In this document: one piece after another, positions 1 to 64,000 of the stretch
Numbering within the stretch: the stretch's first letter is position 1
How the letters are laid out: every line of letters starts with the position of its first letter
Assembly: GCA_038209745.1 (NCBI GenBank)
Contig: JBBQXJ010000010.1
Coordinates: 9,209 to 73,208 of the forward strand
Source of the DNA: Verrucomicrobiota bacterium
GTDB lineage: Bacteria > Verrucomicrobiota > Verrucomicrobiia > Limisphaerales > CANJSG01
Direction: 5' to 3'
DNA: 64,000 nucleotides
Translations under genes and position numbers: made by a program
The notes under the pieces: generated by a model
The model's input: only the letters and a program-made list of their open reading frames with translations
Told to the model about the DNA's origin: nothing
The model's database searches: none

Positions 1-119
1 GGCATCAACGACCAGGACGCGAACTTTGGAAATCATTCTTCCCACATCAGAAGGGCACCAGAGGAACGCTGACAATCACCTCGAAGGCTGTGCGGCCTCA
101 CGACCAGCCGTTTCGAAGG

Positions 120-797
120 CTATCGGGCAGGTGGCAGCCATCGTTCGTCGCCCCGGGTGAGGTGGGTGTATTTTGCCACCGCCTGCCCGCGGGACCGCAC
201 ATGGAGCTTTTCGTAGATCCGCCGGATGTAGGTGCTCACGGTCGTGACCCCGATGTTCAGCATGTCGGCGATCTCCTTGAAGGCATAGCCCCGGGCCAGC
301 AAGTCGAGGACTTCGCGCTCGCGTTGGGAGAGTTCAGCCCCCTCCGGGGTCTCGACCTTGGCGGGCTGTTGGAACGATTGGACGACCTTCCGGGCGATCC
401 CGCTGGTCATGGGCGAGCCGCCGCCATGCACTTCGGTCAACGCGTCCAAAAGACCCTTGCGCGAAGTCCTCTTCAACATGTAGCCGCTCGCTCCGGCCGC
501 CAGCGCGTCGAAGATGTGCTCCGCATCGTCGTAGACGGTCAGCATGAGGAACTGGGTCTCGTTCAACAGTGGTTTGAGCAGCCGGACACATTCGATGCCG
601 CTCATTCCCGGGAGGTTGATGTCCGTCAAAACCACGGCGGGCTTCACCTCCGCCAAGCCCGCGACCGCGCTCTCGGCGTCGGCGAAGTCCCCGACGCAAT
701 TAAAGCCTTTGGCCTGCTTGAGCCAGCCGGAGATGATCTGCCGGATGGACGAATCGTCTTCGATGATGGCGACGTCGATGTTCACAATTCTCTTCAT
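120..797 (-). CDS. NarL/LuxR-family response regulator
   Basis: REC domain (IIEDD...LTDINLPGMSG...A.GASGYMLK) plus LuxR HTH (LSQREREVLDLLARGY..KEIAD...RIYEKLHV). ATG at 797 preferred over the longer ORF. Confidence 0.93.
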   Translation of the reverse strand: MKRIVNIDVAIIEDDSSIRQIISGWLKQAKGFNCVGDFADAESAVAGLAEVKPAVVLTDINLPGMSGIECVRLLKPLLNETQFLMLTVYDDAEHIFDALAAGASGYMLKRTSRKGLLDALTEVHGGGSPMTSGIARKVVQSFQQPAKVETPEGAELSQREREVLDLLARGYAFKEIADMLNIGVTTVSTYIRRIYEKLHVRSRGQAVAKYTHLTRGDERWLPPAR

Positions 798-1012
798 ATA
801 CCCTGCCTCGGCCCGCTCTGTAGCGTCCCCAGTATGAACGACGGACTTGCCGGGAACATGCGGAAACAACGCTGAAGCCCATCGAAAATCGCGCGTGCTG
901 GTGGGTGACACGGGCTGGACGGATCGTCGCCCGGGCGCCGTCGAGTTGCTCCAAGTCCCGGATTCGATGTTGGCTCTTCCAGTCGCCCGCCCTTTGATCC
1001 CTCCCACTCGCC

Positions 1013-1930
1013 ATGAACCTCGGAAGCCCAGCCCACCGCTTCTGCATCATCTTGAATCCCTGCGCCAAGGGGGACAAGGCCCGTGCTTTTCGTGAGGGAC
1101 TCGACACCTTCGCTTCGGGCATCCCGCTCAAACCCACTTTCGCCGCCGGAGCCGCCACGTCGCTTGCCCGCGAAGCCGTGGAGGAAGGTTTCCAGATCAT
1201 TGTGGCTGCCGGGGGAGACGGCACCGTCAACGAAGTGCTCAATGGCATGGCCGAAGCCCGCGACGGTCTGGAGCGCGCCGCTCTCGCCGTCCTGCCGCTC
1301 GGCACGATGAACGTCTTCAGCCGCGAACTCGGCCAGTCGCTGGACAGCCGCAAAGTCTGGGAACGCCTCCGCACCGCTGGCGTGGAGCGGCGGGTCGATC
1401 TTCCCGTGGCCGAATACCAGACGCCCGAGGGGACCGTCCGCCGCCACTACGCCCAAATGGCGGGCGCAGGCGTCGACGCGCGGGCCGTGCGGGCCGTCGA
1501 TTGGGAAGAGAAGAAGCGCCTCCGCGCCATGGCCTACTTTAACGCCGGGCTCCGAACCCTCCGGACCCAGCGGCCCAAGATCCACGTCCAGACCGACTGC
1601 CAGGCCTGGGACGTCGAACAGGTCCTCATCGGCAACGGCCGCTACTACGGCGGCAGTTTGCCGGTGTTTTGGCGGGCTGCCTTGACCGACGGCGTCTTCG
1701 ACCTGGTCCTTTTCCGTGAAACCCGCTGGTTCAATCTGGCCCACTACGCCTGGCAAATGCTCTGGCGCACCCAACGGCCGAGCGGCGGACTCGACTACGC
1801 CCACGCCAAAGAAGTGACCCTCACGGGCGTCCCCGACGAACCGCTCGAGCTCGACGGCGAACTCGTCGGCACCCTTCCTGCCAAACTGACCCTGCGCCCG
1901 ATGGCTCTGCGCGTTCTGGTCGGGAAGTAG
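1013..1930 (+). CDS. Diacylglycerol kinase family lipid kinase (YegS/DgkB-like)
   Basis: ILNP, AAGGDGTVNEV, LPLGTMNVF, GNGRYYGG and ELDGE motifs. Confidence 0.92.
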   Translation: MNLGSPAHRFCIILNPCAKGDKARAFREGLDTFASGIPLKPTFAAGAATSLAREAVEEGFQIIVAAGGDGTVNEVLNGMAEARDGLERAALAVLPLGTMNVFSRELGQSLDSRKVWERLRTAGVERRVDLPVAEYQTPEGTVRRHYAQMAGAGVDARAVRAVDWEEKKRLRAMAYFNAGLRTLRTQRPKIHVQTDCQAWDVEQVLIGNGRYYGGSLPVFWRAALTDGVFDLVLFRETRWFNLAHYAWQMLWRTQRPSGGLDYAHAKEVTLTGVPDEPLELDGELVGTLPAKLTLRPMALRVLVGK

Positions 1931-2028
1931 GGCCAGCAACAACGGTCCAGCCTTGCGAGGCAGGAATCCTCCCTGCCGCCTTGAGCCCGCCTCGCTTTCC
2001 CGTCGCCTTCCCGCCACCGTCCCGCCGG

Positions 2029-4782
2029 ATGTCCGTCGTCATCGATTCCGTGGCAAAAGCCGTGTTCCTGAGCGTCCGCGATCTCGCGGAGGAACCGGGC
2101 TTCAAGCGCATCGGCTTCGACCGCGAAGGATGGTCCTCGTTCGCCCTCGGCTTGGAAGTCCACGAACGTGTCCTCACCGCCCGTCTCGCCGCGAATCCCG
2201 CCTATCGGAAAGAGATCCACGTCTCCGCCCTCGTCCCACTCGACGACTGGACCGCCACCCTCACCGGCCGCATCGACGGCGCCCACGAGACGCCCGAAGG
2301 CTGGCATCTGGAAGAATTCAAGACCGCGTCCCTGGTCGGGAGCGCATCCGATCTCCCCGCCGCCCACGGAGGAGAAAACGAGATTGGGAGGGCAGCGCTC
2401 TCGATTCGGGAGTCTCCGCGCCGCACCACCGCCGCCTCCGAACGCCACCGGCACCAACTCCTGCTCTACGCGCATCTTTGGACGCTCCTCGGCCACCACG
2501 TCGCCAGCACCCGACTCGTCTATGTCGATCCCGACACCGGACGGGAAGAGCGCGTCCCGATCGCCTTCGATCCCGCCGCCGCAGTCCAAGAAACTGAAAC
2601 CCGCCTTCGTCGGCTCCTCGGTCTCTGGCAGAAGAACGAGGTCTCGCGCCAGCGCAAAGCCGCCTTCGCCGAACAGCTCCCCTTCCCGCACGCAGTTCCA
2701 CGGCCCGGCCAAGCCCTCTTGATCCAGGCCCTCCGTGACACGGTGGAAACCGGAGGCCATCTTTTGGCCGAAGCCCCGACCGGCTCGGGCAAGACCGCCG
2801 CCTCGCTCCATCCCGCCCTGCAACACGCCCTGCGCACCGGTCGCCAGCTCGCCTTCCTCACTTCTAAGAATCTCCAGCAGCAGATGGCGATGAAGGCGTT
2901 GGCCGCGATGAATCCCGCGCAGGCCTTCCGCACCGTCCAACTCCGCGCCAAGGTACGGATGTGCGCGAACGACCGCGTGCTCTGCCACGAAGACGCCTGC
3001 CCCTATGCGCGAAACTATCCTTTGAAGATGGAGCGCTCCCGCCTGCTCGACCGCCTGATGGACGGCGCCGCCCATCATCTGCCGGACGACGTCTTCGCAG
3101 CAGCCAAGGCGGAGCAAGTATGCCCGTTCGAGGTGCAGCTCGAACTCGCCCGCCGCGCCGACGCCATCGTCGCCGACTACAACTACGTCTTCGATCCCGG
3201 CGTCGCCCTCACCCAGCTCCGCGACGAAGGCTTGAAGCAGGCCGTCCTCGTCATCGACGAAGCCCACAACCTGCCCGATCGAATCCGCGGCATCTTTTCG
3301 CCCGAATTGCTGGAGAGCGAGCTGGCCTCCGCGCTCGTCGTCGCCCAAGGACTGGGTGATGAACCCACGGTCGGCGGCGACTTTCGACCGCGCCGCCGCA
3401 AGCAACCGAAGTCCGGCCAGCTCGAATTCGGTCAGCGCCTCAGCGCGCCTTCCGAGAAGCCGCCCGCCCTGGCGGCCACCTTGGAGCAAGTGCTGGAGCT
3501 GATCCGGGCCAACGCCGAAGCGGTTTTGCCGGCGGAGAAAGACGCCATCGCCGAACTGCGGGGCTTACCCACCCCGGACTCCTCCCAGGAGGAGAATCTG
3601 CGCAGCGACAAAGCTCCTGCTCGTCGGTTTGATGAATCCTCTCCTGGGAAGGGTTCGGGGTGGGTCTCGGCCTCCGTCGCGTGGCCTGCCCGACTGGTGA
3701 ACCTCTGGACCCGTTGGGAGCCGCAGTTCCTCGGCTACGTCGCCTGGAAACAACATCACAAACAGCCGCCGGGCGACGATCCGATCGTGGACGCCCACTT
3801 CGCGCTGCTCCGAACCGTCGCCGTGCTTCGGATGATTTCGGCAACGGGACCAAGCCGTGATCCAGGCTTCGCCGCGATCATCGAACGAAAGAGCGGTTCC
3901 CTGCGTCTCGCCATCCTCTGCCTCGACCCGTCGCAACCGGCCGCGCCGATCTTCCGGCAGGCCAGCTCCGCCCTCTTTCTTTCCGCCACGTTGAGACCTT
4001 TCGCGCTGTTCCGCCGCACGCTCGGCCTTCAACCCGAACGCATCGGCGAATTGGTCGTTCCATCCCCTTTTCCGCTGGAGAACCGGCGGGTCCTCATTCT
4101 GCCGCAGGTGCGCACCACCTACGCTTCCCGCGAAAAGGCCCTGCCCCGGATCGCGGAATTGATCACCGAGATCGACGCCGCCCACGGGGGCAACAAGCTG
4201 GTGCTCTTCCCCTCCTACGACTTCCTCCGCCGAGTGGCGGAAATACTCGTAGCCGCAGAGATGCCGAAGCGGACTCCGGACGGTGGCCCCAATTCCGACT
4301 CCTTGCCGCGCCGGATACTGGCGCAATCGCCCGCCGCCACCGAAGCGGAGCGCCACGCGCTCCTCGCCGCATTGGCCAAGCCTCCGCCGGGCGGCCATCT
4401 CCTGCTGGCGGTCCTCGGCGGGATGTTCGCCGAAGGGGTGGACTATCCCGGACAACTCCTGGAGATGGTCGTCGTGGTCTCGCCCGGACTGCCCAGCGTC
4501 AGCTTCGAGCGCGAACTGCTCAGGCGCCACTGCGACGCCCGCGACGGGAACGGCTTCGAGCAGGCCTATCTCCAACCCGGCATGACCCGCGTCATCCAGG
4601 CCGCCGGCCGCCTTATCCGCACCGAAACCGACCGGGGCGTCATCGCCCTGGTCTGCCAACGTTTCCTCGAAGAAGGCTACGTGGAACGCCTGCCCCGCGA
4701 CTGGTATCGCACCTCGGCCCGGGAACTCATCGCGACCGACCCGGCGGCCGACGTGCGGGCATTCTTCGCCACCGTCCCGTAG
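2029..4782 (+). CDS. DinG/XPD-family Fe-S DNA helicase with N-terminal PD-(D/E)XK nuclease-like domain
   Basis: Walker A APTGSGKT; Cys cluster MC..C..CPY..CPFE; VIDEAHNL; LFPSY; EGVD; QAAGRLIR. N-terminal GRIDG..EEFKT..QLLLYA. Start at ATG 2029 is inferred. Confidence 0.9.
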   Translation: MSVVIDSVAKAVFLSVRDLAEEPGFKRIGFDREGWSSFALGLEVHERVLTARLAANPAYRKEIHVSALVPLDDWTATLTGRIDGAHETPEGWHLEEFKTASLVGSASDLPAAHGGENEIGRAALSIRESPRRTTAASERHRHQLLLYAHLWTLLGHHVASTRLVYVDPDTGREERVPIAFDPAAAVQETETRLRRLLGLWQKNEVSRQRKAAFAEQLPFPHAVPRPGQALLIQALRDTVETGGHLLAEAPTGSGKTAASLHPALQHALRTGRQLAFLTSKNLQQQMAMKALAAMNPAQAFRTVQLRAKVRMCANDRVLCHEDACPYARNYPLKMERSRLLDRLMDGAAHHLPDDVFAAAKAEQVCPFEVQLELARRADAIVADYNYVFDPGVALTQLRDEGLKQAVLVIDEAHNLPDRIRGIFSPELLESELASALVVAQGLGDEPTVGGDFRPRRRKQPKSGQLEFGQRLSAPSEKPPALAATLEQVLELIRANAEAVLPAEKDAIAELRGLPTPDSSQEENLRSDKAPARRFDESSPGKGSGWVSASVAWPARLVNLWTRWEPQFLGYVAWKQHHKQPPGDDPIVDAHFALLRTVAVLRMISATGPSRDPGFAAIIERKSGSLRLAILCLDPSQPAAPIFRQASSALFLSATLRPFALFRRTLGLQPERIGELVVPSPFPLENRRVLILPQVRTTYASREKALPRIAELITEIDAAHGGNKLVLFPSYDFLRRVAEILVAAEMPKRTPDGGPNSDSLPRRILAQSPAATEAERHALLAALAKPPPGGHLLLAVLGGMFAEGVDYPGQLLEMVVVVSPGLPSVSFERELLRRHCDARDGNGFEQAYLQPGMTRVIQAAGRLIRTETDRGVIALVCQRFLEEGYVERLPRDWYRTSARELIATDPAADVRAFFATVP
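2336..2404. repeat. Imperfect palindrome inside helicase CDS
   Basis: tcgggagcgc/gcgctctcga outer arms and atccgatctc/gagattggga inner arms. Confidence 0.5.
3567..3665. repeat. REP-like inverted repeat inside helicase CDS
   Basis: 32-nt arms (3567-3598 and 3634-3665), 26/32 complementary: acccaccccggactcctcccaggagg...cctgggaagggttcggggtgggt. Confidence 0.75.
4249..4318. repeat. Degenerate GTAG-type REP-like palindrome inside helicase CDS
   Basis: gtagccg...cgga / tccg...cggatac; 14/25 arm complementarity. Confidence 0.4.
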
Positions 4783-4788
4783 GCCGGC

Positions 4789-7700
4789 TCAGCGCAGATG
4801 GAAGAACACCTTGGCGGCGCGGTTGGTCGATTCGGTCGCGGCCGGATCCATGAGAAAGACCCGCTCAGCCTCGACCTTGCCGGATGCCAGAACGGCGTCC
4901 CGGACGGCGCGGGCACGGTCCGCCGCGAGACGGGCGAAGTCCTCGTCGGCCAGCGTCACCGCCGCCAAAACGGCTTCTTCCACTTGGTCGGCCGGGACGT
5001 CGGGCAGAGAGCGGGCCGCGCTTTGCATGAGCATGGTTCCACCCTTTTCAAACTGGGTCGGACGGGGAGCCGCCGGCTTCGGCGCATCGGCGGTCGCTTT
5101 ACCGTCGGCGCTGTTGGACTGCCGTTGCTGTTGGATCACGACATACGCTTGGTTCAGGCGGTTGGTGAACTCGTCCGGCGTGAGCGGAATTGGGTCGATC
5201 GAAAGACCGCTGCCGGGAGTCTCCGCCCGTTTCTCCTGCCGAAAACGGCGCTCCAGCTTCCGCCGCTTGAGCACCGGGGCGTCGACGACCGGATCGTAGC
5301 CGCCCTCGATCTCCAGCTGCAGGCCGGGCCGTCCAAAGAGGCCCTTCACCAAGCCGTCCAGCTTGCCCCGCTGCGAAGCCATCAGCTCCGCGCTGCCGGG
5401 CGCAAAACTCTGGAAGCTGACTTCCTCGCCACCCCCCCCGAAGAGCGAACCCAGCATCGAGAACGGCGACGTGGCCGCCTTCACGAGCAGGTTTCCCAAC
5501 GTGCTCCAGATCACGGGACCAAGACGGAAGCCGGGGTCGTCGAGCCTCCCTTCGATCGGCATGTCGAGTTCGATGCGGCCATGGCGATCCTTGAGAATGG
5601 CGACGCCCAGGCGCACCGGCAGCTCGGTGGCGTCCGGGCTGTCCACCTTCTGGCCGAAGGTGAACTGGTCCAACGTGATCTTGTTCTCCGCCTTCAACGC
5701 TCCGCCCATGATCGTGCAGTCGAGGTCGACGCTCAGCGTCCCCCTGCTGATGCCGTAGCCGGCGAACTTGCCGGAATACGGGCTGGCCGGCCTGAGGTCC
5801 ATGTTCGTGAGAGCGACCTTCAGCTCGGACTGCGCGTCGTAGTGCAACGGGTTGATCTTCCCCGTCACCGCGAACGGCCCGGTGCCGTCGATCGCGCCGG
5901 TGAGATGCACGTCGGCGCGCTTCAGGTCTTCGGACGAAATTTCGGCGACCGATCCGGCCACGTCGCGCACCGTGGCGTGGACGGCGGGCCTGACGGAACG
6001 ATCCACGAAGTCGACCAGCGCGTTGGTCAGCCTCACCGTTCCAACCGTCACCCGGGGCAAACGCGTCGCACCGGCCGCATTGGTCTTTGAGGCGAGGGCG
6101 TCTTCGATCAGCCGGCCGAACTGCTTTTTCCAACCAAGCCGACTCGGGATGACCACGGGTTCCAGTTCGCCTGTGGGCGGAGCGTTGGTCGCGGTCTTCA
6201 GCACCGAGAGCAGGTTGACCATCGCATTGGTGCCGATGGAGACGTGGACCTCTGGCTCGGTGATGGAGATGGCTTCGACTCCGAGCGCCAACGGCCGGAG
6301 CGTGGCCTCGATGCCGGAAGCGGCGACACTGTGCCACTTGAGGAGATCATCGGAGGCGGCGTCCACGGCCGCGAAATCGTCCAGCCGCGAATCGCCCCGA
6401 AACACGACGTCGGGCAGTCCGTCGGCCCCGGTGCGAAGAGTCAATCGGCCGTTGAACCCGACCTTGGCTCCGGTGACGAAAAGATTCACGAACGGCTCCA
6501 GATAGGGATCGAGGGGACGCAGTTCGAGGTGGGCCACATCGAGCGCGATATCAGCGGTCGGCGGTGAAAGCAGCAGGGACGTGCCGACATGGACCGTGCC
6601 GTTCGTGTTCCAGCGCAGGGAGACGTCGGCCGTGAGGTTGGTGCCGGGCAGGTTCGACAGGTTGTGCGCGGCGACGGCGATCTCGTCGACGACCAGATGG
6701 ACCGGGCGGCGGTTGACTTCATCGGTCCAAGATATGGCGCAGTTCGTCACGTCGACCGACCGCAGGATGCCCGTCGCGAAATTGGTGCTCTCCATCAGCC
6801 GGGCGACGAGGTTGCTGGTCGCCCGCATCAGCAGGGCGATGCTGCCGGGAGCATTGGTGGCGGCGGCGGCCGGCGTGGCCAGTTCCGCCAGATTCACGGT
6901 GCCGTCGTGGAACCTCCGGACGTCGACGCGTCCCCCGACGACCCGCACCGACGCCACGTCCGCCGAGCGGGCGACCGCATCGGCCGCCGCTCCGGTGACC
7001 GCGAGTTCATCCAGTTCCAGCATGTTGTGGGTGGCGCCCTTCTTCGCGACCTTGAACGAGCGCAGGGTGAAGCTGGCGTTGGTCGCTCGGGCGACGTAGT
7101 TCGACGGCGTGAGGCTCGCGGTGAAGGACGCTCCGGCGCTGATGACGCCGTCCCTCACTTCGAACCGTACCAGATCGTCAAAAAGCCCGGAGTATTTCCG
7201 AAGGGACAACCCTTGCAGGCGGAGCACGCCTTCGGACCCCAGCGGATCGAACGTGAAGTGGCCCTTCCAGGAGAACGTCTCGCCGCTATCCGTCGTGCCC
7301 GTGACGGAATACGCATTCTGGTTTTCGGGCGAGGTCTCCAAATCGACGAGGTTCAATTCCACCGGCCCCACCCTTCTGCGAAACGGATTCCGCAAGGACA
7401 GGTCGACCACGGAGAGGACGGCGTTGGTGATCTGGATGCGGTCGACGCGCACATGGATCGGCTTCATCGGTTTGGCCGGGGTGTTGCCGGCCATCGCGGA
7501 GATCTTCACGATCAGATCCGAGACATTGAGCGAGCGGTCGGGATTGATCTGCAACCGGAAGGCCGGACTCACGACGCGCACTTCGCGGAAGACCCACGGT
7601 TTGCCGAAGAACGACGCGAGTTGCAAATTCGCATAGACCTCGTCCCACTGGAGCAGCGGCACGCCGTCGGGATCCTTGATCAGCAATCCGCGAATCGAGC

Positions 7701-7902
7701 CGGAGAAGGCGAAAGGATTGAGCCGAACGGCCTCGATGCTCACCTCGCGCCCCAGTTCCCTGCCCAACTGGTTGATCGCCACTTTCCGAACGATCCAAGG
7801 CAAAATAAGGAAGCCGAAGACGGTGTAGAAAACGAACAGTCCAGCCGCCCAGTTGAGGCAACGGCGGAGCTTGGACGAACCGGATCTGCAGGAGGTTTTC
7901 AT
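4789..7902 (-). CDS. DUF748 / AsmA-like envelope protein with C-terminal OmpA-like segment
   Basis: N-terminal TM then GREVSIEAVRLNPF; repeated beta-rich modules; SPYSGKFAGYGISRG, LPVRLGVAILKDRHGRIELDMPIEG and FAPGSAEL motifs. Confidence 0.85.
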   Translation of the reverse strand: MKTSCRSGSSKLRRCLNWAAGLFVFYTVFGFLILPWIVRKVAINQLGRELGREVSIEAVRLNPFAFSGSIRGLLIKDPDGVPLLQWDEVYANLQLASFFGKPWVFREVRVVSPAFRLQINPDRSLNVSDLIVKISAMAGNTPAKPMKPIHVRVDRIQITNAVLSVVDLSLRNPFRRRVGPVELNLVDLETSPENQNAYSVTGTTDSGETFSWKGHFTFDPLGSEGVLRLQGLSLRKYSGLFDDLVRFEVRDGVISAGASFTASLTPSNYVARATNASFTLRSFKVAKKGATHNMLELDELAVTGAAADAVARSADVASVRVVGGRVDVRRFHDGTVNLAELATPAAAATNAPGSIALLMRATSNLVARLMESTNFATGILRSVDVTNCAISWTDEVNRRPVHLVVDEIAVAAHNLSNLPGTNLTADVSLRWNTNGTVHVGTSLLLSPPTADIALDVAHLELRPLDPYLEPFVNLFVTGAKVGFNGRLTLRTGADGLPDVVFRGDSRLDDFAAVDAASDDLLKWHSVAASGIEATLRPLALGVEAISITEPEVHVSIGTNAMVNLLSVLKTATNAPPTGELEPVVIPSRLGWKKQFGRLIEDALASKTNAAGATRLPRVTVGTVRLTNALVDFVDRSVRPAVHATVRDVAGSVAEISSEDLKRADVHLTGAIDGTGPFAVTGKINPLHYDAQSELKVALTNMDLRPASPYSGKFAGYGISRGTLSVDLDCTIMGGALKAENKITLDQFTFGQKVDSPDATELPVRLGVAILKDRHGRIELDMPIEGRLDDPGFRLGPVIWSTLGNLLVKAATSPFSMLGSLFGGGGEEVSFQSFAPGSAELMASQRGKLDGLVKGLFGRPGLQLEIEGGYDPVVDAPVLKRRKLERRFRQEKRAETPGSGLSIDPIPLTPDEFTNRLNQAYVVIQQQRQSNSADGKATADAPKPAAPRPTQFEKGGTMLMQSAARSLPDVPADQVEEAVLAAVTLADEDFARLAADRARAVRDAVLASGKVEAERVFLMDPAATESTNRAAKVFFHLR

Positions 7903-7997
7903 GCGGCGGCCAGGAGAAGAATGCCATTCCGGAGCCGGGACTCAACCACAGGAAAAGGCCGCCACCGAGGATCCTTCGTCCGAAGCGGAACGTCGGA

Positions 7998-9227
7998 CTA
8001 TTCCTCGTCCGCTTCGCGCCGCCTCCGGAACTCCTCCATCAGGCGGAGGATCTCTTCACGAATCTCGAAGAGCTCCATCCTCAGCCAAGCGGCGATGTCC
8101 GGGGACAGAACCCGTTTTTCGGTTGCGGATCGGAGCGCCGCCTGTGCCCTGTGCAGCGGATCCAACGCCCGCTTCAGATAGGCCACGATGAAGGCGTGGC
8201 CCGCCAGCGGACGGCCATAGGCCAGGCCGTTCAAGGCTCCGGCCAGCTTGACTCCCAGCGTGGAGATGCCGGACGTGAGGGAGAACAGGTGGGAATTGGC
8301 GGCGTCTCCGGATCCGATCTCGTTCACCAAGTCGTGGAGCCGGACGTTGAGGAGATGGGTGCGGTGCGCCAACGGATGACGGATGACATCGTGGTCCGCT
8401 CGGATCCAGTCGTCGCCTTCGGTTTCGGGGTCTGGCCGCGGATCCTCCAATCCATCCACTTCCTCGCCCGACAGGGTGCCGAACTCGTCCGCCGCATCCT
8501 CTTCTTCGGATCCACCGACGCTCTCCAGGACTTCGGCGAGATGATCCCAGCCCATTTCCAAGGCGATGCGCTTTTCAGCCTCGGGGCTGTCGCCATATTT
8601 CTCCAGCAGCTCGACATACTTGTCGGTAATGGCATCGCTCGCGCGCATCGACTTCTCGAAGTCGAACTCGTCCCACTCCTCCAGGTCCTCCGGCCCTTCG
8701 TGGCGCGCGGCTTCCACCGCTTCAGAGAGCTTGCCGAGGAAGCCGGTGAATCCGACGGCGGCATCCCGGGCGCGCTCTTTTTCGTCCTCTGGCGTCAGCC
8801 GCCATTCGGGGGCGGAAATGCTGAGCCGGTAGTTGGTGCTCTCGATGACGACGCGGCCGTTGGCGGCGCTGAACCATTCGAGACAGAGACAATTGGCCAG
8901 TCGTTCGGGCGGCTTTTCCCCGCGCTGGACCATCTCATAGGCATCGCCGAACGGGAGGTCGTAGACCCGCACTTTCCGCGAGGCGGTGAGATCCCCGATG
9001 GATCCGCGTTGAACCATGCCCAACGTGTCCAGATCCGCGGTCGCCACGGGGTCGAGCGGATTGGAGAAGCTCAGCAGGCAACCTGCCAGGTCGGCCTGGG
9101 CATTGCCCCGGAGCTCCAGCAGGACGGGATCCGATCGGCCATGGATCCAAAGCCGTCCGCGCACGACACCTTTTTCGCGGTTGTCGATCTCCCCGCGGAC
9201 CACGCTCTCGTGTATGCGGAACGCCAT
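7998..9227 (-). CDS. Conserved hypothetical protein (PVC-type)
   Basis: 409-aa ORF with protein-like composition; MAFRIHESVVRGEIDNR..DLAGC..GDLTASRKV..LEWFS..NGRVVIES. Confidence 0.8.
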   Translation of the reverse strand: MAFRIHESVVRGEIDNREKGVVRGRLWIHGRSDPVLLELRGNAQADLAGCLLSFSNPLDPVATADLDTLGMVQRGSIGDLTASRKVRVYDLPFGDAYEMVQRGEKPPERLANCLCLEWFSAANGRVVIESTNYRLSISAPEWRLTPEDEKERARDAAVGFTGFLGKLSEAVEAARHEGPEDLEEWDEFDFEKSMRASDAITDKYVELLEKYGDSPEAEKRIALEMGWDHLAEVLESVGGSEEEDAADEFGTLSGEEVDGLEDPRPDPETEGDDWIRADHDVIRHPLAHRTHLLNVRLHDLVNEIGSGDAANSHLFSLTSGISTLGVKLAGALNGLAYGRPLAGHAFIVAYLKRALDPLHRAQAALRSATEKRVLSPDIAAWLRMELFEIREEILRLMEEFRRRREADEE

Positions 9228-9368
9228 CGACTACGGGGTATCACGATTGGCAACCGGACGTCATCAAATTGATTTCCAAAGCCAACCGCCCTCCATCCCG
9301 GCCCCACACCCGGCTCGACCTGCGAACATGGCCCGCTAGAATCCTCCAAAATAGCCGACGCCCAACCC

Positions 9369-9623
9369 ATGAGACCGAAGATCTTCCGCCTGTTCCTGAA
9401 ACCCTGGTGTCCATGGTGCATCGAAGCCCGCGAGTGGCTCGACGCCCGGGGATTCGAATACGAACCGTTCGACGTCACGAGCGACGCCGACGCCCGGCAG
9501 GAGATGATCGCGCTGACCGGCCAGTCCAAGGCTCCCAGCGCCGAGATCGACGGGCATGTCCTGGCCGACTTCGGAGCCTCGGAGCTGGAATCCTTCCTGA
9601 AGACCCACGGCTATTCGGTCTAG
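9369..9623 (+). CDS. Glutaredoxin family protein
   Basis: CPWC active site, TGQSKAP cis-Pro motif, 84 aa; TAGAAT at 9337-9342 upstream. Confidence 0.92.
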   Translation: MRPKIFRLFLKPWCPWCIEAREWLDARGFEYEPFDVTSDADARQEMIALTGQSKAPSAEIDGHVLADFGASELESFLKTHGYSV

Positions 9624-9630
9624 CCGTGCC

Positions 9631-9658
9631 ACGCCCGTCCGGCGGGTGTTTTTCTTTC
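9631..9658 (+). terminator. Probable intrinsic terminator
   Basis: acgcccg-tccgg-cgggtgt stem followed by ttttcttt just after the glutaredoxin stop. Confidence 0.55.
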
Positions 9659-9938
9659 AGCCGAAACGATTCAGTGGCGATTAGAGAAAGCGCCCGCCCC
9701 GGGCGCAGTGGACCGTGCCCTCGCGGACCATGGGAGGCGCAGGAAACGATTCACCGCCTGGTGTGTCTGGCTGCGATTCTCATTCATTTCCCCTGCCTCG
9801 TTCCGGTTCAGATCCGTTTTCTCGGGAACGAAAACAGGGTTCGCACCGTTGCTGGACCTCATTAGCCGGGCTTCAGGGCGCGGCGCGCGCCACAGGAATG
9901 CTTGGCGACAGGCGGGAGTTGACCCACTGTCTCATGCA

Positions 9939-11654
9939 ATGCAGTGGTTGCGAGACGCCTTGGGCAGGTTGCCAAAACAGACCCGAACCGTGTTGTTCAC
10001 CTTGGTGGTCGGGTTCGCTGCGGGCGGCCTCACCGTGCTCTTCCAGTTGGCGATCAACGAGGTCTTCCATGCCACGATCGGCCGTTTTGCCAAGATGGAC
10101 ACGGCCTCCTTCCTGATCTGGAGCTTTGTCTTTCTGGTGGGAGGAGCCCTCGCTTCCGGCTGGCTCCTCAGCTCCTTCTGCAAGGAGGCGGCCGGCAGCG
10201 GCATTCCCCAGCTTAAAACCGCGTTCTGGAAGGACTTCGGCTTCGTGAAGCCCCGGGTCATCTGGGTGAAGTTCGTCGCCGGCATCCTCCAGGTGGGCAC
10301 GGGCAGCAGCCTGGGCCGCGAAGGCCCGTCGGTGCAGTTCTCAGGGGCGCTCGGTTCCGCTCTCTCAGGGCTGTCGGGCGAACCCAAGCAGCGCCGCCGC
10401 CTTGGTGCCGCCGCCGGTGCCGCCGCCGGTCTGGCCGCCGCCTTCAACACCCCCCTGGCCGCCGTGACCTTCGTGCTGGAGGAGATCATCGGCGACCTGA
10501 ACAGCCGACTGCTCGGCGGCGTGCTGCTGGCCGCCGTGGTGGGCGCTTTGATGACCCACGGCTTCATCGGCTCCCAACCGGCCTTCGAACTCAGCACCGT
10601 TTCCGAGCCCGGATTGACCGCCTACCTGCTCGTGCCGATCGTGGCCGCCGTGGCCACCCTCGTCGGCGTGCTCTTTCAGAAAAGCGCGCTCCGGCTCCGC
10701 TCCGCGTCACGCGGCTGGAGCAAGATTCCACCCGCCTTTCGGCCGGCCATCGGCGGCATCGTCTGCTGGGGACTGGGAGTTCTCGTCTTTCTACAGTGCG
10801 GCAAACTGGGCGTCTTCGGCCTTGGCTATGGCGACCTGACCGACGCCCTGGCCGGAAAGCTGACCTGGCAGATCGCTCTCGTCCTCGTCCTGGCGAAACT
10901 CGCCGCCACGGTATTCAGCTACGGCACCGGCGGCTGCGGAGGCATTTTCGCCCCGACGCTTTTCTTCGGAGCCATGACCGGCGTGGCCCTCGCCGGGGTT
11001 TTCGGGCTGTTCCTGCCCAACACTTCGATCGATCTGGGCCTGATGGCCATCGTCGGCATGAGCGCCACGCTGGGCGCGGTCGTCGGGGCGCCCGTCACTT
11101 CGATCCTGATCGTGTTCGAGATGACCCACCAGTTCGCCCTCGTCCCTCCCTTGATGATCACGGCGTTGATCAGCCAGGCCATCAGCCGGCGGCTGCGCCG
11201 CGCCAATTTCTACGACGAACTGCTGGAACAGGACGGCCACGACGTGGAGCGGTTCACCCCGCCGCGCGATCTCCGGAGCTGGCACGCCCAACCCGTCTCC
11301 CACCTGTCCACCCGCAACGTCGTCTGTGTGTCCGATCTCGATCCCGCAGTCCTGAAGCAGACGCTGGGCAAGCATCCTTTCGACCGTTTTCCCTATGTGA
11401 AAGACGGCAAGCTCGCCGGTGTCCTCCGCCGCGAAGACATGGAGGAAGCCATCAAGAACGGCGCCGCTCCCGCCATATTCAAGGCGACCAATTGCCGGCC
11501 CAACATCACCCTGCGCGGCGCGGAATCTCTTCTCGTCGAGGACGAGACCGGCGCCCTGATCCTCCAGGAAGTGCCCGACGGCCCGCCCACCGGCATCCTG
11601 ACCCTCCACGACGTGCTGCGCGCCGAACAATCCGCGGCCGACCGTGGCGAATAG
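9939..11654 (+). CDS. ClC-family chloride/proton antiporter with C-terminal CBS-like domain
   Basis: GSGIP, GREGP (gating Glu), AAAFNTP and GGIFAP motifs; ATG 9939 inferred. Confidence 0.93.
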   Translation: MQWLRDALGRLPKQTRTVLFTLVVGFAAGGLTVLFQLAINEVFHATIGRFAKMDTASFLIWSFVFLVGGALASGWLLSSFCKEAAGSGIPQLKTAFWKDFGFVKPRVIWVKFVAGILQVGTGSSLGREGPSVQFSGALGSALSGLSGEPKQRRRLGAAAGAAAGLAAAFNTPLAAVTFVLEEIIGDLNSRLLGGVLLAAVVGALMTHGFIGSQPAFELSTVSEPGLTAYLLVPIVAAVATLVGVLFQKSALRLRSASRGWSKIPPAFRPAIGGIVCWGLGVLVFLQCGKLGVFGLGYGDLTDALAGKLTWQIALVLVLAKLAATVFSYGTGGCGGIFAPTLFFGAMTGVALAGVFGLFLPNTSIDLGLMAIVGMSATLGAVVGAPVTSILIVFEMTHQFALVPPLMITALISQAISRRLRRANFYDELLEQDGHDVERFTPPRDLRSWHAQPVSHLSTRNVVCVSDLDPAVLKQTLGKHPFDRFPYVKDGKLAGVLRREDMEEAIKNGAAPAIFKATNCRPNITLRGAESLLVEDETGALILQEVPDGPPTGILTLHDVLRAEQSAADRGE

Positions 11655-11690
11655 ACCCTTTCCCGGGATTGTTCCCGGACTGAACCCACC

Positions 11691-11756
11691 ATGATCCTCC
11701 TCGTAAAACTCGCGCTCGCGGCCCTCTCGGGCATCGTGATCGTAGCCCTTCTGTGA
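11691..11756 (+). CDS. Putative 21-aa hydrophobic small protein
   Basis: MILLVKLALAALSGIVIVALL; mostly G/C-ending codons; stop overlaps the next GTG start (GTGA). Confidence 0.4.
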   Translation: MILLVKLALAALSGIVIVALL

Positions 11757-12136
11757 AGCGGTTCCGCTATTGCTGGGACCCGCTGTTTCTCTCCGGGGTT
11801 TCGATGTATGCGGCCAACCGCTGGGTGTTCCGGCCGCACACCACCTCCGCGTTCCTGCGCGGCCAGTTCAACGACCTGCTGCTCATCCCCTGCGCCCTGC
11901 CACCGCTCCTCTGGCTGCACCGCCTCCTCCGCTTGCGGTCCCATGATCGCCCTCCGGAATTTTCCGAAGTGCTCCTGCACGTCGTCGTCTGGTCCGTGGT
12001 CTGCGAAGGCATCGGACCGAAGATCTTCCGCGGCAGCACGGCCGATCCGCTCGACGTCCTGGCGTACCTGGTGGGCGGACTGCTCGCGTGGCTCTGGTGG
12101 CGCGGACGCCGGACCACCACCACCGGCCCTTTGTGA
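11753..12136 (+). CDS. Hypothetical small membrane protein
   Basis: About 4 hydrophobic segments; DPLFL, FNDLL and TADPLDVLAY motifs; GTGA overlap with the next gene. Confidence 0.75.
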   Translation: MKRFRYCWDPLFLSGVSMYAANRWVFRPHTTSAFLRGQFNDLLLIPCALPPLLWLHRLLRLRSHDRPPEFSEVLLHVVVWSVVCEGIGPKIFRGSTADPLDVLAYLVGGLLAWLWWRGRRTTTTGPL

Positions 12137-12777
12137 GCTTCGATCGTCTGGCCCCGCACTACCGCTGGATGGAATCCGTCCTCGCCGGCGGACTGCTCCA
12201 ACGCTGCCGTCTCGCTTGGCTCGATGAAGTCTCCGATGCCCGACGTGTCTTGATCGTCGGCGAAGGCAATGGCCGCTTCCTCTCCGCCTGCGCCCAGCGA
12301 ATGCCCGGGGCGAATTTCACCGTCGTGGACTCCAGTCGCGAAATGCTCGCCCAAGCCGAAGCACGCTGGCAACGCGCCGGCGGACGCAGGGAAAACCTGT
12401 CGATCATCCATGCCGCCCTCCCCCAATGGACGCCCCCGGCCGGCGCCTTCGATCTGGTGGCGACGCACTTCTTCCTCGACTGCTTTCCAGAGTCCACGCT
12501 CCCCGCGGTCGTAGCCAAACTCGCCGATGCAGCCCAAGCAGGCGCCCGATGGCTCCTGTCGGATTTCGAAGTTCCAGAGACGGGTCCCGCCAGGGTCCGC
12601 GCCCAACTGGTGCTCGCGGTCGCCTATGCGTTCTTCCGCGTGGCCACCCGCCTTCCGGCCACGCGATTGGTCCCGCCCGACAATGCCCTGCGCAACGCCG
12701 GATTCATCCGTGAACGCCGCCGCACCTTCAACGCCGGGCTGCTCAAGTCCGAGCTTTGGCGACAAGCTCCCACGTGA
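12133..12777 (+). CDS. Class I SAM-dependent methyltransferase
   Basis: VLIVGEGNGRF motif I; FDLVATHFFLDCF; GTG start coupled to the upstream stop. Confidence 0.88.
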   Translation: MSFDRLAPHYRWMESVLAGGLLQRCRLAWLDEVSDARRVLIVGEGNGRFLSACAQRMPGANFTVVDSSREMLAQAEARWQRAGGRRENLSIIHAALPQWTPPAGAFDLVATHFFLDCFPESTLPAVVAKLADAAQAGARWLLSDFEVPETGPARVRAQLVLAVAYAFFRVATRLPATRLVPPDNALRNAGFIRERRRTFNAGLLKSELWRQAPT

Positions 12778-12843
12778 TCGAAGGCGTTGCTCGCGACCTT
12801 TCGCTTGCGCACCGAACACGGATGGCCGACCTATGCCCGGTCT

Positions 12844-13638
12844 ATGGGCGATTTGAACAAGTTTGACCCGGTGCAGCAGGCCGCCGCCGACCAGTTCTCG
12901 AAGCAAAGCCACCGTTACGGCAGGGGCCACATCCTCGAAGACGTCTCCGATCTCGGCGCCGCGCTGGAACACCTGCAATTGCCCGCCCGGGCCCGGGTGC
13001 TCGATGTCGCGACCGGAGGCGGCCACACTGGACTTTTCTTCGCCAGCCTCGGACACGTCGTCACCCTGGCCGACATCTCGACGGCGATGTTGCAGCGCGC
13101 CACGGAATTGGCCGCCGCCCGCGGACTGTCCGTGACCACCCAGCAGCATCCGGCGGAGCGGATCCCCAATCCAGACGCCACCTTCGATCTCGTCGCCTGC
13201 CGGGTCGCGCCGCACCACTTCAGCTCCCCCGCGCGATTCGTCCTCGAAGCGGCCCGTGTTTTGAAGCCCGGCGGTTGGCTTCTCGTGATCGACGGCTCCA
13301 TCCCCGACGGCGAGCCAGAGTCCGAAGAATGGCTCCACTCGGTCGAAAAACTGCGGGATCCAAGCCATGCACGGCTCCTCTCTCCGGCCGCTTGGAAGGA
13401 GCTCTGCGAAGCGGCGCAACTGGACGTCCTGCATGCTGGACTCACACCCCGCAAACAGCCGGACCTGGAATGGTATTTCGAGACCGCCGCCACGCCGGCC
13501 GAGAACCGGATCAAGGTCCGCGAGCTCATCGCCGGCGCGTCGCCGCGTGTGCGCGAGGTCTTTCGCCTCGGCGAAGAGGAGGGTCGGATAGTCTGGTGGT
13601 GGCCGATGGCCACGCTGGTAGCACGGAAGCCCGAATGA
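12844..13638 (+). CDS. Class I SAM-dependent methyltransferase (UbiE-like fold)
   Basis: VLDVATGGGHTG, FDLVACRVAPHHF, RVLKPGG and LRDPSH motifs. Confidence 0.92.
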   Translation: MGDLNKFDPVQQAAADQFSKQSHRYGRGHILEDVSDLGAALEHLQLPARARVLDVATGGGHTGLFFASLGHVVTLADISTAMLQRATELAAARGLSVTTQQHPAERIPNPDATFDLVACRVAPHHFSSPARFVLEAARVLKPGGWLLVIDGSIPDGEPESEEWLHSVEKLRDPSHARLLSPAAWKELCEAAQLDVLHAGLTPRKQPDLEWYFETAATPAENRIKVRELIAGASPRVREVFRLGEEEGRIVWWWPMATLVARKPE

Positions 13639-13775
13639 TCGGCTGCCGTTGGGCGAGGCCGAGGCAGCGGAGAGCCCACGGGACTTCCGGAGTCAGCAAC
13701 CGGCCACGTCGCGCCCGAACGTGGCACGCGATAAATCGGGAGAAATGACCCAGCGTTCGTGCCCAGTTCCTCCCG

Positions 13776-14117
13776 ATGAAAACGATCACCACGGCGGTCT
13801 GCGTCCCAGTCCTGCCCATGATCGTTTTGCTGCTCCGGGCCGCAGCGGCCGACGGCATCCAGACTGGGCCGATGGTCCAGATGCATGTTCCCGGCTTCAC
13901 GGTCGGCGAGCTGCCGGTTTCGATGACGGCCCAGCACAAAATAGAGTATGGACCCGACGACAAACTCTACGCCGGCCGAGACACCGGACGCCGCCTCATC
14001 CTCCAAACCCCGCCCCGGACCAAGGCCGTGCCTTGTGCGATCACCCTACCGCCGCCGGACGACAAGCGCAGCGCGGTCGATCTCATGCACGATCTCCACC
14101 CGAAACGATGCAATTGA
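13776..14117 (+). pseudogene. Possible truncated remnant of a secreted PVC-type propeller/dehydrogenase-like protein
   Basis: Signal-like N-terminus, then VQMHVPGFTVGELPV...IEYGPDDKLYA, then loss of protein-like character; family recalled, not searched. Confidence 0.35.
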
Positions 14118-14468
14118 AAACAACACTGGGCGAGGCGAAGATCTCCGTATGAGGGGCATCCTGCCCGTCCCTCGAAGTCTGGAGGGAATCATTCAACCGT
14201 CCGGGCTGTCGCGGTGATCGAATCGGTTCAGAACCTCCACGCCCCATGGGTCAGGCTGGAATCCTGCATCGCTTTCCACTGCATCGTCCCGGCGTCAGGA
14301 GAAGCGGAACCTGATGACGTTTCTCCTCACCTTCCCGAAGACCGGCAAACATTGAGCAAGCCGACGGCCCGACGACTCGCGCCCAGACCGTGTCCCGCTG
14401 CGCTCGTCGGACTTTTTCTCCGGTCGTGGTTGATCTTTACGAGCCCGACCGTTAAGCGGTTGCGTTCC

Positions 14469-14990
14469 ATGGCTGAAGAGCTGCCACATCCAGATCATTT
14501 CCACATCAGCGCCGCGCAAGGCTGGCTAGGGCTGGGCAATCCCGCCGAGGCGCTGGTGGAGCTCGACCACATCCGGGCCGAATCGCAGGAAAACGTCGGT
14601 GTGTTGGAGCTGCGGTTCATGGCCTCGGCGCAAGCCAAACGCTTTGACGAAGCCCTGACCGTTGCGGGACGCCAGATCGCGGCGCATCCCGCCGAAGCGC
14701 AGGGCTGGATCAATCGTGGCAACGTGCTCTTCTGGCTCGCCCGCTACCCCGAGGCCCACCAGTCCGTCGTCTCCGTTCTCGACCAGTTCCCCGACCAATG
14801 GACCCTGCGCTACAACCTCGCCTGCTACTGCATCAAACTGGAGCGACTGGCCGAGGCGAAGGAATGGTATGAAGCCGCCGCCAAGACCGCGGATCTGGCT
14901 GAACTCTCGGTTCTAGCGTTGAACGATCCGGACATGGTCGAGCTGAAGGATTGGGTCCGGAAACGGTCATTGAAGAAGTCCGCGAAATGA
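14469..14990 (+). CDS. Small TPR-repeat protein (Verrucomicrobia-type)
   Basis: AAQGWLGLGN..EA..EL and LRYNLACY TPR-like helices; ATG 14469. Confidence 0.85.
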   Translation: MAEELPHPDHFHISAAQGWLGLGNPAEALVELDHIRAESQENVGVLELRFMASAQAKRFDEALTVAGRQIAAHPAEAQGWINRGNVLFWLARYPEAHQSVVSVLDQFPDQWTLRYNLACYCIKLERLAEAKEWYEAAAKTADLAELSVLALNDPDMVELKDWVRKRSLKKSAK

Positions 14991-15026
14991 CCCTCAAAGC
15001 GGTGCAGAAGCCGTAGGACCCCCGCT

Positions 15027-15437
15027 TCAACCGACCGCGAGATACGGCCGCAGTTTGGCGACGAGATCTTCCGACAACCGCTTGGGTTTCTCGTTCATCC
15101 CGGTGCAGACGTGCGCGGTGGAGCCTTCGACCAGCAGACGGTCGCCGCAGAGAATCCGATAGGCGAAGTTCAGCCGCACCTTGCCCGCTTCCGTCAGCCA
15201 CAGTTCGATCGTCAGCAGATCGTCATAACGGGCCATGCCCTTGTAGCGGAGGTTCACCTCGATCACCGGGAAGATCACGTCGGCTTCCTGGAGCTGGAGC
15301 AGCGGCACGCCGAGCGCGCGGACGAACTCCCCACGCGCCTCTTCGAGGATGTCGAGATAGCGGCCGTAGTAGACGTGGTTGCCCACGGTGCAACTCGCGT
15401 AGATGACACGGTGCGTATGGCGGAAAACTGCGGACAT
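15027..15437 (-). CDS. Acyl-CoA thioesterase (YbgC/FadM hot-dog fold)
   Basis: HVYYGRYLDILEEARGE and ARYDDLL motifs. Confidence 0.88.
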   Translation of the reverse strand: MSAVFRHTHRVIYASCTVGNHVYYGRYLDILEEARGEFVRALGVPLLQLQEADVIFPVIEVNLRYKGMARYDDLLTIELWLTEAGKVRLNFAYRILCGDRLLVEGSTAHVCTGMNEKPKRLSEDLVAKLRPYLAVG

Positions 15438-15639
15438 GATGGCCGAACGATGTCCGCCCGAGACGCGACCGACAACAGCGAAGCAATAGTTCCTATTGAG
15501 ACCCGTGCAACATGGGGGACAGCACACTCAGCGTTGGCACCCAGCCGCAGCCGCCAAAAGAACGGCCAACGGCCAGCGGAGGCTTTTGAAAGTCGCAGAA
15601 CCGCGGATCAGGTCTGTGTTCCTGACAAATGCCCAGCAT

Positions 15640-18600
15640 CTACTTCGCCAGCTTCTTCCACACCCGCAGCGCCTCGGTGACGCTCCAGGCCTGGGCGTCG
15701 CAGCCGCGAAGGGCGTGGGGCGCGTCGCCGTCCATGATCTCCGGCAACTGGCCGAGGCAGCCTTCGTTCAGCAACCGCGCCACCCCGCCGAGATAGGCCC
15801 GCGCGGCCGCGACCGCTTCGGGCGACTCGCCATAGGCCAGGGCCAGCGCCTCGCAGAAAACGGGCAGCGTCCAGCCCCAGGTGGTGCCGTTGTGGTAGGC
15901 GGGCTTGCGCCGCGTGTCTTCGTCGCCTTCGTAGCGGTCCCAATACGGATTGGCCGGATCGTTCAGCAGACGGCCGTCGTTGCCGTAGACCGCATGCGGC
16001 GGCGTCGCGGGCAGCGGCGCCAACGACCGGAGCGATCCAGGCACCACCAGCCATTGCCGCGCCGCTTCGACGCTGGTCCGGGCCTTCGGACCGGTGACCA
16101 GTCCAAGGCCAACGAGGAAGAGCATGTTGCTCCGGAGCACCTGGTCGACGACGCACTCGGCCGCGGGTTTGCCGGGAGGACCGATCAGGCAGTCGCCGAA
16201 CCAGCCCTTGTCCGCCACCCAGAAGAGCTCGTCCACTTTGAGGCGGGCCCGTTCCGCCAAGATCCCCCAAGGCTCGTTCGCCGGTGCGGCGTCGAGGCGA
16301 TCCAGCTGCTTCAGCAGCCGGATCCAGAGCGCCTCGATCTCCACCGGATAGCCCGCGCGCGGCGTGCCGGCGGGGAAGTTCGTATCCATCCAGGTGAAGT
16401 GGCTCGGGCTCCAGACCAGGGCCGACGCCGGATCGACCCGGATGCCATTGGGCGTGCCCCGCAGATAGCCCGAGGCGATCTCGCGCAGCACCTCGGTGAT
16501 GGTGCGGCCCTGCTCGTCCACGTGTTCCGCATAGAACCGCGCGACCTCGGCGTCGCCGGACGTCTTCCGGATGAAGTCCGCCGTCTCTTCCGCCACCACG
16601 CCATACCAGAGCGGCGCGTCGCTGGTGTCGCGGTTCGACGCGTTGTCGCCGTGGATGGTGTTCGGCAGGGTGCCGTTCTCCACGAACCGCCCGAAGGTGA
16701 TCAATATCTCCGTCACGGTCTGCAACCCGCCTCCGGCCAACAACCCACGCGCGGCGATCAAGGTGTCGCGGCCCCAGTCCAGGAACCAAGGGTAGCCGGC
16801 GATGACGGACTTGCCGACGCCGCGCCGCACCACGAAGGCCCGGGACGCGATGGCGAGCTGTCGTCCAAGTCCGTCGTGGGATTCCACGCCGGCGCGCTCC
16901 ACCGCCACGCGGTCTTCGGCTTCGCGCATGGTCGACGCCTGATGGCAGGTCTCGGGCGACGGATCGGCGGCCTCGGCGGTGAGGACCAGCATGGCCGACC
17001 CTTCCGCGGCCAGCGGCAGGTCGAACCAGCCCGGACTGTAGGCGTCGCCGTGGCCGACCTGTCCGCGGGTCTCTTCCACCGGATGTTTGCAGGCCGACCA
17101 TTCCTCGCCCGGAAAGAACGTGCCGCCGTCCGCATAGACCCGGAAGAACCGGTCCGCGGCCGGAGTGAAGGCAAACCCGGGACGATCCTTGAACGGCTGG
17201 ATGTGCGAACGGAAATGATGCTCCGCGCCTTCGTTGTGCTCCGTCTGGGAATGGAAGCTCCGGTCCTCGACGTCGACGCGCAGCGTGAGCCGCACGGAGA
17301 TGGCCCTGCAGCCCGGCCTACGGTTGAACCGCAGCACGACCGTGTTCTGTCCCTCGATCATGTCGGCCGTGAGCTGCACGTCGACCGTGCGCTCGTCGCC
17401 GGCGTGGGCCCGGAAGGTCCACACGGCCGGAGGGCCGGGCTTGAACGAGGCCAGGTTCTGCAGATCCAACGCGGTGATGAAGCCGTCCGTGTTGATCCAC
17501 GCTCGGACGCGCTTCGCGAAGACGTGGCGGTCCACCGGCAGCTCGGCATCGAGATTGGCGCCCAGAAGACAGTCGTATTTGGAGAAGACGCGGCCCAGAT
17601 CGACCGCCATCCGCGCCATGCCGCCTCGGCCATTGGTCAAGAGGACCGTGGCCTGCTCCGAAGCGGGGGAGGTCACGTCGAATTCGCCGGAGAATCCGGG
17701 ACGATCCGCCAAGAGGATCCAATCCGCCTTCAGCCGCGAAACAGGATCGCCGAAGCGCACCAAGGAAACGGAAGCCGGCGCCTCCATCGCGCCGCCGCGA
17801 GTGGCGCCCGCGTGGAACGACGGCGGCACGACGGCGATATGCCCGTCCCGCACGGGCACCGATTCCAGATGCAGCGTCGGGCAAAGGTCCAAGTGGGGCC
17901 GCGGCAGGTGCGACACCGCCGGGATCTGGAGGGTGGCCCGGAACGGACGGGAATCCTTCAGCACGACCCAGTGCCCCGGCGGCACCGGCGTGACCCGGCG
18001 CACATCGGCCGGCGTCCACAGCACGACGGACGGAAAGAGCGACGCCGACCGATCAAGCCAAGAGCGGAGCGAAGAACCGATCGCCCCGGCGGCCGTGTCC
18101 GGACCGCTCCCGGATGAGATCAACTGCGATACCGCCGCGAAAAAGCCGACCGCGTCGTCGTCCACCGCTTCGGCGATCTCGGCCGCATCCCAGCAAGGCA
18201 ACGCCTCCGGCATCAGCACTGCGGCCAATGATTCCGCGGCCAGGGCCGCACGTGCTCGGACTCCGCGATACGCGTCGCCCGAGAGTCCCATGATCGTCGC
18301 AGAACCCGCCAAGCACACCGTGCCAGCAGGCCTGAGATTCAAGAGCACCTTGCCGGAGTTCGTGACGGTTTGATGGAAGACCGATTCCTCTCCCGATGGG
18401 ATTCGCGAGGGATGGGCTCCGGCGTCATCGTCGAGCAGGTTCACCGGAGACTTTCCCAGAAACGCCAGGGTCTCGGCGGTCAATTCCAACCCGTACTCCG
18501 CCGCCGGATCCGTGTTTATGAGCACGAGCACCGAGTCTTGCCCATCCGCGGAATCTCGGCGCAACGCATAGACGGGCGCTCCAGGCGGACTCAGCCGCGT

Positions 18601-20103
18601 CAGCTTCGCGCCGTCGAAGAAGGCCGGATGTTCCGCCAGCAGCCGGTTCAGCCCGGCCAGATCGGCCACGATGTTCGCCGACGCGCCCCAGCGCATGCCG
18701 CGGCTCTGGTGCACCTCGACCTTTTCGTCGGCCAACCATTCCACGCCGCACGTGAAGCCGTAGGCGCCGCCGATGCTGGTCAACGCGCTCATCCGATTGC
18801 GCAGCAGCGACCACGCCCGGCCCTTGGCCGCGAGGCGGAGGTTGTCGTGCGTCTCGCTGTAGTGGACGAGCGTGCCGACGCGCGCGCTCTGCTTCATGGC
18901 GTGGTCGAGGTAGCCACCCACCTGCGAGCCGTTGAGCTCCTGGAAGAGTTCGCTGTAGGCCCATTGCATCCCGCCTTCGGTCAGCAAAGCCTCGGTCAAC
19001 ACCCAGGCGCCGCCCAAGCCCTCCAGCAGGAAGACCGTGTTCGGGAATTCCTCGCGCACCCGGGCCACGATGTATTGCCAGACGGGCATCGGGACCTTGT
19101 AGCCGGCGTCGCAGCGGAAGCCGTCCACGCCGCGCCGGCACCAGACGAGGAACGCCTCCGCCAGATGCTCCCAGAGCCCGATGTGGTGCGGTTCCAGCTC
19201 GACCAGATCGCCCCACTTCACGCCCCACGCGCCGGGGCTGGCGAACTCGCCGTCCTTCTCCCGCAGGAACCACTCGGGATGTTCGTTCCACAGCGTCGAG
19301 CCCCAGCCCGTGTGGTTGATGACGATGTCGACGTAGAGCCGCCCGCCCAGCCGATGCGTCTCGTCCGCCAGTTCGCAGAATTGATCCACCGCGTTCGTCC
19401 GCAGGTCGAACTCCACCAGCGCGGGGTCGATCGCCGTCATGTCCTGCGCGGCATAGGGACTGCCGAAGCGGCCCATCTTCGCAAAGACCGTCGGCGTCGG
19501 GTTCACCGGCAGGAGATGCAGGATGCGGCTGCCCAGCGTGCCGAGGATGTGCGGCAGTTCGCCCTTCAGATCCCGCAGCGTGCCCGACCTGGGAATCACG
19601 GAATAACCATCCTCCTCCATTTTCCGCAGCGTCGCCTCCAGCACGTCGTCGCGCGTGTGGTCCGCCGCTTTCGTCGCCCCGAACATCCGGGTGAAGGCGC
19701 AGTAGATCGTGCTCGCCGTCCGGGAATGGTCCGGGTGCACCGACAGGCCGAAGTCGTCCCCGTCCGGCCAATGCTGCCAGCCCTTTTCATCCACGAAGAA
19801 CGCCTTGTTCCGGAAGAAACCGACCTCGCCCAGCGGCAACGACACCTCGAACAGCTCTCGATCGCCCAAAGCGGACGGGGCCATCGCCACGTCGCGCCAG
19901 AAAGAGACGGACAACGGCCTCTTCCCAGCATAGGACGCGATGATCTCGCGCCGCAGCGTGGCCGCCTTGCCGAGATTCGTTCGGACAAACGCCTTCCCGC
20001 CCTCCGGCAACCCGCCCGGAATCCGCAGCTGGAAGACGATCCGGTCACCCACGAATCGGACAAGCCGTTCGCCCGTTGCTGGAAACATTTCGAGTCGAGC
20101 CAT
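15640..20103 (-). CDS. Glycogen debranching enzyme, GH13 transferase-like domain fused to GH133 amylo-alpha-1,6-glucosidase
   Basis: GSPYA, VINHT, GVDGFRCDAG, FLLEG, ETHDN (GH13); IAGYPWFLDWGRDT, TWMDT, YHNG, GCDAQAWS (GH133). Confidence 0.92.
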   Translation of the reverse strand: MARLEMFPATGERLVRFVGDRIVFQLRIPGGLPEGGKAFVRTNLGKAATLRREIIASYAGKRPLSVSFWRDVAMAPSALGDRELFEVSLPLGEVGFFRNKAFFVDEKGWQHWPDGDDFGLSVHPDHSRTASTIYCAFTRMFGATKAADHTRDDVLEATLRKMEEDGYSVIPRSGTLRDLKGELPHILGTLGSRILHLLPVNPTPTVFAKMGRFGSPYAAQDMTAIDPALVEFDLRTNAVDQFCELADETHRLGGRLYVDIVINHTGWGSTLWNEHPEWFLREKDGEFASPGAWGVKWGDLVELEPHHIGLWEHLAEAFLVWCRRGVDGFRCDAGYKVPMPVWQYIVARVREEFPNTVFLLEGLGGAWVLTEALLTEGGMQWAYSELFQELNGSQVGGYLDHAMKQSARVGTLVHYSETHDNLRLAAKGRAWSLLRNRMSALTSIGGAYGFTCGVEWLADEKVEVHQSRGMRWGASANIVADLAGLNRLLAEHPAFFDGAKLTRLSPPGAPVYALRRDSADGQDSVLVLINTDPAAEYGLELTAETLAFLGKSPVNLLDDDAGAHPSRIPSGEESVFHQTVTNSGKVLLNLRPAGTVCLAGSATIMGLSGDAYRGVRARAALAAESLAAVLMPEALPCWDAAEIAEAVDDDAVGFFAAVSQLISSGSGPDTAAGAIGSSLRSWLDRSASLFPSVVLWTPADVRRVTPVPPGHWVVLKDSRPFRATLQIPAVSHLPRPHLDLCPTLHLESVPVRDGHIAVVPPSFHAGATRGGAMEAPASVSLVRFGDPVSRLKADWILLADRPGFSGEFDVTSPASEQATVLLTNGRGGMARMAVDLGRVFSKYDCLLGANLDAELPVDRHVFAKRVRAWINTDGFITALDLQNLASFKPGPPAVWTFRAHAGDERTVDVQLTADMIEGQNTVVLRFNRRPGCRAISVRLTLRVDVEDRSFHSQTEHNEGAEHHFRSHIQPFKDRPGFAFTPAADRFFRVYADGGTFFPGEEWSACKHPVEETRGQVGHGDAYSPGWFDLPLAAEGSAMLVLTAEAADPSPETCHQASTMREAEDRVAVERAGVESHDGLGRQLAIASRAFVVRRGVGKSVIAGYPWFLDWGRDTLIAARGLLAGGGLQTVTEILITFGRFVENGTLPNTIHGDNASNRDTSDAPLWYGVVAEETADFIRKTSGDAEVARFYAEHVDEQGRTITEVLREIASGYLRGTPNGIRVDPASALVWSPSHFTWMDTNFPAGTPRAGYPVEIEALWIRLLKQLDRLDAAPANEPWGILAERARLKVDELFWVADKGWFGDCLIGPPGKPAAECVVDQVLRSNMLFLVGLGLVTGPKARTSVEAARQWLVVPGSLRSLAPLPATPPHAVYGNDGRLLNDPANPYWDRYEGDEDTRRKPAYHNGTTWGWTLPVFCEALALAYGESPEAVAAARAYLGGVARLLNEGCLGQLPEIMDGDAPHALRGCDAQAWSVTEALRVWKKLAK

Positions 20104-20497
20104 AGGAAGTGTGCCCGGAGTCTAGGGAGGCAAGGGCCGATGGCGAAGGCGGATTCGGAGAAAGTGCGGCGCACAATGACTGGCCACGTTTCCGGGCGTC
20201 ATCGACCCGGATTCGTCTTGCGGCCGTTCGCCCAATCCTCAAGTGCCGCCAAAAGAACGACCGGACGCCTCGACCCAATGTCACACCGGCAAAGAGTCGC
20301 GACCCTTTGTCTGGGACCGTAGAGGTCCGCCGGCCCCTCGGCCCAAAGCCAGGAAACATGGATCGAGCGGAAAACAACTTCGTCCGAGGAGCGGAGTTCG
20401 CCGGTCCGGGAGCGTAGGTCGGACTGACGTCGTCCTCTGAAACCCGAATTGCATTCCGCTTCCGGAACGCCGTCGCGACTGCTAATTCCTCCGTCCC

Positions 20498-21652
20498 ATG
20501 ACCGTTGCTGAAATCCTGTCGAACGAAGAGCTGCGCCAACACGAATTTCCCGTCACCCGCGAGGGCGCCTTTCTGGCCCATGCCGGGGTCGCTCCCCTGC
20601 CCCGCCGGGTCGCGGAGGCCGTGACCCGCTACGCCACCGCCTGCACGCTCGGTGACCAGGAGGACATGATGCCCTCCGGTCTGATCCAGAAGACCCGCCT
20701 GCTCGCCGCCGATCTCATCGGTGCGCGGCCCGACGAGATCAGCCTCGTCGGCCCCACTTCGCTCGGACTGAGCTTCGTCGCCGCCGGCCTCGATTTCCGC
20801 AAGACCGACAACGTCCTCGTCTACCACGACGACTATCCCTCGAACGTCTATCCGTGGATGGCGCTGGCGGCGCGCGGCGTGCAGGTGCGGTTCCTCAAGG
20901 TGAAGGAACTCGGGCAGATCCGCCCGATCGACGTGGCGTCGCACATCGATGAAAACACCCGCCTCGTCGCCCTGGCCTCCTGCCATTTCGTCTCGGGCTG
21001 GCGACCCGCCATCGCCGACATCGGACGCGTGCTGCGGGCCCGGAAAATCTTCTTCTGCGTGGACGGCATCCAGACGCTCGGAGCCTTTCCGACCCCGGCG
21101 GAGAACGTCGATTTCATCGCGGCCGACGCGCACAAGTGGCTGCTGGGTCCGCTCGCGGCGGGCATCCTCTATGTGCGGAAGGAAGTGCAGGAGAAGCTGA
21201 AGCCCGTCGTCCACGGCTGGGCCAACGTGAGCTGCCCCGACTATGTGGCCCAGGCGCACCTCCAGTTCCAGAGCGGCGGTCGCCGCTACGAAGCCGGCTC
21301 CGCCAACGTCCTCGGCATCGCCGGCCTGCATGCTTCGCTGGAGCTGTTGACCGAGCTGGGCACCGGGGCGATCACGGCCGAACTGCTGCGCAAACGCGCC
21401 CTTCTCGTTCCCGCGCTCCAGGCCAAGGGCTTCAACGTGCTCTGCGCGGATGCGCCCGCCGAGAACGCCTCGGGCATCGTCAGCTTCTGGAAGGAAGGCA
21501 CGGATCTGCCCGCGCTCTGGGCCAGGCTGAACGAGGCGAAGATCATCGTCTCCCTGCGCAAGGACCGCACCGGCCGCCACTACCTCCGCGTCTCGCCCCA
21601 CTTCTACAATACGGACGCCGAGCTGCACCGGATGTTGGAGCAGTTGAACTGA
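20498..21652 (+). CDS. Aminotransferase class V PLP-dependent enzyme
   Basis: VDGIQ, ADAHKWLLGP (PLP Lys), RYEAGS and LRVSPHFYN motifs. Confidence 0.9.
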   Translation: MTVAEILSNEELRQHEFPVTREGAFLAHAGVAPLPRRVAEAVTRYATACTLGDQEDMMPSGLIQKTRLLAADLIGARPDEISLVGPTSLGLSFVAAGLDFRKTDNVLVYHDDYPSNVYPWMALAARGVQVRFLKVKELGQIRPIDVASHIDENTRLVALASCHFVSGWRPAIADIGRVLRARKIFFCVDGIQTLGAFPTPAENVDFIAADAHKWLLGPLAAGILYVRKEVQEKLKPVVHGWANVSCPDYVAQAHLQFQSGGRRYEAGSANVLGIAGLHASLELLTELGTGAITAELLRKRALLVPALQAKGFNVLCADAPAENASGIVSFWKEGTDLPALWARLNEAKIIVSLRKDRTGRHYLRVSPHFYNTDAELHRMLEQLN

Positions 21653-21789
21653 GCGCCGCAGCTCGCGTCGGCGGCCGGGGGAAAAAAGGACGCGTGCCGA
21701 AAGACGCGCCCCCTGTGTCCCGACTCGCACGAAACCCGGGAACTTTTTCGGACACCGCTGAATCGATCGCCCGCCGAACGGTCCGCACC

Positions 21790-21818
21790 TTGTCTTGGAG
21801 AATGTCTCCCGCTAATAT
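21790..21818 (+). promoter_or_regulatory. Sigma70-like promoter
   Basis: TTGTCT-N17-TAATAT, ending 8 nt before the GTG start at 21827. Confidence 0.5.
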
Positions 21819-21826
21819 TTCCGAAA

Positions 21827-22507
21827 GTGGACACCAGTAATTTCCAACTGCGCAGAGCGACATCCGACGACCTTCCAGCTCTCGTAGCGGTCTGGCGCGA
21901 GGTGGGCTTGGCGCCCGCGGATCTGGAACCCTCGTTCACCGAGTTCCAGCTCGTTGTCGGACCGGAAGGCGAGCTGGCCGCAGCCATCGCCCTGAAGATC
22001 CACCAGGGCAACGGCCTGCTGCACAGCGAATGCCTGCCCGACTTCTCCCTCGCCGAGCGGCTCCGCCCGTTGCTCTGGCAAAGGATCCTCCAGGTAGCGA
22101 CCAACCATGGCTTGAACCGGATCTGGACCCAGGAATCCGCCCCGTTCTGGAAGCAGTTGGAATTCGTCCAGCCCGACGGGGGGCAGATCGCAGCGCTGCC
22201 GGACGCTTTTCGCATCAAGGCAGGGGCTTGGCAGGTGCTTCCGCTGAAGAGCGAGGAGGACCTCAAGCGGGTCGACCGCGAGTTCGAGGTGTTTCTCCAA
22301 CAGGGCAGGGCCAAAGCCGAAGAGATGAAGTCCCAGGGACGGCTCCTTTACTGGATCGCCATCCTGATCGCCCTGTCGCTCTTCGTCTTCGTGCTCATCG
22401 GCGCTTTCCGCACCATGAGCCGAAACAAGACCCAAGGAAGAGGCCCCGTCCCCGCGTCTCAGGAGCCGGCGGTCGGGGCCAGCGCCAATCGCTCCAGCGC
22501 GGCATAG
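21827..22507 (+). CDS. GNAT-like domain protein with C-terminal TM helix
   Basis: LRRATSDDLPAL GNAT-like start; single TM WIAILIALSLFVFVLIGAF. Confidence 0.7.
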   Translation: MDTSNFQLRRATSDDLPALVAVWREVGLAPADLEPSFTEFQLVVGPEGELAAAIALKIHQGNGLLHSECLPDFSLAERLRPLLWQRILQVATNHGLNRIWTQESAPFWKQLEFVQPDGGQIAALPDAFRIKAGAWQVLPLKSEEDLKRVDREFEVFLQQGRAKAEEMKSQGRLLYWIAILIALSLFVFVLIGAFRTMSRNKTQGRGPVPASQEPAVGASANRSSAA

Positions 22508-23127
22508 AGCAGACCCGTATCGGAGAAGTGTTCCACGGCGCCGGCCGTGACGATCCCGAAGCCAAAGCCGTAGGCCGCCCCGTTGGCCACGCACGCGTCG
22601 GTCGAGCAATCCGCCAATTGTCGCCGCGCCAGCGCCACGACGGAGGGCCGGTCGCCGTCCATTTCATACTTCCAGCCCACCAACCGCGCCGCTGGATACA
22701 TCCCGCGCAGGGCGGCGATCAATTTTGGCGTCGGCACCAACTCGGCCAACAAGGTTCCTTCGCGGGTGGAAAGTTTGCCCGACTTGATTTCAGTCAGCCC
22801 GTTTTCAGGAGCACCCGAAAAAACCCGGCCAAATGAGAAGTCGCTGACGGCCGCCGCATGGAACACCGCGTCCACCCCGGTGCCGGCCAAGGACCGGAAC
22901 TGCTCCTTCAGATTGCGCGTGGAGGTGAACCCCCGGACCTCGCAGGCCCGGGTTTCCCCTCCATACGTGGCGGACTCGCCTTTCAACAGGACCACGTCGT
23001 GGCCCCGGTCGTGGAGGAAGGTCGCGAGCCGGCAGCCCAGTTTACCGGTGGAAAAGTTGGTCAGCCGCCGGACATCGTCCAGCGACTCGAAGGTGGGCCC
23101 GGCAGTGACGACACAACGCAGCGACAT
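22459..23127 (-). CDS. coaB: Stand-alone phosphopantothenate--cysteine ligase (CoaB/DFP domain)
   Basis: TAGPTFESLDDVRRLTNFSTGKLG, HAAAVSDF and LVGWKYE motifs; no CoaC domain. Confidence 0.85.
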   Translation of the reverse strand: MSLRCVVTAGPTFESLDDVRRLTNFSTGKLGCRLATFLHDRGHDVVLLKGESATYGGETRACEVRGFTSTRNLKEQFRSLAGTGVDAVFHAAAVSDFSFGRVFSGAPENGLTEIKSGKLSTREGTLLAELVPTPKLIAALRGMYPAARLVGWKYEMDGDRPSVVALARRQLADCSTDACVANGAAYGFGFGIVTAGAVEHFSDTGLLYAALERLALAPTAGS

Positions 23128-23327
23128 CGCGCACAGCCTTGGCCGACCCGACTATCGGAGGCAAGCCGGACAGATCGGGTCTCTTCCTTGGATCTTAGGA
23201 TTTCCCCGCGTAACGGACCCGAAAACCCCGCGTCTCTTGCGCGGGCCTGAGATTTTGAATGAACGCTGGGAAAATCCGTCCGAACCAGCTAGAAGTCCGG
23301 CCGAGCACGACCCATCCTTAACGCGCC

Positions 23328-23762
23328 ATGAACACCTTCACCAAAACCTTCCTGTCGGCCGCCATCGCGGCCACCACGTTGACGGCCTTCGCCGCAGAGC
23401 ACGCCAAAGAAGAGCACGCCAAGCCCGACCTGACCAAGCTGCCTCCCGCAGCTGCCACGACGGGCCTAACCTTCGAGAAAGACATCAAGGCGATGCTCGA
23501 AAAGTCCTGCCATAAGTGCCACAGCGGCGATCGGCCCAAGAGCAAGTATTCGATGGAATCGCTGGAGACGATCATCAAGGGCGGCAAGGAAGGAAAGGGA
23601 ATCGTCCCCGGCAAGAGCACCGAGAGCCCGGTCCTCCTCTACGCCGCCGAAACAGTCGAGGAAATGGAGATGCCCCCGCTCGACAAGCGTGAAAAGTTCC
23701 CCGCCCTGACCAAGGAACAGCTCGGCACCCTCCGCGCCTGGATCGATCAGGGAGCGAAGTAA
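23328..23762 (+). CDS. Secreted monoheme cytochrome c (Planctomycete cytochrome C type)
   Basis: Signal peptide; F..DIK..LEKSCHKCH; IVPGKS.ES; MPP; WIDQGA. Confidence 0.9.
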   Translation: MNTFTKTFLSAAIAATTLTAFAAEHAKEEHAKPDLTKLPPAAATTGLTFEKDIKAMLEKSCHKCHSGDRPKSKYSMESLETIIKGGKEGKGIVPGKSTESPVLLYAAETVEEMEMPPLDKREKFPALTKEQLGTLRAWIDQGAK

Positions 23763-23777
23763 TGCCCGACCGGCTTC

Positions 23778-23812
23778 AAAAAGGCGACGGCTTCCGAGCC
23801 GTCGCCTTTTTT
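23778..23812. terminator. Bidirectional intrinsic terminator
   Basis: aaaaaggcgacggct-tccg-agccgtcgcctttttt perfect stem with A and T tails. Confidence 0.9.
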
Positions 23813-23895
23813 CATGCCCCGGATGGATCGAGTCCGGCATCCCGCACTTGAGCTTCACCGATTTCCCGCCAACTTGCCTCGCCAGCCAAAACGTC

Positions 23896-26535
23896 GTGAA
23901 CCCGTTTCCGCCCAATCCATCCGCCGACTCCTCCGCGCCGACCGCTCCATCGTCGGTTCGCCGATTCGCCGCCTGGTGCCTTGCCTGCCTCCTGTTGGCC
24001 GCCGTCTCCGGTCAAGCGGCGTCGCACGACCTTGCGGCGACCCGGAATCTTTTCCTCGCCGGCGAATACCAAAAGGTCATTCCCGCCGCCAAGGCCGCCA
24101 TCGCCGAGAACTACCGGCAAGACGAATGGAGCCGCCTGCTCTGCCTGTCCCTGCTCAAGACCGGCCAGTATCCGGAGGCGGTCACCGTCGTTTCCAACGC
24201 GCTCAACACCTACCGCTTCAGCATCCCGCTGCGCAGGGTCGCGCACGACGTCTACCAGTCCGTGGGCCGCACCCAGGACGCGCTTGAAAATCTCCGCTAC
24301 GTCAACGAGCTCATCCAGTCCCGCTCCTCCATCAACGGCACTCCGGAGACCCTCGCCACCATCGGCCGCGCGCTGCTGATCCTCGGCGCCGATCCCAAGG
24401 ACGTGCTCGACAAGATCTACCAGCAGGCGGCCAAACAGGACCCGGAAGCCCGAGAACCCCGCCTCGCCATCGGCGAACTCGCCTTGTCGAAGAAGGACTA
24501 CGCCCTCGCCGCCAAGACCTTTACCGAAGGCACCAAAAAGTTCCCCACCGACGCCGACTTCTTCTACGGTCTCGCCGCGTCGCAGGAATCCGACGATCGG
24601 GGCGCCATGTTGGAAGCGCTCGCCCAGGCCCTCGCCCTCAATCCCAACCACGACCGCGCCCGCCTCCTGCTCGCCGACCACGCCATCGCCGCCGAGGAAT
24701 ACGAAGAAGCCGACAAGCAGCTCGACAAGGCGATCGCCGTAAATCCATGGCAGCCCGAAGCCTGGGCCTACCGCGCCGTCCTCGCCCATCTCCGCAACCA
24801 GCCCGACAAGGAACGCGACGCCCGCCAGTCCGCCCTCCATTGGTGGACCAACAATCCCGCAGTGGACCATCTCATCGGCACCCAGCTTTCGCAGAAATAC
24901 CGCTTCGCCGAAGGCGCGGACCACCAGCGGCAGGCACTGGCTTTCGATCCTGGGTTCGTCCCGGCCAAGATCCAGCTCGCCCAGGATCTCCTCCGCCTCG
25001 GCCAAACCACCGCCGGCTGGGAACTGGTCGAAGAGGCCCACAAAGCGGACCAATACGACGTCGAGTCCTTCAACCTCGCGACCTTGAAGGATTCGATGAC
25101 GAAGTTCGCCACCCTGACCAACGAGTTCTTCGTCGTCCGCATGTCGCAGCATGAAGCCGCCGTCTATGGCGACCGCGTCATGTCGCTCCTCGACCGCGCC
25201 CGCACGAATCTCTGCGCGAAATACGGCCTGGATCTGCAAGGCCCGGTCACCGTCGAAATCTTCCCGGACCAGCGCGACTTCGGCGTCCGCACCTTCGGCA
25301 TGCCGCACAATCCGGGCTTCCTCGGCGTCTGTTTTGGCAAGGTCATCACCGCCAACAGCCCCGCCTCCAGCGGCGGCAATCCATCGAACTGGGAAGCGGT
25401 TCTCTGGCACGAGTTCTGTCACGTCGTCACCCTGACGATCACCAAGAACAAGATGCCGCGCTGGCTGAGCGAGGGCATCTCCGTCTACGAGGAACTCCAG
25501 GCGAATCCGACCTGGGGCCAGCACATGACCCCCGCCTATCGGAAGATGGTTCTCGGCGACAAGTTCACCCCGTTGAGCGAATTGAGCGGCGCGTTCCTCA
25601 CCGCCCAGGACGGACAGGCCCTCCAGTTCGCCTACTACGAATCCGCGCTCGCCGTGGAGTTCCTTTCCACCCGCTACGGCACACCGGCGGTGCGCGAGAT
25701 CCTCCGAGATCTCGGCACCGGCACCGAGATCAACAAAGCCATCGCCGCCCATACCGCGCCCATGGGAACCGTGGAAAAGGAGTTCGCCGCCTTCGCCAAA
25801 GAACGCGCCGAGAAGCTCGCGCCGGAACTGGAGTTCGACGAACCCAAGGCCGACGTGCCGATGACATCCGAAATGCTGGCCCAGCTTCATCCGAAGAACT
25901 TCTACATCCTCGGGCAACAGGCCCGCGCGTTGCTCCAGGCGGAAAAGTGGAACGACGCCCTCGTGCCGTTGCTGAAGCTTCGGGGCGCCTATCCAAGCCA
26001 GACGGGGAACGACAGCGCGCTGGCCCTGATGGCGGTCGCCTATCGTGGTCTCGACGAAACGAACAACGAACAGCGCGTCCTCGAACAGCGCGCCAATATC
26101 GACACCACCGCCATCGAAGCCTTCTCGCGCCTGATGACTCTGGCCGCCGAGCGCCAGGACTGGCCCGAGGTCCGCCTCAACGCCCAGCGCTATATCGCGG
26201 TCAACCCCCTGGCACCCGAAGCCCGCAGGCGACTCGGCGAGGCGTTGGACGCCCTCGACCAACCGGCGGCCGCCGCTGCGGAATGGATGGCGTATCTCGC
26301 CTTGAAGCCCGCCGACCTGTCCGAAGCGAAGTATCGCGTCGCCCGGTCGCTCCATCGGGCCGGTGCCTCCCAAAGGGCCAAGGTTTTCGCCCTCGCCGCG
26401 ATCGAGGAGACTCCGCGTTATCGGGATGCGTTGACGCTGTTGGAGGAGATCTTCCGGGTCGCGCCACCAGGAACTCCGATCCTGATTGAAAAACCGGAAA
26501 CGGACGTCGTCCCTCGAAAGGCATTCGTTTTCTAA
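23896..26535 (+). CDS. Exported TPR-repeat protein with central peptidase MA-like (HEXXH) domain
   Basis: Signal-like hydrophobic stretch; many TPR helices; LWHEFCHVV...PRWLSEGISVYEE gluzincin motif; start uncertain (23848-23960). Confidence 0.85.
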   Translation: MNPFPPNPSADSSAPTAPSSVRRFAAWCLACLLLAAVSGQAASHDLAATRNLFLAGEYQKVIPAAKAAIAENYRQDEWSRLLCLSLLKTGQYPEAVTVVSNALNTYRFSIPLRRVAHDVYQSVGRTQDALENLRYVNELIQSRSSINGTPETLATIGRALLILGADPKDVLDKIYQQAAKQDPEAREPRLAIGELALSKKDYALAAKTFTEGTKKFPTDADFFYGLAASQESDDRGAMLEALAQALALNPNHDRARLLLADHAIAAEEYEEADKQLDKAIAVNPWQPEAWAYRAVLAHLRNQPDKERDARQSALHWWTNNPAVDHLIGTQLSQKYRFAEGADHQRQALAFDPGFVPAKIQLAQDLLRLGQTTAGWELVEEAHKADQYDVESFNLATLKDSMTKFATLTNEFFVVRMSQHEAAVYGDRVMSLLDRARTNLCAKYGLDLQGPVTVEIFPDQRDFGVRTFGMPHNPGFLGVCFGKVITANSPASSGGNPSNWEAVLWHEFCHVVTLTITKNKMPRWLSEGISVYEELQANPTWGQHMTPAYRKMVLGDKFTPLSELSGAFLTAQDGQALQFAYYESALAVEFLSTRYGTPAVREILRDLGTGTEINKAIAAHTAPMGTVEKEFAAFAKERAEKLAPELEFDEPKADVPMTSEMLAQLHPKNFYILGQQARALLQAEKWNDALVPLLKLRGAYPSQTGNDSALALMAVAYRGLDETNNEQRVLEQRANIDTTAIEAFSRLMTLAAERQDWPEVRLNAQRYIAVNPLAPEARRRLGEALDALDQPAAAAAEWMAYLALKPADLSEAKYRVARSLHRAGASQRAKVFALAAIEETPRYRDALTLLEEIFRVAPPGTPILIEKPETDVVPRKAFVF

Positions 26536-26546
26536 ACCCATTTGCC

Positions 26547-27416
26547 ATGAAACGCCGCCTCGCCCGCTTCGCCCTCTTCGCCGCCATCCTCGGCAGCGCT
26601 TGGTTGGCGGTTGCCCAATGGGGCGGCCCGCGCCGCGGCGGCGGCCTTCGATCCTTTCCCCAAGACTCGGGACGTCCCCCGCAATGGGAGAATCCCCAGG
26701 CCTTCAAGCGCGACGTCTTCACCTTTGCGCGCATCGAATACGACCACGGGGGCTACGGAGGACGCGGTGGCTGGGACACGGACTACGAAGGCTACGGTCA
26801 AGCCGAGCTGAACCTCGGGTTCCGCCTCCAGCAGATGACTTCGCTCAAGGTCGACGACCGCACCATGGGCAAGACGCTCCGTCTGACCGATAGGGAACTC
26901 GGCGACTATCCTTTCATCTACATCGTCGAGGCCGGCGCGCTCTATCTGGGCGACGACGAGGCCGCCGCGCTGCGCAAGCATCTGCTCAACGGCGGCTTCC
27001 TCATGATCGACGACTTCTGGGGGGAACCCGATTGGCGCAACATGGCGGATGAAGTGAAAAAAGCTTTCCCGGACAAGGAATGGATCGATCTCCCGGCGGA
27101 CCACCCGATCTTCAACGGCATCTTCAAACTGGATAAGACCAAGATCCAGACCCCCAACATCGGCCTCGGCATGCAGAGTCTGGATCCCGGCAGCGGCTAT
27201 TTCGGCGTCACGTGGGAACGCGAGGATGCGCGCGAGGTCCACTTCCGCGCCCTCTTCGACGACAAGGGCCGGATCATGGCGCTGGCCTGCCACAACACCG
27301 ACAACGGCGACGGCTGGGAACAGGAGGGCGCGGCCATCGAGTTCTTCCGCGAGTTCTCCGAGAAGAAGAACTACCCGCTCATGATCAACATCCTCTTCTA
27401 CACGATGACCCACTGA
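26547..27416 (+). CDS. DUF4159-domain exported protein (copy 1)
   Basis: Signal peptide; FTFARIEY, YPFIYIVE, NGGFLMIDDFWG and HNTDNGDGWE motifs. Confidence 0.88.
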   Translation: MKRRLARFALFAAILGSAWLAVAQWGGPRRGGGLRSFPQDSGRPPQWENPQAFKRDVFTFARIEYDHGGYGGRGGWDTDYEGYGQAELNLGFRLQQMTSLKVDDRTMGKTLRLTDRELGDYPFIYIVEAGALYLGDDEAAALRKHLLNGGFLMIDDFWGEPDWRNMADEVKKAFPDKEWIDLPADHPIFNGIFKLDKTKIQTPNIGLGMQSLDPGSGYFGVTWEREDAREVHFRALFDDKGRIMALACHNTDNGDGWEQEGAAIEFFREFSEKKNYPLMINILFYTMTH

Positions 27417-27452
27417 CCGGGGCCGTCCCACCCCCCCCGCCCCTACACCACT

Positions 27453-28367
27453 ATGAACGCGAAAAGCCGTTCCAGATTGTTGCTGAGCCTGCTCCTGCTG
27501 GCAGGCGGACTCTGTGCCGCCCAAGGCTGGAGACATCGGGGCTCCCGTGAAGGCGTCGTCTACACGGAGGACGGCGTGGCGGTGGACGAACACACCGTCA
27601 AGACGGCGCGCGAGGTCGCCAACCGCGGCTCCGGGGCGCCCATCTGGACCAACGCGCCGGGCCTGGAGCCGGACGTCTTCACCTTCGCCCGGATCATCCG
27701 CGACCGCTCCGACCACTGCTCCCCCACGGCGGGCGAATGGATCACCGATTTCCCGGACAGCGACCTGAACCTTTCCTACCGCCTCCAGCAACTGACCACG
27801 ATCAAGACCGATCCCAACGGCCGGACGCTTCGGCTGACCGACCCGGATCTCGTCCGTTATCCTTGGATCTACATGGTGGAGCCCGGCAGCTTGGAACTGC
27901 GCGACGAAGAGGTGCCCATTCTCCGGAACTACCTGTTGAACGGCGGGTTTCTGATGGTGGACGATTTCTGGGGCGAGGTGCAGTGGCGCACGTTCCAGGC
28001 GCAGATGAAACGCGTCTTCCCCGACCGCGACTTCGTGGAACTGCCGATGGACCATCCGATCTTCCACGCCGTGTTCCCCCTGGATGTTCCGAAGAACCAG
28101 CTGCAGATCCCGAACTTCCGCCAGGGCATCCGCAGCCAATATGACGGCGTGACCTGGGAGAACCATGACGGCGAAGAGTGCCGCGACGTCCACATCCGCG
28201 CGCTGAACGACGACCAGGGCCACATCATGGTCCTCGCCTGCCACAACACCGACAACGGCGACGGCTGGGAGCGCGAAGGCACGGACGAATACTTCTTCCG
28301 CCAGTTCTCGGAGAAACGCGCTTTCCCCCTCGCCATCAACATCGTCTTCTTCGCGATGACCCATTGA
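27453..28367 (+). CDS. DUF4159-domain exported protein (copy 2)
   Basis: Same motifs as copy 1; both end in MTH-stop. Confidence 0.88.
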   Translation: MNAKSRSRLLLSLLLLAGGLCAAQGWRHRGSREGVVYTEDGVAVDEHTVKTAREVANRGSGAPIWTNAPGLEPDVFTFARIIRDRSDHCSPTAGEWITDFPDSDLNLSYRLQQLTTIKTDPNGRTLRLTDPDLVRYPWIYMVEPGSLELRDEEVPILRNYLLNGGFLMVDDFWGEVQWRTFQAQMKRVFPDRDFVELPMDHPIFHAVFPLDVPKNQLQIPNFRQGIRSQYDGVTWENHDGEECRDVHIRALNDDQGHIMVLACHNTDNGDGWEREGTDEYFFRQFSEKRAFPLAINIVFFAMTH

Positions 28368-28447
28368 GCCCGAAATGATGTCCGCCGAGCCCCGTCGTTC
28401 GGAGTTGAATGTTCCCCGATGAGCGTTCGAAATTTCCCCCATTCACC

Positions 28448-29467
<1,020 letters not shown>

Positions 29468-29501
29468 ACACCCGCGGCGCGATCATCCGATCGCACGATC
29501 A

Positions 29502-29537
29502 ACGGGCGGGCGCCAAGAGCGGGCCCGTCCTTTTTTT
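29502..29537 (+). terminator. Possible terminator after MoxR
   Basis: acgggc...gcccgt arms followed by a T7 run. Confidence 0.4.
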
Positions 29538-29997
29538 GTCTCCCTTGCCAGGCTCGCCTTGTCCGAAATTGCGGGTATCCATCGGGCCAAGGATCGCCTC
29601 GACCTCGGCGGCTAGCCTCCTTTCCCGATTTCGCGAAGCGTCTCCGTCTCATCGGGTCTTGGCTGCCTGCGGCGGCCCTCTCGATTCGCAGTCGCCAGCC
29701 GCAACCAAGGGCGGGTGTTTTGAGGCACACCAAATCGCCGAGGATCCGTTCAACTTCAATCCACATCGCCCCCTTAGGTTCCATCTCTTGCGTGAATGGG
29801 GTCGGTTCATCCCGCAATCCGTCGGCGCGCTGGCCTTTTAGGGTGTGGGAGTTCCCTCGAAACCCCATGGGCATTGACTTTACTTGGCCCCAACCATCTC
29901 GGCGAAATCTGGGCAACACCATCACCGAAGGTGTTGCCGCGGCCCAAGTCCTCGTCCACGCTGAAAGCGCCCACACGTCCAAACCCGATTACCGATC

Positions 29998-30834
29998 ATG
30001 AATCAGACCGTCGTCCTCCAGACCCCCAACCGTCATGGCCGTGGTCGCCGCGGCTTCACTCTGATCGAGCTGCTGGTGGTCATCGCCATCATCGCCATCC
30101 TTGCGGGGATGCTCCTTCCGGCTCTGGCCAAGGCCAAGGCCAAGGGACTACAGACCGCCTGCCTGAACAACCTCCGGCAAATCGGCTTGGCGACCGTCAT
30201 GTATGTGAGCGATTTCGGCGTCTATCCCGGAAGTCTCTCGGTCAGCCCGCCGGTCTACGTCTGGCCGGTTCGCCTGCTCCCTTATGCCGGCGAAAACCGG
30301 AAGCTCTTCCATTGCCCGGCGGCCGATCCGAACAGCTCCTGGGACGAGACCCTCAACAACACCCTGGCCACCGCGACTCCTCCGGGTTTCTCGGCCCCGA
30401 TCAAATACGGCGTCACACCCAACAGCCGCTTCTCCTATGGCTACAACGACTGGGGCCTCAACATAGGAGCCTCTCCCCAGCTCGGTCTCGGAGGCGACAT
30501 CAACGGCGGAGCATTCCGGGGCTATGTCAAAGACACCTCCGTCAGAAACCCGTCGGACATGATCATGCTCGCCGACGGAAAAGGGGCCAAGACCAACCCC
30601 ACCTACAACGCCAGCATCGATCCGACCCAGGACGACCAATGGCCGGCCAACCGGCACAACCGCTTCACCGTGATCCAGTTTGCCGACGGCCACTCCGCCG
30701 CTGCCAAACGAAAAGAGGTCATTGATCCGACTCGGGACAATCCCTGGCGGAGAAGGTGGAACGCCGACAACGCGCTCCACAACGAGGTCACTTGGACTGT
30801 GAACGCGGCGTTGGAAGCCCGGATCGACCAGTGA
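29998..30834 (+). CDS. Prepilin-type N-terminal cleavage/methylation protein (DUF1559 / H-X9-DG C-terminus)
   Basis: [47 protein letters not shown]. Confidence 0.93.
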
Positions 30835-30994
30835 TCGGCAGACCGCGCGCCGGTTCAAAAGCCGGGCCGGATCATGGGCCGTCCCTGAGCCGGCCCGTTC
30901 GTTTGGACCTAGGTCCTTGCGGCAAGAATCCCACCCATCAGCCCGTCCGCAGGGCCCGCTTGATCCGGGAGCGATCGGACCACAACCAGCATCC

Positions 30995-32182
30995 ATGAGC
31001 ACCGCCCCGATTCCGGCAACCGAGGTCCATGATCCCGCCGAAACAGCACGCCGGCAGTTCACCGCCCGCTTCCGTCAACCTCCACGCTGGCTCGCCGCCG
31101 CACCCGGCCGCGTGAATCTCATCGGCGAACATACGGACTACAACGAAGGCTTCGTCCTGCCCATGGCCATCGACCGCGAGACGGTCGTCGCGGCCGCCCT
31201 CAACGGCCGGAACATCATCCGTCTCGAAACCTCGTTCGCCGACAAGCCTGTCGAGATCGATCCAGCCCGGCTGACACCCGGCTCCCACACCAGCTGGTCC
31301 GACTACGCCGCAGGGGTGATCGCCGGATTCCAGGCACTCGGCCCAAAGATCCCCGGTTTCGACGCGTTCGTGGATTCATCCGTTCCCGCCGGCGGCGGAC
31401 TTTCCAGCAGCGCCGCGCTCGAAGTCGCCACCGCCACGCTGCTTGAGGCCATCACCGGCCGATCGCTCGATCCGGTCGGGAAAGCGCTCCTCTGCCAGAA
31501 GGCGGAACACGACTACGTCGGCGTGCCCTGTGGCATCATGGATCAGATGGCTTCGGTCTGCGGACGCGAAGACCACCTCTTGCTCCTCGACTGCCGATCA
31601 CGTGAAACGCGCCTCGTCCCCTTCAACGATCCGTCCGTGGCCGTGCTCGTGATCAACACCAACGTCCGGCACGAGCTCTCCGGCGGCGAATATGCCCTGC
31701 GCCGAACCCAGTGTGAAACCGCCGCCCATGCGCTGGATGTCGCCTCCCTCCGCGACGTCACGGAGCCGATGCTGCTGGCCGGCCGGTCCAAGATGGACTC
31801 CACCACTTTCCGCCGCGCCCGCCACGTCGTCTCCGAGATCGCCCGAACGCTGAAGGCTGCTGACGCCGTGGCCGCCTCGCGTTGGGAAGAAGTCGGCCAG
31901 CTCATGCAGGCCAGCCACGCCTCGCTGCGTGACGACTACAAGGTCAGCTGTCCCGAGCTCGAAGTGGTCGTCGACCTGGCTTCCGCTCCAAAAATGAAAT
32001 CCAGCATCTATGGCTGCCGCATGACCGGCGGCGGCTTCGGCGGTTGCGCCATCGCCTTGGTCCGACGCGACGCGGCGGACGCCGTCTCAGCCTCGATCGC
32101 CACGGACTACCACAAGCGCACCGGCATCGAGCCGTCCCTCTTCCTCACCCGCCCCGGCGACGGCGCCCGCCTCCTGGCATGA
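30995..32182 (+). CDS. galK: Galactokinase
   Basis: APGRVNLIGEHTDYNEGFVLPMAI, GGGLSSSAALE, CGIMDQ and GCRMTGGGFGGC motifs. Confidence 0.97.
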   Translation: MSTAPIPATEVHDPAETARRQFTARFRQPPRWLAAAPGRVNLIGEHTDYNEGFVLPMAIDRETVVAAALNGRNIIRLETSFADKPVEIDPARLTPGSHTSWSDYAAGVIAGFQALGPKIPGFDAFVDSSVPAGGGLSSSAALEVATATLLEAITGRSLDPVGKALLCQKAEHDYVGVPCGIMDQMASVCGREDHLLLLDCRSRETRLVPFNDPSVAVLVINTNVRHELSGGEYALRRTQCETAAHALDVASLRDVTEPMLLAGRSKMDSTTFRRARHVVSEIARTLKAADAVAASRWEEVGQLMQASHASLRDDYKVSCPELEVVVDLASAPKMKSSIYGCRMTGGGFGGCAIALVRRDAADAVSASIATDYHKRTGIEPSLFLTRPGDGARLLA

Positions 32183-33696
32183 GCGGTGGAGCGTCAGCCC
32201 CGTTGCTCCGTATCGCCGATCTCTCCATCGCTTTCGGCCCGGTGAAGGCGCTCGACGGCGCAGGACTGACGCTGCGCGCCGGGGAGATCCACGCATTGAT
32301 GGGCGAAAACGGAGCGGGCAAATCGACGCTCATCAAGACCCTCACCGGCGTCTACGCTCCCGACTCCGGCCGGTTCGAGTTCGAAGGCCGCCCCGTCGCC
32401 CCGAAGTCGCCGCGCGACGCCGAAGCCATCGGCATCAGCACCGTCTATCAAGAGGTCAATCTCGTCCCCACGCTGTCCATCGCGGACAACATCCTGCTCG
32501 GCCGCCAGCCCACGCGCTTCGGCCTCCTGCGCAAGTCCCAGATCCGCCGCCGTGCCGAAGCCGCCCTTGGCCGTCTCGGACTCAAGCTCGACGCCAGCCG
32601 TTCGCTCTCATCCTGCTCCATGGCCGAACAGCAGATGGTGGCGATCGCCCGGGCGCTGGACGTGAAGGCCAAGCTGCTGATCCTCGATGAACCGACCTCA
32701 AGTCTCGACGAACGCGAGGTGGAATTCCTCTTTGGTGTGCTCCGCCGCCTTCGCGACGAAGGCGTCGCGATGCTCTTCGTCACCCATTTCCTCGACCAGG
32801 TCTACGCCGTCTCCGACCGCATCACCGTCCTCCGCAACGGCCGGTTCGTCGGCGAACATCCGATCGCCGAACTGCCGCGTCTCAAGCTGATCAGCGCGAT
32901 GCTCGGCCGGGAATTCGCCGAGATGCAGCACCTCGCCGAAAGCGCCCACAGCGCCGCGGCCGGTTCACGCGCACCGCTGCTCGAGGCCCGCCACATCAGC
33001 CACAAGGGCACGATGAATCCAGTCAGCCTCGACATCGCCGCCGGTGAAGTCACCGGGCTCGCCGGATTGCTCGGCTCCGGCCGCACCGAGACGGCCAAGA
33101 TGCTCTTCGGCGTCACGCCGACGCAGACGGGCGAGATCAAGCTGGGCGGCACCACGGTCAAGATCGCTTCGCCGCGCGACGCCATTCGGCTCGGCCTCGC
33201 CTTCTGCAGCGAGGACCGGAAGACCGAGGGCATTTTTCCGGACCTGTCCGTCCGCGAGAACATGGTCCTCGCCCTGCAGAGCCGCCGCGGGCCGTTGCGG
33301 CTGATGGCCCGCAAGGAGCAGGACACCATCGCCGACCACTACATCCGCGCGTTGCGGATCAAGACCGACAGTGCCGGGACGCCGATCAAGAACCTCTCCG
33401 GCGGCAACCAGCAGAAAGTGCTCCTGGGCCGTTGGCTCTCGCTGCAGCCCAGGCTGATCATCCTCGACGAACCCACGCGCGGCATCGACGTCGGCGCCAA
33501 GGCCGACATCGAGAAGCTCGTCCAGTCGCTGCGCGGCGAAGGGATGTCCGTTCTCTTCATCTCCTCGGACATCGAGGAAGTCGTCCGCAATTGCCAGCGC
33601 GTCGTCGTGCTGCGGGACCGCCGCAAGATCGGCGAACTGTCCGGCCCCGACGTCGAAGCCGGCCGCATCATGAATGTCATCGCCCATCATGAGTGA
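32179..33696 (+). CDS. ytfR: CUT2 sugar ABC transporter ATP-binding protein (YtfR-like)
   Basis: Two NBDs: GENGAGKST, ISTVYQEVNL, LDEPT, LSGGNQQKV; ATGA overlap with galK. Confidence 0.92.
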   Translation: MSGGASAPLLRIADLSIAFGPVKALDGAGLTLRAGEIHALMGENGAGKSTLIKTLTGVYAPDSGRFEFEGRPVAPKSPRDAEAIGISTVYQEVNLVPTLSIADNILLGRQPTRFGLLRKSQIRRRAEAALGRLGLKLDASRSLSSCSMAEQQMVAIARALDVKAKLLILDEPTSSLDEREVEFLFGVLRRLRDEGVAMLFVTHFLDQVYAVSDRITVLRNGRFVGEHPIAELPRLKLISAMLGREFAEMQHLAESAHSAAAGSRAPLLEARHISHKGTMNPVSLDIAAGEVTGLAGLLGSGRTETAKMLFGVTPTQTGEIKLGGTTVKIASPRDAIRLGLAFCSEDRKTEGIFPDLSVRENMVLALQSRRGPLRLMARKEQDTIADHYIRALRIKTDSAGTPIKNLSGGNQQKVLLGRWLSLQPRLIILDEPTRGIDVGAKADIEKLVQSLRGEGMSVLFISSDIEEVVRNCQRVVVLRDRRKIGELSGPDVEAGRIMNVIAHHE

Positions 33697-34704
33697 GCCC
33701 CTGGCCAGAGTCAGAGCCTGGTTCCAGGGAGGCACCCTGCTGTGGCCGCTTCTCGGTTTGGCCGCGCTGTTGGCCTTCAACCTCGTCTGGTCCCCCGGCT
33801 TCTTCAGCGTCGAGCTCCGCGAAGGCCATCTCTACGGCATCCTCGTCGACATCCTGAACCAGGGCTCGAAGGTCATGCTGCTCTCCATCGGCATGACGCT
33901 GGTCATCGCCTCGGGCGGCGTCGATCTGTCGGTCGGTTCCATCATGGCCATCGCCGGCGCGCTGGCGGCCGCGTTGGTCACGCGGACCGGATTGCCCTTC
34001 GTCGCGGTGGTTCCGATCACCCTGCTGGCAGCGCTGCTGGCCGGTTTCGGCAACGGCCTCCTCGTGGCCAAGGCCGGCATCCAGCCGATCATCGCCACCT
34101 TGATCCTGATGGTCGCCGGACGCGGCGTCGCCATGTTGATCACCGGCGGACAGATCCTCACCTTCGATCTGCCGGCCTTCGTCTATCTCGGCAACGGCCA
34201 CCTGTTCGGCCTGCCCTTCACGGTGACGATCGTCGCGGCCGTTCTCGCCATCTCAGTCTGGCTCACGCGCAGGACCGCTTGCGGCCTCTTCCTCGAAGCC
34301 GTGGGCGACAACGGACGCGCCGCGCGCTTCTGTGGCATCAACACCACCGCAGTGAAGCTCCTCGTCTATGCGGTCTCCGGACTCTGCGCCGGCATCGCCG
34401 GACTCATCGCCACTTCGAACATCAAGGCCGCCGACTCCAGCCGCGTCGGCGAGATGATGGAGCTGGACGCCATCTTCGCCGTCGTCGTCGGCGGGACCGC
34501 GTTGACGGGCGGACGCTTCTCGCTGGTGGGTTCGGTCCTCGGCGCGCTGCTCATCCAGACGCTCACCACCACCATGCAGAACCTCGGCGTGCCGCCCGCG
34601 ATTTCGCCCGTGCCCAAGTCCATCGTCATCGTCGCCGTCTGCCTCCTGCAATCGGCCAAGTTCCGCGGGCAGATCGGCGGTCTGTGGAAGGGAAAGGCCC
34701 GGCC

Positions 34705-34708
<4 letters not shown>
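33689..34708 (+). CDS. ytfT: Sugar ABC transporter permease (YtfT-like)
   Basis: GMTLVIASGGVDLSVG, IQPIIATLILMVAGRG and ELDAI motifs. Confidence 0.9.
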
Positions 34709-35682
<974 letters not shown>

Positions 35683-35689
35683 CTCTCCC

Positions 35690-37933
35690 ATGAAACGACG
35701 CCGTTCTTCTCTCCGACACTGGGCCGCTTTGTTCGCAAGCGCGGTGCCGCTCCTGGCCTTTGCGGCAGAGGCGTGGCAACCGGCCAAAGGCCCTTTGAAT
35801 ACCCGCTGGGCGGCGGCCGTTTCGCCGGAGAACGCGCTGCCCGAATATCCGCGTCCGCAAATGGTCCGGCATGATTGGCTCAATCTGAACGGCCTTTGGG
35901 ACTATGCCCTGACCGCGCACGCCGCCGCCGCGCCCACGACCTTTGGCGATCACATTCTCGTTCCCTTCGCCTATGAGTCGTCCCTCTCCGGCGTCGGCAA
36001 GCCGAGCGTGCCCGACCAGCGCCTGTGGTATCGGCGCGGCTTCACCGTGCCGGCGAAGTGGCGCGGCCAGCGCGTGATCCTGCACCTCGGCGCGGTGACG
36101 TGGGACTCGTCGGTTCTCGTCAACGGCAAGGCCATCGGCACCCATCGCGGCGGATACACCGCCTTCGAGTTCGACATCACCGACAGCCTCAAAGCCGGCA
36201 ACAACGAACTCGTCGTCTCCGCCTGGAACCCCCTCCGCTCCGACTTGGCCGACGCCCAGGTGCTCGGTAAACAGCGCAAAAAGCCCGAGGCCATCTTCTA
36301 CACCGCAGCCAGCGGCATCTGGCAGACCGTCTGGCTGGAACCCGTCTCCGCCGCCCACATCGACGCCCTCCGGATGACGCCCGACATCGACGCCAAGGCT
36401 CTCAGACTCACCGTCCAGTCCGGTCAGATCGCGCAGGTCAGGGTGACCGCGTTCGACGGCTCCAAGGAAGTCGCCAGCATCACCGGCACCGCTGGCCAGG
36501 AGCTCAGCCTTCCGATCACGAACCCCCGTCTCTGGACGCCGAGCGACCCTCATCTCTACAGCCTCAAAGTGGCGCTGCTCCAGAACGGCAAGGAAACCGA
36601 CGCCGTGGACAGTTACTTCGCCATGCGGAAGATCTCGCTCGGACAGGACGCGCAGGGCCGCACCCGCATGTTCCTGAACAACGCGTTCCTCTTCGAGATC
36701 GGCCCTCTCGACCAGGGCTACTGGCCGGACGGCATCTACACCGCCCCGACCGACGACGCCCTTCGCTACGACATCGAGGTCACCAAGCAGCTCGGGTTCA
36801 ACATGACCCGCAAGCACGCCAAGGTGGAACCCGACCGCTGGTATTACTGGACCGACAAGCTCGGCCTGCTCGTCTGGCAGGATATGCCCCAGATGTTCGG
36901 CGGCCGCGACAACACCCTCACGGCCGGAGCCAAGGCGCAGTTCGAAAAGGAATGGCGCGAAGAGCTCGCCCAGTTGCACAACCACCCCTCGATCGTCGTC
37001 TGGACTCCCTTCAACGAAGGCTGGGGCCAGCACGACACGGAAGCCGTCGTCGCCTTGACCAAACAACTGGATCCGAGCCGCCTCGTGAACAACGCCAGCG
37101 GCTGGACCGACATGAAGTGCGGCGACCTCCACGACACCCACGCCTATCCCGGGCCCGGATGCGAACTGCCCGAGCCCCATCGCGCGTCGGTCAACGGCGA
37201 GTTCGGCGGCGTGACCATGAGCCTCCCCGGCCACCGCTGGAACGACGACGCCTTCGGCTACGGCGCGGTGCTGAAGGATTCCTGGCTCGCGACCAAGCGC
37301 TACCAGGCGCTCCTCGAGAACGTCTACAAGCTGCGCGACGAACGGGGCATGAGCGCCGCCGTCTACACCCAGATCACCGACGTCGAACAGGAGATCAACG
37401 GCCTGCTCACCTACGACCGGGCGATGATCAAGCTGGACGAGAAGATCGTCACCGCCGCGAACAAAGGTAAATTCCTCCCGCTGCCGCCGAACCCCAACCC
37501 GCCCATCGTCCCCTCCTCCCAGGACGAGCCCCAGACCTGGCGCTACACCACGGAGAAACCGGCCGGCGACTGGATGAAGCCCGGCTTCGCCGACACGACC
37601 TGGAAGCCGGCACCGGGCGGATTCGGCCACGACGTCGGTCCCATCCAGACGCAGTGGACCACGTCCGACATCTGGATCCGCCGCATCGTCGAGCTGACCG
37701 CCGACCTGCCGGCCGAGCTGGCCTTCGAGTGCTTCCACGACGAGGACGCCGAAATCTATCTGAACGGCGTGCTCGCCGCGTCGCCCAGGGACTACAACCA
37801 CGCGTACGAGACGATCCCGATGAACGCCGCAGGCCGCGCCGCCTTGAAGGGCGGTCCGAACGTCATCGCCGTCCATTGCCACCAGACCATCGGCGGCCAG
37901 TTCATCGACGTCGGCATCGTGAAGGCGAAGTGA
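35690..37933 (+). CDS. Secreted GH2 glycoside hydrolase, beta-galactofuranosidase-like
   Basis: Signal peptide; PEYPRPQ..WLNLNGLWDY, LDQGYWPDGIYTAP, RKHAKVEP, WQDMP, FNEGWGQ and GEFGG motifs. Confidence 0.88.
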   Translation: MKRRRSSLRHWAALFASAVPLLAFAAEAWQPAKGPLNTRWAAAVSPENALPEYPRPQMVRHDWLNLNGLWDYALTAHAAAAPTTFGDHILVPFAYESSLSGVGKPSVPDQRLWYRRGFTVPAKWRGQRVILHLGAVTWDSSVLVNGKAIGTHRGGYTAFEFDITDSLKAGNNELVVSAWNPLRSDLADAQVLGKQRKKPEAIFYTAASGIWQTVWLEPVSAAHIDALRMTPDIDAKALRLTVQSGQIAQVRVTAFDGSKEVASITGTAGQELSLPITNPRLWTPSDPHLYSLKVALLQNGKETDAVDSYFAMRKISLGQDAQGRTRMFLNNAFLFEIGPLDQGYWPDGIYTAPTDDALRYDIEVTKQLGFNMTRKHAKVEPDRWYYWTDKLGLLVWQDMPQMFGGRDNTLTAGAKAQFEKEWREELAQLHNHPSIVVWTPFNEGWGQHDTEAVVALTKQLDPSRLVNNASGWTDMKCGDLHDTHAYPGPGCELPEPHRASVNGEFGGVTMSLPGHRWNDDAFGYGAVLKDSWLATKRYQALLENVYKLRDERGMSAAVYTQITDVEQEINGLLTYDRAMIKLDEKIVTAANKGKFLPLPPNPNPPIVPSSQDEPQTWRYTTEKPAGDWMKPGFADTTWKPAPGGFGHDVGPIQTQWTTSDIWIRRIVELTADLPAELAFECFHDEDAEIYLNGVLAASPRDYNHAYETIPMNAAGRAALKGGPNVIAVHCHQTIGGQFIDVGIVKAK

Positions 37934-37934
37934 C

Positions 37935-39074
37935 ATGAATCCCCGCCGTCCTCCACGCCGCCCCGGTTTCCTCGCAGCACTCGCGCTCGCGCTGTTTTTT
38001 ACGTTGGCCGGGCAGGCGGTCGGAGCGGCTGCGGATGATGCTGTTCCCTCCGTAGCGGCGGGGTCTGCTCCAGACACCTTCCACTGGTCCAATCCGATCC
38101 GCGTGCAGGACGGGATACCCGGCGACGAGCTGCGCGACCCGTGCATCGTCCGCGAAGGCGACACCTACTATCTCGTCTTCACCGTTTTCCCGTTTCGCGG
38201 CCGCGATGAGAACCACCTCGGCGATCCCGACCAGGGCTCGTCGCCCGGCATCAAGCTCTATCGCTCGCGGGATCTCGCGAACTGGACCTTCGACCGCTGG
38301 CTGGTGAAGGGCTCCGAACTGCCGGACAACTGTCCGTATCGCCACCGTTTCTGGGCTCCGGAGATCCACAAGATGGGCGGCAAGTTCTACCTCGTCTTCA
38401 CCGCCGACAACTGGTCGAAGAAGGAACACAACCCCGCCGGCACCTGGGGCGCGGCCGGCTATGCGTTCGTCGGCGTGGCGGACCAGGTGACCGGACCCTA
38501 CGAGCACATCAGCTACATTCCCGGCGCGGCCTGCGACACGACGCTGTTCGAGGACACCGACGGCCGCACCTACGCCTTCATTCCCCGCTACAACATCGAC
38601 GTGCAGGAGATCGACCTGACCGGCCTGGCGCGTGGCGAGGTGAAGCTGCTGGGCCAGCCCGTGAAGATCCTCACGCCGGACAACGCGGATGTCGGTCTCG
38701 CGACCAAGGCGGACTACCTCGAAGGCCCGTGGGTCCGGAAGATCGGCGACCGCTACTGTCTCTTCTACGCCTCGCTCTATTCGAAGAAGAACAACGCGGA
38801 CGGCGGCGACGGCTACTGGGCCGGCGTGGCCTACGCCGATCGGGTGACGGGACCGTTCCAGAAAGACCCGCGCGCGAAGGTCTTCCTCGGCGGCCATCTC
38901 GCGGTCTTCGACGATCCGTCCGGCGGCGCGTGGTTTTCCTATCGCGGCGAAAGCGGCGGTCCGGCCCAGGGCCGGCTTTGTGTCGAGCCGATCAGCCTGG
39001 ATGCCTCGGGCCGCGTGCGCGTCGCCGGACCGACGACCGGCCCACGAACCCTTTCCCTCCACCGTACAAAATGA
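37935..39074 (+). CDS. Secreted GH43 glycoside hydrolase
   Basis: Signal peptide; LRDP, WAPE, D.TLF and LEGP catalytic motifs. Confidence 0.88.
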   Translation: MNPRRPPRRPGFLAALALALFFTLAGQAVGAAADDAVPSVAAGSAPDTFHWSNPIRVQDGIPGDELRDPCIVREGDTYYLVFTVFPFRGRDENHLGDPDQGSSPGIKLYRSRDLANWTFDRWLVKGSELPDNCPYRHRFWAPEIHKMGGKFYLVFTADNWSKKEHNPAGTWGAAGYAFVGVADQVTGPYEHISYIPGAACDTTLFEDTDGRTYAFIPRYNIDVQEIDLTGLARGEVKLLGQPVKILTPDNADVGLATKADYLEGPWVRKIGDRYCLFYASLYSKKNNADGGDGYWAGVAYADRVTGPFQKDPRAKVFLGGHLAVFDDPSGGAWFSYRGESGGPAQGRLCVEPISLDASGRVRVAGPTTGPRTLSLHRTK

Positions 39075-39119
39075 TAGCTATCGACGATCCTTGTTTCCGA
39101 AAAGCATGACCCCATCTCC

Positions 39120-40103
39120 ATGAAGACTCCCCATTGGCGTTTGCCCATCAACTCTCTCGTCGCCGGCCTCGTCGGCTTCACCCTCTTGACCGCTTGCGGC
39201 GACAAGAGCGGCAGCAGCGCCTCTCCCGGCGGCAAGATCACCGTCGGCTTCGCCCAGGTCGGAGCCGAGAGCGCCTGGCGCACGGCCGAGACCGCGTCGA
39301 TCAAGGACGAGGCCGCGAAGCGCGGCGTGAACCTCAAGTTCTCCGACGCCCAGGGCAAACAGGAGAACCAGATCAAGGCCGTCCGGGGCTTCATCGCCCA
39401 AGGGGTCGACGCCATCATCATGGCGCCCGTCGTGGAGACCGGTTGGGAACCCGTCCTGAAGGAAGCCAAGCAGGCCAAGATCCCCGTGATCCTCGTCGAC
39501 CGCGGCATCAAGACCGAAGACGAGTCGCTCTTCGCCACGTTGATCGCCTCCGACTTTGTCGCCGAAGGGCGCATGGCCGCCGAGTGGCTGATCAAGAAGA
39601 CCGGCGGCAAGGCCAGCATCATCGAGCTCCAGGGCACGCCCGGCGCCGCGCCGGCCATCGACCGCAGGAAGGGTTTTGAAGACGGCATCTCCAGCCATCC
39701 CGACATGAAGATCATCGCCTCGCAGAGCGGCGACTTCCGTCGCTCCGGAGGCAAGGAGGTGACCGAAGCGGTGCTCAAGGGCGCCGGCGCCGGCGCGACC
39801 GTCGTCTACGCCCACAACGACGACATGGCCCTCGGCGCCGTCCAGGCCATCGAGGAGTCCGGCAAGAAGCCCGGCACCGACGTGATCGTCCTCTCCATCG
39901 ACGGCGTGAAAGACGCCTTCGTCGCCATGGCCGCCGGCAAGCTGAACTGCACCGTCGAATGCAATCCCCTCCTCGGCCCCGCCGCGTTCGACGCCGTCGA
40001 GAAGGCGCTCAAGGGCGAGCAACTGCCAAAGAAGACCGTCGTCCAGGACAAGGTCTACGACGCCTCGAGCGCCGCCGCCGAGCTGCCGAACCGCAAATAT
40101 TGA
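39120..40103 (+). CDS. ytfQ: Sugar ABC substrate-binding lipoprotein (YtfQ-like)
   Basis: Lipobox LTAC; GFAQVGAESAWR..ET, KQENQIKAVRGFIAQGVDAI..PVVETGWEPVLKEAK and HNDDMA motifs. Confidence 0.92.
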   Translation: MKTPHWRLPINSLVAGLVGFTLLTACGDKSGSSASPGGKITVGFAQVGAESAWRTAETASIKDEAAKRGVNLKFSDAQGKQENQIKAVRGFIAQGVDAIIMAPVVETGWEPVLKEAKQAKIPVILVDRGIKTEDESLFATLIASDFVAEGRMAAEWLIKKTGGKASIIELQGTPGAAPAIDRRKGFEDGISSHPDMKIIASQSGDFRRSGGKEVTEAVLKGAGAGATVVYAHNDDMALGAVQAIEESGKKPGTDVIVLSIDGVKDAFVAMAAGKLNCTVECNPLLGPAAFDAVEKALKGEQLPKKTVVQDKVYDASSAAAELPNRKY

Positions 40104-40127
40104 GGCCTTTCTTCAGCCCTCCCGTCG

Positions 40128-41729
40128 ATGAAGCTCCCGCTCGTCTCCGCAATCGCCGTCGCTCTCCTGGCAGGCTGCAGCGCTCCGTCTCAACCAGCCC
40201 GGTACTCCAACCCCGTCATCCTCGGCGACCACGCCGATCCGTCGGTCATCCGGGTTGGCAAGACGTTTTGGGCCACGGCGACTTCCTCGGAATGGGGACC
40301 GCAGTTTCCGTTGCTGCGTTCGACCGACCTCGTGAATTGGGAGAACACCGGACCGGTCTTCAACAAGCGCCCCGGGTGGTCCGTGGCGAACTACTGGGCG
40401 CCGGAGATCTCGCACTGGGGCAGCCGCTACTACGTCTTCTACACGGGCCGCAAACCGGACGGTCCACTCGCCCTTGCCGTCGCGTCGGCCGACAAACCCG
40501 AGGGCCCCTACACCGACCACGGCCCGCTGGTGGCCCAGGACGCCGGCTCGATCGACGGCATGTTGATCGGCGACGAACAGGGCACGCCCTACCTCGTCTG
40601 GAAGGAAGACGGCAACAGCCGGGGCAAACCCACGCCCATCTGGGCGCAGCCGTTCGATCCTGCGGTCAACAAACTCGTGGGCGAGCCCAGGGAGATTCTG
40701 CGCAACGACGTTCCGTGGGAGGGCAACCTCGTCGAGGGCCCGTTCATCCTGAAGCGCGGGGAATGGTTCTACGCGTTCTACTCGGGAGCCGGCTGCTGCG
40801 GCAGCGGCTGCACCTACGGCCTCGGCGTCGCCCGTTCCAAGACGCTCCTCGGCCCATGGGAAAAGAATCCCGCCAACCCGATCCTCGCGGGCAACGACGC
40901 CTGGCGTTGCCCCGGCCACGGAAGCATCGTCGATGACGGATCCGGACGGTATTGGCTGCTCTACCACGCCTACGCGCAGGACACCTTCGTCTACACGGGC
41001 CGCGAAGCGCTGCTCGACGAAGTGGTCTTCAACGACCCCGGCTGGCCAACGATCAATGGCGGCAAAGGCCCTTCGTCCACCGCTGCTTCCCCTTTCAGCC
41101 AGAAGCAACATCGAACGGAACTCGCCTATTCCGATTCGTTCTCCAACAGGCGGCTCGATCGCGGATGGCAATGGCCCGTCGACGCCGAACCCGTCGTTAA
41201 ACTCGATCCGTCCGGCGGCGGCCGTCTCCGGCTGTCACCGGCGAGTGACCAGAACCAGGCCGAAGTCGGCGCCGTGCTCGGCCGATCCTTGGTGACCGGC
41301 GACTTCACCGCCACGACGATCCTCCGCACCACCGGCCTCGCGCCCGGCACCCGCGCCGGATTGGCCGCCATCGGAGATCGCGGCAACGCCGTCGGACTCG
41401 CTCTCGGCCATGGCCAGCTGCTGCTCTGGCAACGCGAACGCGGCCAAACCAAGTCGGTCGAATCCCGTCCGGCACCGTCCGGCGAACGCCTCTTCATCCG
41501 CGCGTTGGCGACCTCCGGCCATCTCTTCCATTTCTCCTACAGCTCCGACGGCACCGCGTGGACCGGGATCGGCCACGGGTTGAACGGCGGTTACCTGCCC
41601 CCGTGGGATCGCAGCGTCCGCATCGGTCTCACCGTCGGCGGAGGCCCGTTGGCCGTCGGCGACTTCGAATCGTTCAACATCGTTCCGCAGAACAGACGCG
41701 GAGACTTCAATCCGTCCGAGACCCCATGA
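40128..41729 (+). CDS. GH43 lipoprotein with C-terminal beta-sandwich
   Basis: Lipobox LAGC; HADPS, YWAPE, SIDG, VEGP and PGHGS motifs. Confidence 0.9.
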
Positions 41730-42781
41730 GCGACTCTCCCTTGTTCTCCCCGGAAGTTCATCCCCACCGCCGCTACAATCCGCTGACGGGAGAATGGATC
41801 CTCGTCTCGCCGCACCGCACCCAGCGTCCCTGGCAGGGCCAGCAGGAAACCATGAACGCCGAACGCCAGCCGGCGCACGATCCGACCTGCTATCTATGCC
41901 CCGGCAACCATCGCGCCGGCAGCGGGATCAACCCGCCCTACACCGACACGTTTGTTTTCCAGAACGACTTCGCCGCGCTCCTGCCCGACACCCCGTCGAT
42001 CGACAAGACGCGGTCGGATCTCTTCCGCACCGAACCGGTGAAGGGCGAGTGCCGCGTCATCTGCTTTTCGCCCCGGCACGACTTGACGCTCCCCGAAATG
42101 TCCGTCGAACAGATCGGCCGCGTGGTCGACGTCTGGGCCGAACAAACCGGGGAGCTCGGCCAAAAATATCGCTGGGTCCAAGTGTTCGAAAACAAAGGCG
42201 CGGTCATGGGTTGCTCAAACCCTCATCCCCACGGCCAGGTCTGGGCCGGCAATTTCCTGCCCCGCACCGCCGAACTCGAAGAAGTCGCCCAGCGCAACTA
42301 CCACCATTGGCACGGGCGTTCCCTGCTCCTCGACTACGCCGACGCCGAGACCCGCGACGGCACCCGGGTCATCGAGCAAAATCCGCACTGGCTCGTGGTC
42401 GTGCCCTATTGGGCCACCTGGCCCTTTGAGCTGCTCTTGATTCCACGTTGGCCCGTCAAACGCCTGACCGACCTGAAACCCGAGCAGCGCGCGTCCCTCT
42501 CCTCGATCCTGAAAGCCAGCCTCATCCGCTACGACAATCTCTTCTCCACGTCGTTCCCCTACTCCATGGGCTGGCATGGCGCCCCGACCGACGACGGCAG
42601 CTACGACCACTGGCAGCTCCACGCTCATTTCTATCCGCCGCTCCTCCGGTCCGCGACGGTCAAGAAGTTCATGGTCGGCTACGAAATGCTGGCCGAACCC
42701 CAGCGCGACCTGACTCCCGAACAAGCGGCCCAGCGCCTCAGAGCCCTCCCAGAAGCTCATTACCTCGGGAACCGCCGATAA
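41726..42781 (+). CDS. galT: UDP-glucose--hexose-1-phosphate uridylyltransferase
   Basis: [35 protein letters not shown] and [10 protein letters not shown] motifs. Confidence 0.97.
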
Positions 42782-42980
42782 TCTCAAGCCGGGCTGCAAT
42801 CCACGGCAGAACATGTGGAAAAACCTCAGGACGACGGGTCACGAACGAAAAGGAAAAGCGCGGAAATTTCGCCGGCGCGCTCGAACATCGGGGTCAGGCT
42901 GGGGTGTTTGACCCGCCACCACGACCGTCCAATGGATCGGCCCAACGGGAAATCCCATCCTTTAACCAGCACGCCCCAAG

Positions 42981-43070
42981 TGGCGGAAGGGGAGGGATTT
43001 GAACCCCCGGTAGCCTTGCGACTACGCCTGATTTCGAGTCAGGTGCCTTCGACCACTCAGCCACCCTTCC
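42981..43070 (-). tRNA. tRNA-Ser(CGA)
   Basis: GGAAGGG acceptor arm; CCTGA-CT-CGA-AA-TCAGG anticodon arm; long variable arm; GGTTCAAATCC T-arm; encoded CCA. Confidence 0.97.
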
Positions 43071-43256
43071 GCTGCTCGGGGCTGATGGCTTACGCCAAGT
43101 CGCGGCAGCGTGCAATCGATTATTCGGTTCCACCTTCAGTCGCGCCCGGGCTGTCTGCGGCCCCGGGGAGGACCGATCCAACGAGATGCCACCTTGGGAC
43201 TTGGATCCACGGCCGGCTTCGATTATTTCCATCTTCCACAAACCGAAGATCCAATT

Positions 43257-43979
43257 ATGGGTGCCCAATGGAAACAGAAAGGCCGTGAGATCGAAGCCCA
43301 GAAAAAGGGCCAGTTGATCGGCAAACTCGTCCGCGAACTCATCGTCGCCGCCAAGCTCGGCGGGGCGGATCCGGACCTCAACGCCCGTTTGGCGGCCGCC
43401 GTCGAGAAGGCGAAGAAGTCCTCCGTGACCCGCGACACGATCGACCGCGCGATCAAGAAGGGCTCCGGCCAGACGGACGAGAAGGTGGAGTTCGAGCACA
43501 TCACCTTCGAGGGCTTTGCCCCGCACAAGGTTCCGGTGATCGTGGAATGCGTGACGGACAACCGGAACCGCACCGCGCCGGAGATCCGCAATCTCTTCAA
43601 GGCCGGCGCGCTCGGCGCACCCGGCAGCGTGAACTTTTTCTTCGACCATCTCGGCGTCGTCGAGGCGACCCACACCGACAAGTCCCGCGATCCTGAAGGC
43701 GACGCCATCGAAGCGGGAGCGCAGGAGGTCGAAGCGCTCGAAGCGGAGGAAACAGCCGAGGGCGGTCTCGGAGCGCGGTTTCTGACGGAGCCGAAAGAGC
43801 TCGGTGCGGTCTCCAAGTGGCTCAAGGCCGCCGGCTGGAAGATCACCGCGTCGGAAATGCGCTATCAGGCGAAAAATTCCACGGAAGTGTCCGCCGACCA
43901 GCGCGAAGAAGTCGTGGCGTTCCTGACCCAGCTCGACGACCACGAAGACGTGCACCACGTCTTCGCCGGGCTGAAGTAG
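43257..43979 (+). CDS. yebC: YebC/PmpR (TACO1) family protein
   Basis: DPDLNARL, IDRAIKKG, VECVTDNRNRT and LDDHEDVHHVF motifs. Confidence 0.93.
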   Translation: MGAQWKQKGREIEAQKKGQLIGKLVRELIVAAKLGGADPDLNARLAAAVEKAKKSSVTRDTIDRAIKKGSGQTDEKVEFEHITFEGFAPHKVPVIVECVTDNRNRTAPEIRNLFKAGALGAPGSVNFFFDHLGVVEATHTDKSRDPEGDAIEAGAQEVEALEAEETAEGGLGARFLTEPKELGAVSKWLKAAGWKITASEMRYQAKNSTEVSADQREEVVAFLTQLDDHEDVHHVFAGLK

Positions 43980-44045
43980 CGCAACCCTGGCCGGACTCCC
44001 GGAGGACTTCGGGTCATCCTCTCCGGCACGGAGGCCGCCGCCGCT

Positions 44046-45518
44046 TCAGTCCAGCGCCTTCTCCAAGGCGTCCACCACCGTCTTCAGAACCGTGATGCGG
44101 GCGAACCGCTTGTGGTTGGCCGGCACGATGGACCACGGCGCATTTTCCGTGTGGGTGTGGGCGACCATGTCGTTGACGGCGGACTCGTAGTCGTTCCACT
44201 TGGTCCGGTTTCGCCAGTCCTCTTTGGTGATCTTGTAGCGCTTGGTCGGGATCCGCTCCCGGGCCTTGAAGCGCTGGAGCTGTTCCTCGGGGCTGATGTG
44301 CAGCCAGAATTTCCGGATGACATAGCCACCGTCGACCAAACGCGATTCGAAGTCGTTGATCTCTTTGTAGGACCGCTGCCACTCGCGCGGCGTGGCGAAG
44401 CCCTCCACCCGCTCGACCAGCACACGCCCGTAGTGGGAACGGTCGAAGATCGAGGTGAGCCCGGCCGGAGGCAGGTGCCGCCAGAAGCGCCAGAGATAGT
44501 GTTGCGCCTTTTCCTCGTCCGTCGGCGCGGCGAAACCGGTCACCTGATACAGGCGCGGATCCAGGGCCTGGGTGACCCGACGAATGGCGCCGCCCTTGCC
44601 CGCCGCATCCCAGCCCTCGAAGACCAGAAGGCAGGTCCTTTTCTTTTCGAACTGTTTCCACGCCGCCTTCAGGAGTCGGTTCTGCAGCTTCGAAAGCTTG
44701 TCGCCGTAGTCGTCCTTCTCCAGCGAGGCGTTCAGATCCGCGGGAGCCAGGAAGTCTTCATCGGTCGAATGGAACCTCGCGGGGAGGCGCAACGCTTTGG
44801 GCTTGGCCGGGCTGGCTGCGCGCTGGAGGGAGTCGAGCAGCAGTCGGGCGACGGTCAGGCTGCGCCGACGCGGATCGGTCGCGTCGACCCGATGCCACGG
44901 CGCATCGGGCACGTGCGTGTGCCGCATCACTTCGCTCGCCAGCTTGGAAAGTTCCTCGTGCCGGACGACGAGCTGCTTGCCCACGGGCAGAAGCGTCAGG
45001 TGGAGTTCGGGATGGGCCGAAAGATCCTTGAGCCGTTTCTTCAGCGTCTTCTTTGAGATGTGGAACCAGAGCTTGAGGAAGATCGTTCCGTCGACGGACA
45101 ACATGCGCTCGAAGCGGCGCGTACCGGTCAACTGAGCCTCGAACTCGGCCCGCTTGAGCTTCCCGTCGAGCCGCCGGAGAACCAGCTCGGAATACCATGC
45201 GCCGAAGAGCACGCCGACCCGGCCGCGCGCGGGCAGGTTCAGGCTGTGTTGGTAGAACGGAGGATGCCCGTCCGTGTGCTCGTCCTGCCGAAAAGATCCG
45301 TGGGTTTCGATGCCCCGGGGATCCAGCCATTGGTTGATCTGCCAGACGACTTCTCCCTTGCCCGAGCCTTCGATCCCCGCGACGACGATGACGACCCGAC
45401 GCCCGGAAGTCTTGAGATCGAAGTGCGACTTGAGCAGCAGGGCCTGAAGCGGCTCCAGTTCCTCGTCGAAACGACGTTTCGAGACCGGCCTTCCACCGCC
45501 TTTGTGCACATGGAACAT
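44046..45518 (-). CDS. pap: Two-domain polyphosphate kinase 2 (polyphosphate:AMP phosphotransferase)
   Basis: GIEGSGKG and EGWDAAGKGG P-loops, FDRSHYGRVLVERVEG; ATG 45518. Confidence 0.9.
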   Translation of the reverse strand: MFHVHKGGGRPVSKRRFDEELEPLQALLLKSHFDLKTSGRRVVIVVAGIEGSGKGEVVWQINQWLDPRGIETHGSFRQDEHTDGHPPFYQHSLNLPARGRVGVLFGAWYSELVLRRLDGKLKRAEFEAQLTGTRRFERMLSVDGTIFLKLWFHISKKTLKKRLKDLSAHPELHLTLLPVGKQLVVRHEELSKLASEVMRHTHVPDAPWHRVDATDPRRRSLTVARLLLDSLQRAASPAKPKALRLPARFHSTDEDFLAPADLNASLEKDDYGDKLSKLQNRLLKAAWKQFEKKRTCLLVFEGWDAAGKGGAIRRVTQALDPRLYQVTGFAAPTDEEKAQHYLWRFWRHLPPAGLTSIFDRSHYGRVLVERVEGFATPREWQRSYKEINDFESRLVDGGYVIRKFWLHISPEEQLQRFKARERIPTKRYKITKEDWRNRTKWNDYESAVNDMVAHTHTENAPWSIVPANHKRFARITVLKTVVDALEKALD

Positions 45519-45597
45519 ATCAGGAACGTAGCCACGTCCGAGCGGGCTCGGCCAGTCCCGGATCGGAAAAAGCCAGCGCCGCTTCCGACGGAACGGG

Positions 45598-45990
45598 TCA
45601 CTTGCCTTTCGAACCGGCGGCAGCCTCGCCGGCAAGCTGCTTCACCGTGGCGAGAAATTCATCGCGGCCGAACGGCTTCTTCAGCGTGGCCGCGGCCCCC
45701 AGGCCCTTGGCGGCGGGCAGGAAGTCGAACGGGCTCATCCGCGAACCGCCCGACATGGCCACGATCTTCATCGAGGGATAGTCCCGCCGGATGGACATGA
45801 TGGTCTCAAGCCCCTCCTGCTCGGGCATGATCAGGTCGGTGACGACCAGGTCGAAGCTCTGTTGCTGGAGCTTGGCGAGACCTTCGCGGCCGTCGCCCGC
45901 GTCGACGACCTCGTAGCCGGATCGTTCCAGCATCAGCACCAACATGTGTCGCAGGCCGTCGTCGTCGTCGATGATCAGGATTCGTGGCAT
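45598..45990 (-). CDS. Single-domain response regulator
   Basis: ILIIDDD, TDLIMPEQEG, MSGG and KPF motifs. Confidence 0.92.
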   Translation of the reverse strand: MPRILIIDDDDGLRHMLVLMLERSGYEVVDAGDGREGLAKLQQQSFDLVVTDLIMPEQEGLETIMSIRRDYPSMKIVAMSGGSRMSPFDFLPAAKGLGAAATLKKPFGRDEFLATVKQLAGEAAAGSKGK

Positions 45991-46016
45991 GATGAAACGG
46001 GGTTGAAATCTGGGTT

Positions 46017-47813
46017 TTAGCGCGCGACGCATCGCTGCACGATCCGCAGCAGTTCGTCCTCTTCGTAGGGTTTTACGAGCATGGCTTCCACTAGGCCGTG
46101 CCATGCGGGATCATCAGCCACTTCGTGGTGTCCGGAGCAAAGGACGACCGGCAGATCAGGCCGGATACCACGCACTCTCCGGGCGAAGTCGATGCCCGTC
46201 ATCACCGGCATCGTGTGGTCGGTCAGCACGACGTCGAAGCCGGCGGGATCGAGCGCGAACCGTTCCAAGGCCTCTGCCGGGTCCATGTGCGCCTGCACGG
46301 AAAACCCCGCCCGTTCCAGCTGCAGCGCCGTGACCCGCAGCAGGGCTGGTTCGTCTTCCAGCAGCAGAACCCGCCCACGAGCCGTCACAGGAAGCTCCAG
46401 CGTCTCGGTCGGCGCCTGATCGGGAGGCGCCGACACAGGGAGAAAAATCTCGAACTCACTGCCTTCGCCAGGACGGCTGCCGACGCGGATTTCGCCTGAG
46501 AGCGCCGTCACGATTCCATGGACCACTGAGAGGCCCAGGCCGGTGCCTTCGCCCACTTCCTTGGTTGTGAAATAGGGGTCGAATATCTGCTCGATGGTCG
46601 CCGGCGACATTCCACAGCCCGTGTCCAGGACCGACAGGCGAATCCAACCCCGGGAAGAGACCCGTCCAGTGGCCAACCATTCGGTCGGCGGGATCCCGCC
46701 GTTGTCGAGCCGAAGGGTCAACCGCGGTTCCGCCGCGTGGCGCATCGCGTGGCTGGCATTGACCCCGAGATTCAGGATCACCTGCTGGAACTGCACGGCG
46801 TCGGCCACCACCCAGGAATCGTCGCGCAGAGCGCACTCGGACCGCAGATCGATCGCCGACGGGAGCGAGGCGCGCAGCATGTTGACCCCTTCTTCAAAAA
46901 CCGGCCCAAAAAGCGTGGGCCGAGGCAGCTGGGTCTGGCGCCGGCTGAAAGTGAGGATCTGTTGGACGACTTCTTTGCCCCGGGTCGCGGCCGAGAGGAT
47001 TTCCCGGAGATCGCGGCCGACGCGGCTGCCCGGCTCGAGGCCCTGCAGCGCCATGCCGGTGTAGCCGGAAATGACGCCCAGGATGTTGTTGAAATCGTGG
47101 GCGATGCCGCCCGCGAGCCGACCCACGGCCTCCATCTTCTGCGCCTGCTTCAGCTGGGATTCCAACTGCTCCTTCTCCTCGCGCGACCGGTGCTCCTCGG
47201 TCGCGTCCTGGATCATGCCTTCGTAGTAAAACAGCCGCCGGTCGGGGCCGAAGACGCCCCGGGCATTCTCCCGGATCCAGATCACCTGCCCGTCGCGGCG
47301 CCGCACCCGATATTCCATGTTCCGCACTACGCCGTGTTCGCCAATCTCGCGCCGGAAGGCCGCCAAGTCGACCGGGCTCACATAGACATGCTCCGACACG
47401 TCGTGGATGGCCGCCAAAAGGGAATCCGGTCCGTCATAGCCATACATCTTGGCCAACGCCGGATTCGCGCTGATGAACCGGCCCTCGGGCGTGCTCTGGT
47501 AGATGCCCACGACAGCATGTTCGAAAATCGATTGGTAGCGTGCCTCGGTGTTGCCAAGGTTCTTCTCCACGCAACGTCGCCGGGTGATCTCGTCTTGGAT
47601 CGCCTCGGTGATCCGCATCAGTTCGACGGTCCTCTGGGCCAACGCCGCTTCGATCCCTCGACGTTGCTCTCGCAGTTCGGCCACTTCCCGTCGGAGCGTC
47701 TCCACTACTTCCGACGAGACGGGTCGATCTGGAGCGGGGGAAGCAGGGCCGTCGGCGGGTGCGCCGCGCTCCGCACCCGGATAGGATGCCACAAGATGAC
47801 CGCTTGGATTCAA
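46017..47813 (-). CDS. Cytoplasmic PAS hybrid histidine kinase
   Basis: PAS domain; AGGIAHDFNNIL H-box; DTGCG; PYFTTK..GTGLGL; C-terminal REC; no TM; start uncertain. Confidence 0.92.
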   Translation of the reverse strand: MNPSGHLVASYPGAERGAPADGPASPAPDRPVSSEVVETLRREVAELREQRRGIEAALAQRTVELMRITEAIQDEITRRRCVEKNLGNTEARYQSIFEHAVVGIYQSTPEGRFISANPALAKMYGYDGPDSLLAAIHDVSEHVYVSPVDLAAFRREIGEHGVVRNMEYRVRRRDGQVIWIRENARGVFGPDRRLFYYEGMIQDATEEHRSREEKEQLESQLKQAQKMEAVGRLAGGIAHDFNNILGVISGYTGMALQGLEPGSRVGRDLREILSAATRGKEVVQQILTFSRRQTQLPRPTLFGPVFEEGVNMLRASLPSAIDLRSECALRDDSWVVADAVQFQQVILNLGVNASHAMRHAAEPRLTLRLDNGGIPPTEWLATGRVSSRGWIRLSVLDTGCGMSPATIEQIFDPYFTTKEVGEGTGLGLSVVHGIVTALSGEIRVGSRPGEGSEFEIFLPVSAPPDQAPTETLELPVTARGRVLLLEDEPALLRVTALQLERAGFSVQAHMDPAEALERFALDPAGFDVVLTDHTMPVMTGIDFARRVRGIRPDLPVVLCSGHHEVADDPAWHGLVEAMLVKPYEEDELLRIVQRCVAR

Positions 47814-48052
47814 AGTCTATATGTTGCGGGGCTTTTCAGCCTCTGTTCACCCCGCCAGCATCCCGCTCTGCCTGCGGAACTTGAACTGCCACTCAAAGCG
47901 AGAATCGATCCAATTCCCCGCTTCCCGTCTCCACGTCAAATCCCATGACAGTATCGTCCAACCTCGAGACCTCTTAAGACGACACGCCACAAACTGGATC
48001 CATCTTACTCGTCTCGAATAAGTCCGAATGCCAAAAAAGACACAGCCATCCT

Positions 48053-48910
48053 TCAGCCCAAGTGCGCGTCGGATGTCCCCAGCAGCAGTTCGACCAAGAC
48101 GTCGGGCTCCCGGTAGTCCGCCACCAAAAGATGCGCCCCCGCCTCGGTCAACTGACGCTCCTTCCGGAGATCGGGAATCCCGGAGCCGTTGACTTCCTCG
48201 TCGCTGGCGACCGCCACCGCGAGTCCGCCGAGGTCGGCCGTATGGTGGATCTCCACCGGTCCGTCGCCGAACGACAGCAGCTGGTTCCCCTTCAAACCGT
48301 GGTCGGCCAAGATCCGCTCCAGCACCATGCGCTTGGTGAAGCCCGTCGCGTCGGGCGGACTCCCATAGATCCGGTCCTCAAAAAACGAGGACAGCTGCAA
48401 CAGCGTCGCCTCTTCCCGCACCCGGTCCTCCAGGGTGCCGCTCAGGATGGTCATCGCGATGCCGCGATCAGCCAGATTCCGCAACAGGGCGCGCGCTCCG
48501 AAGACCACGAAGTGATCCGGAAAAGCCATGCCATCGTGAATCTTGGCCGAACGCTCCTCGATCACTTCATCTAGCCGCCACTGGTATTCCACCAGAAGCT
48601 CTTCGGGCCGGGGAGTGACCGCGCCTTTCGCCGCCATGAGCTCCGTGAAACGGCGCATCTGGTGCAGGGTCGGTTGGCCGTTCAGGCTGAGGATCTCCAC
48701 CAGCAACCCGCTCCGCACGGACTCCGCGTCGTCGCCGCTCTGGAACGGGAAGTATTCCAAAAAAAGATGGGTCATGATGTCGGGCCATCCATGCCGGAGC
48801 CACGACAGCGTGCCGTCGAAGTCGAAGACCACGTGCGCGATCTCGGAGCGCGCCGTGAACGGCTGGAGGCGGTGCGGAAGCGTGCGGCCCGAATCTTGGG
48901 GTGAGGTCAT
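48053..48910 (-). CDS. HAD-superfamily hydrolase
   Basis: FDFDGT motif I, LSGT and FGDGPVEI motifs. Confidence 0.9.
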   Translation of the reverse strand: MTSPQDSGRTLPHRLQPFTARSEIAHVVFDFDGTLSWLRHGWPDIMTHLFLEYFPFQSGDDAESVRSGLLVEILSLNGQPTLHQMRRFTELMAAKGAVTPRPEELLVEYQWRLDEVIEERSAKIHDGMAFPDHFVVFGARALLRNLADRGIAMTILSGTLEDRVREEATLLQLSSFFEDRIYGSPPDATGFTKRMVLERILADHGLKGNQLLSFGDGPVEIHHTADLGGLAVAVASDEEVNGSGIPDLRKERQLTEAGAHLLVADYREPDVLVELLLGTSDAHLG

Positions 48911-48918
48911 TCGCCGGC

Positions 48919-48947
48919 TGGATACGGAGCGGAGCCGAGATTGTCAA
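48919..48947 (-). promoter_or_regulatory. Sigma70-like promoter for the HAD gene
   Basis: TTGACA-N17-TATCCA, 8 nt before the ATG. Confidence 0.5.
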
Positions 48948-49546
48948 TGAACCCTCGTGCGCGGAAGAAACTGGCGGCGGCCAGCCCGATTGATTCTGCT
49001 GAAGAAGTCGCGCCATCGCCGACGCGACCTTCGCCAAATGCCGGCGTGACAGTTGCGGAACGCATTCGAATTTCGCCTGGGTGGACGTCGACCCGACGGT
49101 CGATTGCCCGCCCTGCGAACAGCCGGTCCATCGAATCCCGAGCGGTCCGAGACTTCAGCCGGTCCCACCCATGGCGTGAGATCGTCAAACTGAGCCGGGA
49201 GAGATCGGAGTCTGGGCCACAGAAAGGACCAGCCCATCCAAGGGAAGCAACAGACCGGCAGCGCAATTCCCTTCCTCAGTTTCACGCACTTTGACCCTCC
49301 CATCCCTGAGCAATCGGCCGAAGCAAAATCCGGAGACGGACCCGGCCTCATCCGACGACATCATCCGACGACCGATTCTCCGAGGGCACCTTTGATCGCG
49401 CGCGGCTCTGGCGATCGTTCGTTCGAGCCAATAAAGCTTCCCAGCTGGATGGCTCTTCCCGATTCTGGATCCCAATTCAGCCCCGCCAGTCCACGCGTCT
49501 CGCGACGCCCGTTTCCCATGGGGTTCCCAAACCAATCAATTTGTCG

Positions 49547-51229
49547 ATGAAGACGACCCAAGACCAAGTCGCCGCAGAGAAACAATTGCTCAGCGAAGCC
49601 AAGGCCAAAGGCGGGCTCGCCACCCTCGGCGCCTACCTCAAGTGCTCCGGCCCCGGCTGGCTCCAAGGTGCCATCACCCTCGGCGGCGGCTCGCTCGCGG
49701 GCAGCCTCTATCTCGGCGTCATCGGCGGCTACAGCCTGCTGTGGCTCCAAGTGCTGGCCATGGCGATGGGTGTCGTGATGCTCAGCGCGATCACCTACGT
49801 CACGCTGTCCACCGGCAAGCGGCCCTTCCAGGCGATCAAGGACCATATCAACCCCGTGCTGGCCTGGGGTTGGGCCATCGCGACGCTCATGGCGAACATC
49901 GTCTGGTGCTTGCCCCAGTTCTCCCTCGCGACCGCTGCCGTGCTGCAAAACCTTGCCCCCGGCCTACCCGAAGCCATGGGCGACACCGGAGCGAAGCTCC
50001 TCGTCTGCGGAGTTCTGCTGGCGCTCTCGATCTCCATCATCTGGCTCTACGACAGCGGGCATCGCGGGGTGAAAATTTTCGAGCTGATCCTCAAGTTGAT
50101 GGTCGCAATAGTGGTGCTTTGCTTTTTTGGCGTGGTTTTGAAGCTCGCGACCAGCGGAGATGGTTTGGCCTGGGGCTCCGTGTTATCGGGCTTCGTGCCG
50201 GATCTCGGCCTATTGAACAAACCAGCGAGCACCTTCGACGGAGCCCTCGCTGCTACCGGCGGCTTCGCGTCCTACTGGACGAGCCTGATCGTCACCGACC
50301 AGCGCGACATCATGATCACGGCCGTCGCCACCGCCGTGGGCATAAACATGACGTTCCTTCTCCCCTACTCGATCCTGAAAAAAGGTTGGGACAAGGAATC
50401 GCGGGGGTTGGCCATTTTCGATCTAAGCACCGGCCTGCTCATCCCGTTCGTCCTCGCCACCAGCTGTGTGGTGATCGCCGCCGCCTCGCAGTTCCACGTG
50501 AAGCCCCAGCCGGGCATCATCGAAGGAACGGCTCCTGCCGGGATGATGGGGCAGTTCAACGGCCTGCTCACGGGCCGCCTGAAATCGGAGATTGGAGCGG
50601 AGGCGTTCAGCAAACTGTCGGGCGAAGCCAAAATGGCCTCTCTGACCCGGCTGCCCCACGCCGACAAACAGATGGCCGCGATGCTCGTGCGCCGCGACGC
50701 CTTCGACCTCGCCTCGGCCCTGGAACGACTCACCGGCAAAACCGTGGCAAACTATGTCTTCGGCTTCGGAGTCCTCGCCATGGCCCTTTCCACCATCATC
50801 ATGCTTATGCTCATCAGCGGCTTCACCATCTGCGAGATCTTCAACCTGCCCCAGCAGGGCTGGCCCCACCGTCTCGGCTGCCTAATCGCGGGACTCGGCG
50901 TCCTCGGGCCTTTCATCTGGACCGGAAAGACCCAGTTCTGGTTGGCGGTGCCGACGAGCGTCTTCGGTATGACCCTCTTGCCGATAGCCTATTTCACCTT
51001 CTTTCTGATGATGAACAACCGTTCGTTGATGCGGGGAGAGATCCTACGCGGAGCCAAACGCACGCTGACCAACATCATGATGCTGATCACTTTGTTGCTA
51101 TCCGGTTTCGGCGCGGGCTGGGCCATCTGGAGTAAGACCCGATGGATTGGAGTCGGCGCCGTGGCGACTTTCATCGGTCTCGCGGTCATCGTCCATTTCG
51201 TCCGTCCTCCGAAGAAGATTGGAGAGTAG
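49547..51229 (+). CDS. NRAMP-related (SLC11-like) membrane transporter
   Basis: GPGWLQGAITLGGGS..G..GGYSLLW; about 12 TMs. Confidence 0.8.
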   Translation: MKTTQDQVAAEKQLLSEAKAKGGLATLGAYLKCSGPGWLQGAITLGGGSLAGSLYLGVIGGYSLLWLQVLAMAMGVVMLSAITYVTLSTGKRPFQAIKDHINPVLAWGWAIATLMANIVWCLPQFSLATAAVLQNLAPGLPEAMGDTGAKLLVCGVLLALSISIIWLYDSGHRGVKIFELILKLMVAIVVLCFFGVVLKLATSGDGLAWGSVLSGFVPDLGLLNKPASTFDGALAATGGFASYWTSLIVTDQRDIMITAVATAVGINMTFLLPYSILKKGWDKESRGLAIFDLSTGLLIPFVLATSCVVIAAASQFHVKPQPGIIEGTAPAGMMGQFNGLLTGRLKSEIGAEAFSKLSGEAKMASLTRLPHADKQMAAMLVRRDAFDLASALERLTGKTVANYVFGFGVLAMALSTIIMLMLISGFTICEIFNLPQQGWPHRLGCLIAGLGVLGPFIWTGKTQFWLAVPTSVFGMTLLPIAYFTFFLMMNNRSLMRGEILRGAKRTLTNIMMLITLLLSGFGAGWAIWSKTRWIGVGAVATFIGLAVIVHFVRPPKKIGE

Positions 51230-51296
51230 AAACCGCCACCCGGGACCGGTCACGACGATCCGGACTCTCGAGCAAAATAGTCGGCGGCGGGGTGAA

Positions 51297-51318
51297 CCCG
51301 TTGTGCCAACACAACGGG
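51297..51318. terminator. Hairpin between convergent transporter genes
   Basis: cccgttgtg-ccaa-cacaacggg perfect 9-bp stem; weak U tail. Confidence 0.45.
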
Positions 51319-51320
51319 AA

Positions 51321-52700
51321 TCAGTGGCTAAACTCCAGTTCACTCTCCGGCAAAGGTTGGTCCTTCGTCTCGGGAGCAAACGGCAACACAGCTAGCCCCA
51401 ACAAGAAGACAACGCACATGCTCAGCCCCGCGTAGCGCAAGGGCTCCTCCGTTCCATTGAACACCCGGCTGCTGAGCAATCCCAGCGTCCAAGGGCCCGA
51501 CGCGGCGAAAAAGCGGCCGACGTTGTAGCAAAAAGACGTCCCCGTGCTCCGGAGATGCGTCGGAAACAGCTCAGGAAAGTAGATCGCGTAGCCCCCGAAG
51601 ATCCCGAACATGAAGAAGCCCATGACGGGCACCAGCACGTAGACGTGCCACGGATCCCTAAGGAACCAAAAAACTGCGGCCGTCGAAATCATGGCACCGA
51701 TGAAGGCCACTGCAAAAGCCCTCCGTCGACTTGTCCTTTGCGTAAATTTGGTGAACGCCAACATCCCGAGAAACGCCCCGATGTTCAGCATCAAGGCTGC
51801 CTTGCCCTTCCACTGCCCGGCAGCCCCCTTCAAATCGATCCCCGTCAGCCCCTCGGCTGCAAGCCGCTTTTCCATGACGGAAGCGACTAGATCAAAACTG
51901 AAGAAAACGATTCCCCACAGGGCAATCACGCCCGCACACGCGAGAACAAGTCCCACGATCGCGTTGTGCCGCCAACGGGCATCCCGGAAAAGCGCGCGAT
52001 AAGATCCTGTGTCCTTGCCCAATCCGCCGGACGCCTTCATCCGCATCCAACGCTCGGGCTCCTTCAATCGCCAACGGATCAAAAGCGCCAACATTGCCGG
52101 AATGGCGCCAATTAGGAACATGATCCGCCATTTGACCCATGATTCGGGCATTCCACCTGTCCGTTGCCAGGTGCTCAAGCCCATTTCGATCAGAGCCGCC
52201 GCCACGTTCCCCACCGCCGAAAGGGCCTGCAACAGCCCAAGCGCATACGGTCGCGCCCGGGCAGGCATAACCTCGGCCACCAGAGCCACTCCAACCGCGA
52301 ACTCCCCACCCACACCAAGGCCAGTCAAGAAACGATAGAACGAAAAATCCCAAAACCCTTTCGACAGCGAACTCAAGCCGGTGCAGAGCGAATAGATCAA
52401 AATGGTGATCATCATCGTCTTTGCCCTTCCGATCCGGTCTCCCAATACCCCAAAAATAAGCCCGCCGGTAGCCCAGCCCAGAATGAAGATCGCCGTCACG
52501 TAGCCGGCATACTCATTCACGTCCGTGCCCGCAGGCAGGAGATCCCTCATGGCCGGAATGCGAGCCATGAGAAACAACTGCTGGTCCAGACAATCGAAAA
52601 GCCACCCAAGCGCCGCGACCAAAAGAACGAACCAATGGTAGCGGGACAACCCGTGCCACCAAGGCAATCGCGGAACGAAAGAATCAGTCGAAGACTTCAT
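51321..52700 (-). CDS. MFS transporter
   Basis: LGWLFD; G.LGDRIGR motif A; GVGGEF; PELFPT..RSTG; PETK. Confidence 0.93.
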   Translation of the reverse strand: MKSSTDSFVPRLPWWHGLSRYHWFVLLVAALGWLFDCLDQQLFLMARIPAMRDLLPAGTDVNEYAGYVTAIFILGWATGGLIFGVLGDRIGRAKTMMITILIYSLCTGLSSLSKGFWDFSFYRFLTGLGVGGEFAVGVALVAEVMPARARPYALGLLQALSAVGNVAAALIEMGLSTWQRTGGMPESWVKWRIMFLIGAIPAMLALLIRWRLKEPERWMRMKASGGLGKDTGSYRALFRDARWRHNAIVGLVLACAGVIALWGIVFFSFDLVASVMEKRLAAEGLTGIDLKGAAGQWKGKAALMLNIGAFLGMLAFTKFTQRTSRRRAFAVAFIGAMISTAAVFWFLRDPWHVYVLVPVMGFFMFGIFGGYAIYFPELFPTHLRSTGTSFCYNVGRFFAASGPWTLGLLSSRVFNGTEEPLRYAGLSMCVVFLLGLAVLPFAPETKDQPLPESELEFSH

Positions 52701-52788
52701 GATACAATTTTCCAAGCGCTAACATCGACACCGCAATGGAATTCCAAAACGAGCAAGCCCACTCCAGAATGATCCGAAATCGAAACGC

Positions 52789-52816
52789 AAAAAAAGCCCG
52801 TTCCGAAGAACGGGCT
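52789..52816 (-). terminator. Intrinsic terminator of the alpha operon
   Basis: AGCCCGUUC-UUCG-GAACGGGCU followed by a U run on the minus strand. Confidence 0.92.
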
Positions 52817-52846
52817 CTTAATGAATCTAATCTTAACAAATGTAAA

Positions 52847-53329
52847 TCAGCTCTTCGCGGAGACTTTTTTCGGATCAATTTTCTCGGCGGAAGTAGAGCC
52901 GCCAGGCTGAGCGTCAATCCACTCCAATATTGCCATTGAAGCAGCATCACCCCGGCGCTGCCCAAGCTTGATAATACGAGTATAACCACCGACGCGCTCC
53001 CTGCTAAGAGGTGCGATCTCCTTGAAAAGAGTCTTCACCACGTCTTCTTGGCGCAATCGAGACGCTGCCAAGCGGCGATAGTGGATACCCTTGGCGATAA
53101 GATCGCGCTTCTTGTCGGAATCGCTGATCTGTTCCGCCGCCTCATTGGCCACCAATGACTTTTTGCCGAGCGTCAACATTTTCTCAGCGACAGACCGGGC
53201 CGCCCGTGCCTTCGCCAAGGTTGTCGTGATACGACGATGGATGATAAGACTGCAAACCATGTTGGCCAACATCGCATTACGATGGGTGCCTGTTCGGCCC
53301 AGCTTGGCCGTTCTCTTCAAGTGACGCAT
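52847..53329 (-). CDS. rplQ: 50S ribosomal protein L17
   Basis: MRHLKRTAKLGR and GGYTRIIKLG.RRGD motifs. Confidence 0.97.
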   Translation of the reverse strand: MRHLKRTAKLGRTGTHRNAMLANMVCSLIIHRRITTTLAKARAARSVAEKMLTLGKKSLVANEAAEQISDSDKKRDLIAKGIHYRRLAASRLRQEDVVKTLFKEIAPLSRERVGGYTRIIKLGQRRGDAASMAILEWIDAQPGGSTSAEKIDPKKVSAKS

Positions 53330-53341
53330 AACAATCTAAGC

Positions 53342-54352
53342 CTAATTGTTTAAATCTTCCTTCGGCGCTTCCAGCAAGGCCGGGTCGAGAGTCATACCCA
53401 AGCTCAGTCCCAAAGTGGCGAGCTTTTCCTTGATCTCATTTAGTGACTTCTTGCCGAAGTTCCGATATTTGAGCATCTCCGACTCAGTTTTCATCGCCAG
53501 CTGTCCCACGCTGGTGATGTTCGCGTTGTTGAGGCAGTTTGCGGCCCGAACACTCAACTCAATCTCATTCACGCTCATGTTGAGGAGCTTCTTGAGCTTA
53601 GACTTCTCATCATCAACCTTCGTCTCTTCCTTCTCAAACTCCACCGCATTCTTGTCATAACCGACAAATACGTCCAAATGGTGTTGCAGAATGGCAGAAG
53701 CTTGTGTCAACGCGTCGTCCGGCGTGATGCGGCCGTCAGTCCAAATCTCTACGACCAGACGGTCATAGTCGGTCCGTTGGCCAACTCGGGCGTTTTCGAC
53801 TGAGTATCGAACCCTGGTTACCGGGGAGAAAAGAGAATCGATTGCAACGACCCCAATCGGCTGATCGACCTTTTTGTTTTCGTCCCCTGGGCAAAATCCA
53901 CGTCCAATCTTCACCTCGAGCTCCATCTCGAACTTTTTCTTTTTATCGAGAGTACAGATGTGTTGTTTCGGATTGACAACCTCAATGTTTTGATTTGTCT
54001 CGATATCAGCTGCCGTAACCGCTCCATCTCGATTCACCGAAATCCTGAGCATTTGCGGTTCTCGACTGTGTGCCTTGAAGAGGACCTTCTTCAGGTTCAG
54101 CACAATCTCCGTCACGTCTTCACTGACTCCGTCTGTCGTTGTAAACTCATGCATCGCACCGTCAACTTTGATCGATGTCACTGCAGCGCCCTCAAGGGAC
54201 GAAAGAAGCACGCGCCGTAGCGAATTACCTATTGTTTGGCCGTAACCGGTTTCAAAGGGCTCAGCGAAAAACTTTGCGAACGTTTCCGTCGAAGTCGACT
54301 CTTCTTTAGTCAACCTCTTCGGCATTTCAAAACGACCTAGACGAACTGGCAT
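53342..54352 (-). CDS. rpoA: RNA polymerase alpha subunit
   Basis: GYGQTIGNSLRRVLLSS, LSVRAANCL and NFGKKSL motifs. Confidence 0.98.
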   Translation of the reverse strand: MPVRLGRFEMPKRLTKEESTSTETFAKFFAEPFETGYGQTIGNSLRRVLLSSLEGAAVTSIKVDGAMHEFTTTDGVSEDVTEIVLNLKKVLFKAHSREPQMLRISVNRDGAVTAADIETNQNIEVVNPKQHICTLDKKKKFEMELEVKIGRGFCPGDENKKVDQPIGVVAIDSLFSPVTRVRYSVENARVGQRTDYDRLVVEIWTDGRITPDDALTQASAILQHHLDVFVGYDKNAVEFEKEETKVDDEKSKLKKLLNMSVNEIELSVRAANCLNNANITSVGQLAMKTESEMLKYRNFGKKSLNEIKEKLATLGLSLGMTLDPALLEAPKEDLNN

Positions 54353-54449
54353 GTTATTCCTTTTGCAATTTTAATCTGACCCACTGACCGACCCGCAGCG
54401 GCAATGAACCCATATAATTGCTGTTCCCTTATTAGGGCTCTAAAATTTA

Positions 54450-55058
54450 CTAGCGGGAATAGAACTCGACAACCGCCTGCTCATTGGCAATCGGCTGAAT
54501 TTCCTCGCGGGTCGGAACCCGCATCACAACACCTTTGAAAATATTTTTGTCAACCGACAGCCAGTCTGGAACCACACGGCTAGTTGAGCCTTCAATCGCT
54601 TTTGTTGCCAATTGTTTTGAAACCGTCGATTCCTTGACTTCGATCACGTCGCCAACCTTCAGCGCGTAGGATGATATATCAACCTTCCGGCCGTTTACTT
54701 TGACATGCCCGTGACCAACCATTTGCCTTGCTTGGGCACGGGTCGTGGCGAAACCAATCTGGAACACCACGTTGTCCAATCGTGTCTCAAGAATCTGAAG
54801 CATCTGCTCTCCAGTCACGCCACGACGTCGAACCGCCTTCTCATAGACTCCACGGAACTGTTTCTCCATCAGCCCATAATAATGCCGAAGCTTCTGCTTC
54901 TCCATAAGCGCCAGGGCGAATTCCGTCGTCTTGCGACGGGACTTCTGCCCGTGGACTCCTGGAGCGTAGTTCCGGCGGTCAAGGTATTTTGACGGACCGA
55001 AGATTGGAACACCGAAGCGGCGACTTATGCGCGTGCGGGGACCTGTATAGCGTGCCAT
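54450..55058 (-). CDS. rpsD: 30S ribosomal protein S4
   Basis: MARYTGP, EKQKLR and LETRLDNVV motifs. Confidence 0.98.
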   Translation of the reverse strand: MARYTGPRTRISRRFGVPIFGPSKYLDRRNYAPGVHGQKSRRKTTEFALALMEKQKLRHYYGLMEKQFRGVYEKAVRRRGVTGEQMLQILETRLDNVVFQIGFATTRAQARQMVGHGHVKVNGRKVDISSYALKVGDVIEVKESTVSKQLATKAIEGSTSRVVPDWLSVDKNIFKGVVMRVPTREEIQPIANEQAVVEFYSR

Positions 55059-55089
55059 TTTCCGAATTAAAAGTTAAGGTTTCTAAGAC

Positions 55090-55620
55090 TTACACCCGAC
55101 GCTTCTTTCGGGGTCTGCAGCCATTGTGTGGAACCGGTGTAACATCCTTGATCGTGGTGATCTCCAGTCCAATCGCTTGAAGCGCTCGTATCGCCGACTC
55201 CCTACCGGACCCAGGGCCTTTGACCCGAACCTCGATCTCTCGTAAGCCATGAGACATTGCTTGCCGTGCGGCGTCCTGAGCGACTTGTTGGGCCGCAAAA
55301 GCTGTGCTCTTGCGAGAACCTTTAAAACCAACCCGCCCCGCCGTTGACCACCCCAGGGTATTGCCCTGCATGTCTGTAATATTAACGGTTGTGTTGTTAA
55401 AGGTTGCTAGAATGTTAGCGACCCCAACCGCGATGTTTTTCGAACCCTTTGCCTTGACTATCTTTTTGGAATTCGGATCGTCGGCAAGCAGTTCGGCAGC
55501 GCTAGGAGCGGAGCCAGCAACTGGCCCCGTCGCACCCACAGGAGCCTCAACAACCTTAATAGCCGATTTCGGATCCCTCTTTTGAGCTGGGACCTTTTTG
55601 GTCTTTGTCTCTTCTGCCAT
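55090..55620 (-). CDS. rpsK: 30S ribosomal protein S11 (N-terminally extended)
   Basis: [15 protein letters not shown] and [12 protein letters not shown] motifs. Confidence 0.98.
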
Positions 55621-55644
55621 AGGTTAACAAATTCAGGATTAAAA

Positions 55645-56022
55645 CTACTTTGCAGCCTTCTGGGCACCGACCGTTCTGCGAGGACCCTTACGGGTTCTCG
55701 CATTGGTTTGGGTGCGTTGCCCACGAACAGGCATTCCGCGAAGATGACGAACCCCTCGATAGCACTTGATCCCCTGCAGGCGCTTTAGATTCATCCCAAT
55801 TTCGCGGCGTAAGTCACCCTCAATAACATACCCGCCCTCTTGGATTGCATGAACTATCTTTGAAAGCTGCTGCTCCGAGAGCTCTCTAGCCCGCACTCCG
55901 TGCTCGATCTGGGCCTTGTCCAAAATATTCCGGGCATTAACCGGACCAATTCCGTAGACATAGCGCAGAGCAATATCAATTCGCTTTTCGCCGGGGATTT
56001 CTACACCAATGATGCGTGCCAT
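55645..56022 (-). CDS. rpsM: 30S ribosomal protein S13
   Basis: PVRGQRTQTNARTRKG motif. Confidence 0.98.
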   Translation of the reverse strand: MARIIGVEIPGEKRIDIALRYVYGIGPVNARNILDKAQIEHGVRARELSEQQLSKIVHAIQEGGYVIEGDLRREIGMNLKRLQGIKCYRGVRHLRGMPVRGQRTQTNARTRKGPRRTVGAQKAAK

Positions 56023-56033
56023 AACGTAAATTT

Positions 56034-56150
56034 TTAGCCCTGTCGCTGCTTATGACGTGCGTTTGTTGAACAAATGACCCGTATTACGCCCTTGCGTCGG
56101 ATAATTTTACAATTTTCACACAACTTTTTAACTGACGCACGAACCTTCAT
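56034..56150 (-). CDS. rpmJ: 50S ribosomal protein L36 (Zn-ribbon type)
   Basis: Hand-translated [38 protein letters not shown]; too short for the ORF track. Confidence 0.97.
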
Positions 56151-56232
56151 AAAATCTTTATCCAACTGGGGATCGCTTATCTGCCCCAAGAGCCTAAATT
56201 TTAAAATTAATTACGGGTTGTTTGACTACAAC

Positions 56233-56997
56233 TTATCCACTCTGGCCTGATCGCTGAAGCGTAAGGATTTCAGGAACTGTTTCGGTGATCAAGACAGTAT
56301 GTTCAAAATGGGATGAAAGAGAACCATCTTGCGTCACTACTGTCCAGCCATCTTTCAATATTTTCACTTCGGCCCGTCCAGCATTAACCATCGGCTCAAT
56401 AGCCAAAGTCATTCCAACCTTAAGGCGATCCGAACGTCCAGCTGCCACGAAATTTGGCACTTGAGGATCCTCATGCACTGATCGACCCACGCCGTGGCCA
56501 ACAAATTCTCTAACCACTGAATACCCATTGCTTTCCACTCGGCTCTGTATCGCCCGAGATATGTCAAGTATTCGATTCCCGATGACCGCTTTCGCAATTC
56601 CATCAGAAAGCGCCTGTTCGGTGACATCAATTAACCTCTGCGCCTCTGGACTGCATCCACCAACGACAAAAGTCGCAGCGGTGTCGCCTACAAATCCATT
56701 TAGAATGACCCCACAATCAACACTGACGATATCACCAAAATTAATACTCCGATTACGCCCAATCCCATGAACAACTTCATCATTTACCGATATGCACACA
56801 TTTCCTGGAAAGTTCCGATATCCAAGAAATGCACTTTTCCCAAAGTGGCGCCCGATAGTCTCCGCAGCAAATCGGTCAATCTCACTTGTGAAGAGCCCTG
56901 GCTTCAAAAACCTACCGACTTCATACAGAACAACCGCCGCAACTCGGCAGGCGGGGCGCATAGCCTTGAGTTCATTTTCGGTTTTGAGGTGAATCAT
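56233..56997 (-). CDS. map: Methionine aminopeptidase type I
   Basis: CISVNDEVVHG, GHGVG..HEDP, AIEPM and HFEHTV motifs. Confidence 0.97.
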   Translation of the reverse strand: MIHLKTENELKAMRPACRVAAVVLYEVGRFLKPGLFTSEIDRFAAETIGRHFGKSAFLGYRNFPGNVCISVNDEVVHGIGRNRSINFGDIVSVDCGVILNGFVGDTAATFVVGGCSPEAQRLIDVTEQALSDGIAKAVIGNRILDISRAIQSRVESNGYSVVREFVGHGVGRSVHEDPQVPNFVAAGRSDRLKVGMTLAIEPMVNAGRAEVKILKDGWTVVTQDGSLSSHFEHTVLITETVPEILTLQRSGQSG

Positions 56998-57015
56998 CTT
57001 ACTGCTTGGGCCAAC

Positions 57016-58422
57016 TCAGAACCGCCCCTTCAGTCGCCCTTTCTTCAGAAACCCATCGTAATGGCGCATCAATAAATAGCTCTCCATCTGGCGCATCGTA
57101 TCCAAAATGACCCCGACGGTGATAAGCATGCTTGTTCCTCCAAAAAACTGTCCAACTAAAGGATCAATGTTGAAGACGCTCGCCAGTATTATCGGAATCA
57201 CTGCGATCACGGCAAGAAATATCGCCCCCGCTAGCGTGATTCGCGACATTGTCCCGTGAAGAAAATCGCTGGTTGCTGCCCCGGGGCGAATACCAGGTAT
57301 GTAGCCGCCAGATTTCTTCATATCATCGGCGATCTGCAACTCATTAAATTGGGTTGCCACCCAAAAGTAGGAAAAGAAGAGGATCATAAGCGCAAGAAGC
57401 ACTATATATCCGATCGTTCCAAACATAATTGAATTCGCCACAACGGTAATCCATCGGTGGATTTCCGGCTGTTCTACCTTACCAGCAATACCTCTCAGTA
57501 TCTGTTCGGGAAACATCAAAATCGCATTTGCAAAAATGACCGGCATGACGCCAGCATAATTGACGCGTAGCGGCATAAAAGAGCTACCCCCCGAAATAAT
57601 CTTTCTGCCAATTGCTCTTTGAGCATATTGAACAGGAATTTTGCGCTGTCCTTGCGTGACGGCCACGACGCCCGCAATCACCGCAATCAGTAAGAGAATT
57701 AGAGCTATCGGGACAAACGGATTAAAATGAATTTCAGACCCGGCTGGTGGAACAATCAGCTTTAACATTCCAAGGAGAGCTTTAGGCATCGCTGACAAAA
57801 TGCTGATCGTGATGATGAGCGAAACGCCATTCCCCACTCCCCTGTCCGTAACCTGTTCACCCAGCCACATCAACAACACCGTCCCTCCCCCGAGGACAAG
57901 CATTGTTTGTAAACGATACCACCAGATATGTTCCTTCATTGCTCCGACCAAAAGATCCCCTGCAAAATTTCCAAAACCTGGAAGGTTGCTCGGATTTTCC
58001 CAGCTTAGAGCCATGAAAAAGCCCTGCCCCAATGCAAGAATTACAGCAAGATATCGGCCGTACTGGATAAATTTCGTCCTTCCACCTTCCTCTCTGACCA
58101 TTTTACTCAGTCGGGGCACTACTGCGCTCAACAGCTGAAGGACGATAGTTGCGCTTATGTAGGGCATGATACCCAAGGCACCGATCGCACATCGCCCGAA
58201 TCCCCCGCCAGTAAACAGGCTATAGAGACCTACCAGCCCGCCTTGCCCTTGAGCTGAATTTTGTTCAAGAAACAACTGCAATGCCCGACTGTCAAGACCC
58301 GGAACTGGCGCCAGCGAAGCCAATCGTGCAATTCCTAGCACGATAAGAGTAAAGACTATCCGGCTTTTCAGCTCGGGTATCTTGAAACAATTGACGAAGG
58401 TTTTGGAGATTTCAGCGAACAT
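57016..58422 (-). CDS. secY: Preprotein translocase SecY
   Basis: LGIMPYISATI, WLGEQ..G.GNGVS, IPGIRPG and FGGTS motifs. Confidence 0.98.
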   Translation of the reverse strand: MFAEISKTFVNCFKIPELKSRIVFTLIVLGIARLASLAPVPGLDSRALQLFLEQNSAQGQGGLVGLYSLFTGGGFGRCAIGALGIMPYISATIVLQLLSAVVPRLSKMVREEGGRTKFIQYGRYLAVILALGQGFFMALSWENPSNLPGFGNFAGDLLVGAMKEHIWWYRLQTMLVLGGGTVLLMWLGEQVTDRGVGNGVSLIITISILSAMPKALLGMLKLIVPPAGSEIHFNPFVPIALILLLIAVIAGVVAVTQGQRKIPVQYAQRAIGRKIISGGSSFMPLRVNYAGVMPVIFANAILMFPEQILRGIAGKVEQPEIHRWITVVANSIMFGTIGYIVLLALMILFFSYFWVATQFNELQIADDMKKSGGYIPGIRPGAATSDFLHGTMSRITLAGAIFLAVIAVIPIILASVFNIDPLVGQFFGGTSMLITVGVILDTMRQMESYLLMRHYDGFLKKGRLKGRF

Positions 58423-58438
58423 GAGCGAAACAGGACGA

Positions 58439-58912
58439 TCAAACCGCTAACGCATCGACAGATCGGCTTTGAATAAGGATGCATGTTCCGCCCGCCTTCT
58501 CGATCTTTGCTCGCGCCTCGACACTGAATCTGTGTGCTGAAACAATCAGCTTCTTGGTCAGCGCGCCATCGCCGAGTATTTTCACACGTTTTACGGGACC
58601 CGTTGCAAGACCGATTGATCGCAGAACCTCCCAGTCAACAACGGCTCCATCATCGAAAATTTCCAATGATTCCACATTGACAGGTGAATAGCGAATCGTG
58701 TGACGAGCATTGTTAAATCCCCGTTTCGGAATCCTCCGGAACAGTGGCATTTGGCCACCCTCAAACCCGATTCGGCGGGAGCCACCCGAACGAGCGCTTT
58801 GGCCCTTACCGCCACGCCCAGACGTCTTGCCGTGACCGCTGGATTCTCCAGAGCCTAGCCGCTTGCGACGATGCTTAGCCCCTGGATTTGGTTTTAAATC
58901 ATGTAGGCGCAT
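58439..58912 (-). CDS. rplO: 50S ribosomal protein L15
   Basis: GKTSGRGGKGQ and GFEGGQMPL motifs. Confidence 0.98.
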   Translation of the reverse strand: MRLHDLKPNPGAKHRRKRLGSGESSGHGKTSGRGGKGQSARSGGSRRIGFEGGQMPLFRRIPKRGFNNARHTIRYSPVNVESLEIFDDGAVVDWEVLRSIGLATGPVKRVKILGDGALTKKLIVSAHRFSVEARAKIEKAGGTCILIQSRSVDALAV

Positions 58913-58918
58913 AAAAAT

Positions 58919-59554
58919 TTAATTGATGACGGCATCGACCTTCTTAATCTCCAATCCGCGACTACGATAGATTTCTTCCCGAAGTCTAAGGTTCTGGAGC
59001 GCGGCCAATGTGGCCTTGACGACATTAGCGGGGTTGCTTGAACCAAGCGATTTACTAAGGATATTTTTAATCCCGGCTGACTCAAGGACTGACCGAACTG
59101 TCTTTCCTGCAATAATTCCTGTTCCTGGCGAAGCAGGCTTCAAGAGAATCCGTGCCCCACCAAAAGCTGAAAAAACTTCGTGGGGGATTGTCCCCTCCTT
59201 CAAAGAGATCGACAAAAGTTTCGCCCTGGCAACCTCACCACCTTTTCGGATTGCATCCGAAACTTCGCGGCCCTTGCCAAGGCCAACTCCAACTTTTCCC
59301 TTTTTGTCACCAACGACCACAAGTGCAGAGAAGCTGAATCTACGTCCGCCCTTAACTACCTTGGCTGAGCGATTAATGAAAACAACCTTCTCGCTAAGCT
59401 CTTTTCCGTCTCCATCACCGCCACCGTCCCGATTGTTGCGGCCCCGTCTTGGCTGTCGCCCAAAACCACGCGGTCCGCTAAATGCGCCTGAACCTTGGGC
59501 CGGAGTTGAGGTATTGTCTGATTTTGGTTGTTCTGACACAGTGTTGTTCTCCAA
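58919..59554 (-). CDS. rpsE: 30S ribosomal protein S5
   Basis: [22 protein letters not shown] start uncertain. Confidence 0.96.
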
Positions 59555-59560
59555 CTTGGG

Positions 59561-59926
59561 TTAAAACAAAAGACCACCGGCACGCGCTGCGTCGGCCAAG
59601 GCCTTCACTTTACCGTGATAACGTGAACTACCTCGGTCGAAGATTACCGCTTTGATCCCCATTGCAGTTGCCGCCTTTGCCGCAATGCCACCGACCAGGA
59701 CTGCGGTTGCTATATTTGCACCAACGCTGTAACCAGCCGGCAGGATATCCGATGTTGTGCACGTTGCGGCCAAAGTACGCCCGCAACTATCGTCCACAAA
59801 TTGCACATGGATGTGCTGGTTTGTGAAACAAACGCTCATTCGCGGCCGCTGCGCTGAACCCGACACCTTGGACCTCACCCGCCAACGCCGTCGGATTGCA
59901 AGTTCTTGTTTCTTTTCGATTCTCAT
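59561..59926 (-). CDS. rplR: 50S ribosomal protein L18
   Basis: RPRMSV and [20 protein letters not shown] motifs. Confidence 0.96.
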
Positions 59927-59963
59927 GTTCAACAAGGCCACGGAATATCCGCAACCGGAAAAA

Positions 59964-60500
59964 TTACTGGACCGTCTTGCCTTCTTTGCGAACGACCCGC
60001 TCGTCATGATATTTGACGCCCTTACCTTTGTAAGGTTCCGGAGGATAGTAGCTCCGAATTTCAGATGCCACCAGACCGACTACTTGCCGATCAGGCCCTT
60101 CCACCAAAATTTTCGTCCCCTCTTCGATGGTAACCTTAATCTGTTCTGGAATCAAATAGTTGATCGGATGCGAATATCCAAGGTTCAACGTTACTGTCTT
60201 ACCAGAAACAGAAGCCTTAAATCCAACTCCGTTGATCTCCAATCGTTTCGTAAAGCCTACGGTGACCCCCACCACCATGTTGTTGATCAATGCGCGACTG
60301 AGTCCGTGCATGGCACGAGCCTCAGAATCATCATTCGACCGGGACACAACAATCTCGTTCCCTTGCATCTTCGCTACAGTCAGTCGCGGAAGCTCAATAC
60401 TAAGTTTTCCTTTGGGCCCTTCGACGTCTATGCGGCGTCCTTTAAGCTCAACTTTGACCTTAGCCGGGATCAATACCGGAAGTTTGCCAATACGTGACAT
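59964..60500 (-). CDS. rplF: 50S ribosomal protein L6
   Basis: MSRIGK and PEPYKGKG motifs. Confidence 0.98.
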   Translation of the reverse strand: MSRIGKLPVLIPAKVKVELKGRRIDVEGPKGKLSIELPRLTVAKMQGNEIVVSRSNDDSEARAMHGLSRALINNMVVGVTVGFTKRLEINGVGFKASVSGKTVTLNLGYSHPINYLIPEQIKVTIEEGTKILVEGPDRQVVGLVASEIRSYYPPEPYKGKGVKYHDERVVRKEGKTVQ

Positions 60501-60515
60501 AATTGTTATCTAAAC

Positions 60516-60905
60516 CTACCAAATGAAGCAAAGAACCTCACCACCGATTCTAGAACTGCGAGCCTGTCGCCCGGACATAATTCCTTGTGAAGTTGAAATG
60601 ATCGCCACCCCTAGGCCGCCGCGCACCCTAGGTAGTGCGGATGCACCGGCATAGGTTCTAAGGCCCGGGCTGCTAATCCTACGCAGGCCCTCGATGACCG
60701 GCCGCCTTCCCTCGTATTTCAAACCAAGACTAATTGTCTTAATTGTTTCGCCTGAGACAGAAAAGTCGGAAATATATCCCTCTTTCCTCAATATGTGAGC
60801 GATTCCTTCCTTAACTTTGGAATGGGGCATCTCCACGGCTGTTAGATTTGCACGCCCGCCGTTGCGGATACGCGTCAGCATGTCTGAAATCGGATCGCTA
60901 TTCAT
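60516..60905 (-). CDS. rpsH: 30S ribosomal protein S8
   Basis: DPISDMLTRIRN and STSQG motifs. Confidence 0.98.
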   Translation of the reverse strand: MNSDPISDMLTRIRNGGRANLTAVEMPHSKVKEGIAHILRKEGYISDFSVSGETIKTISLGLKYEGRRPVIEGLRRISSPGLRTYAGASALPRVRGGLGVAIISTSQGIMSGRQARSSRIGGEVLCFIW

Positions 60906-60908
60906 ATC

Positions 60909-61178
60909 TTACCAACTAGCTTTTGTTACTCCAGGAATAAGTCCATTGAGAGCAAGTTCTCGGAAGGTCAAGCGGGAAGATTTAAACTTCCGCATATATC
61001 CGTGTCTCCGCCCCGACATTTCGCAGCGGTTTACAATTCGACTAGGACTAGCATTTCGAGGAAGTTTTGATAGCCCAGAATAATCTCCCTTTGCCTTTAA
61101 TTCAGCCCGGATGACGGCAAATTTTTTAACAACAGCCGCTTTTTTCTTATTCCGCTCGATCCAAGATTTCTTAGCCAT
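60909..61178 (-). CDS. rpsN: 30S ribosomal protein S14 (89-aa, zinc-independent type)
   Basis: LPRNASP..NRC..SGR and PGVTKASW motifs; only one Cys. Confidence 0.97.
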
Positions 61179-61186
61179 AAAATTTC

Positions 61187-61729
61187 TTATCTTTCAGCGA
61201 ATGGCATTCCAAGCAACTTGAGAAGATCGAAGGCCTCACTATTGGTTGGCGCGGAGGTCACGATAGTTATGTCCATTCCCTGATTCCGTTTGATCTTATC
61301 CAGTTCAATTTCGGGAAATATGCTTTGGTCAGGAAGCCCTACCGAATAATTTCCACGCCCGTCGAACTTCTTTGGCGATGTTCCCCTAAAATCCCTGATC
61401 CTTGGCAGAGTAACTGCCACTAGACGATCAAAGAACTCGTACATAGTATCCCGCCTCAACGTGACTCTGCAACCAATGGACTGTCCTTCGCGAAGCTTAA
61501 AGTTAGCCACGCTTTTCCGGGCCTTGCTAATAACAGGTTTTCTTCCTGTAATAACTGTCAAATCTTTAATCGCTTCATCCATCGCACTCTTTTCGTTCGA
61601 AGCGCTAATCCCCATGTTGACCACAATCTTCTCGATTCTTGGGACTTGGTGGTCGTTAAAATACTTATGCTTTTCCTTCAAGGCAGGCACGACCTCCTCG
61701 AGGTATTTTTTGTAGATGCGCGAATTCAT
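61187..61729 (-). CDS. rplE: 50S ribosomal protein L5
   Basis: LPRIRDFRG and FDGRGNY motifs. Confidence 0.98.
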
Positions 61730-61772
61730 TTCGATAGTATCCGGATTGTGCCGGACAAATGTGCCTAACTTA

Positions 61773-62042
61773 TTAGGCAGTAGCCTTCATTGATCGTTTA
61801 TGATCATAAACCGAGGATCGGACGAGATTCGAGACGTGAATAGTCCCTTCTCTCTCAACTATTGAACCCTGAGGGTGATCTTGGCTTCGTTTTACATGCT
61901 TCTTGATCAACTTTAGGCCCTCAATAGTTGCCCGTTGTCCCTTTGTATGCATTTGCAAAATCTTGCCTCGCTTGCCCTTCTCAGAACCCGCGATTACAAC
62001 AACTTCATCGCCACGTCTTACGTGAAATTTTCCAATGCTCAT
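61773..62042 (-). CDS. rplX: 50S ribosomal protein L24
   Basis: KOW motif GD.V.VIAG..KGKRG; IHVSN. Confidence 0.95.
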
Positions 62043-62404
62043 ATGACCTCTGGTGCGAGCGAAATAATCTTCATGAACTTCTTCTCCCTAAGTTCCCGGG
62101 CAACGGGTCCGAAAATCCTAGTGCCCCTCGGATTATTGTCTTTATCAATGATCACGATGGCATTGCGGTCAAATCGGACATATGACCCGTCGTCACGTCG
62201 GATCGACTGTCTAGTCCGAACAACGACCGCATTTACGACCTCTCCTTTTTTAACCGTCCCATCCGGAGTAGCCTCTTTTATATGGGCTTTGATCACATCG
62301 CCAATACCCGCATACATCTGGTTTCTCCCAAGAACACCAATAGTCGCCGCCCGCTTGGCTCCAGTATTGTCGGCCACATCTAGAATTGATCGGATCTGAA
62401 GCAT
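62039..62404 (-). CDS. rplN: 50S ribosomal protein L14
   Basis: VADNTGAK and [13 protein letters not shown] motifs. Confidence 0.98.
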
Positions 62405-62426
62405 ATAAATTCCTTAAATTGAAGCT

Positions 62427-62717
62427 TTAAGCGGTTACAAATGTCGCCTGGACGCTTTTTTCGACAACCTCAACCAACCTCCAGCGTTTCATCCGAGAAA
62501 TTGGCCGTGTCTCGTGGATCCGCACAACGTCCCCAATCATTGCTTCACCATTTTCGTCATGGGCGTGAAACTTTGAAAATGAGGTGACGACCTTTCTAAA
62601 TTTTGGATGTGGATAACGCCGCTCTACTTTCACGACGATTGTTTTGATCATTTTGTTAGAAACGACCTTGCCAATCCGTTCCTTTCGACTCCCGCGCTCT
62701 ACGATGTTCTCGGACAT
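62427..62717 (-). CDS. rpsQ: 30S ribosomal protein S17
   Basis: G.VVSNKM.KT, AHDE and ETRPIS motifs. Confidence 0.97.
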
Positions 62718-62722
62718 ATGCT

Positions 62723-62923
62723 TTAATTTGAGCTTTGGGGTTTGCCTTGGGAGAGTCGGGTCTCGATTCGGGCGATGTCTCGCCGCAAATGCCTCAATTT
62801 TGCAGGCTTTTCGAGCTGACTGCTAGCCTGTTGAAGACGCAGGTTGAACATCTCTTGGCGAAGTTCACGCCCCTTTGCCGCCAATTCAGAGGCCGTCAAT
62901 TCCTTCAACTCTGGGAAATTCAT
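62723..62923 (-). CDS. rpmC: 50S ribosomal protein L29
   Basis: MNFPELKEL...FNLR...RRDIARIET. Confidence 0.95.
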
Positions 62924-62945
62924 ACTCTTATCACCTATTAGTTTT

Positions 62946-63365
62946 TCAGCCGACCTTATGGCGGGAAATAAATTTGGTCGCGATTGGAAGCTTTGTCGCG
63001 GCAAGACGCATTGACTCTCGTGCGACCGCTTCAGTTACACCTTCAACCTCAAGCAATACTGCTGCGGGTCGAATCACCGCCACCCAAGATTCGACGCCCC
63101 CTTTCCCTGTACCCATGCGGGTTTCCAGAGGCTTTTTCGTGTAAGACTTATCCGGGAATACCCTAATCCAAACCTTCCCGCGCCGCTTCATATAACGAGT
63201 AACCGCCACCCGGGCGGCCTCGATTTGCTTTGTATCAAGCCAGCACCTCTCCAAGGCCTGCAATCCGTATTCACCAAATGCAACGCAATTGCCCCGAGTC
63301 GCCAGACCGGTCCGGCTCCCTCGATGCATTTTGCGATACTTTACTCTTGCGGGCATCATTGCCAT
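62946..63365 (-). CDS. rplP: 50S ribosomal protein L16
   Basis: QIEAARVA and [13 protein letters not shown] motifs. Confidence 0.98.
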
Positions 63366-63387
63366 AAGCTGTTTCTGCTAAATTGTT

Positions 63388-64000
63388 TTAGTTAGTCTGT
63401 ACGGGAGCTGCGCTGCCGCGATCTATCTTTTCGGCCCTAGCCTGCTTGATATCGACCTTCTTGATCTCTCCATGACAGATCCAACACTTAATTCCCAGTC
63501 GCCCATAAACCGTTTTGGCTTCGGCGAATCCGTAATCAATGTTTGCCCGAAGGGTGTGTAGCGGAACCCGCCCCTCACGATATTGCTCAACCCTCCCTAT
63601 CTCCGAACCTCCAAGGCGACCAGCGCATCGGATGCGAATTCCTTCCGCTCCAAAATCCATCGCTGTTTGAAGTGCCTTCTTCATAGCTCGGCGGAAAGAC
63701 ACCCGACGTTCCAGCTGAACAGCCACATTTTCGGCAACCAGTTGAGCATCAATCTCTGGTTGCTTTACTTCTTGGATGTCAACATAGACATCTTTGCCGG
63801 TCATTTTGCTAAGCTCTTCCTTCAGCTTGTCAATTTCGGCCCCTTTGCGCCCAATCACTACGCCAGGTCGGGCAGTAAAAATTGTCACCCGGCAGCGGCT
63901 GGTGGCCCGCTCAATGTGTATTTTCGGGACAGCTGCGGATTCTAGGCGCTTTTTTAAGATAGCTCTGATTCTGCGATCTTCGTTAAGCAGATTTCCAAAT
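63388..64000 (-). CDS. rpsC: 30S ribosomal protein S3 (5' end outside window)
   Basis: [17 protein letters not shown] and [10 protein letters not shown] motifs; frame runs to the window edge. Confidence 0.97.

Follow-up and report, generated by a model that had tools for sequence, protein, structure and literature searches.

Related systems

The closest described transporter, YtfQ-YtfR-YtfT-YjfF (GafABCD) of E. coli, is not linked to related catabolic genes, and a 2023 study of the family reported no gaf cluster linked to D-galactose catabolic genes (PMC10191376). The GafABCD cluster of Shewanella sp. ANA-3 follows the logic also found here, namely exported furanosidases, immediate furanose uptake by Gaf, and catabolic genes within the cluster (PMC10191376). 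As for enzymes acting on D-galactofuranose (Galf), the GH2 enzyme ORF1110 of Streptomyces sp. JHA19 is reported to be Galf-specific and inactive on pNP-alpha-L-Araf (PMC11627007). Galactan loci of Bacteroides finegoldii, catalogued in PULDB, depolymerise Galf-glycans with multiple enzymes, among them a member of GH43_31 and an exo-Galf-ase described as novel (PMC10115798). Fungi, mycobacteria, protozoa, and many Gram-negative bacteria synthesise Galf, which mammals and plants do not (PMC11627007); its recycling in nature is poorly known.

The locus considered here lies in a window of 64,000 nt, the whole stretch of DNA analysed, from a sediment verrucomicrobium with a 92% complete genome. In comparison with E. 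coli GafABCD, it has the same four components, WR...E motif, and Asp. Its binding-protein gene, however, comes after the permeases with two hydrolase genes between, the binding protein has a lipobox, and galK and galT flank the whole set. The Shewanella cluster, with L-arabinofuranose, araBAD, and Phe40, differs from the galK/galT and Glu found here. ORF1110 and the present GH2 have in common the three-domain GH2 core, the catalytic Glu pair, and the Galf-binding residues, and Streptomyces homologues are 45-48% identical to the GH2 here. The C-terminal module, however, is CBM42 in ORF1110 and a GH2-N-like beta-sandwich here, two Mg ligands are replaced, and the gene belongs to a Gram-negative host, within a putative operon that also holds the importer. 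The B. finegoldii loci resemble this one in having several enzymes, one of them GH43, for Galf-glycans; PULDB-type loci, however, import through SusC/D, whereas the locus here has ABC import genes coupled directly to Leloir genes. Finally, the classical E. coli gal operon is galETKM. Its galK and galT are of the same families as ours, but in the present genome galE and galM lie elsewhere, and galK and galT bracket the transporter and hydrolase genes instead of standing side by side. A literature search turned up no account of a Gaf transporter tied to the catabolism of galactose; the components are individually known.

Gene order of the locus

As the earlier note described, nine co-oriented genes with overlaps or gaps of at most 45 nt occupy positions 30995-42781, which the coordinates confirm, and its family calls for all nine agree with Pfam and NCBIfam. 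The features are as follows.

30995-32182, + strand: galK, galactokinase, cytoplasmic, Leloir step 1
32179-33696, + strand: gafB/ytfR-type ABC ATPase with two ABC domains
33674-34708, + strand: gafC/ytfT-type permease (best NCBIfam match YtfT_transport)
34705-35682, + strand: gafD/yjfF-type permease (NCBIfam PRK11618)
35690-37933, + strand: GH2, probable exo-beta-D-galactofuranosidase, predicted secreted (PDB match to ORF1110)
37935-39074, + strand: GH43a, single-domain, predicted secreted, candidate Galf-active enzyme (Pfam Glyco_hydro_43)
39120-40103, + strand: gafA/ytfQ-type furanose-binding protein, predicted lipoprotein (lipobox LTAC; PDB GafA matches)
40128-41729, + strand: GH43b, GH43 plus GH43_C2, predicted lipoprotein (lipobox LAGC), candidate beta-D-galactofuranosidase
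41726-42781, + strand: galT, galactose-1-phosphate uridylyltransferase, Leloir step 2
29998-30834, + strand: prepilin-like gene (N_methyl and DUF1559), 160 nt upstream of galK and outside the nine
42981-43070, - strand: tRNA-Ser(CGA) found by ARAGORN, marking the 3' boundary of the block

All nine genes, each on the + strand, have an ATG start and a stop at these boundaries, and the successive gaps are -4, -23, -4, +7, +1, +45, +24, and -4 nt; the genes are presumably co-transcribed. No regulator, outer-membrane uptake component, or mutarotase lies within the locus. To call it self-contained was thus too strong, since galE, the mutarotase candidates, and any regulator sit elsewhere.

Several null results would suit unrelated genes brought together by chance or by mis-assembly, with no functional unit: promoter and terminator signals at the locus do not rise above shuffled controls, none of the RNA runs searched contains the stretch, and the nine-gene block was found in none of the 6 congeneric genomes searched. 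Four gene pairs, however, have start/stop overlaps (the galK stop overlaps the ABC ATPase start by 4 nt). Moreover, independent Logan contigs of other runs bridge the junction between yjfF and GH2 (three contigs; other sediment and soil runs) and that between GH43a and the binding-protein gene (one contig), and a single Logan contig spans 35920-42432, from GH2 to galT. Since independent contigs bridge the junctions, the gene order is not an assembly artefact. GafA loci were also fetched from other genomes within the same order, 46 in all, and 23 of them show variants of the arrangement. It is therefore beyond chance as well, and an accidental grouping is extremely improbable.

Transporter and binding protein

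The best NCBIfam matches of the four subunits are, by wide margins, the YtfQ, YtfR, YtfT, and YjfF models, with the equivalog cut-off reached by YjfF only (PRK11618, 391.2 bits, cut-off 363). The ABC ATPase scores 668.4 bits with YtfR_transport (below the cut-off of 850; next AraG, 504), the ytfT-type permease 309.4 with YtfT_transport (below 535; next ribose permease, 183), and the binding protein 392.4 with the YtfQ model (below 510; MglB only 41). Pfam reports ABC_tran in two stretches of the ATPase and BPD_transp_2 in the ytfT-type permease. According to phmmer against the PDB, the binding protein is closest to GafA of M. smegmatis (6HBD/6HBM/6HB0, E 3e-101), the Shewanella protein (5OCP, 4.4e-101), and E. 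coli YtfQ (2VK2, 5.9e-96), with ribose-binding proteins as the next family (3.5e-43). By sequence, the four subunits are predicted to form a furanose importer of the GafABCD/YtfQRT-YjfF type.

Residues W53-R54 and D127 of the binding protein align with their counterparts in 2VK2, 5OCP, and 6HBD (Arg38 and Asp111 in E. coli), where the Arg38-Asp111 pair gives the pocket more room to take a furanose, with the Trp adjoining the Arg (PMC10191376). At the site where Phe40 of the Shewanella protein blocks Galf and gives arabinose-only selectivity (PMC10191376), the present protein has E57, and Glu also stands there in E. coli YtfQ. With no Phe at this site, the second shell is predicted to be Galf-permissive. 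GafA of E. coli and of M. smegmatis binds L-arabinofuranose besides Galf (PMC10191376), and the identity of the imported sugar therefore cannot be read from the binding protein by itself.

The GH2 enzyme

Among PDB entries, GH2 matches 7SF2 with E 2.5e-176 and the ORF1110 Galf-ase (9J6N/9J6M) with 1.9e-173, in comparison with about 1e-24 for true beta-galactosidases. Using the published residue list (PMC11627007), ORF1110 residues were mapped by hand on the PDB-match alignment. K212, Y228, H401, and N463 correspond to K194, Y204, H376, and N442 of GH2, and E464, E530, Y551, and E594 to E443, E504, Y524, and E568. All eight are invariant across 20 homologues, and the catalytic acid/base and nucleophile Glu (ORF1110 E464 and E530) are kept. 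In ORF1110, N463, H401, K212, Y228, Y551, and E594 hydrogen-bond O2, O3, O5, and O6 of Galf, and K212, Y228, Y551, and E594 are the O5/O6 binders that discriminate Galf from Araf (PMC11627007). On the opposing side, the Mg site of ORF1110 (D157, D201, and Q213) reads T137, N180, and Q195 in GH2, with the Gln alone kept; N180 is invariant within the closest clade, and D201A reduces ORF1110 activity to 15.5%. As judged from these alignments, GH2 is probably an exo-beta-D-galactofuranosidase.

An ordinary galactopyranose or beta-galactoside operon would have a beta-galactosidase in GH2 and an ABC system importing galactopyranose. Close homologues, where named by sources, are called beta-galactosidase or GH2, weak GalA and LacZ-type NCBIfam matches exist, and galK and galT are canonical. 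The gap between the ORF1110 and beta-galactosidase E values, however, speaks against this, as do the inactivity of ORF1110 on pNP-beta-Galp and the YtfQ and MglB scores of the binding protein, and such an operon is very unlikely.

The N terminus of GH2 is signal-peptide-like (read by eye). Its C-terminal beta-sandwich module of ~150 aa (about 37478-37930) has no Pfam match and an AF2 model pLDDT of 94.8, and according to Foldseek its nearest chains are those of whole GH2 enzymes (TMq about 0.6). A CUT2 ABC importer adjoins 20 of 80 GH2-homologue loci in many phyla. In a quick tree, this GH2 and the GH2s of relatives' Gaf loci fall into different well-supported clades (SH-aLRT 100), so ORF1110-type GH2 genes joined Gaf loci more than once.

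The two GH43 enzymes

Family GH43 classically comprises alpha-L-arabinofuranosidases or beta-xylosidases. Activity on pNP-Galf is nevertheless known in several of its subfamilies (GH43_3, _8, _30, _31, _32, _34, and _37), including one enzyme from the verrucomicrobium Opitutus terrae. Pfam Glyco_hydro_43 gives 9.8e-36 (124 bits) for GH43a and 6.7e-70 (236.1 bits) for GH43b, both against a cut-off of 32.2, and GH43b also has GH43_C2 (7.4e-12). GH43a D68, D201, and E263, invariant in 26 sequences, align with D14, D127, and E186 of 3C2U, which we take to act in catalysis as base (Asp), pKa modulator (Asp), and acid (Glu), respectively. The corresponding DPS, ID, and EGP motifs of GH43b are aligned with 6MS3. 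The nearest solved relatives of both enzymes are arabinofuranosidases and xylosidases at about 20-30% identity. As for 3QZ4, the one solved GH43_34 member, it matches GH43b with only E 1.4e-10 and GH43a with 17% identity at Foldseek rank 43.

Regarding gene context, GH43b adjoins gafA in 15 of the 46 loci of relatives; in another set of 18 loci, 7 have it next to gafBCD or galK. GafA is also present in 36 of 42 same-order genomes holding GH43b. No other hydrolase accompanies Glu-type Gaf loci (with Glu at the selectivity site) as consistently, and this conserved linkage makes GH43b a candidate beta-D-galactofuranosidase. GH43a is absent from all 46 loci. Of 67 metagenome loci, at least 11 have a GH43a homologue next to a GH2 gene of the ORF1110 type, a recurrent pairing that makes GH43a a candidate Galf-active enzyme. 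Within galK-gafBCD-gafA-GH43b-galT, a core layout typical of the order, GH2 and GH43a look like a two-gene module that was recruited separately. The earlier proposal of all three hydrolases as Galf-ase candidates therefore holds at residue level for GH2, whereas for GH43b and GH43a the support is that of gene context.

Leloir genes and the rest of the genome

galK scores 344.5 bits with TIGR00131 (cut-off 226.65), has the Pfam domains GalKase_gal_bdg, GHMP_kinases_N, and GHMP_kinases_C, and carries the motifs GEHTDYNEG and PAGGGLSSS; galT, with the HPH motif, scores 572.5 bits with PRK11720 (cut-off 448) and 535.1 with TIGR00209. According to curated scores and motifs, both are predicted to be canonical Leloir enzymes. 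The absence of galM and galE from the locus, observed earlier, is borne out, and three galM-like genes (aldose 1-epimerase candidates) and one galE are found on other contigs of the same genome. Neither araA and araD nor UDP-galactopyranose mutase was found in this 92% complete genome, which suggests that the sugar is foreign and leaves arabinose without a classical sink.

Gaf loci in related genomes

Among the 46 same-order GafA loci, galK is found in 12, galT in 8, either in 15, and both in 5, while an ORF1110-type GH2 occurs in 7. The split of galK and galT, which had seemed unusual, is lineage-typical: 5 other genomes conserve the full bracket, and a further 10 have part of it. At the selectivity site, 42 loci are Glu-type and 4 Asn-type; araA/B/D are found in none of the former and in 3 of the latter. 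In the wider phylum, ara genes occur in 4 of 20 loci, all four Asn-type and none with gal genes, and Phe occupies the site in none of 66 verrucomicrobial GafA loci. In the order, gal genes go with the Glu-type loci and ara genes with the Asn-type.

This pairing bears on whether the locus serves plant arabinogalactan or pectin side chains instead, with the GH43s as alpha-L-arabinofuranosidases, an importer mainly for L-arabinofuranose (perhaps also Galf), and galK and galT handling the galactose of the same polymer. In favour of this, L-Araf is a ligand of GafA proteins, and arabinan and arabinose genes accompany many gaf clusters (PMC10191376). The nearest solved GH43 relatives also fit, two homologues of GH43a carry a fused GH53 (beta-1,4-galactanase) domain, and in one locus (L248) ytfR-ytfT-yjfF-GH43b, the last 50% identical, lies next to a rhamnogalacturonan lyase of family PL11, a hint that pectin side chains of plants are the target. 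The confinement of ara genes to Asn-type loci, the missing araA and araD, the retained O5/O6-binding residues of GH2, and the galK and galT bracket, however, argue against such a plant-polysaccharide locus, which we consider unlikely.

Proposed pathway and significance

Based on gene order, family membership, residue conservation, and conserved linkage, all of them observed, the locus is probably (about 0.72) an operon-like unit that scavenges Galf from the glycans of other organisms, such as galactomannan or glycoproteins of fungi, actinobacterial galactan, and Galf-containing LPS and EPS. The release-import-activate pathway proposed in the earlier note is supported by the GH2 residues, the Gaf-type transporter, galK and galT, and the gal-linked Glu-type relatives; all substrates named are predicted ones. 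Signal peptides read by eye suggest that the hydrolases are exported, so that GH2, its partner GH43a, and the lipoprotein GH43b would free Galf outside the cytoplasm. The lipid-anchored GafA/YtfQ-type protein would catch the sugar in its furanose form, before relaxation to the pyranose sets in, and pass it on for import by the YtfR ATPase with its permeases YtfT and YjfF. Once in the cytoplasm, the sugar would undergo ring opening and reclosure to alpha-D-galactopyranose, spontaneously or via one of the three aldose 1-epimerases encoded elsewhere. GalK would then produce galactose-1-phosphate, GalT would exchange it with UDP-glucose, and GalE, encoded on another contig, would close the Leloir cycle.

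A broader and more tentative reading, to which we give somewhat less than even odds, is that soil and sediment members of the order have a dedicated Galf regulon with a Galf-specialised Glu-type GafA, the importer being a sister of the Asn-type arabinofuranose system. GH43a and GH43b would in that case represent new lineages of beta-D-galactofuranosidases, exo or endo, with GH43b, the importer's constant partner, standing for >3000 proteins annotated as beta-xylosidase. If so, much soil-metagenome "xylosidase" would be machinery for eating fungal and bacterial Galf-glycans.

The locus and its relatives would supply in one operon the link from release through import to the Leloir pathway, and the Gaf/YtfQ transporter, so far without a clear catabolic context, would gain a clear job. 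Gal-linked Glu-type and ara-linked Asn-type loci form a natural contrast, which makes the sugar selectivity of GafA directly testable. Two large GH43 lineages are nominated as Galf-ase candidates, and Galf-ases are useful for glycan analysis and Aspergillus galactomannan diagnostics. The locus also fits a reported enrichment of Galf transporters and galactokinase among bacteria associated with fungi (PMC12023794).

The prepilin-like gene upstream of galK (Pfam N_methyl 2.1e-9, DUF1559 9.2e-8) is possibly an accessory gene of the locus. Its best paralogue in the same genome is 29% identical, and orthologues with 47-57% identity adjoin Gaf genes in four loci of other genomes (L104, L131, L154, and L158), as well as in L240.

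Gene content and assembly support

Nine genes, all on the + strand and all with ATG starts, occupy the window from 30995 to 42781, exactly the limits assigned to the operon in the earlier note. The close packing claimed there (45 nt or less) is confirmed by consecutive spacings of −4, −23, −4, +7, +1, +45, +24, and −4 nt, and Pfam and NCBIfam uphold the family call of each gene.

Genes of the operon, in order (all + strand)
galK: TIGR00131, 344.5 bits (cut-off 226.65)
ABC ATPase: two ABC domains, top match YtfR
Permease 1: top match YtfT
Permease 2: top match YjfF, exceeding its cut-off
GH2: three GH2 domains
GH43a (37935–39074): GH43, single domain
Binding protein (39120–40103): cluster-B type, top match YtfQ
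GH43b (40128–41729): GH43 with GH43_C2
galT: PRK11720, 572.5 bits (cut-off 448)

Read by eye in the translations, GH2 and GH43a have signal-peptide-like N-termini, the binding protein and GH43b have lipoboxes (LTAC and LAGC, respectively), and GalK and GalT have neither a signal peptide nor a lipobox. The block is bounded by tRNA-Ser(CGA) (42981–43070, − strand), which directly follows galT.

According to a comparison with contigs from four runs, all of them DNA, the yjfF/GH2 and GH43a/binding protein junctions are spanned by contigs assembled independently from other runs, and one independent contig spans GH2 through galT. Since independent contigs bridge the junctions, the gene order is real. 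The runs in which the stretch occurs carry sediment or soil metagenome labels, and no RNA run is listed as containing 33000–42800. Scanning 29400–43300 for promoters and terminators returned 2 and 10 candidate sites, respectively, which does not exceed the yield from shuffled sequences; the consensus used may not suit this phylum.

The genome comprises 4.58 Mb in 140 contigs and is ~92% complete, with the window on contig C10. As noted earlier, galE lies away from the locus; it is found on another contig, as are three aldose 1-epimerases. UDP-galactopyranose mutase was not found in the genome, and the organism probably does not itself make galactofuranose (Galf). A second, divergent galT is present on contig C14 (G000:C14:3048-6393, L170; TIGR00209 267 bits, 36% identity with the operon galT). 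Next to it is a GHMP kinase of 594 residues that weakly resembles galactokinases, and the two possibly form a second hexose-1-phosphate pathway.

The GH2 enzyme

The solved structures closest to GH2 in a PDB search are those of an uncharacterised protein from Bacteroides cellulosilyticus (7SF2) and 9J6N/9J6M (E 1.9e-173). The latter two are structures of ORF1110 from Streptomyces sp. JHA19, reported to be strictly Galf-specific and inactive on pNP-alpha-L-Araf (PMC11627007), and likewise on pNP-beta-Galp. Its catalytic residues are given as E464 and E530, with sugar contacts at O2 (N463), O3 (H401, K212), O5 (Y551, E594), and O6 (K212, Y228, E594), and discrimination between Galf and arabinofuranose (Araf) is attributed to the O5/O6 network (PMC11627007). 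These residues were transferred by hand on the PDB-match alignment, where chain index + 23 gives the ORF1110 number. All 8 are retained in the window GH2 (K194, Y204, H376, N442, E443, E504, Y524, and E568), together with D398 (ORF1110 D423), and all nine positions are invariant across a 20-homologue alignment. In contrast, 2 of the 3 Mg ligands of ORF1110 are replaced (T137, N180), and the C-terminal module is not CBM42.

This module (37478–37930, + strand; 150 residues) has no Pfam match. Its AF2 model is a beta-sandwich with pLDDT 94.8, whose Foldseek neighbours are chains of whole GH2 enzymes (TMq about 0.6); in our reading, the modelled fold would resemble the N-terminal sugar-binding domains of GH2 enzymes. 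Further copies occur away from a GH2 C-terminus in four loci (L021:21530-21964, L026:10163-10582, L032:987-1373, and L080:7802-8197), which makes a mobile carbohydrate-binding module probable.

The GH2 family is large, with 8000 scored matches all at E 1e-50 or better, and the few homologues named by sources are called beta-galactosidase or GH2. Among 80 genome loci of GH2 homologues from many phyla, a CUT2 ABC importer adjoins GH2 in 20: 16 actinomycetes, with binding proteins 37–42% identical to that of the window, and 4 from other lineages (44–66%). Neither galK, galT, GH43a, nor GH43b lies within 10 kb of GH2 in any of the 80.

As for the 16 actinomycete loci (Streptomyces, Lentzea, Amycolatopsis, and others; L033, L047, L049, L051, L054-L059, L061, L066, L070, L078, L081, and L090), a four-gene CUT2 importer adjoins an ORF1110-type GH2, and Phe replaces Trp of the WR motif in the binding proteins (NPFR). 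This importer is a candidate Galf uptake system. It is absent from the available text of the ORF1110 papers, where the sole neighbour mentioned is an adjacent second GH2.

Binding protein and sugar type

Among PDB entries, those closest to the binding protein by a wide margin are GafA structures from Mycobacterium smegmatis (6HBD/6HBM/6HB0, E 3e-101), Shewanella sp. ANA-3 (5OCP, E 4e-101), and Escherichia coli (YtfQ, 2VK2, E 6e-96); the next family, the ribose-binding proteins, reaches E 3.5e-43. GafA proteins are reported to bind furanoses: D-Galf and L-Araf are both ligands of those from E. coli, S. meliloti, and M. smegmatis, and that of Shewanella accepts L-Araf only, for which the authors suggest that Phe40 blocks a conserved Asp from shifting to admit the longer sugar (PMC10191376). 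In the alignment, W53-R54 and D127 of the window protein line up with E. coli Arg38 and Asp111, respectively, and the Phe40 position carries Glu57, as in E. coli. Judged by this Glu, the window binding protein is predicted not to be of the arabinose-only type.

Phe does not occur at this site in any of the 46 GafA loci fetched from Limisphaerales or the 20 from a wider Verrucomicrobiota sample. Of the loci of the order, 42 have Glu and 4 have Asn (L155, L167, L168, and L169); the phylum loci mostly have Asn (16), followed by Ser (3) and Glu (1). Arabinose genes were sought by Pfam in 96 neighbouring ORFs and by tblastn with araA, araB, and araD from those loci. In the order, three of the four Asn-type loci have them as neighbours (L155, L167, and L169), as do 4 of the 20 loci from the phylum sample (L111, L113, L114, and L119), all four Asn-type, whereas none lies beside the 42 Glu-type loci of the order. 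Conversely, 15 of the 42 Glu-type loci, but no Asn-type locus, have gal genes next to them. This split by residue type therefore separates two Gaf systems in one lineage, arabinose-tied and galactose-tied, and the window locus is galactose-tied. In the genome itself, araA was not found by Pfam family search or tblastn, nor was araD by tblastn.

Arabinose genes are reported to be often linked to gaf clusters (PMC10191376). The available text of that 2023 paper treats Phe40 without discussing a Glu/Asn split, and states that gaf clusters are without linkage to D-galactose catabolic genes, a statement on which its gene-context supplement could bear.

Conservation in the order

A GafA orthologue is present in 54 of 300 other genomes of the order, and neither GafA nor GH43b was found in any of 6 congeners. 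The 46 fetched loci were scored by tblastn at ≥40% identity and ≥50% coverage; the counts are lower bounds because many contigs stop within the locus.

Operon genes in 46 GafA loci of the order
GH43b: 15
galK: 12
galT: 8
galK and/or galT: 15
ORF1110-type GH2: 7
GH43a: 0
At least one of these genes: 23

The full galK-ytfR-ytfT-yjfF-gafA-GH43b-galT layout is found in L101, L132, L138, L139, and L142, and GH2 stands at the 5' end in L100, L130, L134, L135, and L152. Related genomes are not independent; by family labels, linkage to GH43b spans 9 families and linkage to galK spans 8. In the wider phylum, GafA is present in 25 of 400 other genomes, and the 20 loci fetched mostly have the E. coli order, with the binding-protein gene first, and contain no gal genes.

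Each component of the operon falls within a known family; the novelty lies in how the components are combined, in the retention of this arrangement within one verrucomicrobial order, and in the split between gal and ara loci. No description of an operon joining Galf-ases, transporter, and Leloir enzymes was found in full-text searches of a library with few subscription journals. Every function ascribed here to the enzymes and the binding protein is inferred.

Several relatives have additional genes. In L132 (15665-16918), a regulator of the AraC type, whose sensor domain is periplasmic-binding-like, is transcribed away from galK, a 62%-identical regulator lies directly before GH2 in L130 (about 2169), and a plain HTH_AraC protein is divergent from GH2 in L135 (2689-3594). 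In L142, a galE-like epimerase follows galT (11564-12544). The window locus has neither a regulator nor an adjacent galE-like epimerase.

The two GH43 enzymes

The GH43b family has more than 3000 proteins, called beta-xylosidase by sources, with named members from Verrucomicrobia, Acidobacteria, and Methylomirabilota. GH43b is present in 42 of 300 other genomes of the order, at least 36 of which also have GafA, versus 54 of 300 overall, and in 1 of 400 genomes of the phylum sample. It adjoins gafA in 15 genomes. Among 18 further copies, 6 directly follow ytfR-ytfT-yjfF, 1 follows galK, 1 has a GH2 65% identical to that of the window 7 kb away, and 10 are without any operon gene. Because of its linkage to Gaf, GH43b is a candidate furanose-releasing enzyme, and within gal-type loci the sugar would most simply be Galf. 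Against a Galf role, however, the GH43b cluster of L248 adjoins a PL11 rhamnogalacturonan lyase, and phmmer against the PDB gives generic xylosidase/arabinofuranosidase neighbours at about 20% identity.

GH43a was found only in the window among the Gaf loci compared, and its family is smaller (308 matches at E 1e-20 or better). It retains the catalytic triad, and AF2 models it as an ordinary GH43 propeller; phmmer against the PDB and Foldseek with this model again give generic xylosidase/arabinofuranosidase neighbours at about 20% identity. Among the solved GH43 neighbours only 4QQS, an arabinofuranosidase, was identified in the literature. In at least 11 of 67 metagenome loci, a GH43a homologue adjoins a GH2 35–45% identical to that of the window. 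The full Galf signature is present in 5 of these GH2s, while 2 differ by D398E only, 3 have Thr for Y524, and 1 (L204) does not conform. Fusions of GH43a homologues were also seen, two with GH53 and one with GH2 N-terminal-type domains (P0251, P0303, and P0353).

Regarding GH43 in general, activity on pNP-Galf is reported in GH43_30, _31, _32, _34, and _37, the GH43_32 example coming from Opitutus terrae (PMC6442616), and a review table adds GH43_3 and _8 as Galf-active (PMC12290620). Corynebacterial galactan is reported to be hydrolysed by a GH43_31 enzyme together with a novel exo-Galf-ase (PMC10115798).

Origin of the arrangement and flanking genes

According to a quick maximum-likelihood tree with SH-aLRT support only, the window GH2 falls inside a clade of its 60–73% identical homologues (support 100), GH2s adjoining GH43a homologues form a sister clade (85), and GH2s from Gaf loci of relatives fall into two further clades (100 each). 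In our reading of these sequences, the GH2-GH43a pair would have been recruited separately into the core layout of the order, between yjfF and gafA.

The upstream TPR-DUF4159-DUF4159-MoxR block (TPR-peptidase; 23848–29467) is kept in four contigs of four congeners. After MoxR, those contigs have no operon or downstream genes, and PPK2 is on other contigs; this pattern would fit gain of the operon at a synteny break.

A DUF1559/N_methyl prepilin-like gene (29998–30834, + strand) lies 160 nt upstream of galK. Orthologues 47–57% identical to it stand beside Gaf genes in five other loci, mostly of one family, and its closest paralogue in the same genome is 29% identical. By this gene context it may belong to the sugar system, as a surface or secretion accessory. 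The occurrence of DUF1559/N_methyl genes near the operon is consistent with a bacterium of the PVC group.

DUF1559 orthologues beside Gaf genes
L104:6417-7229
L131:14101-14934
L154:7469-8350
L158:2808-3692
L240:9808-10692

Elsewhere in the window, a 1487-residue protein (15640–20103, − strand) combines glycogen-debranching GDE_N and GDE_C with amylase-like domains. Window GC is ~65% up to about 50 kb and drops from ~0.63 to 0.47–0.53 across the final 12 kb (51300–64000).

Follow-up and report, generated by a model that had tools for sequence, protein, structure and literature searches.

A ribosomal-protein superoperon that most likely stayed near 50% GC while the rest of a verrucomicrobial genome became GC-rich

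The ribosomal-protein genes at the end of the analysed window (the whole stretch of 64,000 nucleotides) form a low-GC block, which is vertically inherited, is the organism's only copy of these genes and lies in conserved synteny. Its composition matches that of the corresponding operon in the nearest sisters, and comparison with these genomes indicates that the block most likely stayed at about 50% GC while the rest of the genus genome rose by about 11 points, to 63% here. As a cause we tentatively propose that this genus-wide rise came from GC-biased gene conversion, which a presumably recombination-cold superoperon escaped, a reading that we consider plausible, though we stop short of calling it probable.

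Gene content and layout of the block

The block (52847..64000, minus strand) runs from rpsC to rplQ and covers the end of the S10 part of the ribosomal-protein superoperon together with its spc and alpha parts; all 20 longer genes have NCBIfam equivalog matches. Its last gene is rplQ (L17; 52847..53329; TIGR00059, 1.5e-33; GC3 0.615), which is preceded by rpoA, encoding RNA polymerase alpha (53342..54352; NF003513, 1.3e-133; GC3 0.59), by rpsD, rpsK and rpsM (54450..56022; family matches; GC3 0.53-0.59), where the start of rpsK is uncertain, and by a 38-codon gene recognised from its translation (56034..56150), which is a putative rpmJ (L36), the name given by the first-pass annotation. Further upstream, also on the minus strand, are map (methionine aminopeptidase) and secY (56233..58422; TIGR00500 and TIGR00967; GC3 0.41 and 0.52, respectively), followed by rplO, rpsE, rplR, rplF, rpsH, rpsN, rplE, rplX, rplN, rpsQ, rpmC, rplP and rpsC (58439..63999; NCBIfam matches; GC3 0.37-0.55). 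The window ends with the contig inside rpsC, whose 5' end is cut off, and the operon resumes on contig C125 with rplV, rpsS and rplB (GC3 0.42-0.49). The whole block from rplB to rplQ measures about 14.5 kb, the majority of it in the window, and its order is canonical, including secY, map, rpmJ and rpoA, i.e., the gene content of the superoperon is conserved.

The genes rpsJ-rplC-rplD-rplW are absent directly upstream of rplB in the window's genome (G000) and in G001 and G004 of the same genus, where the operon begins at rplB; in G004 they are placed after fusA in the tuf-rpoBC-str cluster. The operon is also split before rplB in G013, G029 and G021, and is intact in G012 and G018. At the other end, a strong terminator-like hairpin with a 12-pair stem followed by a T run lies just after rplQ (52792..52819, minus strand). 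Next to it is a gene for an MFS transporter (51321..52715, minus strand; TIGR00895 subfamily match), which forms a transition zone, and the first fully normal flank gene, with a weak Nramp-like match (NF037982, below its cut-off), is located at 49541..51229 on the plus strand (GC3 0.82).

Composition of the block and of the genome

The GC content per kb is 0.61-0.69 in the first 50 kb of the window, 0.58 and 0.54 at 51-53 kb and 0.45-0.53 at 53-64 kb, so that GC falls from about 0.65 to about 0.50 across rplQ to rpsC, and GC3 from about 0.8 to about 0.5. The first-pass annotation had reported this change from nine hand-counted 60-mers, all of which are exact on recount, as are its GC3 counts for rpmJ (16/38) and for 38 codons from 39240 (37/38). 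The 20 block genes scored have GC3 values of 0.37-0.61, below those of the MFS gene (0.70) and of three flank genes (0.77-0.83), and the CGA, ATA, TTA and CTA codons, which had been noticed in the ribosomal-protein genes, occur 67, 39, 17 and 27 times in the block, respectively. A scan of the genome in 4,225 three-kb windows gave a mean GC of 0.634 (sd 0.023), with just 20 windows below 0.55; these make up six regions, the largest of which is the ribosomal block (12 kb, minimum 0.475).

The low GC is a regional effect at the DNA level, which includes spacers, non-ribosomal genes and neighbours. The spacers inside the block have a GC content of 0.39, the non-ribosomal map and secY are as low as the genes around them, and the four bases are nearly equal at 4-fold sites of the block (A.22, C.23, G.27, T.28). 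Low GC reaches past the terminator into the MFS gene, where GC3 is intermediate, with 0.64-0.72 over codons 1-350 and 0.80-0.84 in codons 351-450. An intermediate value (0.68) is also seen in G004 for the gene that lies upstream of rplB and is transcribed divergently from it. The per-gene GC3 values and the position of the hairpin therefore agree with the earlier placement of the change within or near the MFS gene, downstream of the operon terminator. On other contigs, genes that are presumably pth, trmD and ssb, judged from their N-termini, are also depressed, and the GC3 values of other ribosomal operons are 0.72 (rplM), 0.76 (rplS), 0.77 (rplT), 0.70 (rpsF), 0.68 (rplU) and 0.62 (nusA). The tuf-rplKAJL-rpoBC-str cluster and the small ribosomal operons appear to have joined the GC rise only in part, with intermediate values in neighbouring genes.

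Authenticity and vertical inheritance

The low-GC stretch stands at a contig end in a MAG of 140 contigs, as it might in an assembly or binning chimera in which a high-GC contig was joined to another organism's ribosomal contig, but this explanation is already refuted with near certainty. Logan contigs from three other runs, X2 (9.3 kb), X3 (18.8 kb) and X7 (16.5 kb), cross the junction and bridge 47-64 kb at flat depth, two of them extending about 1.85 kb past the window end; the coverage break at 51-53 kb that the first-pass annotation had named as refuting is not there. Moreover, three MAGs of the same genus (G001, G004 and G005) have the same trough beside the same MFS neighbour, GC is 0.60-0.66 on both sides of the trough in G004 and G001, and each gene of the block occurs just once in the genome.

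Concatenations of 13 and of 17 block proteins gave trees in agreement with those of RpsA and RpsA+GroEL on the genus clade and its sisters: the genus forms one clade (99) beside G031, G032 and G035, and is not nested within the low-GC clade. The ribosomal proteins therefore belong to the same lineage as RpsA and GroEL, instead of branching with a lower-GC lineage, which had been the other suggested refutation. The synteny with the MFS gene is conserved, as its orthologue adjoins rplQ in G001, G004 and G005 (48-50% identity) and, in sister genomes, at the loci L106 (79%) and L101 (55%), and presence among close relatives is not patchy. No tRNA was found in 44-64 kb, and repeat pairs are at chance level, as had been noted; the marks of a horizontally acquired genomic island (integrase, tRNA target, flanking direct repeats) are missing apart from one IS1182-family transposase fragment about 0.9 kb upstream of rplB on C125.

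An old replacement of the operon by the copy of a lower-GC relative, not yet ameliorated, would fit this fragment, the break of the S10 operon just upstream of rplB and the atypical composition, as well as the MFS protein, which shares 79% identity with its counterpart in the low-GC genome G031 (locus L106) versus 50% with those of its own genus. We nevertheless consider it very improbable, given the agreement between block and non-block trees and the same break before rplB in G013, G029 and G021, the last two of which have no trough. In addition, with synonymous sites saturated among genus members, a composition brought in from outside could have persisted only under a different local regime, which amounts to our main explanation. 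The spanning contigs and the agreeing trees support the earlier proposal of a native core region with a lasting substitution regime of its own.

Which side of the boundary moved

In the sister genomes, sampled at two loci each, GC is 0.51-0.53 around rpsA and beside the block and 0.48-0.50 within it, whereas the genus has 0.61-0.63 at the rpsA locus or flank and 0.48-0.51 in the block, with GC3 of about 0.8-0.9 outside it. Since the sisters are thus at about 52% GC with a block of 48-50%, what had been described as a drop is most likely the reverse, i.e., a rise of the surroundings. The GC3 of groEL minus that of secY is 0.26-0.45 in all four genus genomes having both genes, compared with -0.08 to +0.06 in 19 of 20 genomes from other families, the exception being G013 (0.21). 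Similarly, flank minus operon GC is -0.04 to +0.09 at 52 of the 80 related rpoA loci where both were measurable, versus about 0.14 here. A second lineage repeats the pattern, with 0.64 versus 0.54 in G034 and 0.67 versus 0.55-0.62 in G013.

Codon usage and divergence

The block is not under translational selection on codons: usage is nearly uniform, its Nc is 57.6, compared with 42.1 in the background and 29.3 in rpsB plus groEL, RSCU is about 1 for Ala, Gly and Thr, and GGG, AGA, AGG, CGA, ATA and TTA are freely used, with no enrichment of optimal codons. Nor is there the reduced synonymous divergence expected of such selection. Between G001 and G004 the median 4-fold distance is 1.45 in 20 block genes, 0.79 in 16 genes of the tuf cluster and 0.29 in 15 flank genes, and across 52 genes GC4 is negatively correlated with distance (Spearman rho -0.77). 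In the same pair the 4-fold distance is 0.09 for rpsA versus 2.06 for secY, while in the control pair G029-G021 it is 1.36 versus 0.96. The synonymous sites of the block have reached saturation among genus members, so that its composition is an equilibrium maintained locally, as opposed to a slowly decaying relic. On both sides of the block, patches of the flanks of G001 and G004 have 97-98% 4-fold identity and end before the block, which is suggestive of recombination imports. The block proteins evolved about 2-fold faster in the genus than in the sisters, relative to RpsA.

Low GC as a general trait of highly expressed genes is ruled out by the GC3 of rpsA (0.88), rpsB (0.90), tsf (0.86) and groEL (0.88), which show a strong bias to C-ending codons.

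Possible causes of the trough

In the explanation that we prefer, the force raising GC would be tied to homologous recombination, namely GC-biased gene conversion, and the ribosomal-protein and RNA polymerase genes, as recombination-cold genes, would escape it. They would then remain at mutational equilibrium and lose GC-ending codons, and would not be homogenised by gene flow among related lineages, which could account for a block far more diverged than its flanks. In the parts of the two papers on which we draw, each of the ten species studied had recombination-cold ribosomal proteins, and nearly every one also a recombination-cold RNA polymerase (Yahara et al. 2016, PMC4866539), and 11 of 14 species showed a higher GC3 in core genes that recombine (Lassalle et al. 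2015, PMC4450053). The gene classes affected here match those of the former, and the lower GC3 of the block (about 0.5 versus about 0.8), which extends to non-coding and adjacent DNA (the spacers, the MFS gene and the G004 upstream gene), resembles what is described for rarely recombining DNA. However, the effect of 30 GC3 points is an order larger than the few points reported in PMC4450053, and the parts of the two papers used here neither join both facts nor describe a ribosomal operon that lagged while genome GC rose.

Other observations also count against gene conversion. By our own calculation, simple theory yields only about 1.4-1.7 fold faster synonymous turnover on release, so that a divergence excess of at least 5-fold needs the added assumption of gene flow homogenising the flanks. 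The tuf-rpoBC-str cluster forms no simple GC3 valley, as rpoB and rpoC in its middle have 0.63-0.79 and tuf at its edge 0.57, and its GC3 follows expression about as well as position. The 2-fold protein acceleration is not predicted by escape from gene conversion alone, and a separate explanation, namely strong selection for C-ending codons, is needed for the high GC3 of rpsA, rpsB and tsf. A stronger form of the proposal is more doubtful, though possible: that recombination-dependent conversion raised GC3 by about 30 points genome-wide within the genus, leaving the non-recombining superoperon at the true mutational equilibrium of near-equal bases and as an island that diverged long before the rest, a bacterial speciation island of ribosomal genes.

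The first-pass annotation had instead suggested very high transcription as the cause. Deamination of the non-template strand, replication-transcription conflicts, poorer repair or nucleoid effects would shift mutation towards AT locally and keep the block at 50% GC although the genome as a whole is pressed towards higher GC. In favour of this idea, the genes of lowest GC3 are those expected to be most transcribed (block about 0.5, tuf 0.57, rplKAJL 0.61-0.70, rpoC 0.79), low GC accompanies high synonymous divergence, T exceeds A at coding-strand 4-fold sites in all three genomes, and the proteins are accelerated. We regard it as unlikely and weaker than gene conversion. Although the suggested check of other highly transcribed loci found a depression in tuf, with rpoB and rpoC in between, it found none in groEL, and rpsA, rpsB and tsf, expected to be equally transcribed, are as high, so that judged from these genes with assumed transcription levels the effect does not scale with transcription. 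The head of the S10 operon, rpsJ-rplCDW, is at 0.66-0.80 in G004, and G exceeds C at 4-fold sites in only one of the three genomes, a weak and inconsistent strand asymmetry. For the strain of X2, X3 and X7, differences from the window amount to 0.58-0.90% in flank pieces, against 0.75-1.03% in block or bridging pieces, i.e., only about 1.1-1.5 times as much in the block, which is no 5-fold excess and not the raised short-term substitution rate that this idea predicts. The search for Mfd and family-1 Ung showed no loss particular to the genus, Mfd being present in 31 of 31 relatives searched and Ung in 1 of 31. Finally, the block has the GC of the sisters' block, a coincidence if two opposed pressures were balanced.

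Selection at the RNA level might also keep long polycistronic messages of the translation apparatus AT-richer, through weaker folding for coupling or autoregulation, cheaper nucleotides or deliberately unoptimised codons. The part of PMC8495750 used here interprets in this way the ribosomal clusters of reduced GC in Xylella fastidiosa and Xanthomonas oryzae, where, as in our genome, clustered ribosomal and information-processing genes have lower GC than the rest of the core; that part describes a shift of distributions, versus a trough of 15 GC or 30 GC3 points here, and contains no sister-genome comparison showing which side moved. The depression is common to nearly all ribosomal-protein operons searched (from rplM to nusA), and a constraint on the whole message would let single sites drift, allowing high synonymous divergence. 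We think this quite improbable, however, as the effect leaks into the MFS gene behind the terminator and into the divergent upstream gene, is missing from 19 of 20 other families of the same taxonomic order with similar GC, and leaves near-equal bases at 4-fold sites, which resemble absent selection and not balanced forces.

Comparison with known systems and implications

Bacterial mutation is AT-biased, and why many genomes are GC-rich is a long-standing question, the two leading answers being selection and biased gene conversion. Here two compositional regimes stand side by side on one contig of a sediment verrucomicrobium, with sisters that show the earlier state. The oddity of the block is real and inherited and may reveal what drives bacterial genomes to high GC, and sequencing a population of one sediment lineage could tell mutation, conversion and selection apart. 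In eukaryotes, non-recombining regions (mating-type or sex-linked) drift to lower GC3, and the likeness would lie in a non-recombining block that diverges in composition and sequence from its recombining flanks; unlike mating loci, ours is essential housekeeping DNA in a prokaryote without meiosis.

A dip at the spc operon of Thermotoga appears in the consulted part of an older note (PMC2289816). According to the portion of Mise and Iwasaki (2022, PMC9723686) considered here, long ribosomal-protein operons are lost from MAGs through their atypical oligonucleotide composition. In our case, too, a long ribosomal operon deviates from its genome, with small ribosomal operons deviating less, and genes are missing from bins: secY was found in three of six MAGs of the genus, tuf, rpoB and rpsJ were not found in the window's MAG, and contigs with related operons occur in MAGs assigned to other phyla. 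While that portion credits strong codon bias under selection for fast growth, our block lacks such a bias, avoids the codons that are optimal in this organism and is faster, instead of slower, to diverge at synonymous sites.

Ribosomal-operon contigs of this group are thus lost from bins or misplaced. Growth-rate predictors that rely on the codon bias of ribosomal genes would rate these organisms as extremely slow. Ribosomal-protein trees of the group carry a shift in composition and rate, the block branches of the genus being about twice as long as those of its sisters relative to RpsA.

Composition and gene content of the ribosomal-protein block

We located a low-GC ribosomal-protein superoperon on the minus strand of the window from 52847 to 64000, comprising rplQ, rpoA, rpsD, rpsK, rpsM, rpmJ, map, secY, rplO, rpsE, rplR, rplF, rpsH, rpsN, rplE, rplX, rplN, rpsQ, rpmC, rplP and a 5'-truncated rpsC, which is cut because the last base of the contig is the last base of the window. 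The operon continues as rplB-rpsS-rplV (GC3 0.42-0.49) on C125, a 7.5-kb contig of the same metagenome-assembled genome (MAG), G000 (4.58 Mb, 140 contigs, GC 0.633, completeness 92%, contamination 2.6%); the window itself corresponds to G000:C10:9209-73208. On C125 these genes are preceded by high-GC DNA with eboE and a fragment of an IS1182-family transposase matching the C-terminal end (G000:C125:4492-5130, minus strand, locus L012); the fragment is situated some 0.9 kb upstream of rplB, at the break in the S10 operon of G000. A strong terminator-like hairpin is found directly 3' of rplQ, followed by an MFS gene (51321..52715, minus strand), and we found no tRNA around the junction and no repeat pairs of note.

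The per-kb GC content is 0.61-0.69 up to 50 kb of the window and 0.45-0.53 beyond 53 kb, and the GC counts made by hand in the first-pass annotation were all exact on recount. GC3 is 0.37-0.61 in the block genes, 0.70 in the MFS gene and 0.77-0.83 in three flank genes. Genome-wide, only 20 of the 4,225 3-kb windows fall below a GC of 0.55, and they form six regions, of which the block region is the largest. We rejected the other five as hidden ribosomal loci, since they carry island-type genes or genes without a family match, for example a DS8-like anti-phage protein and an exopolysaccharide cluster. The former (G000:C79:18407-20914, locus L001) has 836 residues, matches the DS8 family below the curated cut-off and falls within a 4-kb island of low GC at the end of a contig. 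When 50 smaller low-GC patches were examined by ORF, only a few contained translation genes, which from their N-termini we take to be rplM/rpsI, rplU, nusA and trpS.

Codon usage in the block is nearly flat (Nc 57.6), with RSCU values of about 1 for all four codons of Ala, Gly and Thr, and with A, C, G and T at.22,.23,.27 and.28 of the 4-fold degenerate sites. The background of 2,083 long ORFs in G000 has an Nc of 42.1 and a GC3 of 0.78, which may be somewhat inflated because the highest-GC3 frame was chosen among overlapping frames; the values of the three curated flank genes are in line with it. The block spacers have a GC of only 0.39, non-ribosomal genes within depressed loci are also affected (map, secY, and genes presumed to be pth, trmD and ssb), and both GC3 and divergence are intermediate in the MFS gene past the terminator and in a divergently transcribed gene upstream of rplB in the same-genus MAG G004. 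These results indicate that the regime acts on DNA rather than on single genes.

The block is neither an artefact nor an import

Contigs from the Logan assemblies of three other sediment sequencing runs bridge the junction, covering 49384-58681 (X2), 47088-64000 (X3) and 49384-64000 (X7) of the window at constant depth; the strain in these runs differs from the window by 0.6-1.0%, and two of the bridging contigs extend about 1.85 kb beyond the window end. Moreover, secY was matched in three of the six same-genus MAGs, and all three have the same trough adjoining the same MFS gene, with a GC of 0.60-0.66 on either side of it in G004 and G001. On these two grounds we rejected an assembly chimera, which the first-pass annotation had considered; the block is joined to its flank in reality. 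A tblastn search with 21 window proteins found no second copy of the block genes in G000, so that a second ribosomal gene set or contamination was rejected as well. The genus is kept together, in the same neighbourhood, in each of the trees built from SecY, RpsA, RpsA plus GroEL, and two concatenations of 17 and 13 block proteins. The tree built from GroEL alone has low resolution, and two matches to groEL occur in G001. The block proteins thus place the genus as RpsA and RpsA plus GroEL do, in keeping with the earlier view of them as resident core genes.

Elsewhere in the window, the summed Logan contig depth is doubled in all four runs at 46669-47335, and many Logan contigs terminate at 47078-47117, within a hybrid histidine-kinase gene, suggesting that this segment is repeated or common to other organisms.

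Highly expressed genes outside the block

Highly expressed genes do not in general share the trough. GC3 in G000 is 0.88 in rpsA, 0.90 in rpsB, 0.86 in tsf, 0.88 in groEL, and 0.81 and 0.84 in atpD. The small ribosomal operons show a mild depression (rplS 0.76, rplT 0.77, rplM 0.72, rpsF 0.70, rplU 0.68), and nusA and infB have values of 0.62 and 0.68; tsf, infB, rpsI, rpsP and rpmI of G000 are presumed identities, assigned from N-termini. The Nc of rpsB and groEL together is 29.3, and when rpsA is added, C occupies 74% of the 4-fold sites. A very strong bias for C-ending codons (Nc about 29-30, with GGG, AGA and AGG absent) is seen in rpsA, rpsB-tsf and groEL at G000:C8:37921-39450, C77:20816-22572 and C60:7427-9001, unlike the majority of ribosomal-protein genes in this genome, in which codon bias is weak or absent.

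In G004 and G001, the cluster tuf-secE-nusG-rplKAJL-rpoBC-rpsLG-fusA-rpsJ-rplCDW has an intermediate GC3 (tuf 0.57, rplK and rplA about 0.61, rpoC 0.79, rplD 0.80). The sole tuf of another same-genus MAG, on the 1.85-kb contig G002:C734 (locus L080), was left out, as its identity to the genus tuf is 68% and its GC3 0.85, and the contig is probably a stray from another organism. We did not find tuf, rpoB or rpsJ in G000, which fits the loss of ribosomal operons, with their odd composition, from MAGs, as described in the portions consulted of PMC9723686 and PMC2289816.

Distribution of the trough and direction of change

GC3 of groEL exceeds that of secY by 0.26-0.45 in the four genomes of the genus having both genes, versus -0.08 to +0.06 in 19 of the 20 genomes that represent other families of the order, the remaining one being G013 (0.21). 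Similarly, the flank minus operon GC is about 0.14 here versus -0.04 to +0.09 at related rpoA loci (52 of 80 were measurable). The S10 operon is also split before rplB in G013, G029 and G021; since G029 and G021 show no trough, we rejected the split as its cause.

G013 appeared as the sister of the genus when trees were built from 8 taxa; with 13-14 taxa it pairs with G034, and the genus adjoins G031, G032 and G035 in the RpsA tree as well as in the block tree (2,247 columns). In these three sisters, GC is 0.51-0.53 outside the block (rpsA locus and block flank) and 0.48-0.50 within it, with an rpsA GC3 of 0.66-0.70; the corresponding values in the genus are 0.61-0.63 (rpsA locus), 0.48-0.51 and 0.88-0.92. 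The same MFS gene adjoins rplQ in G031 and is 79% identical to that of G000. The most economical reading, by parsimony from two sampled loci per sister genome, is that the genome GC rose and the block stayed. G034 (locus L152) and G013 (C13) form a second lineage with the same but weaker pattern, with a GC of 0.64 outside and 0.54 in the block for G034 (GC3 0.94 in rpsA, 0.59 in secY), and of 0.67 and 0.55-0.62 for G013 (GC3 0.95 and 0.73). It seems that the trough either has more than one origin or varies in degree.

Turnover of silent sites

Between G001 and G004, the 4-fold sites of 20 block genes are 37% identical (26% by chance), while the proteins are 79-98% identical. The median F81-type distance at 4-fold sites is 1.45 in the block, where values above about 1.4 are near saturation, 0.79 in 16 tuf-cluster genes and 0.29 in 15 flank genes. 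GC at 4-fold sites (GC4) and distance are correlated with a Spearman rho of -0.77 over 52 ORF pairs, in which adjacent genes do not count as independent. Of the 58 listed pairs, six were omitted, three having fewer than 40 sites and three judged to be in the wrong frame, as their 4-fold identity (0.89-1.00) exceeds their amino-acid identity; with a GC4 of 0.39-0.61, the latter would go against the trend if they were real genes. The distance is 0.09 for rpsA and 2.06 for secY in this pair, versus 1.36 and 0.96 in the control pair G029-G021. Thus, silent sites in the block have undergone several rounds of turnover among the members of the genus with GC still at 50%, so the local regime is persistently different: the block is not frozen, and has its own persistent regime.

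Stretches of 97-98% 4-fold identity between G001 and G004 flank the block on either side and end before it. These near-identical patches look like recent exchange tracts stopping short of the block. In the patches at G004:C77 9767-13460 and 31435-32505, aligned with G001:C171 (L042-L045), proteins are 97-99% identical; elsewhere, DNA identity between the two genomes is about 84%.

Possible causes of the trough

A change of mutational bias throughout the genome cannot account for a block whose sites turn over while its GC is kept. A large local mutation excess is unlikely, because the strain in X2, X3 and X7 differs from the window by 0.58-0.90% in flank-only pieces and by 0.75-1.03% in pieces within or bridging the block. 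The cause put forward in the first-pass annotation, transcription-linked mutagenesis, would account for the GC3 ranking tuf < rplKAJL < rpoBC and for the excess of T over A, but it fails for rpsA, rpsB, tsf and groEL, whose GC3 is 0.86-0.90, for the GC3 of rpsJ-rplCDW, and for the strain-level rate; we consider it unlikely to set the low GC of the block. Loss of repair genes was rejected for Mfd and family-1 Ung, which were found in 31 and one, respectively, of the 31 genomes searched, without a loss specific to the genus.

We favour instead an escape of the block from a recombination-dependent GC drive, the recombination rate of the block itself being one that we infer. GC would be raised by recombination-linked biased gene conversion, the GC-raising force known to vary from place to place in a genome, and imports would be unable to enter the block, so that near-identical flank tracts would end before it. 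What leads us to this reading is the regional effect on DNA, the low probability of a large mutation excess, the tracts ending before the block, and the gene classes involved. In the sections consulted of the two reports, recombining core genes have a higher GC3 in 11 of 14 species (PMC4450053), and ribosomal-protein genes are recombination-cold in 10 of 10 species studied, as are RNA-polymerase genes in almost all (PMC4866539); these cold classes are the ones depressed in this genus. However, the silent-divergence excess of the block is at least 5-fold, versus the 1.4-1.7 fold that we estimate from release from conversion, so gene flow homogenising the flanks would be needed in addition. Other observations do not fit either: rpoB and rpoC, in mid-cluster, are GC-richer than the edge gene tuf; with RpsA as the yardstick, the rate of the block proteins in the genus is about 2-fold that in the sisters; and, less decisively, the amino-acid make-up of SecY is hardly shifted, its GARP content tracking the genome with GC1 intermediate.

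Relation to earlier reports and to binning

In the open full-text literature, that is, outside subscription journals, we found no ribosomal trough of comparable size, none with absent codon bias and raised silent divergence, and no sister-genome evidence of a GC rise that bypassed a ribosomal operon. Lower GC in clustered ribosomal genes is described for Xylella and Xanthomonas oryzae in the part consulted of PMC8495750.

rpoA genes 81-86% identical to that of G000 were found on ribosomal-operon contigs (loci L085, L093, L095, L110, L113, L114, L118, L129, L132, L133, L135, L139, L146, L153, L154 and L162) in MAGs titled as other groups, namely, Baltobacteraceae, Saccharimonadales, Haliangiales, Gemmataceae, Limnocylindrales, Actinomycetes, Bifidobacterium, Obscuribacter, Angelobacter and Akkermansia. 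These contigs look mis-binned or mislabelled.
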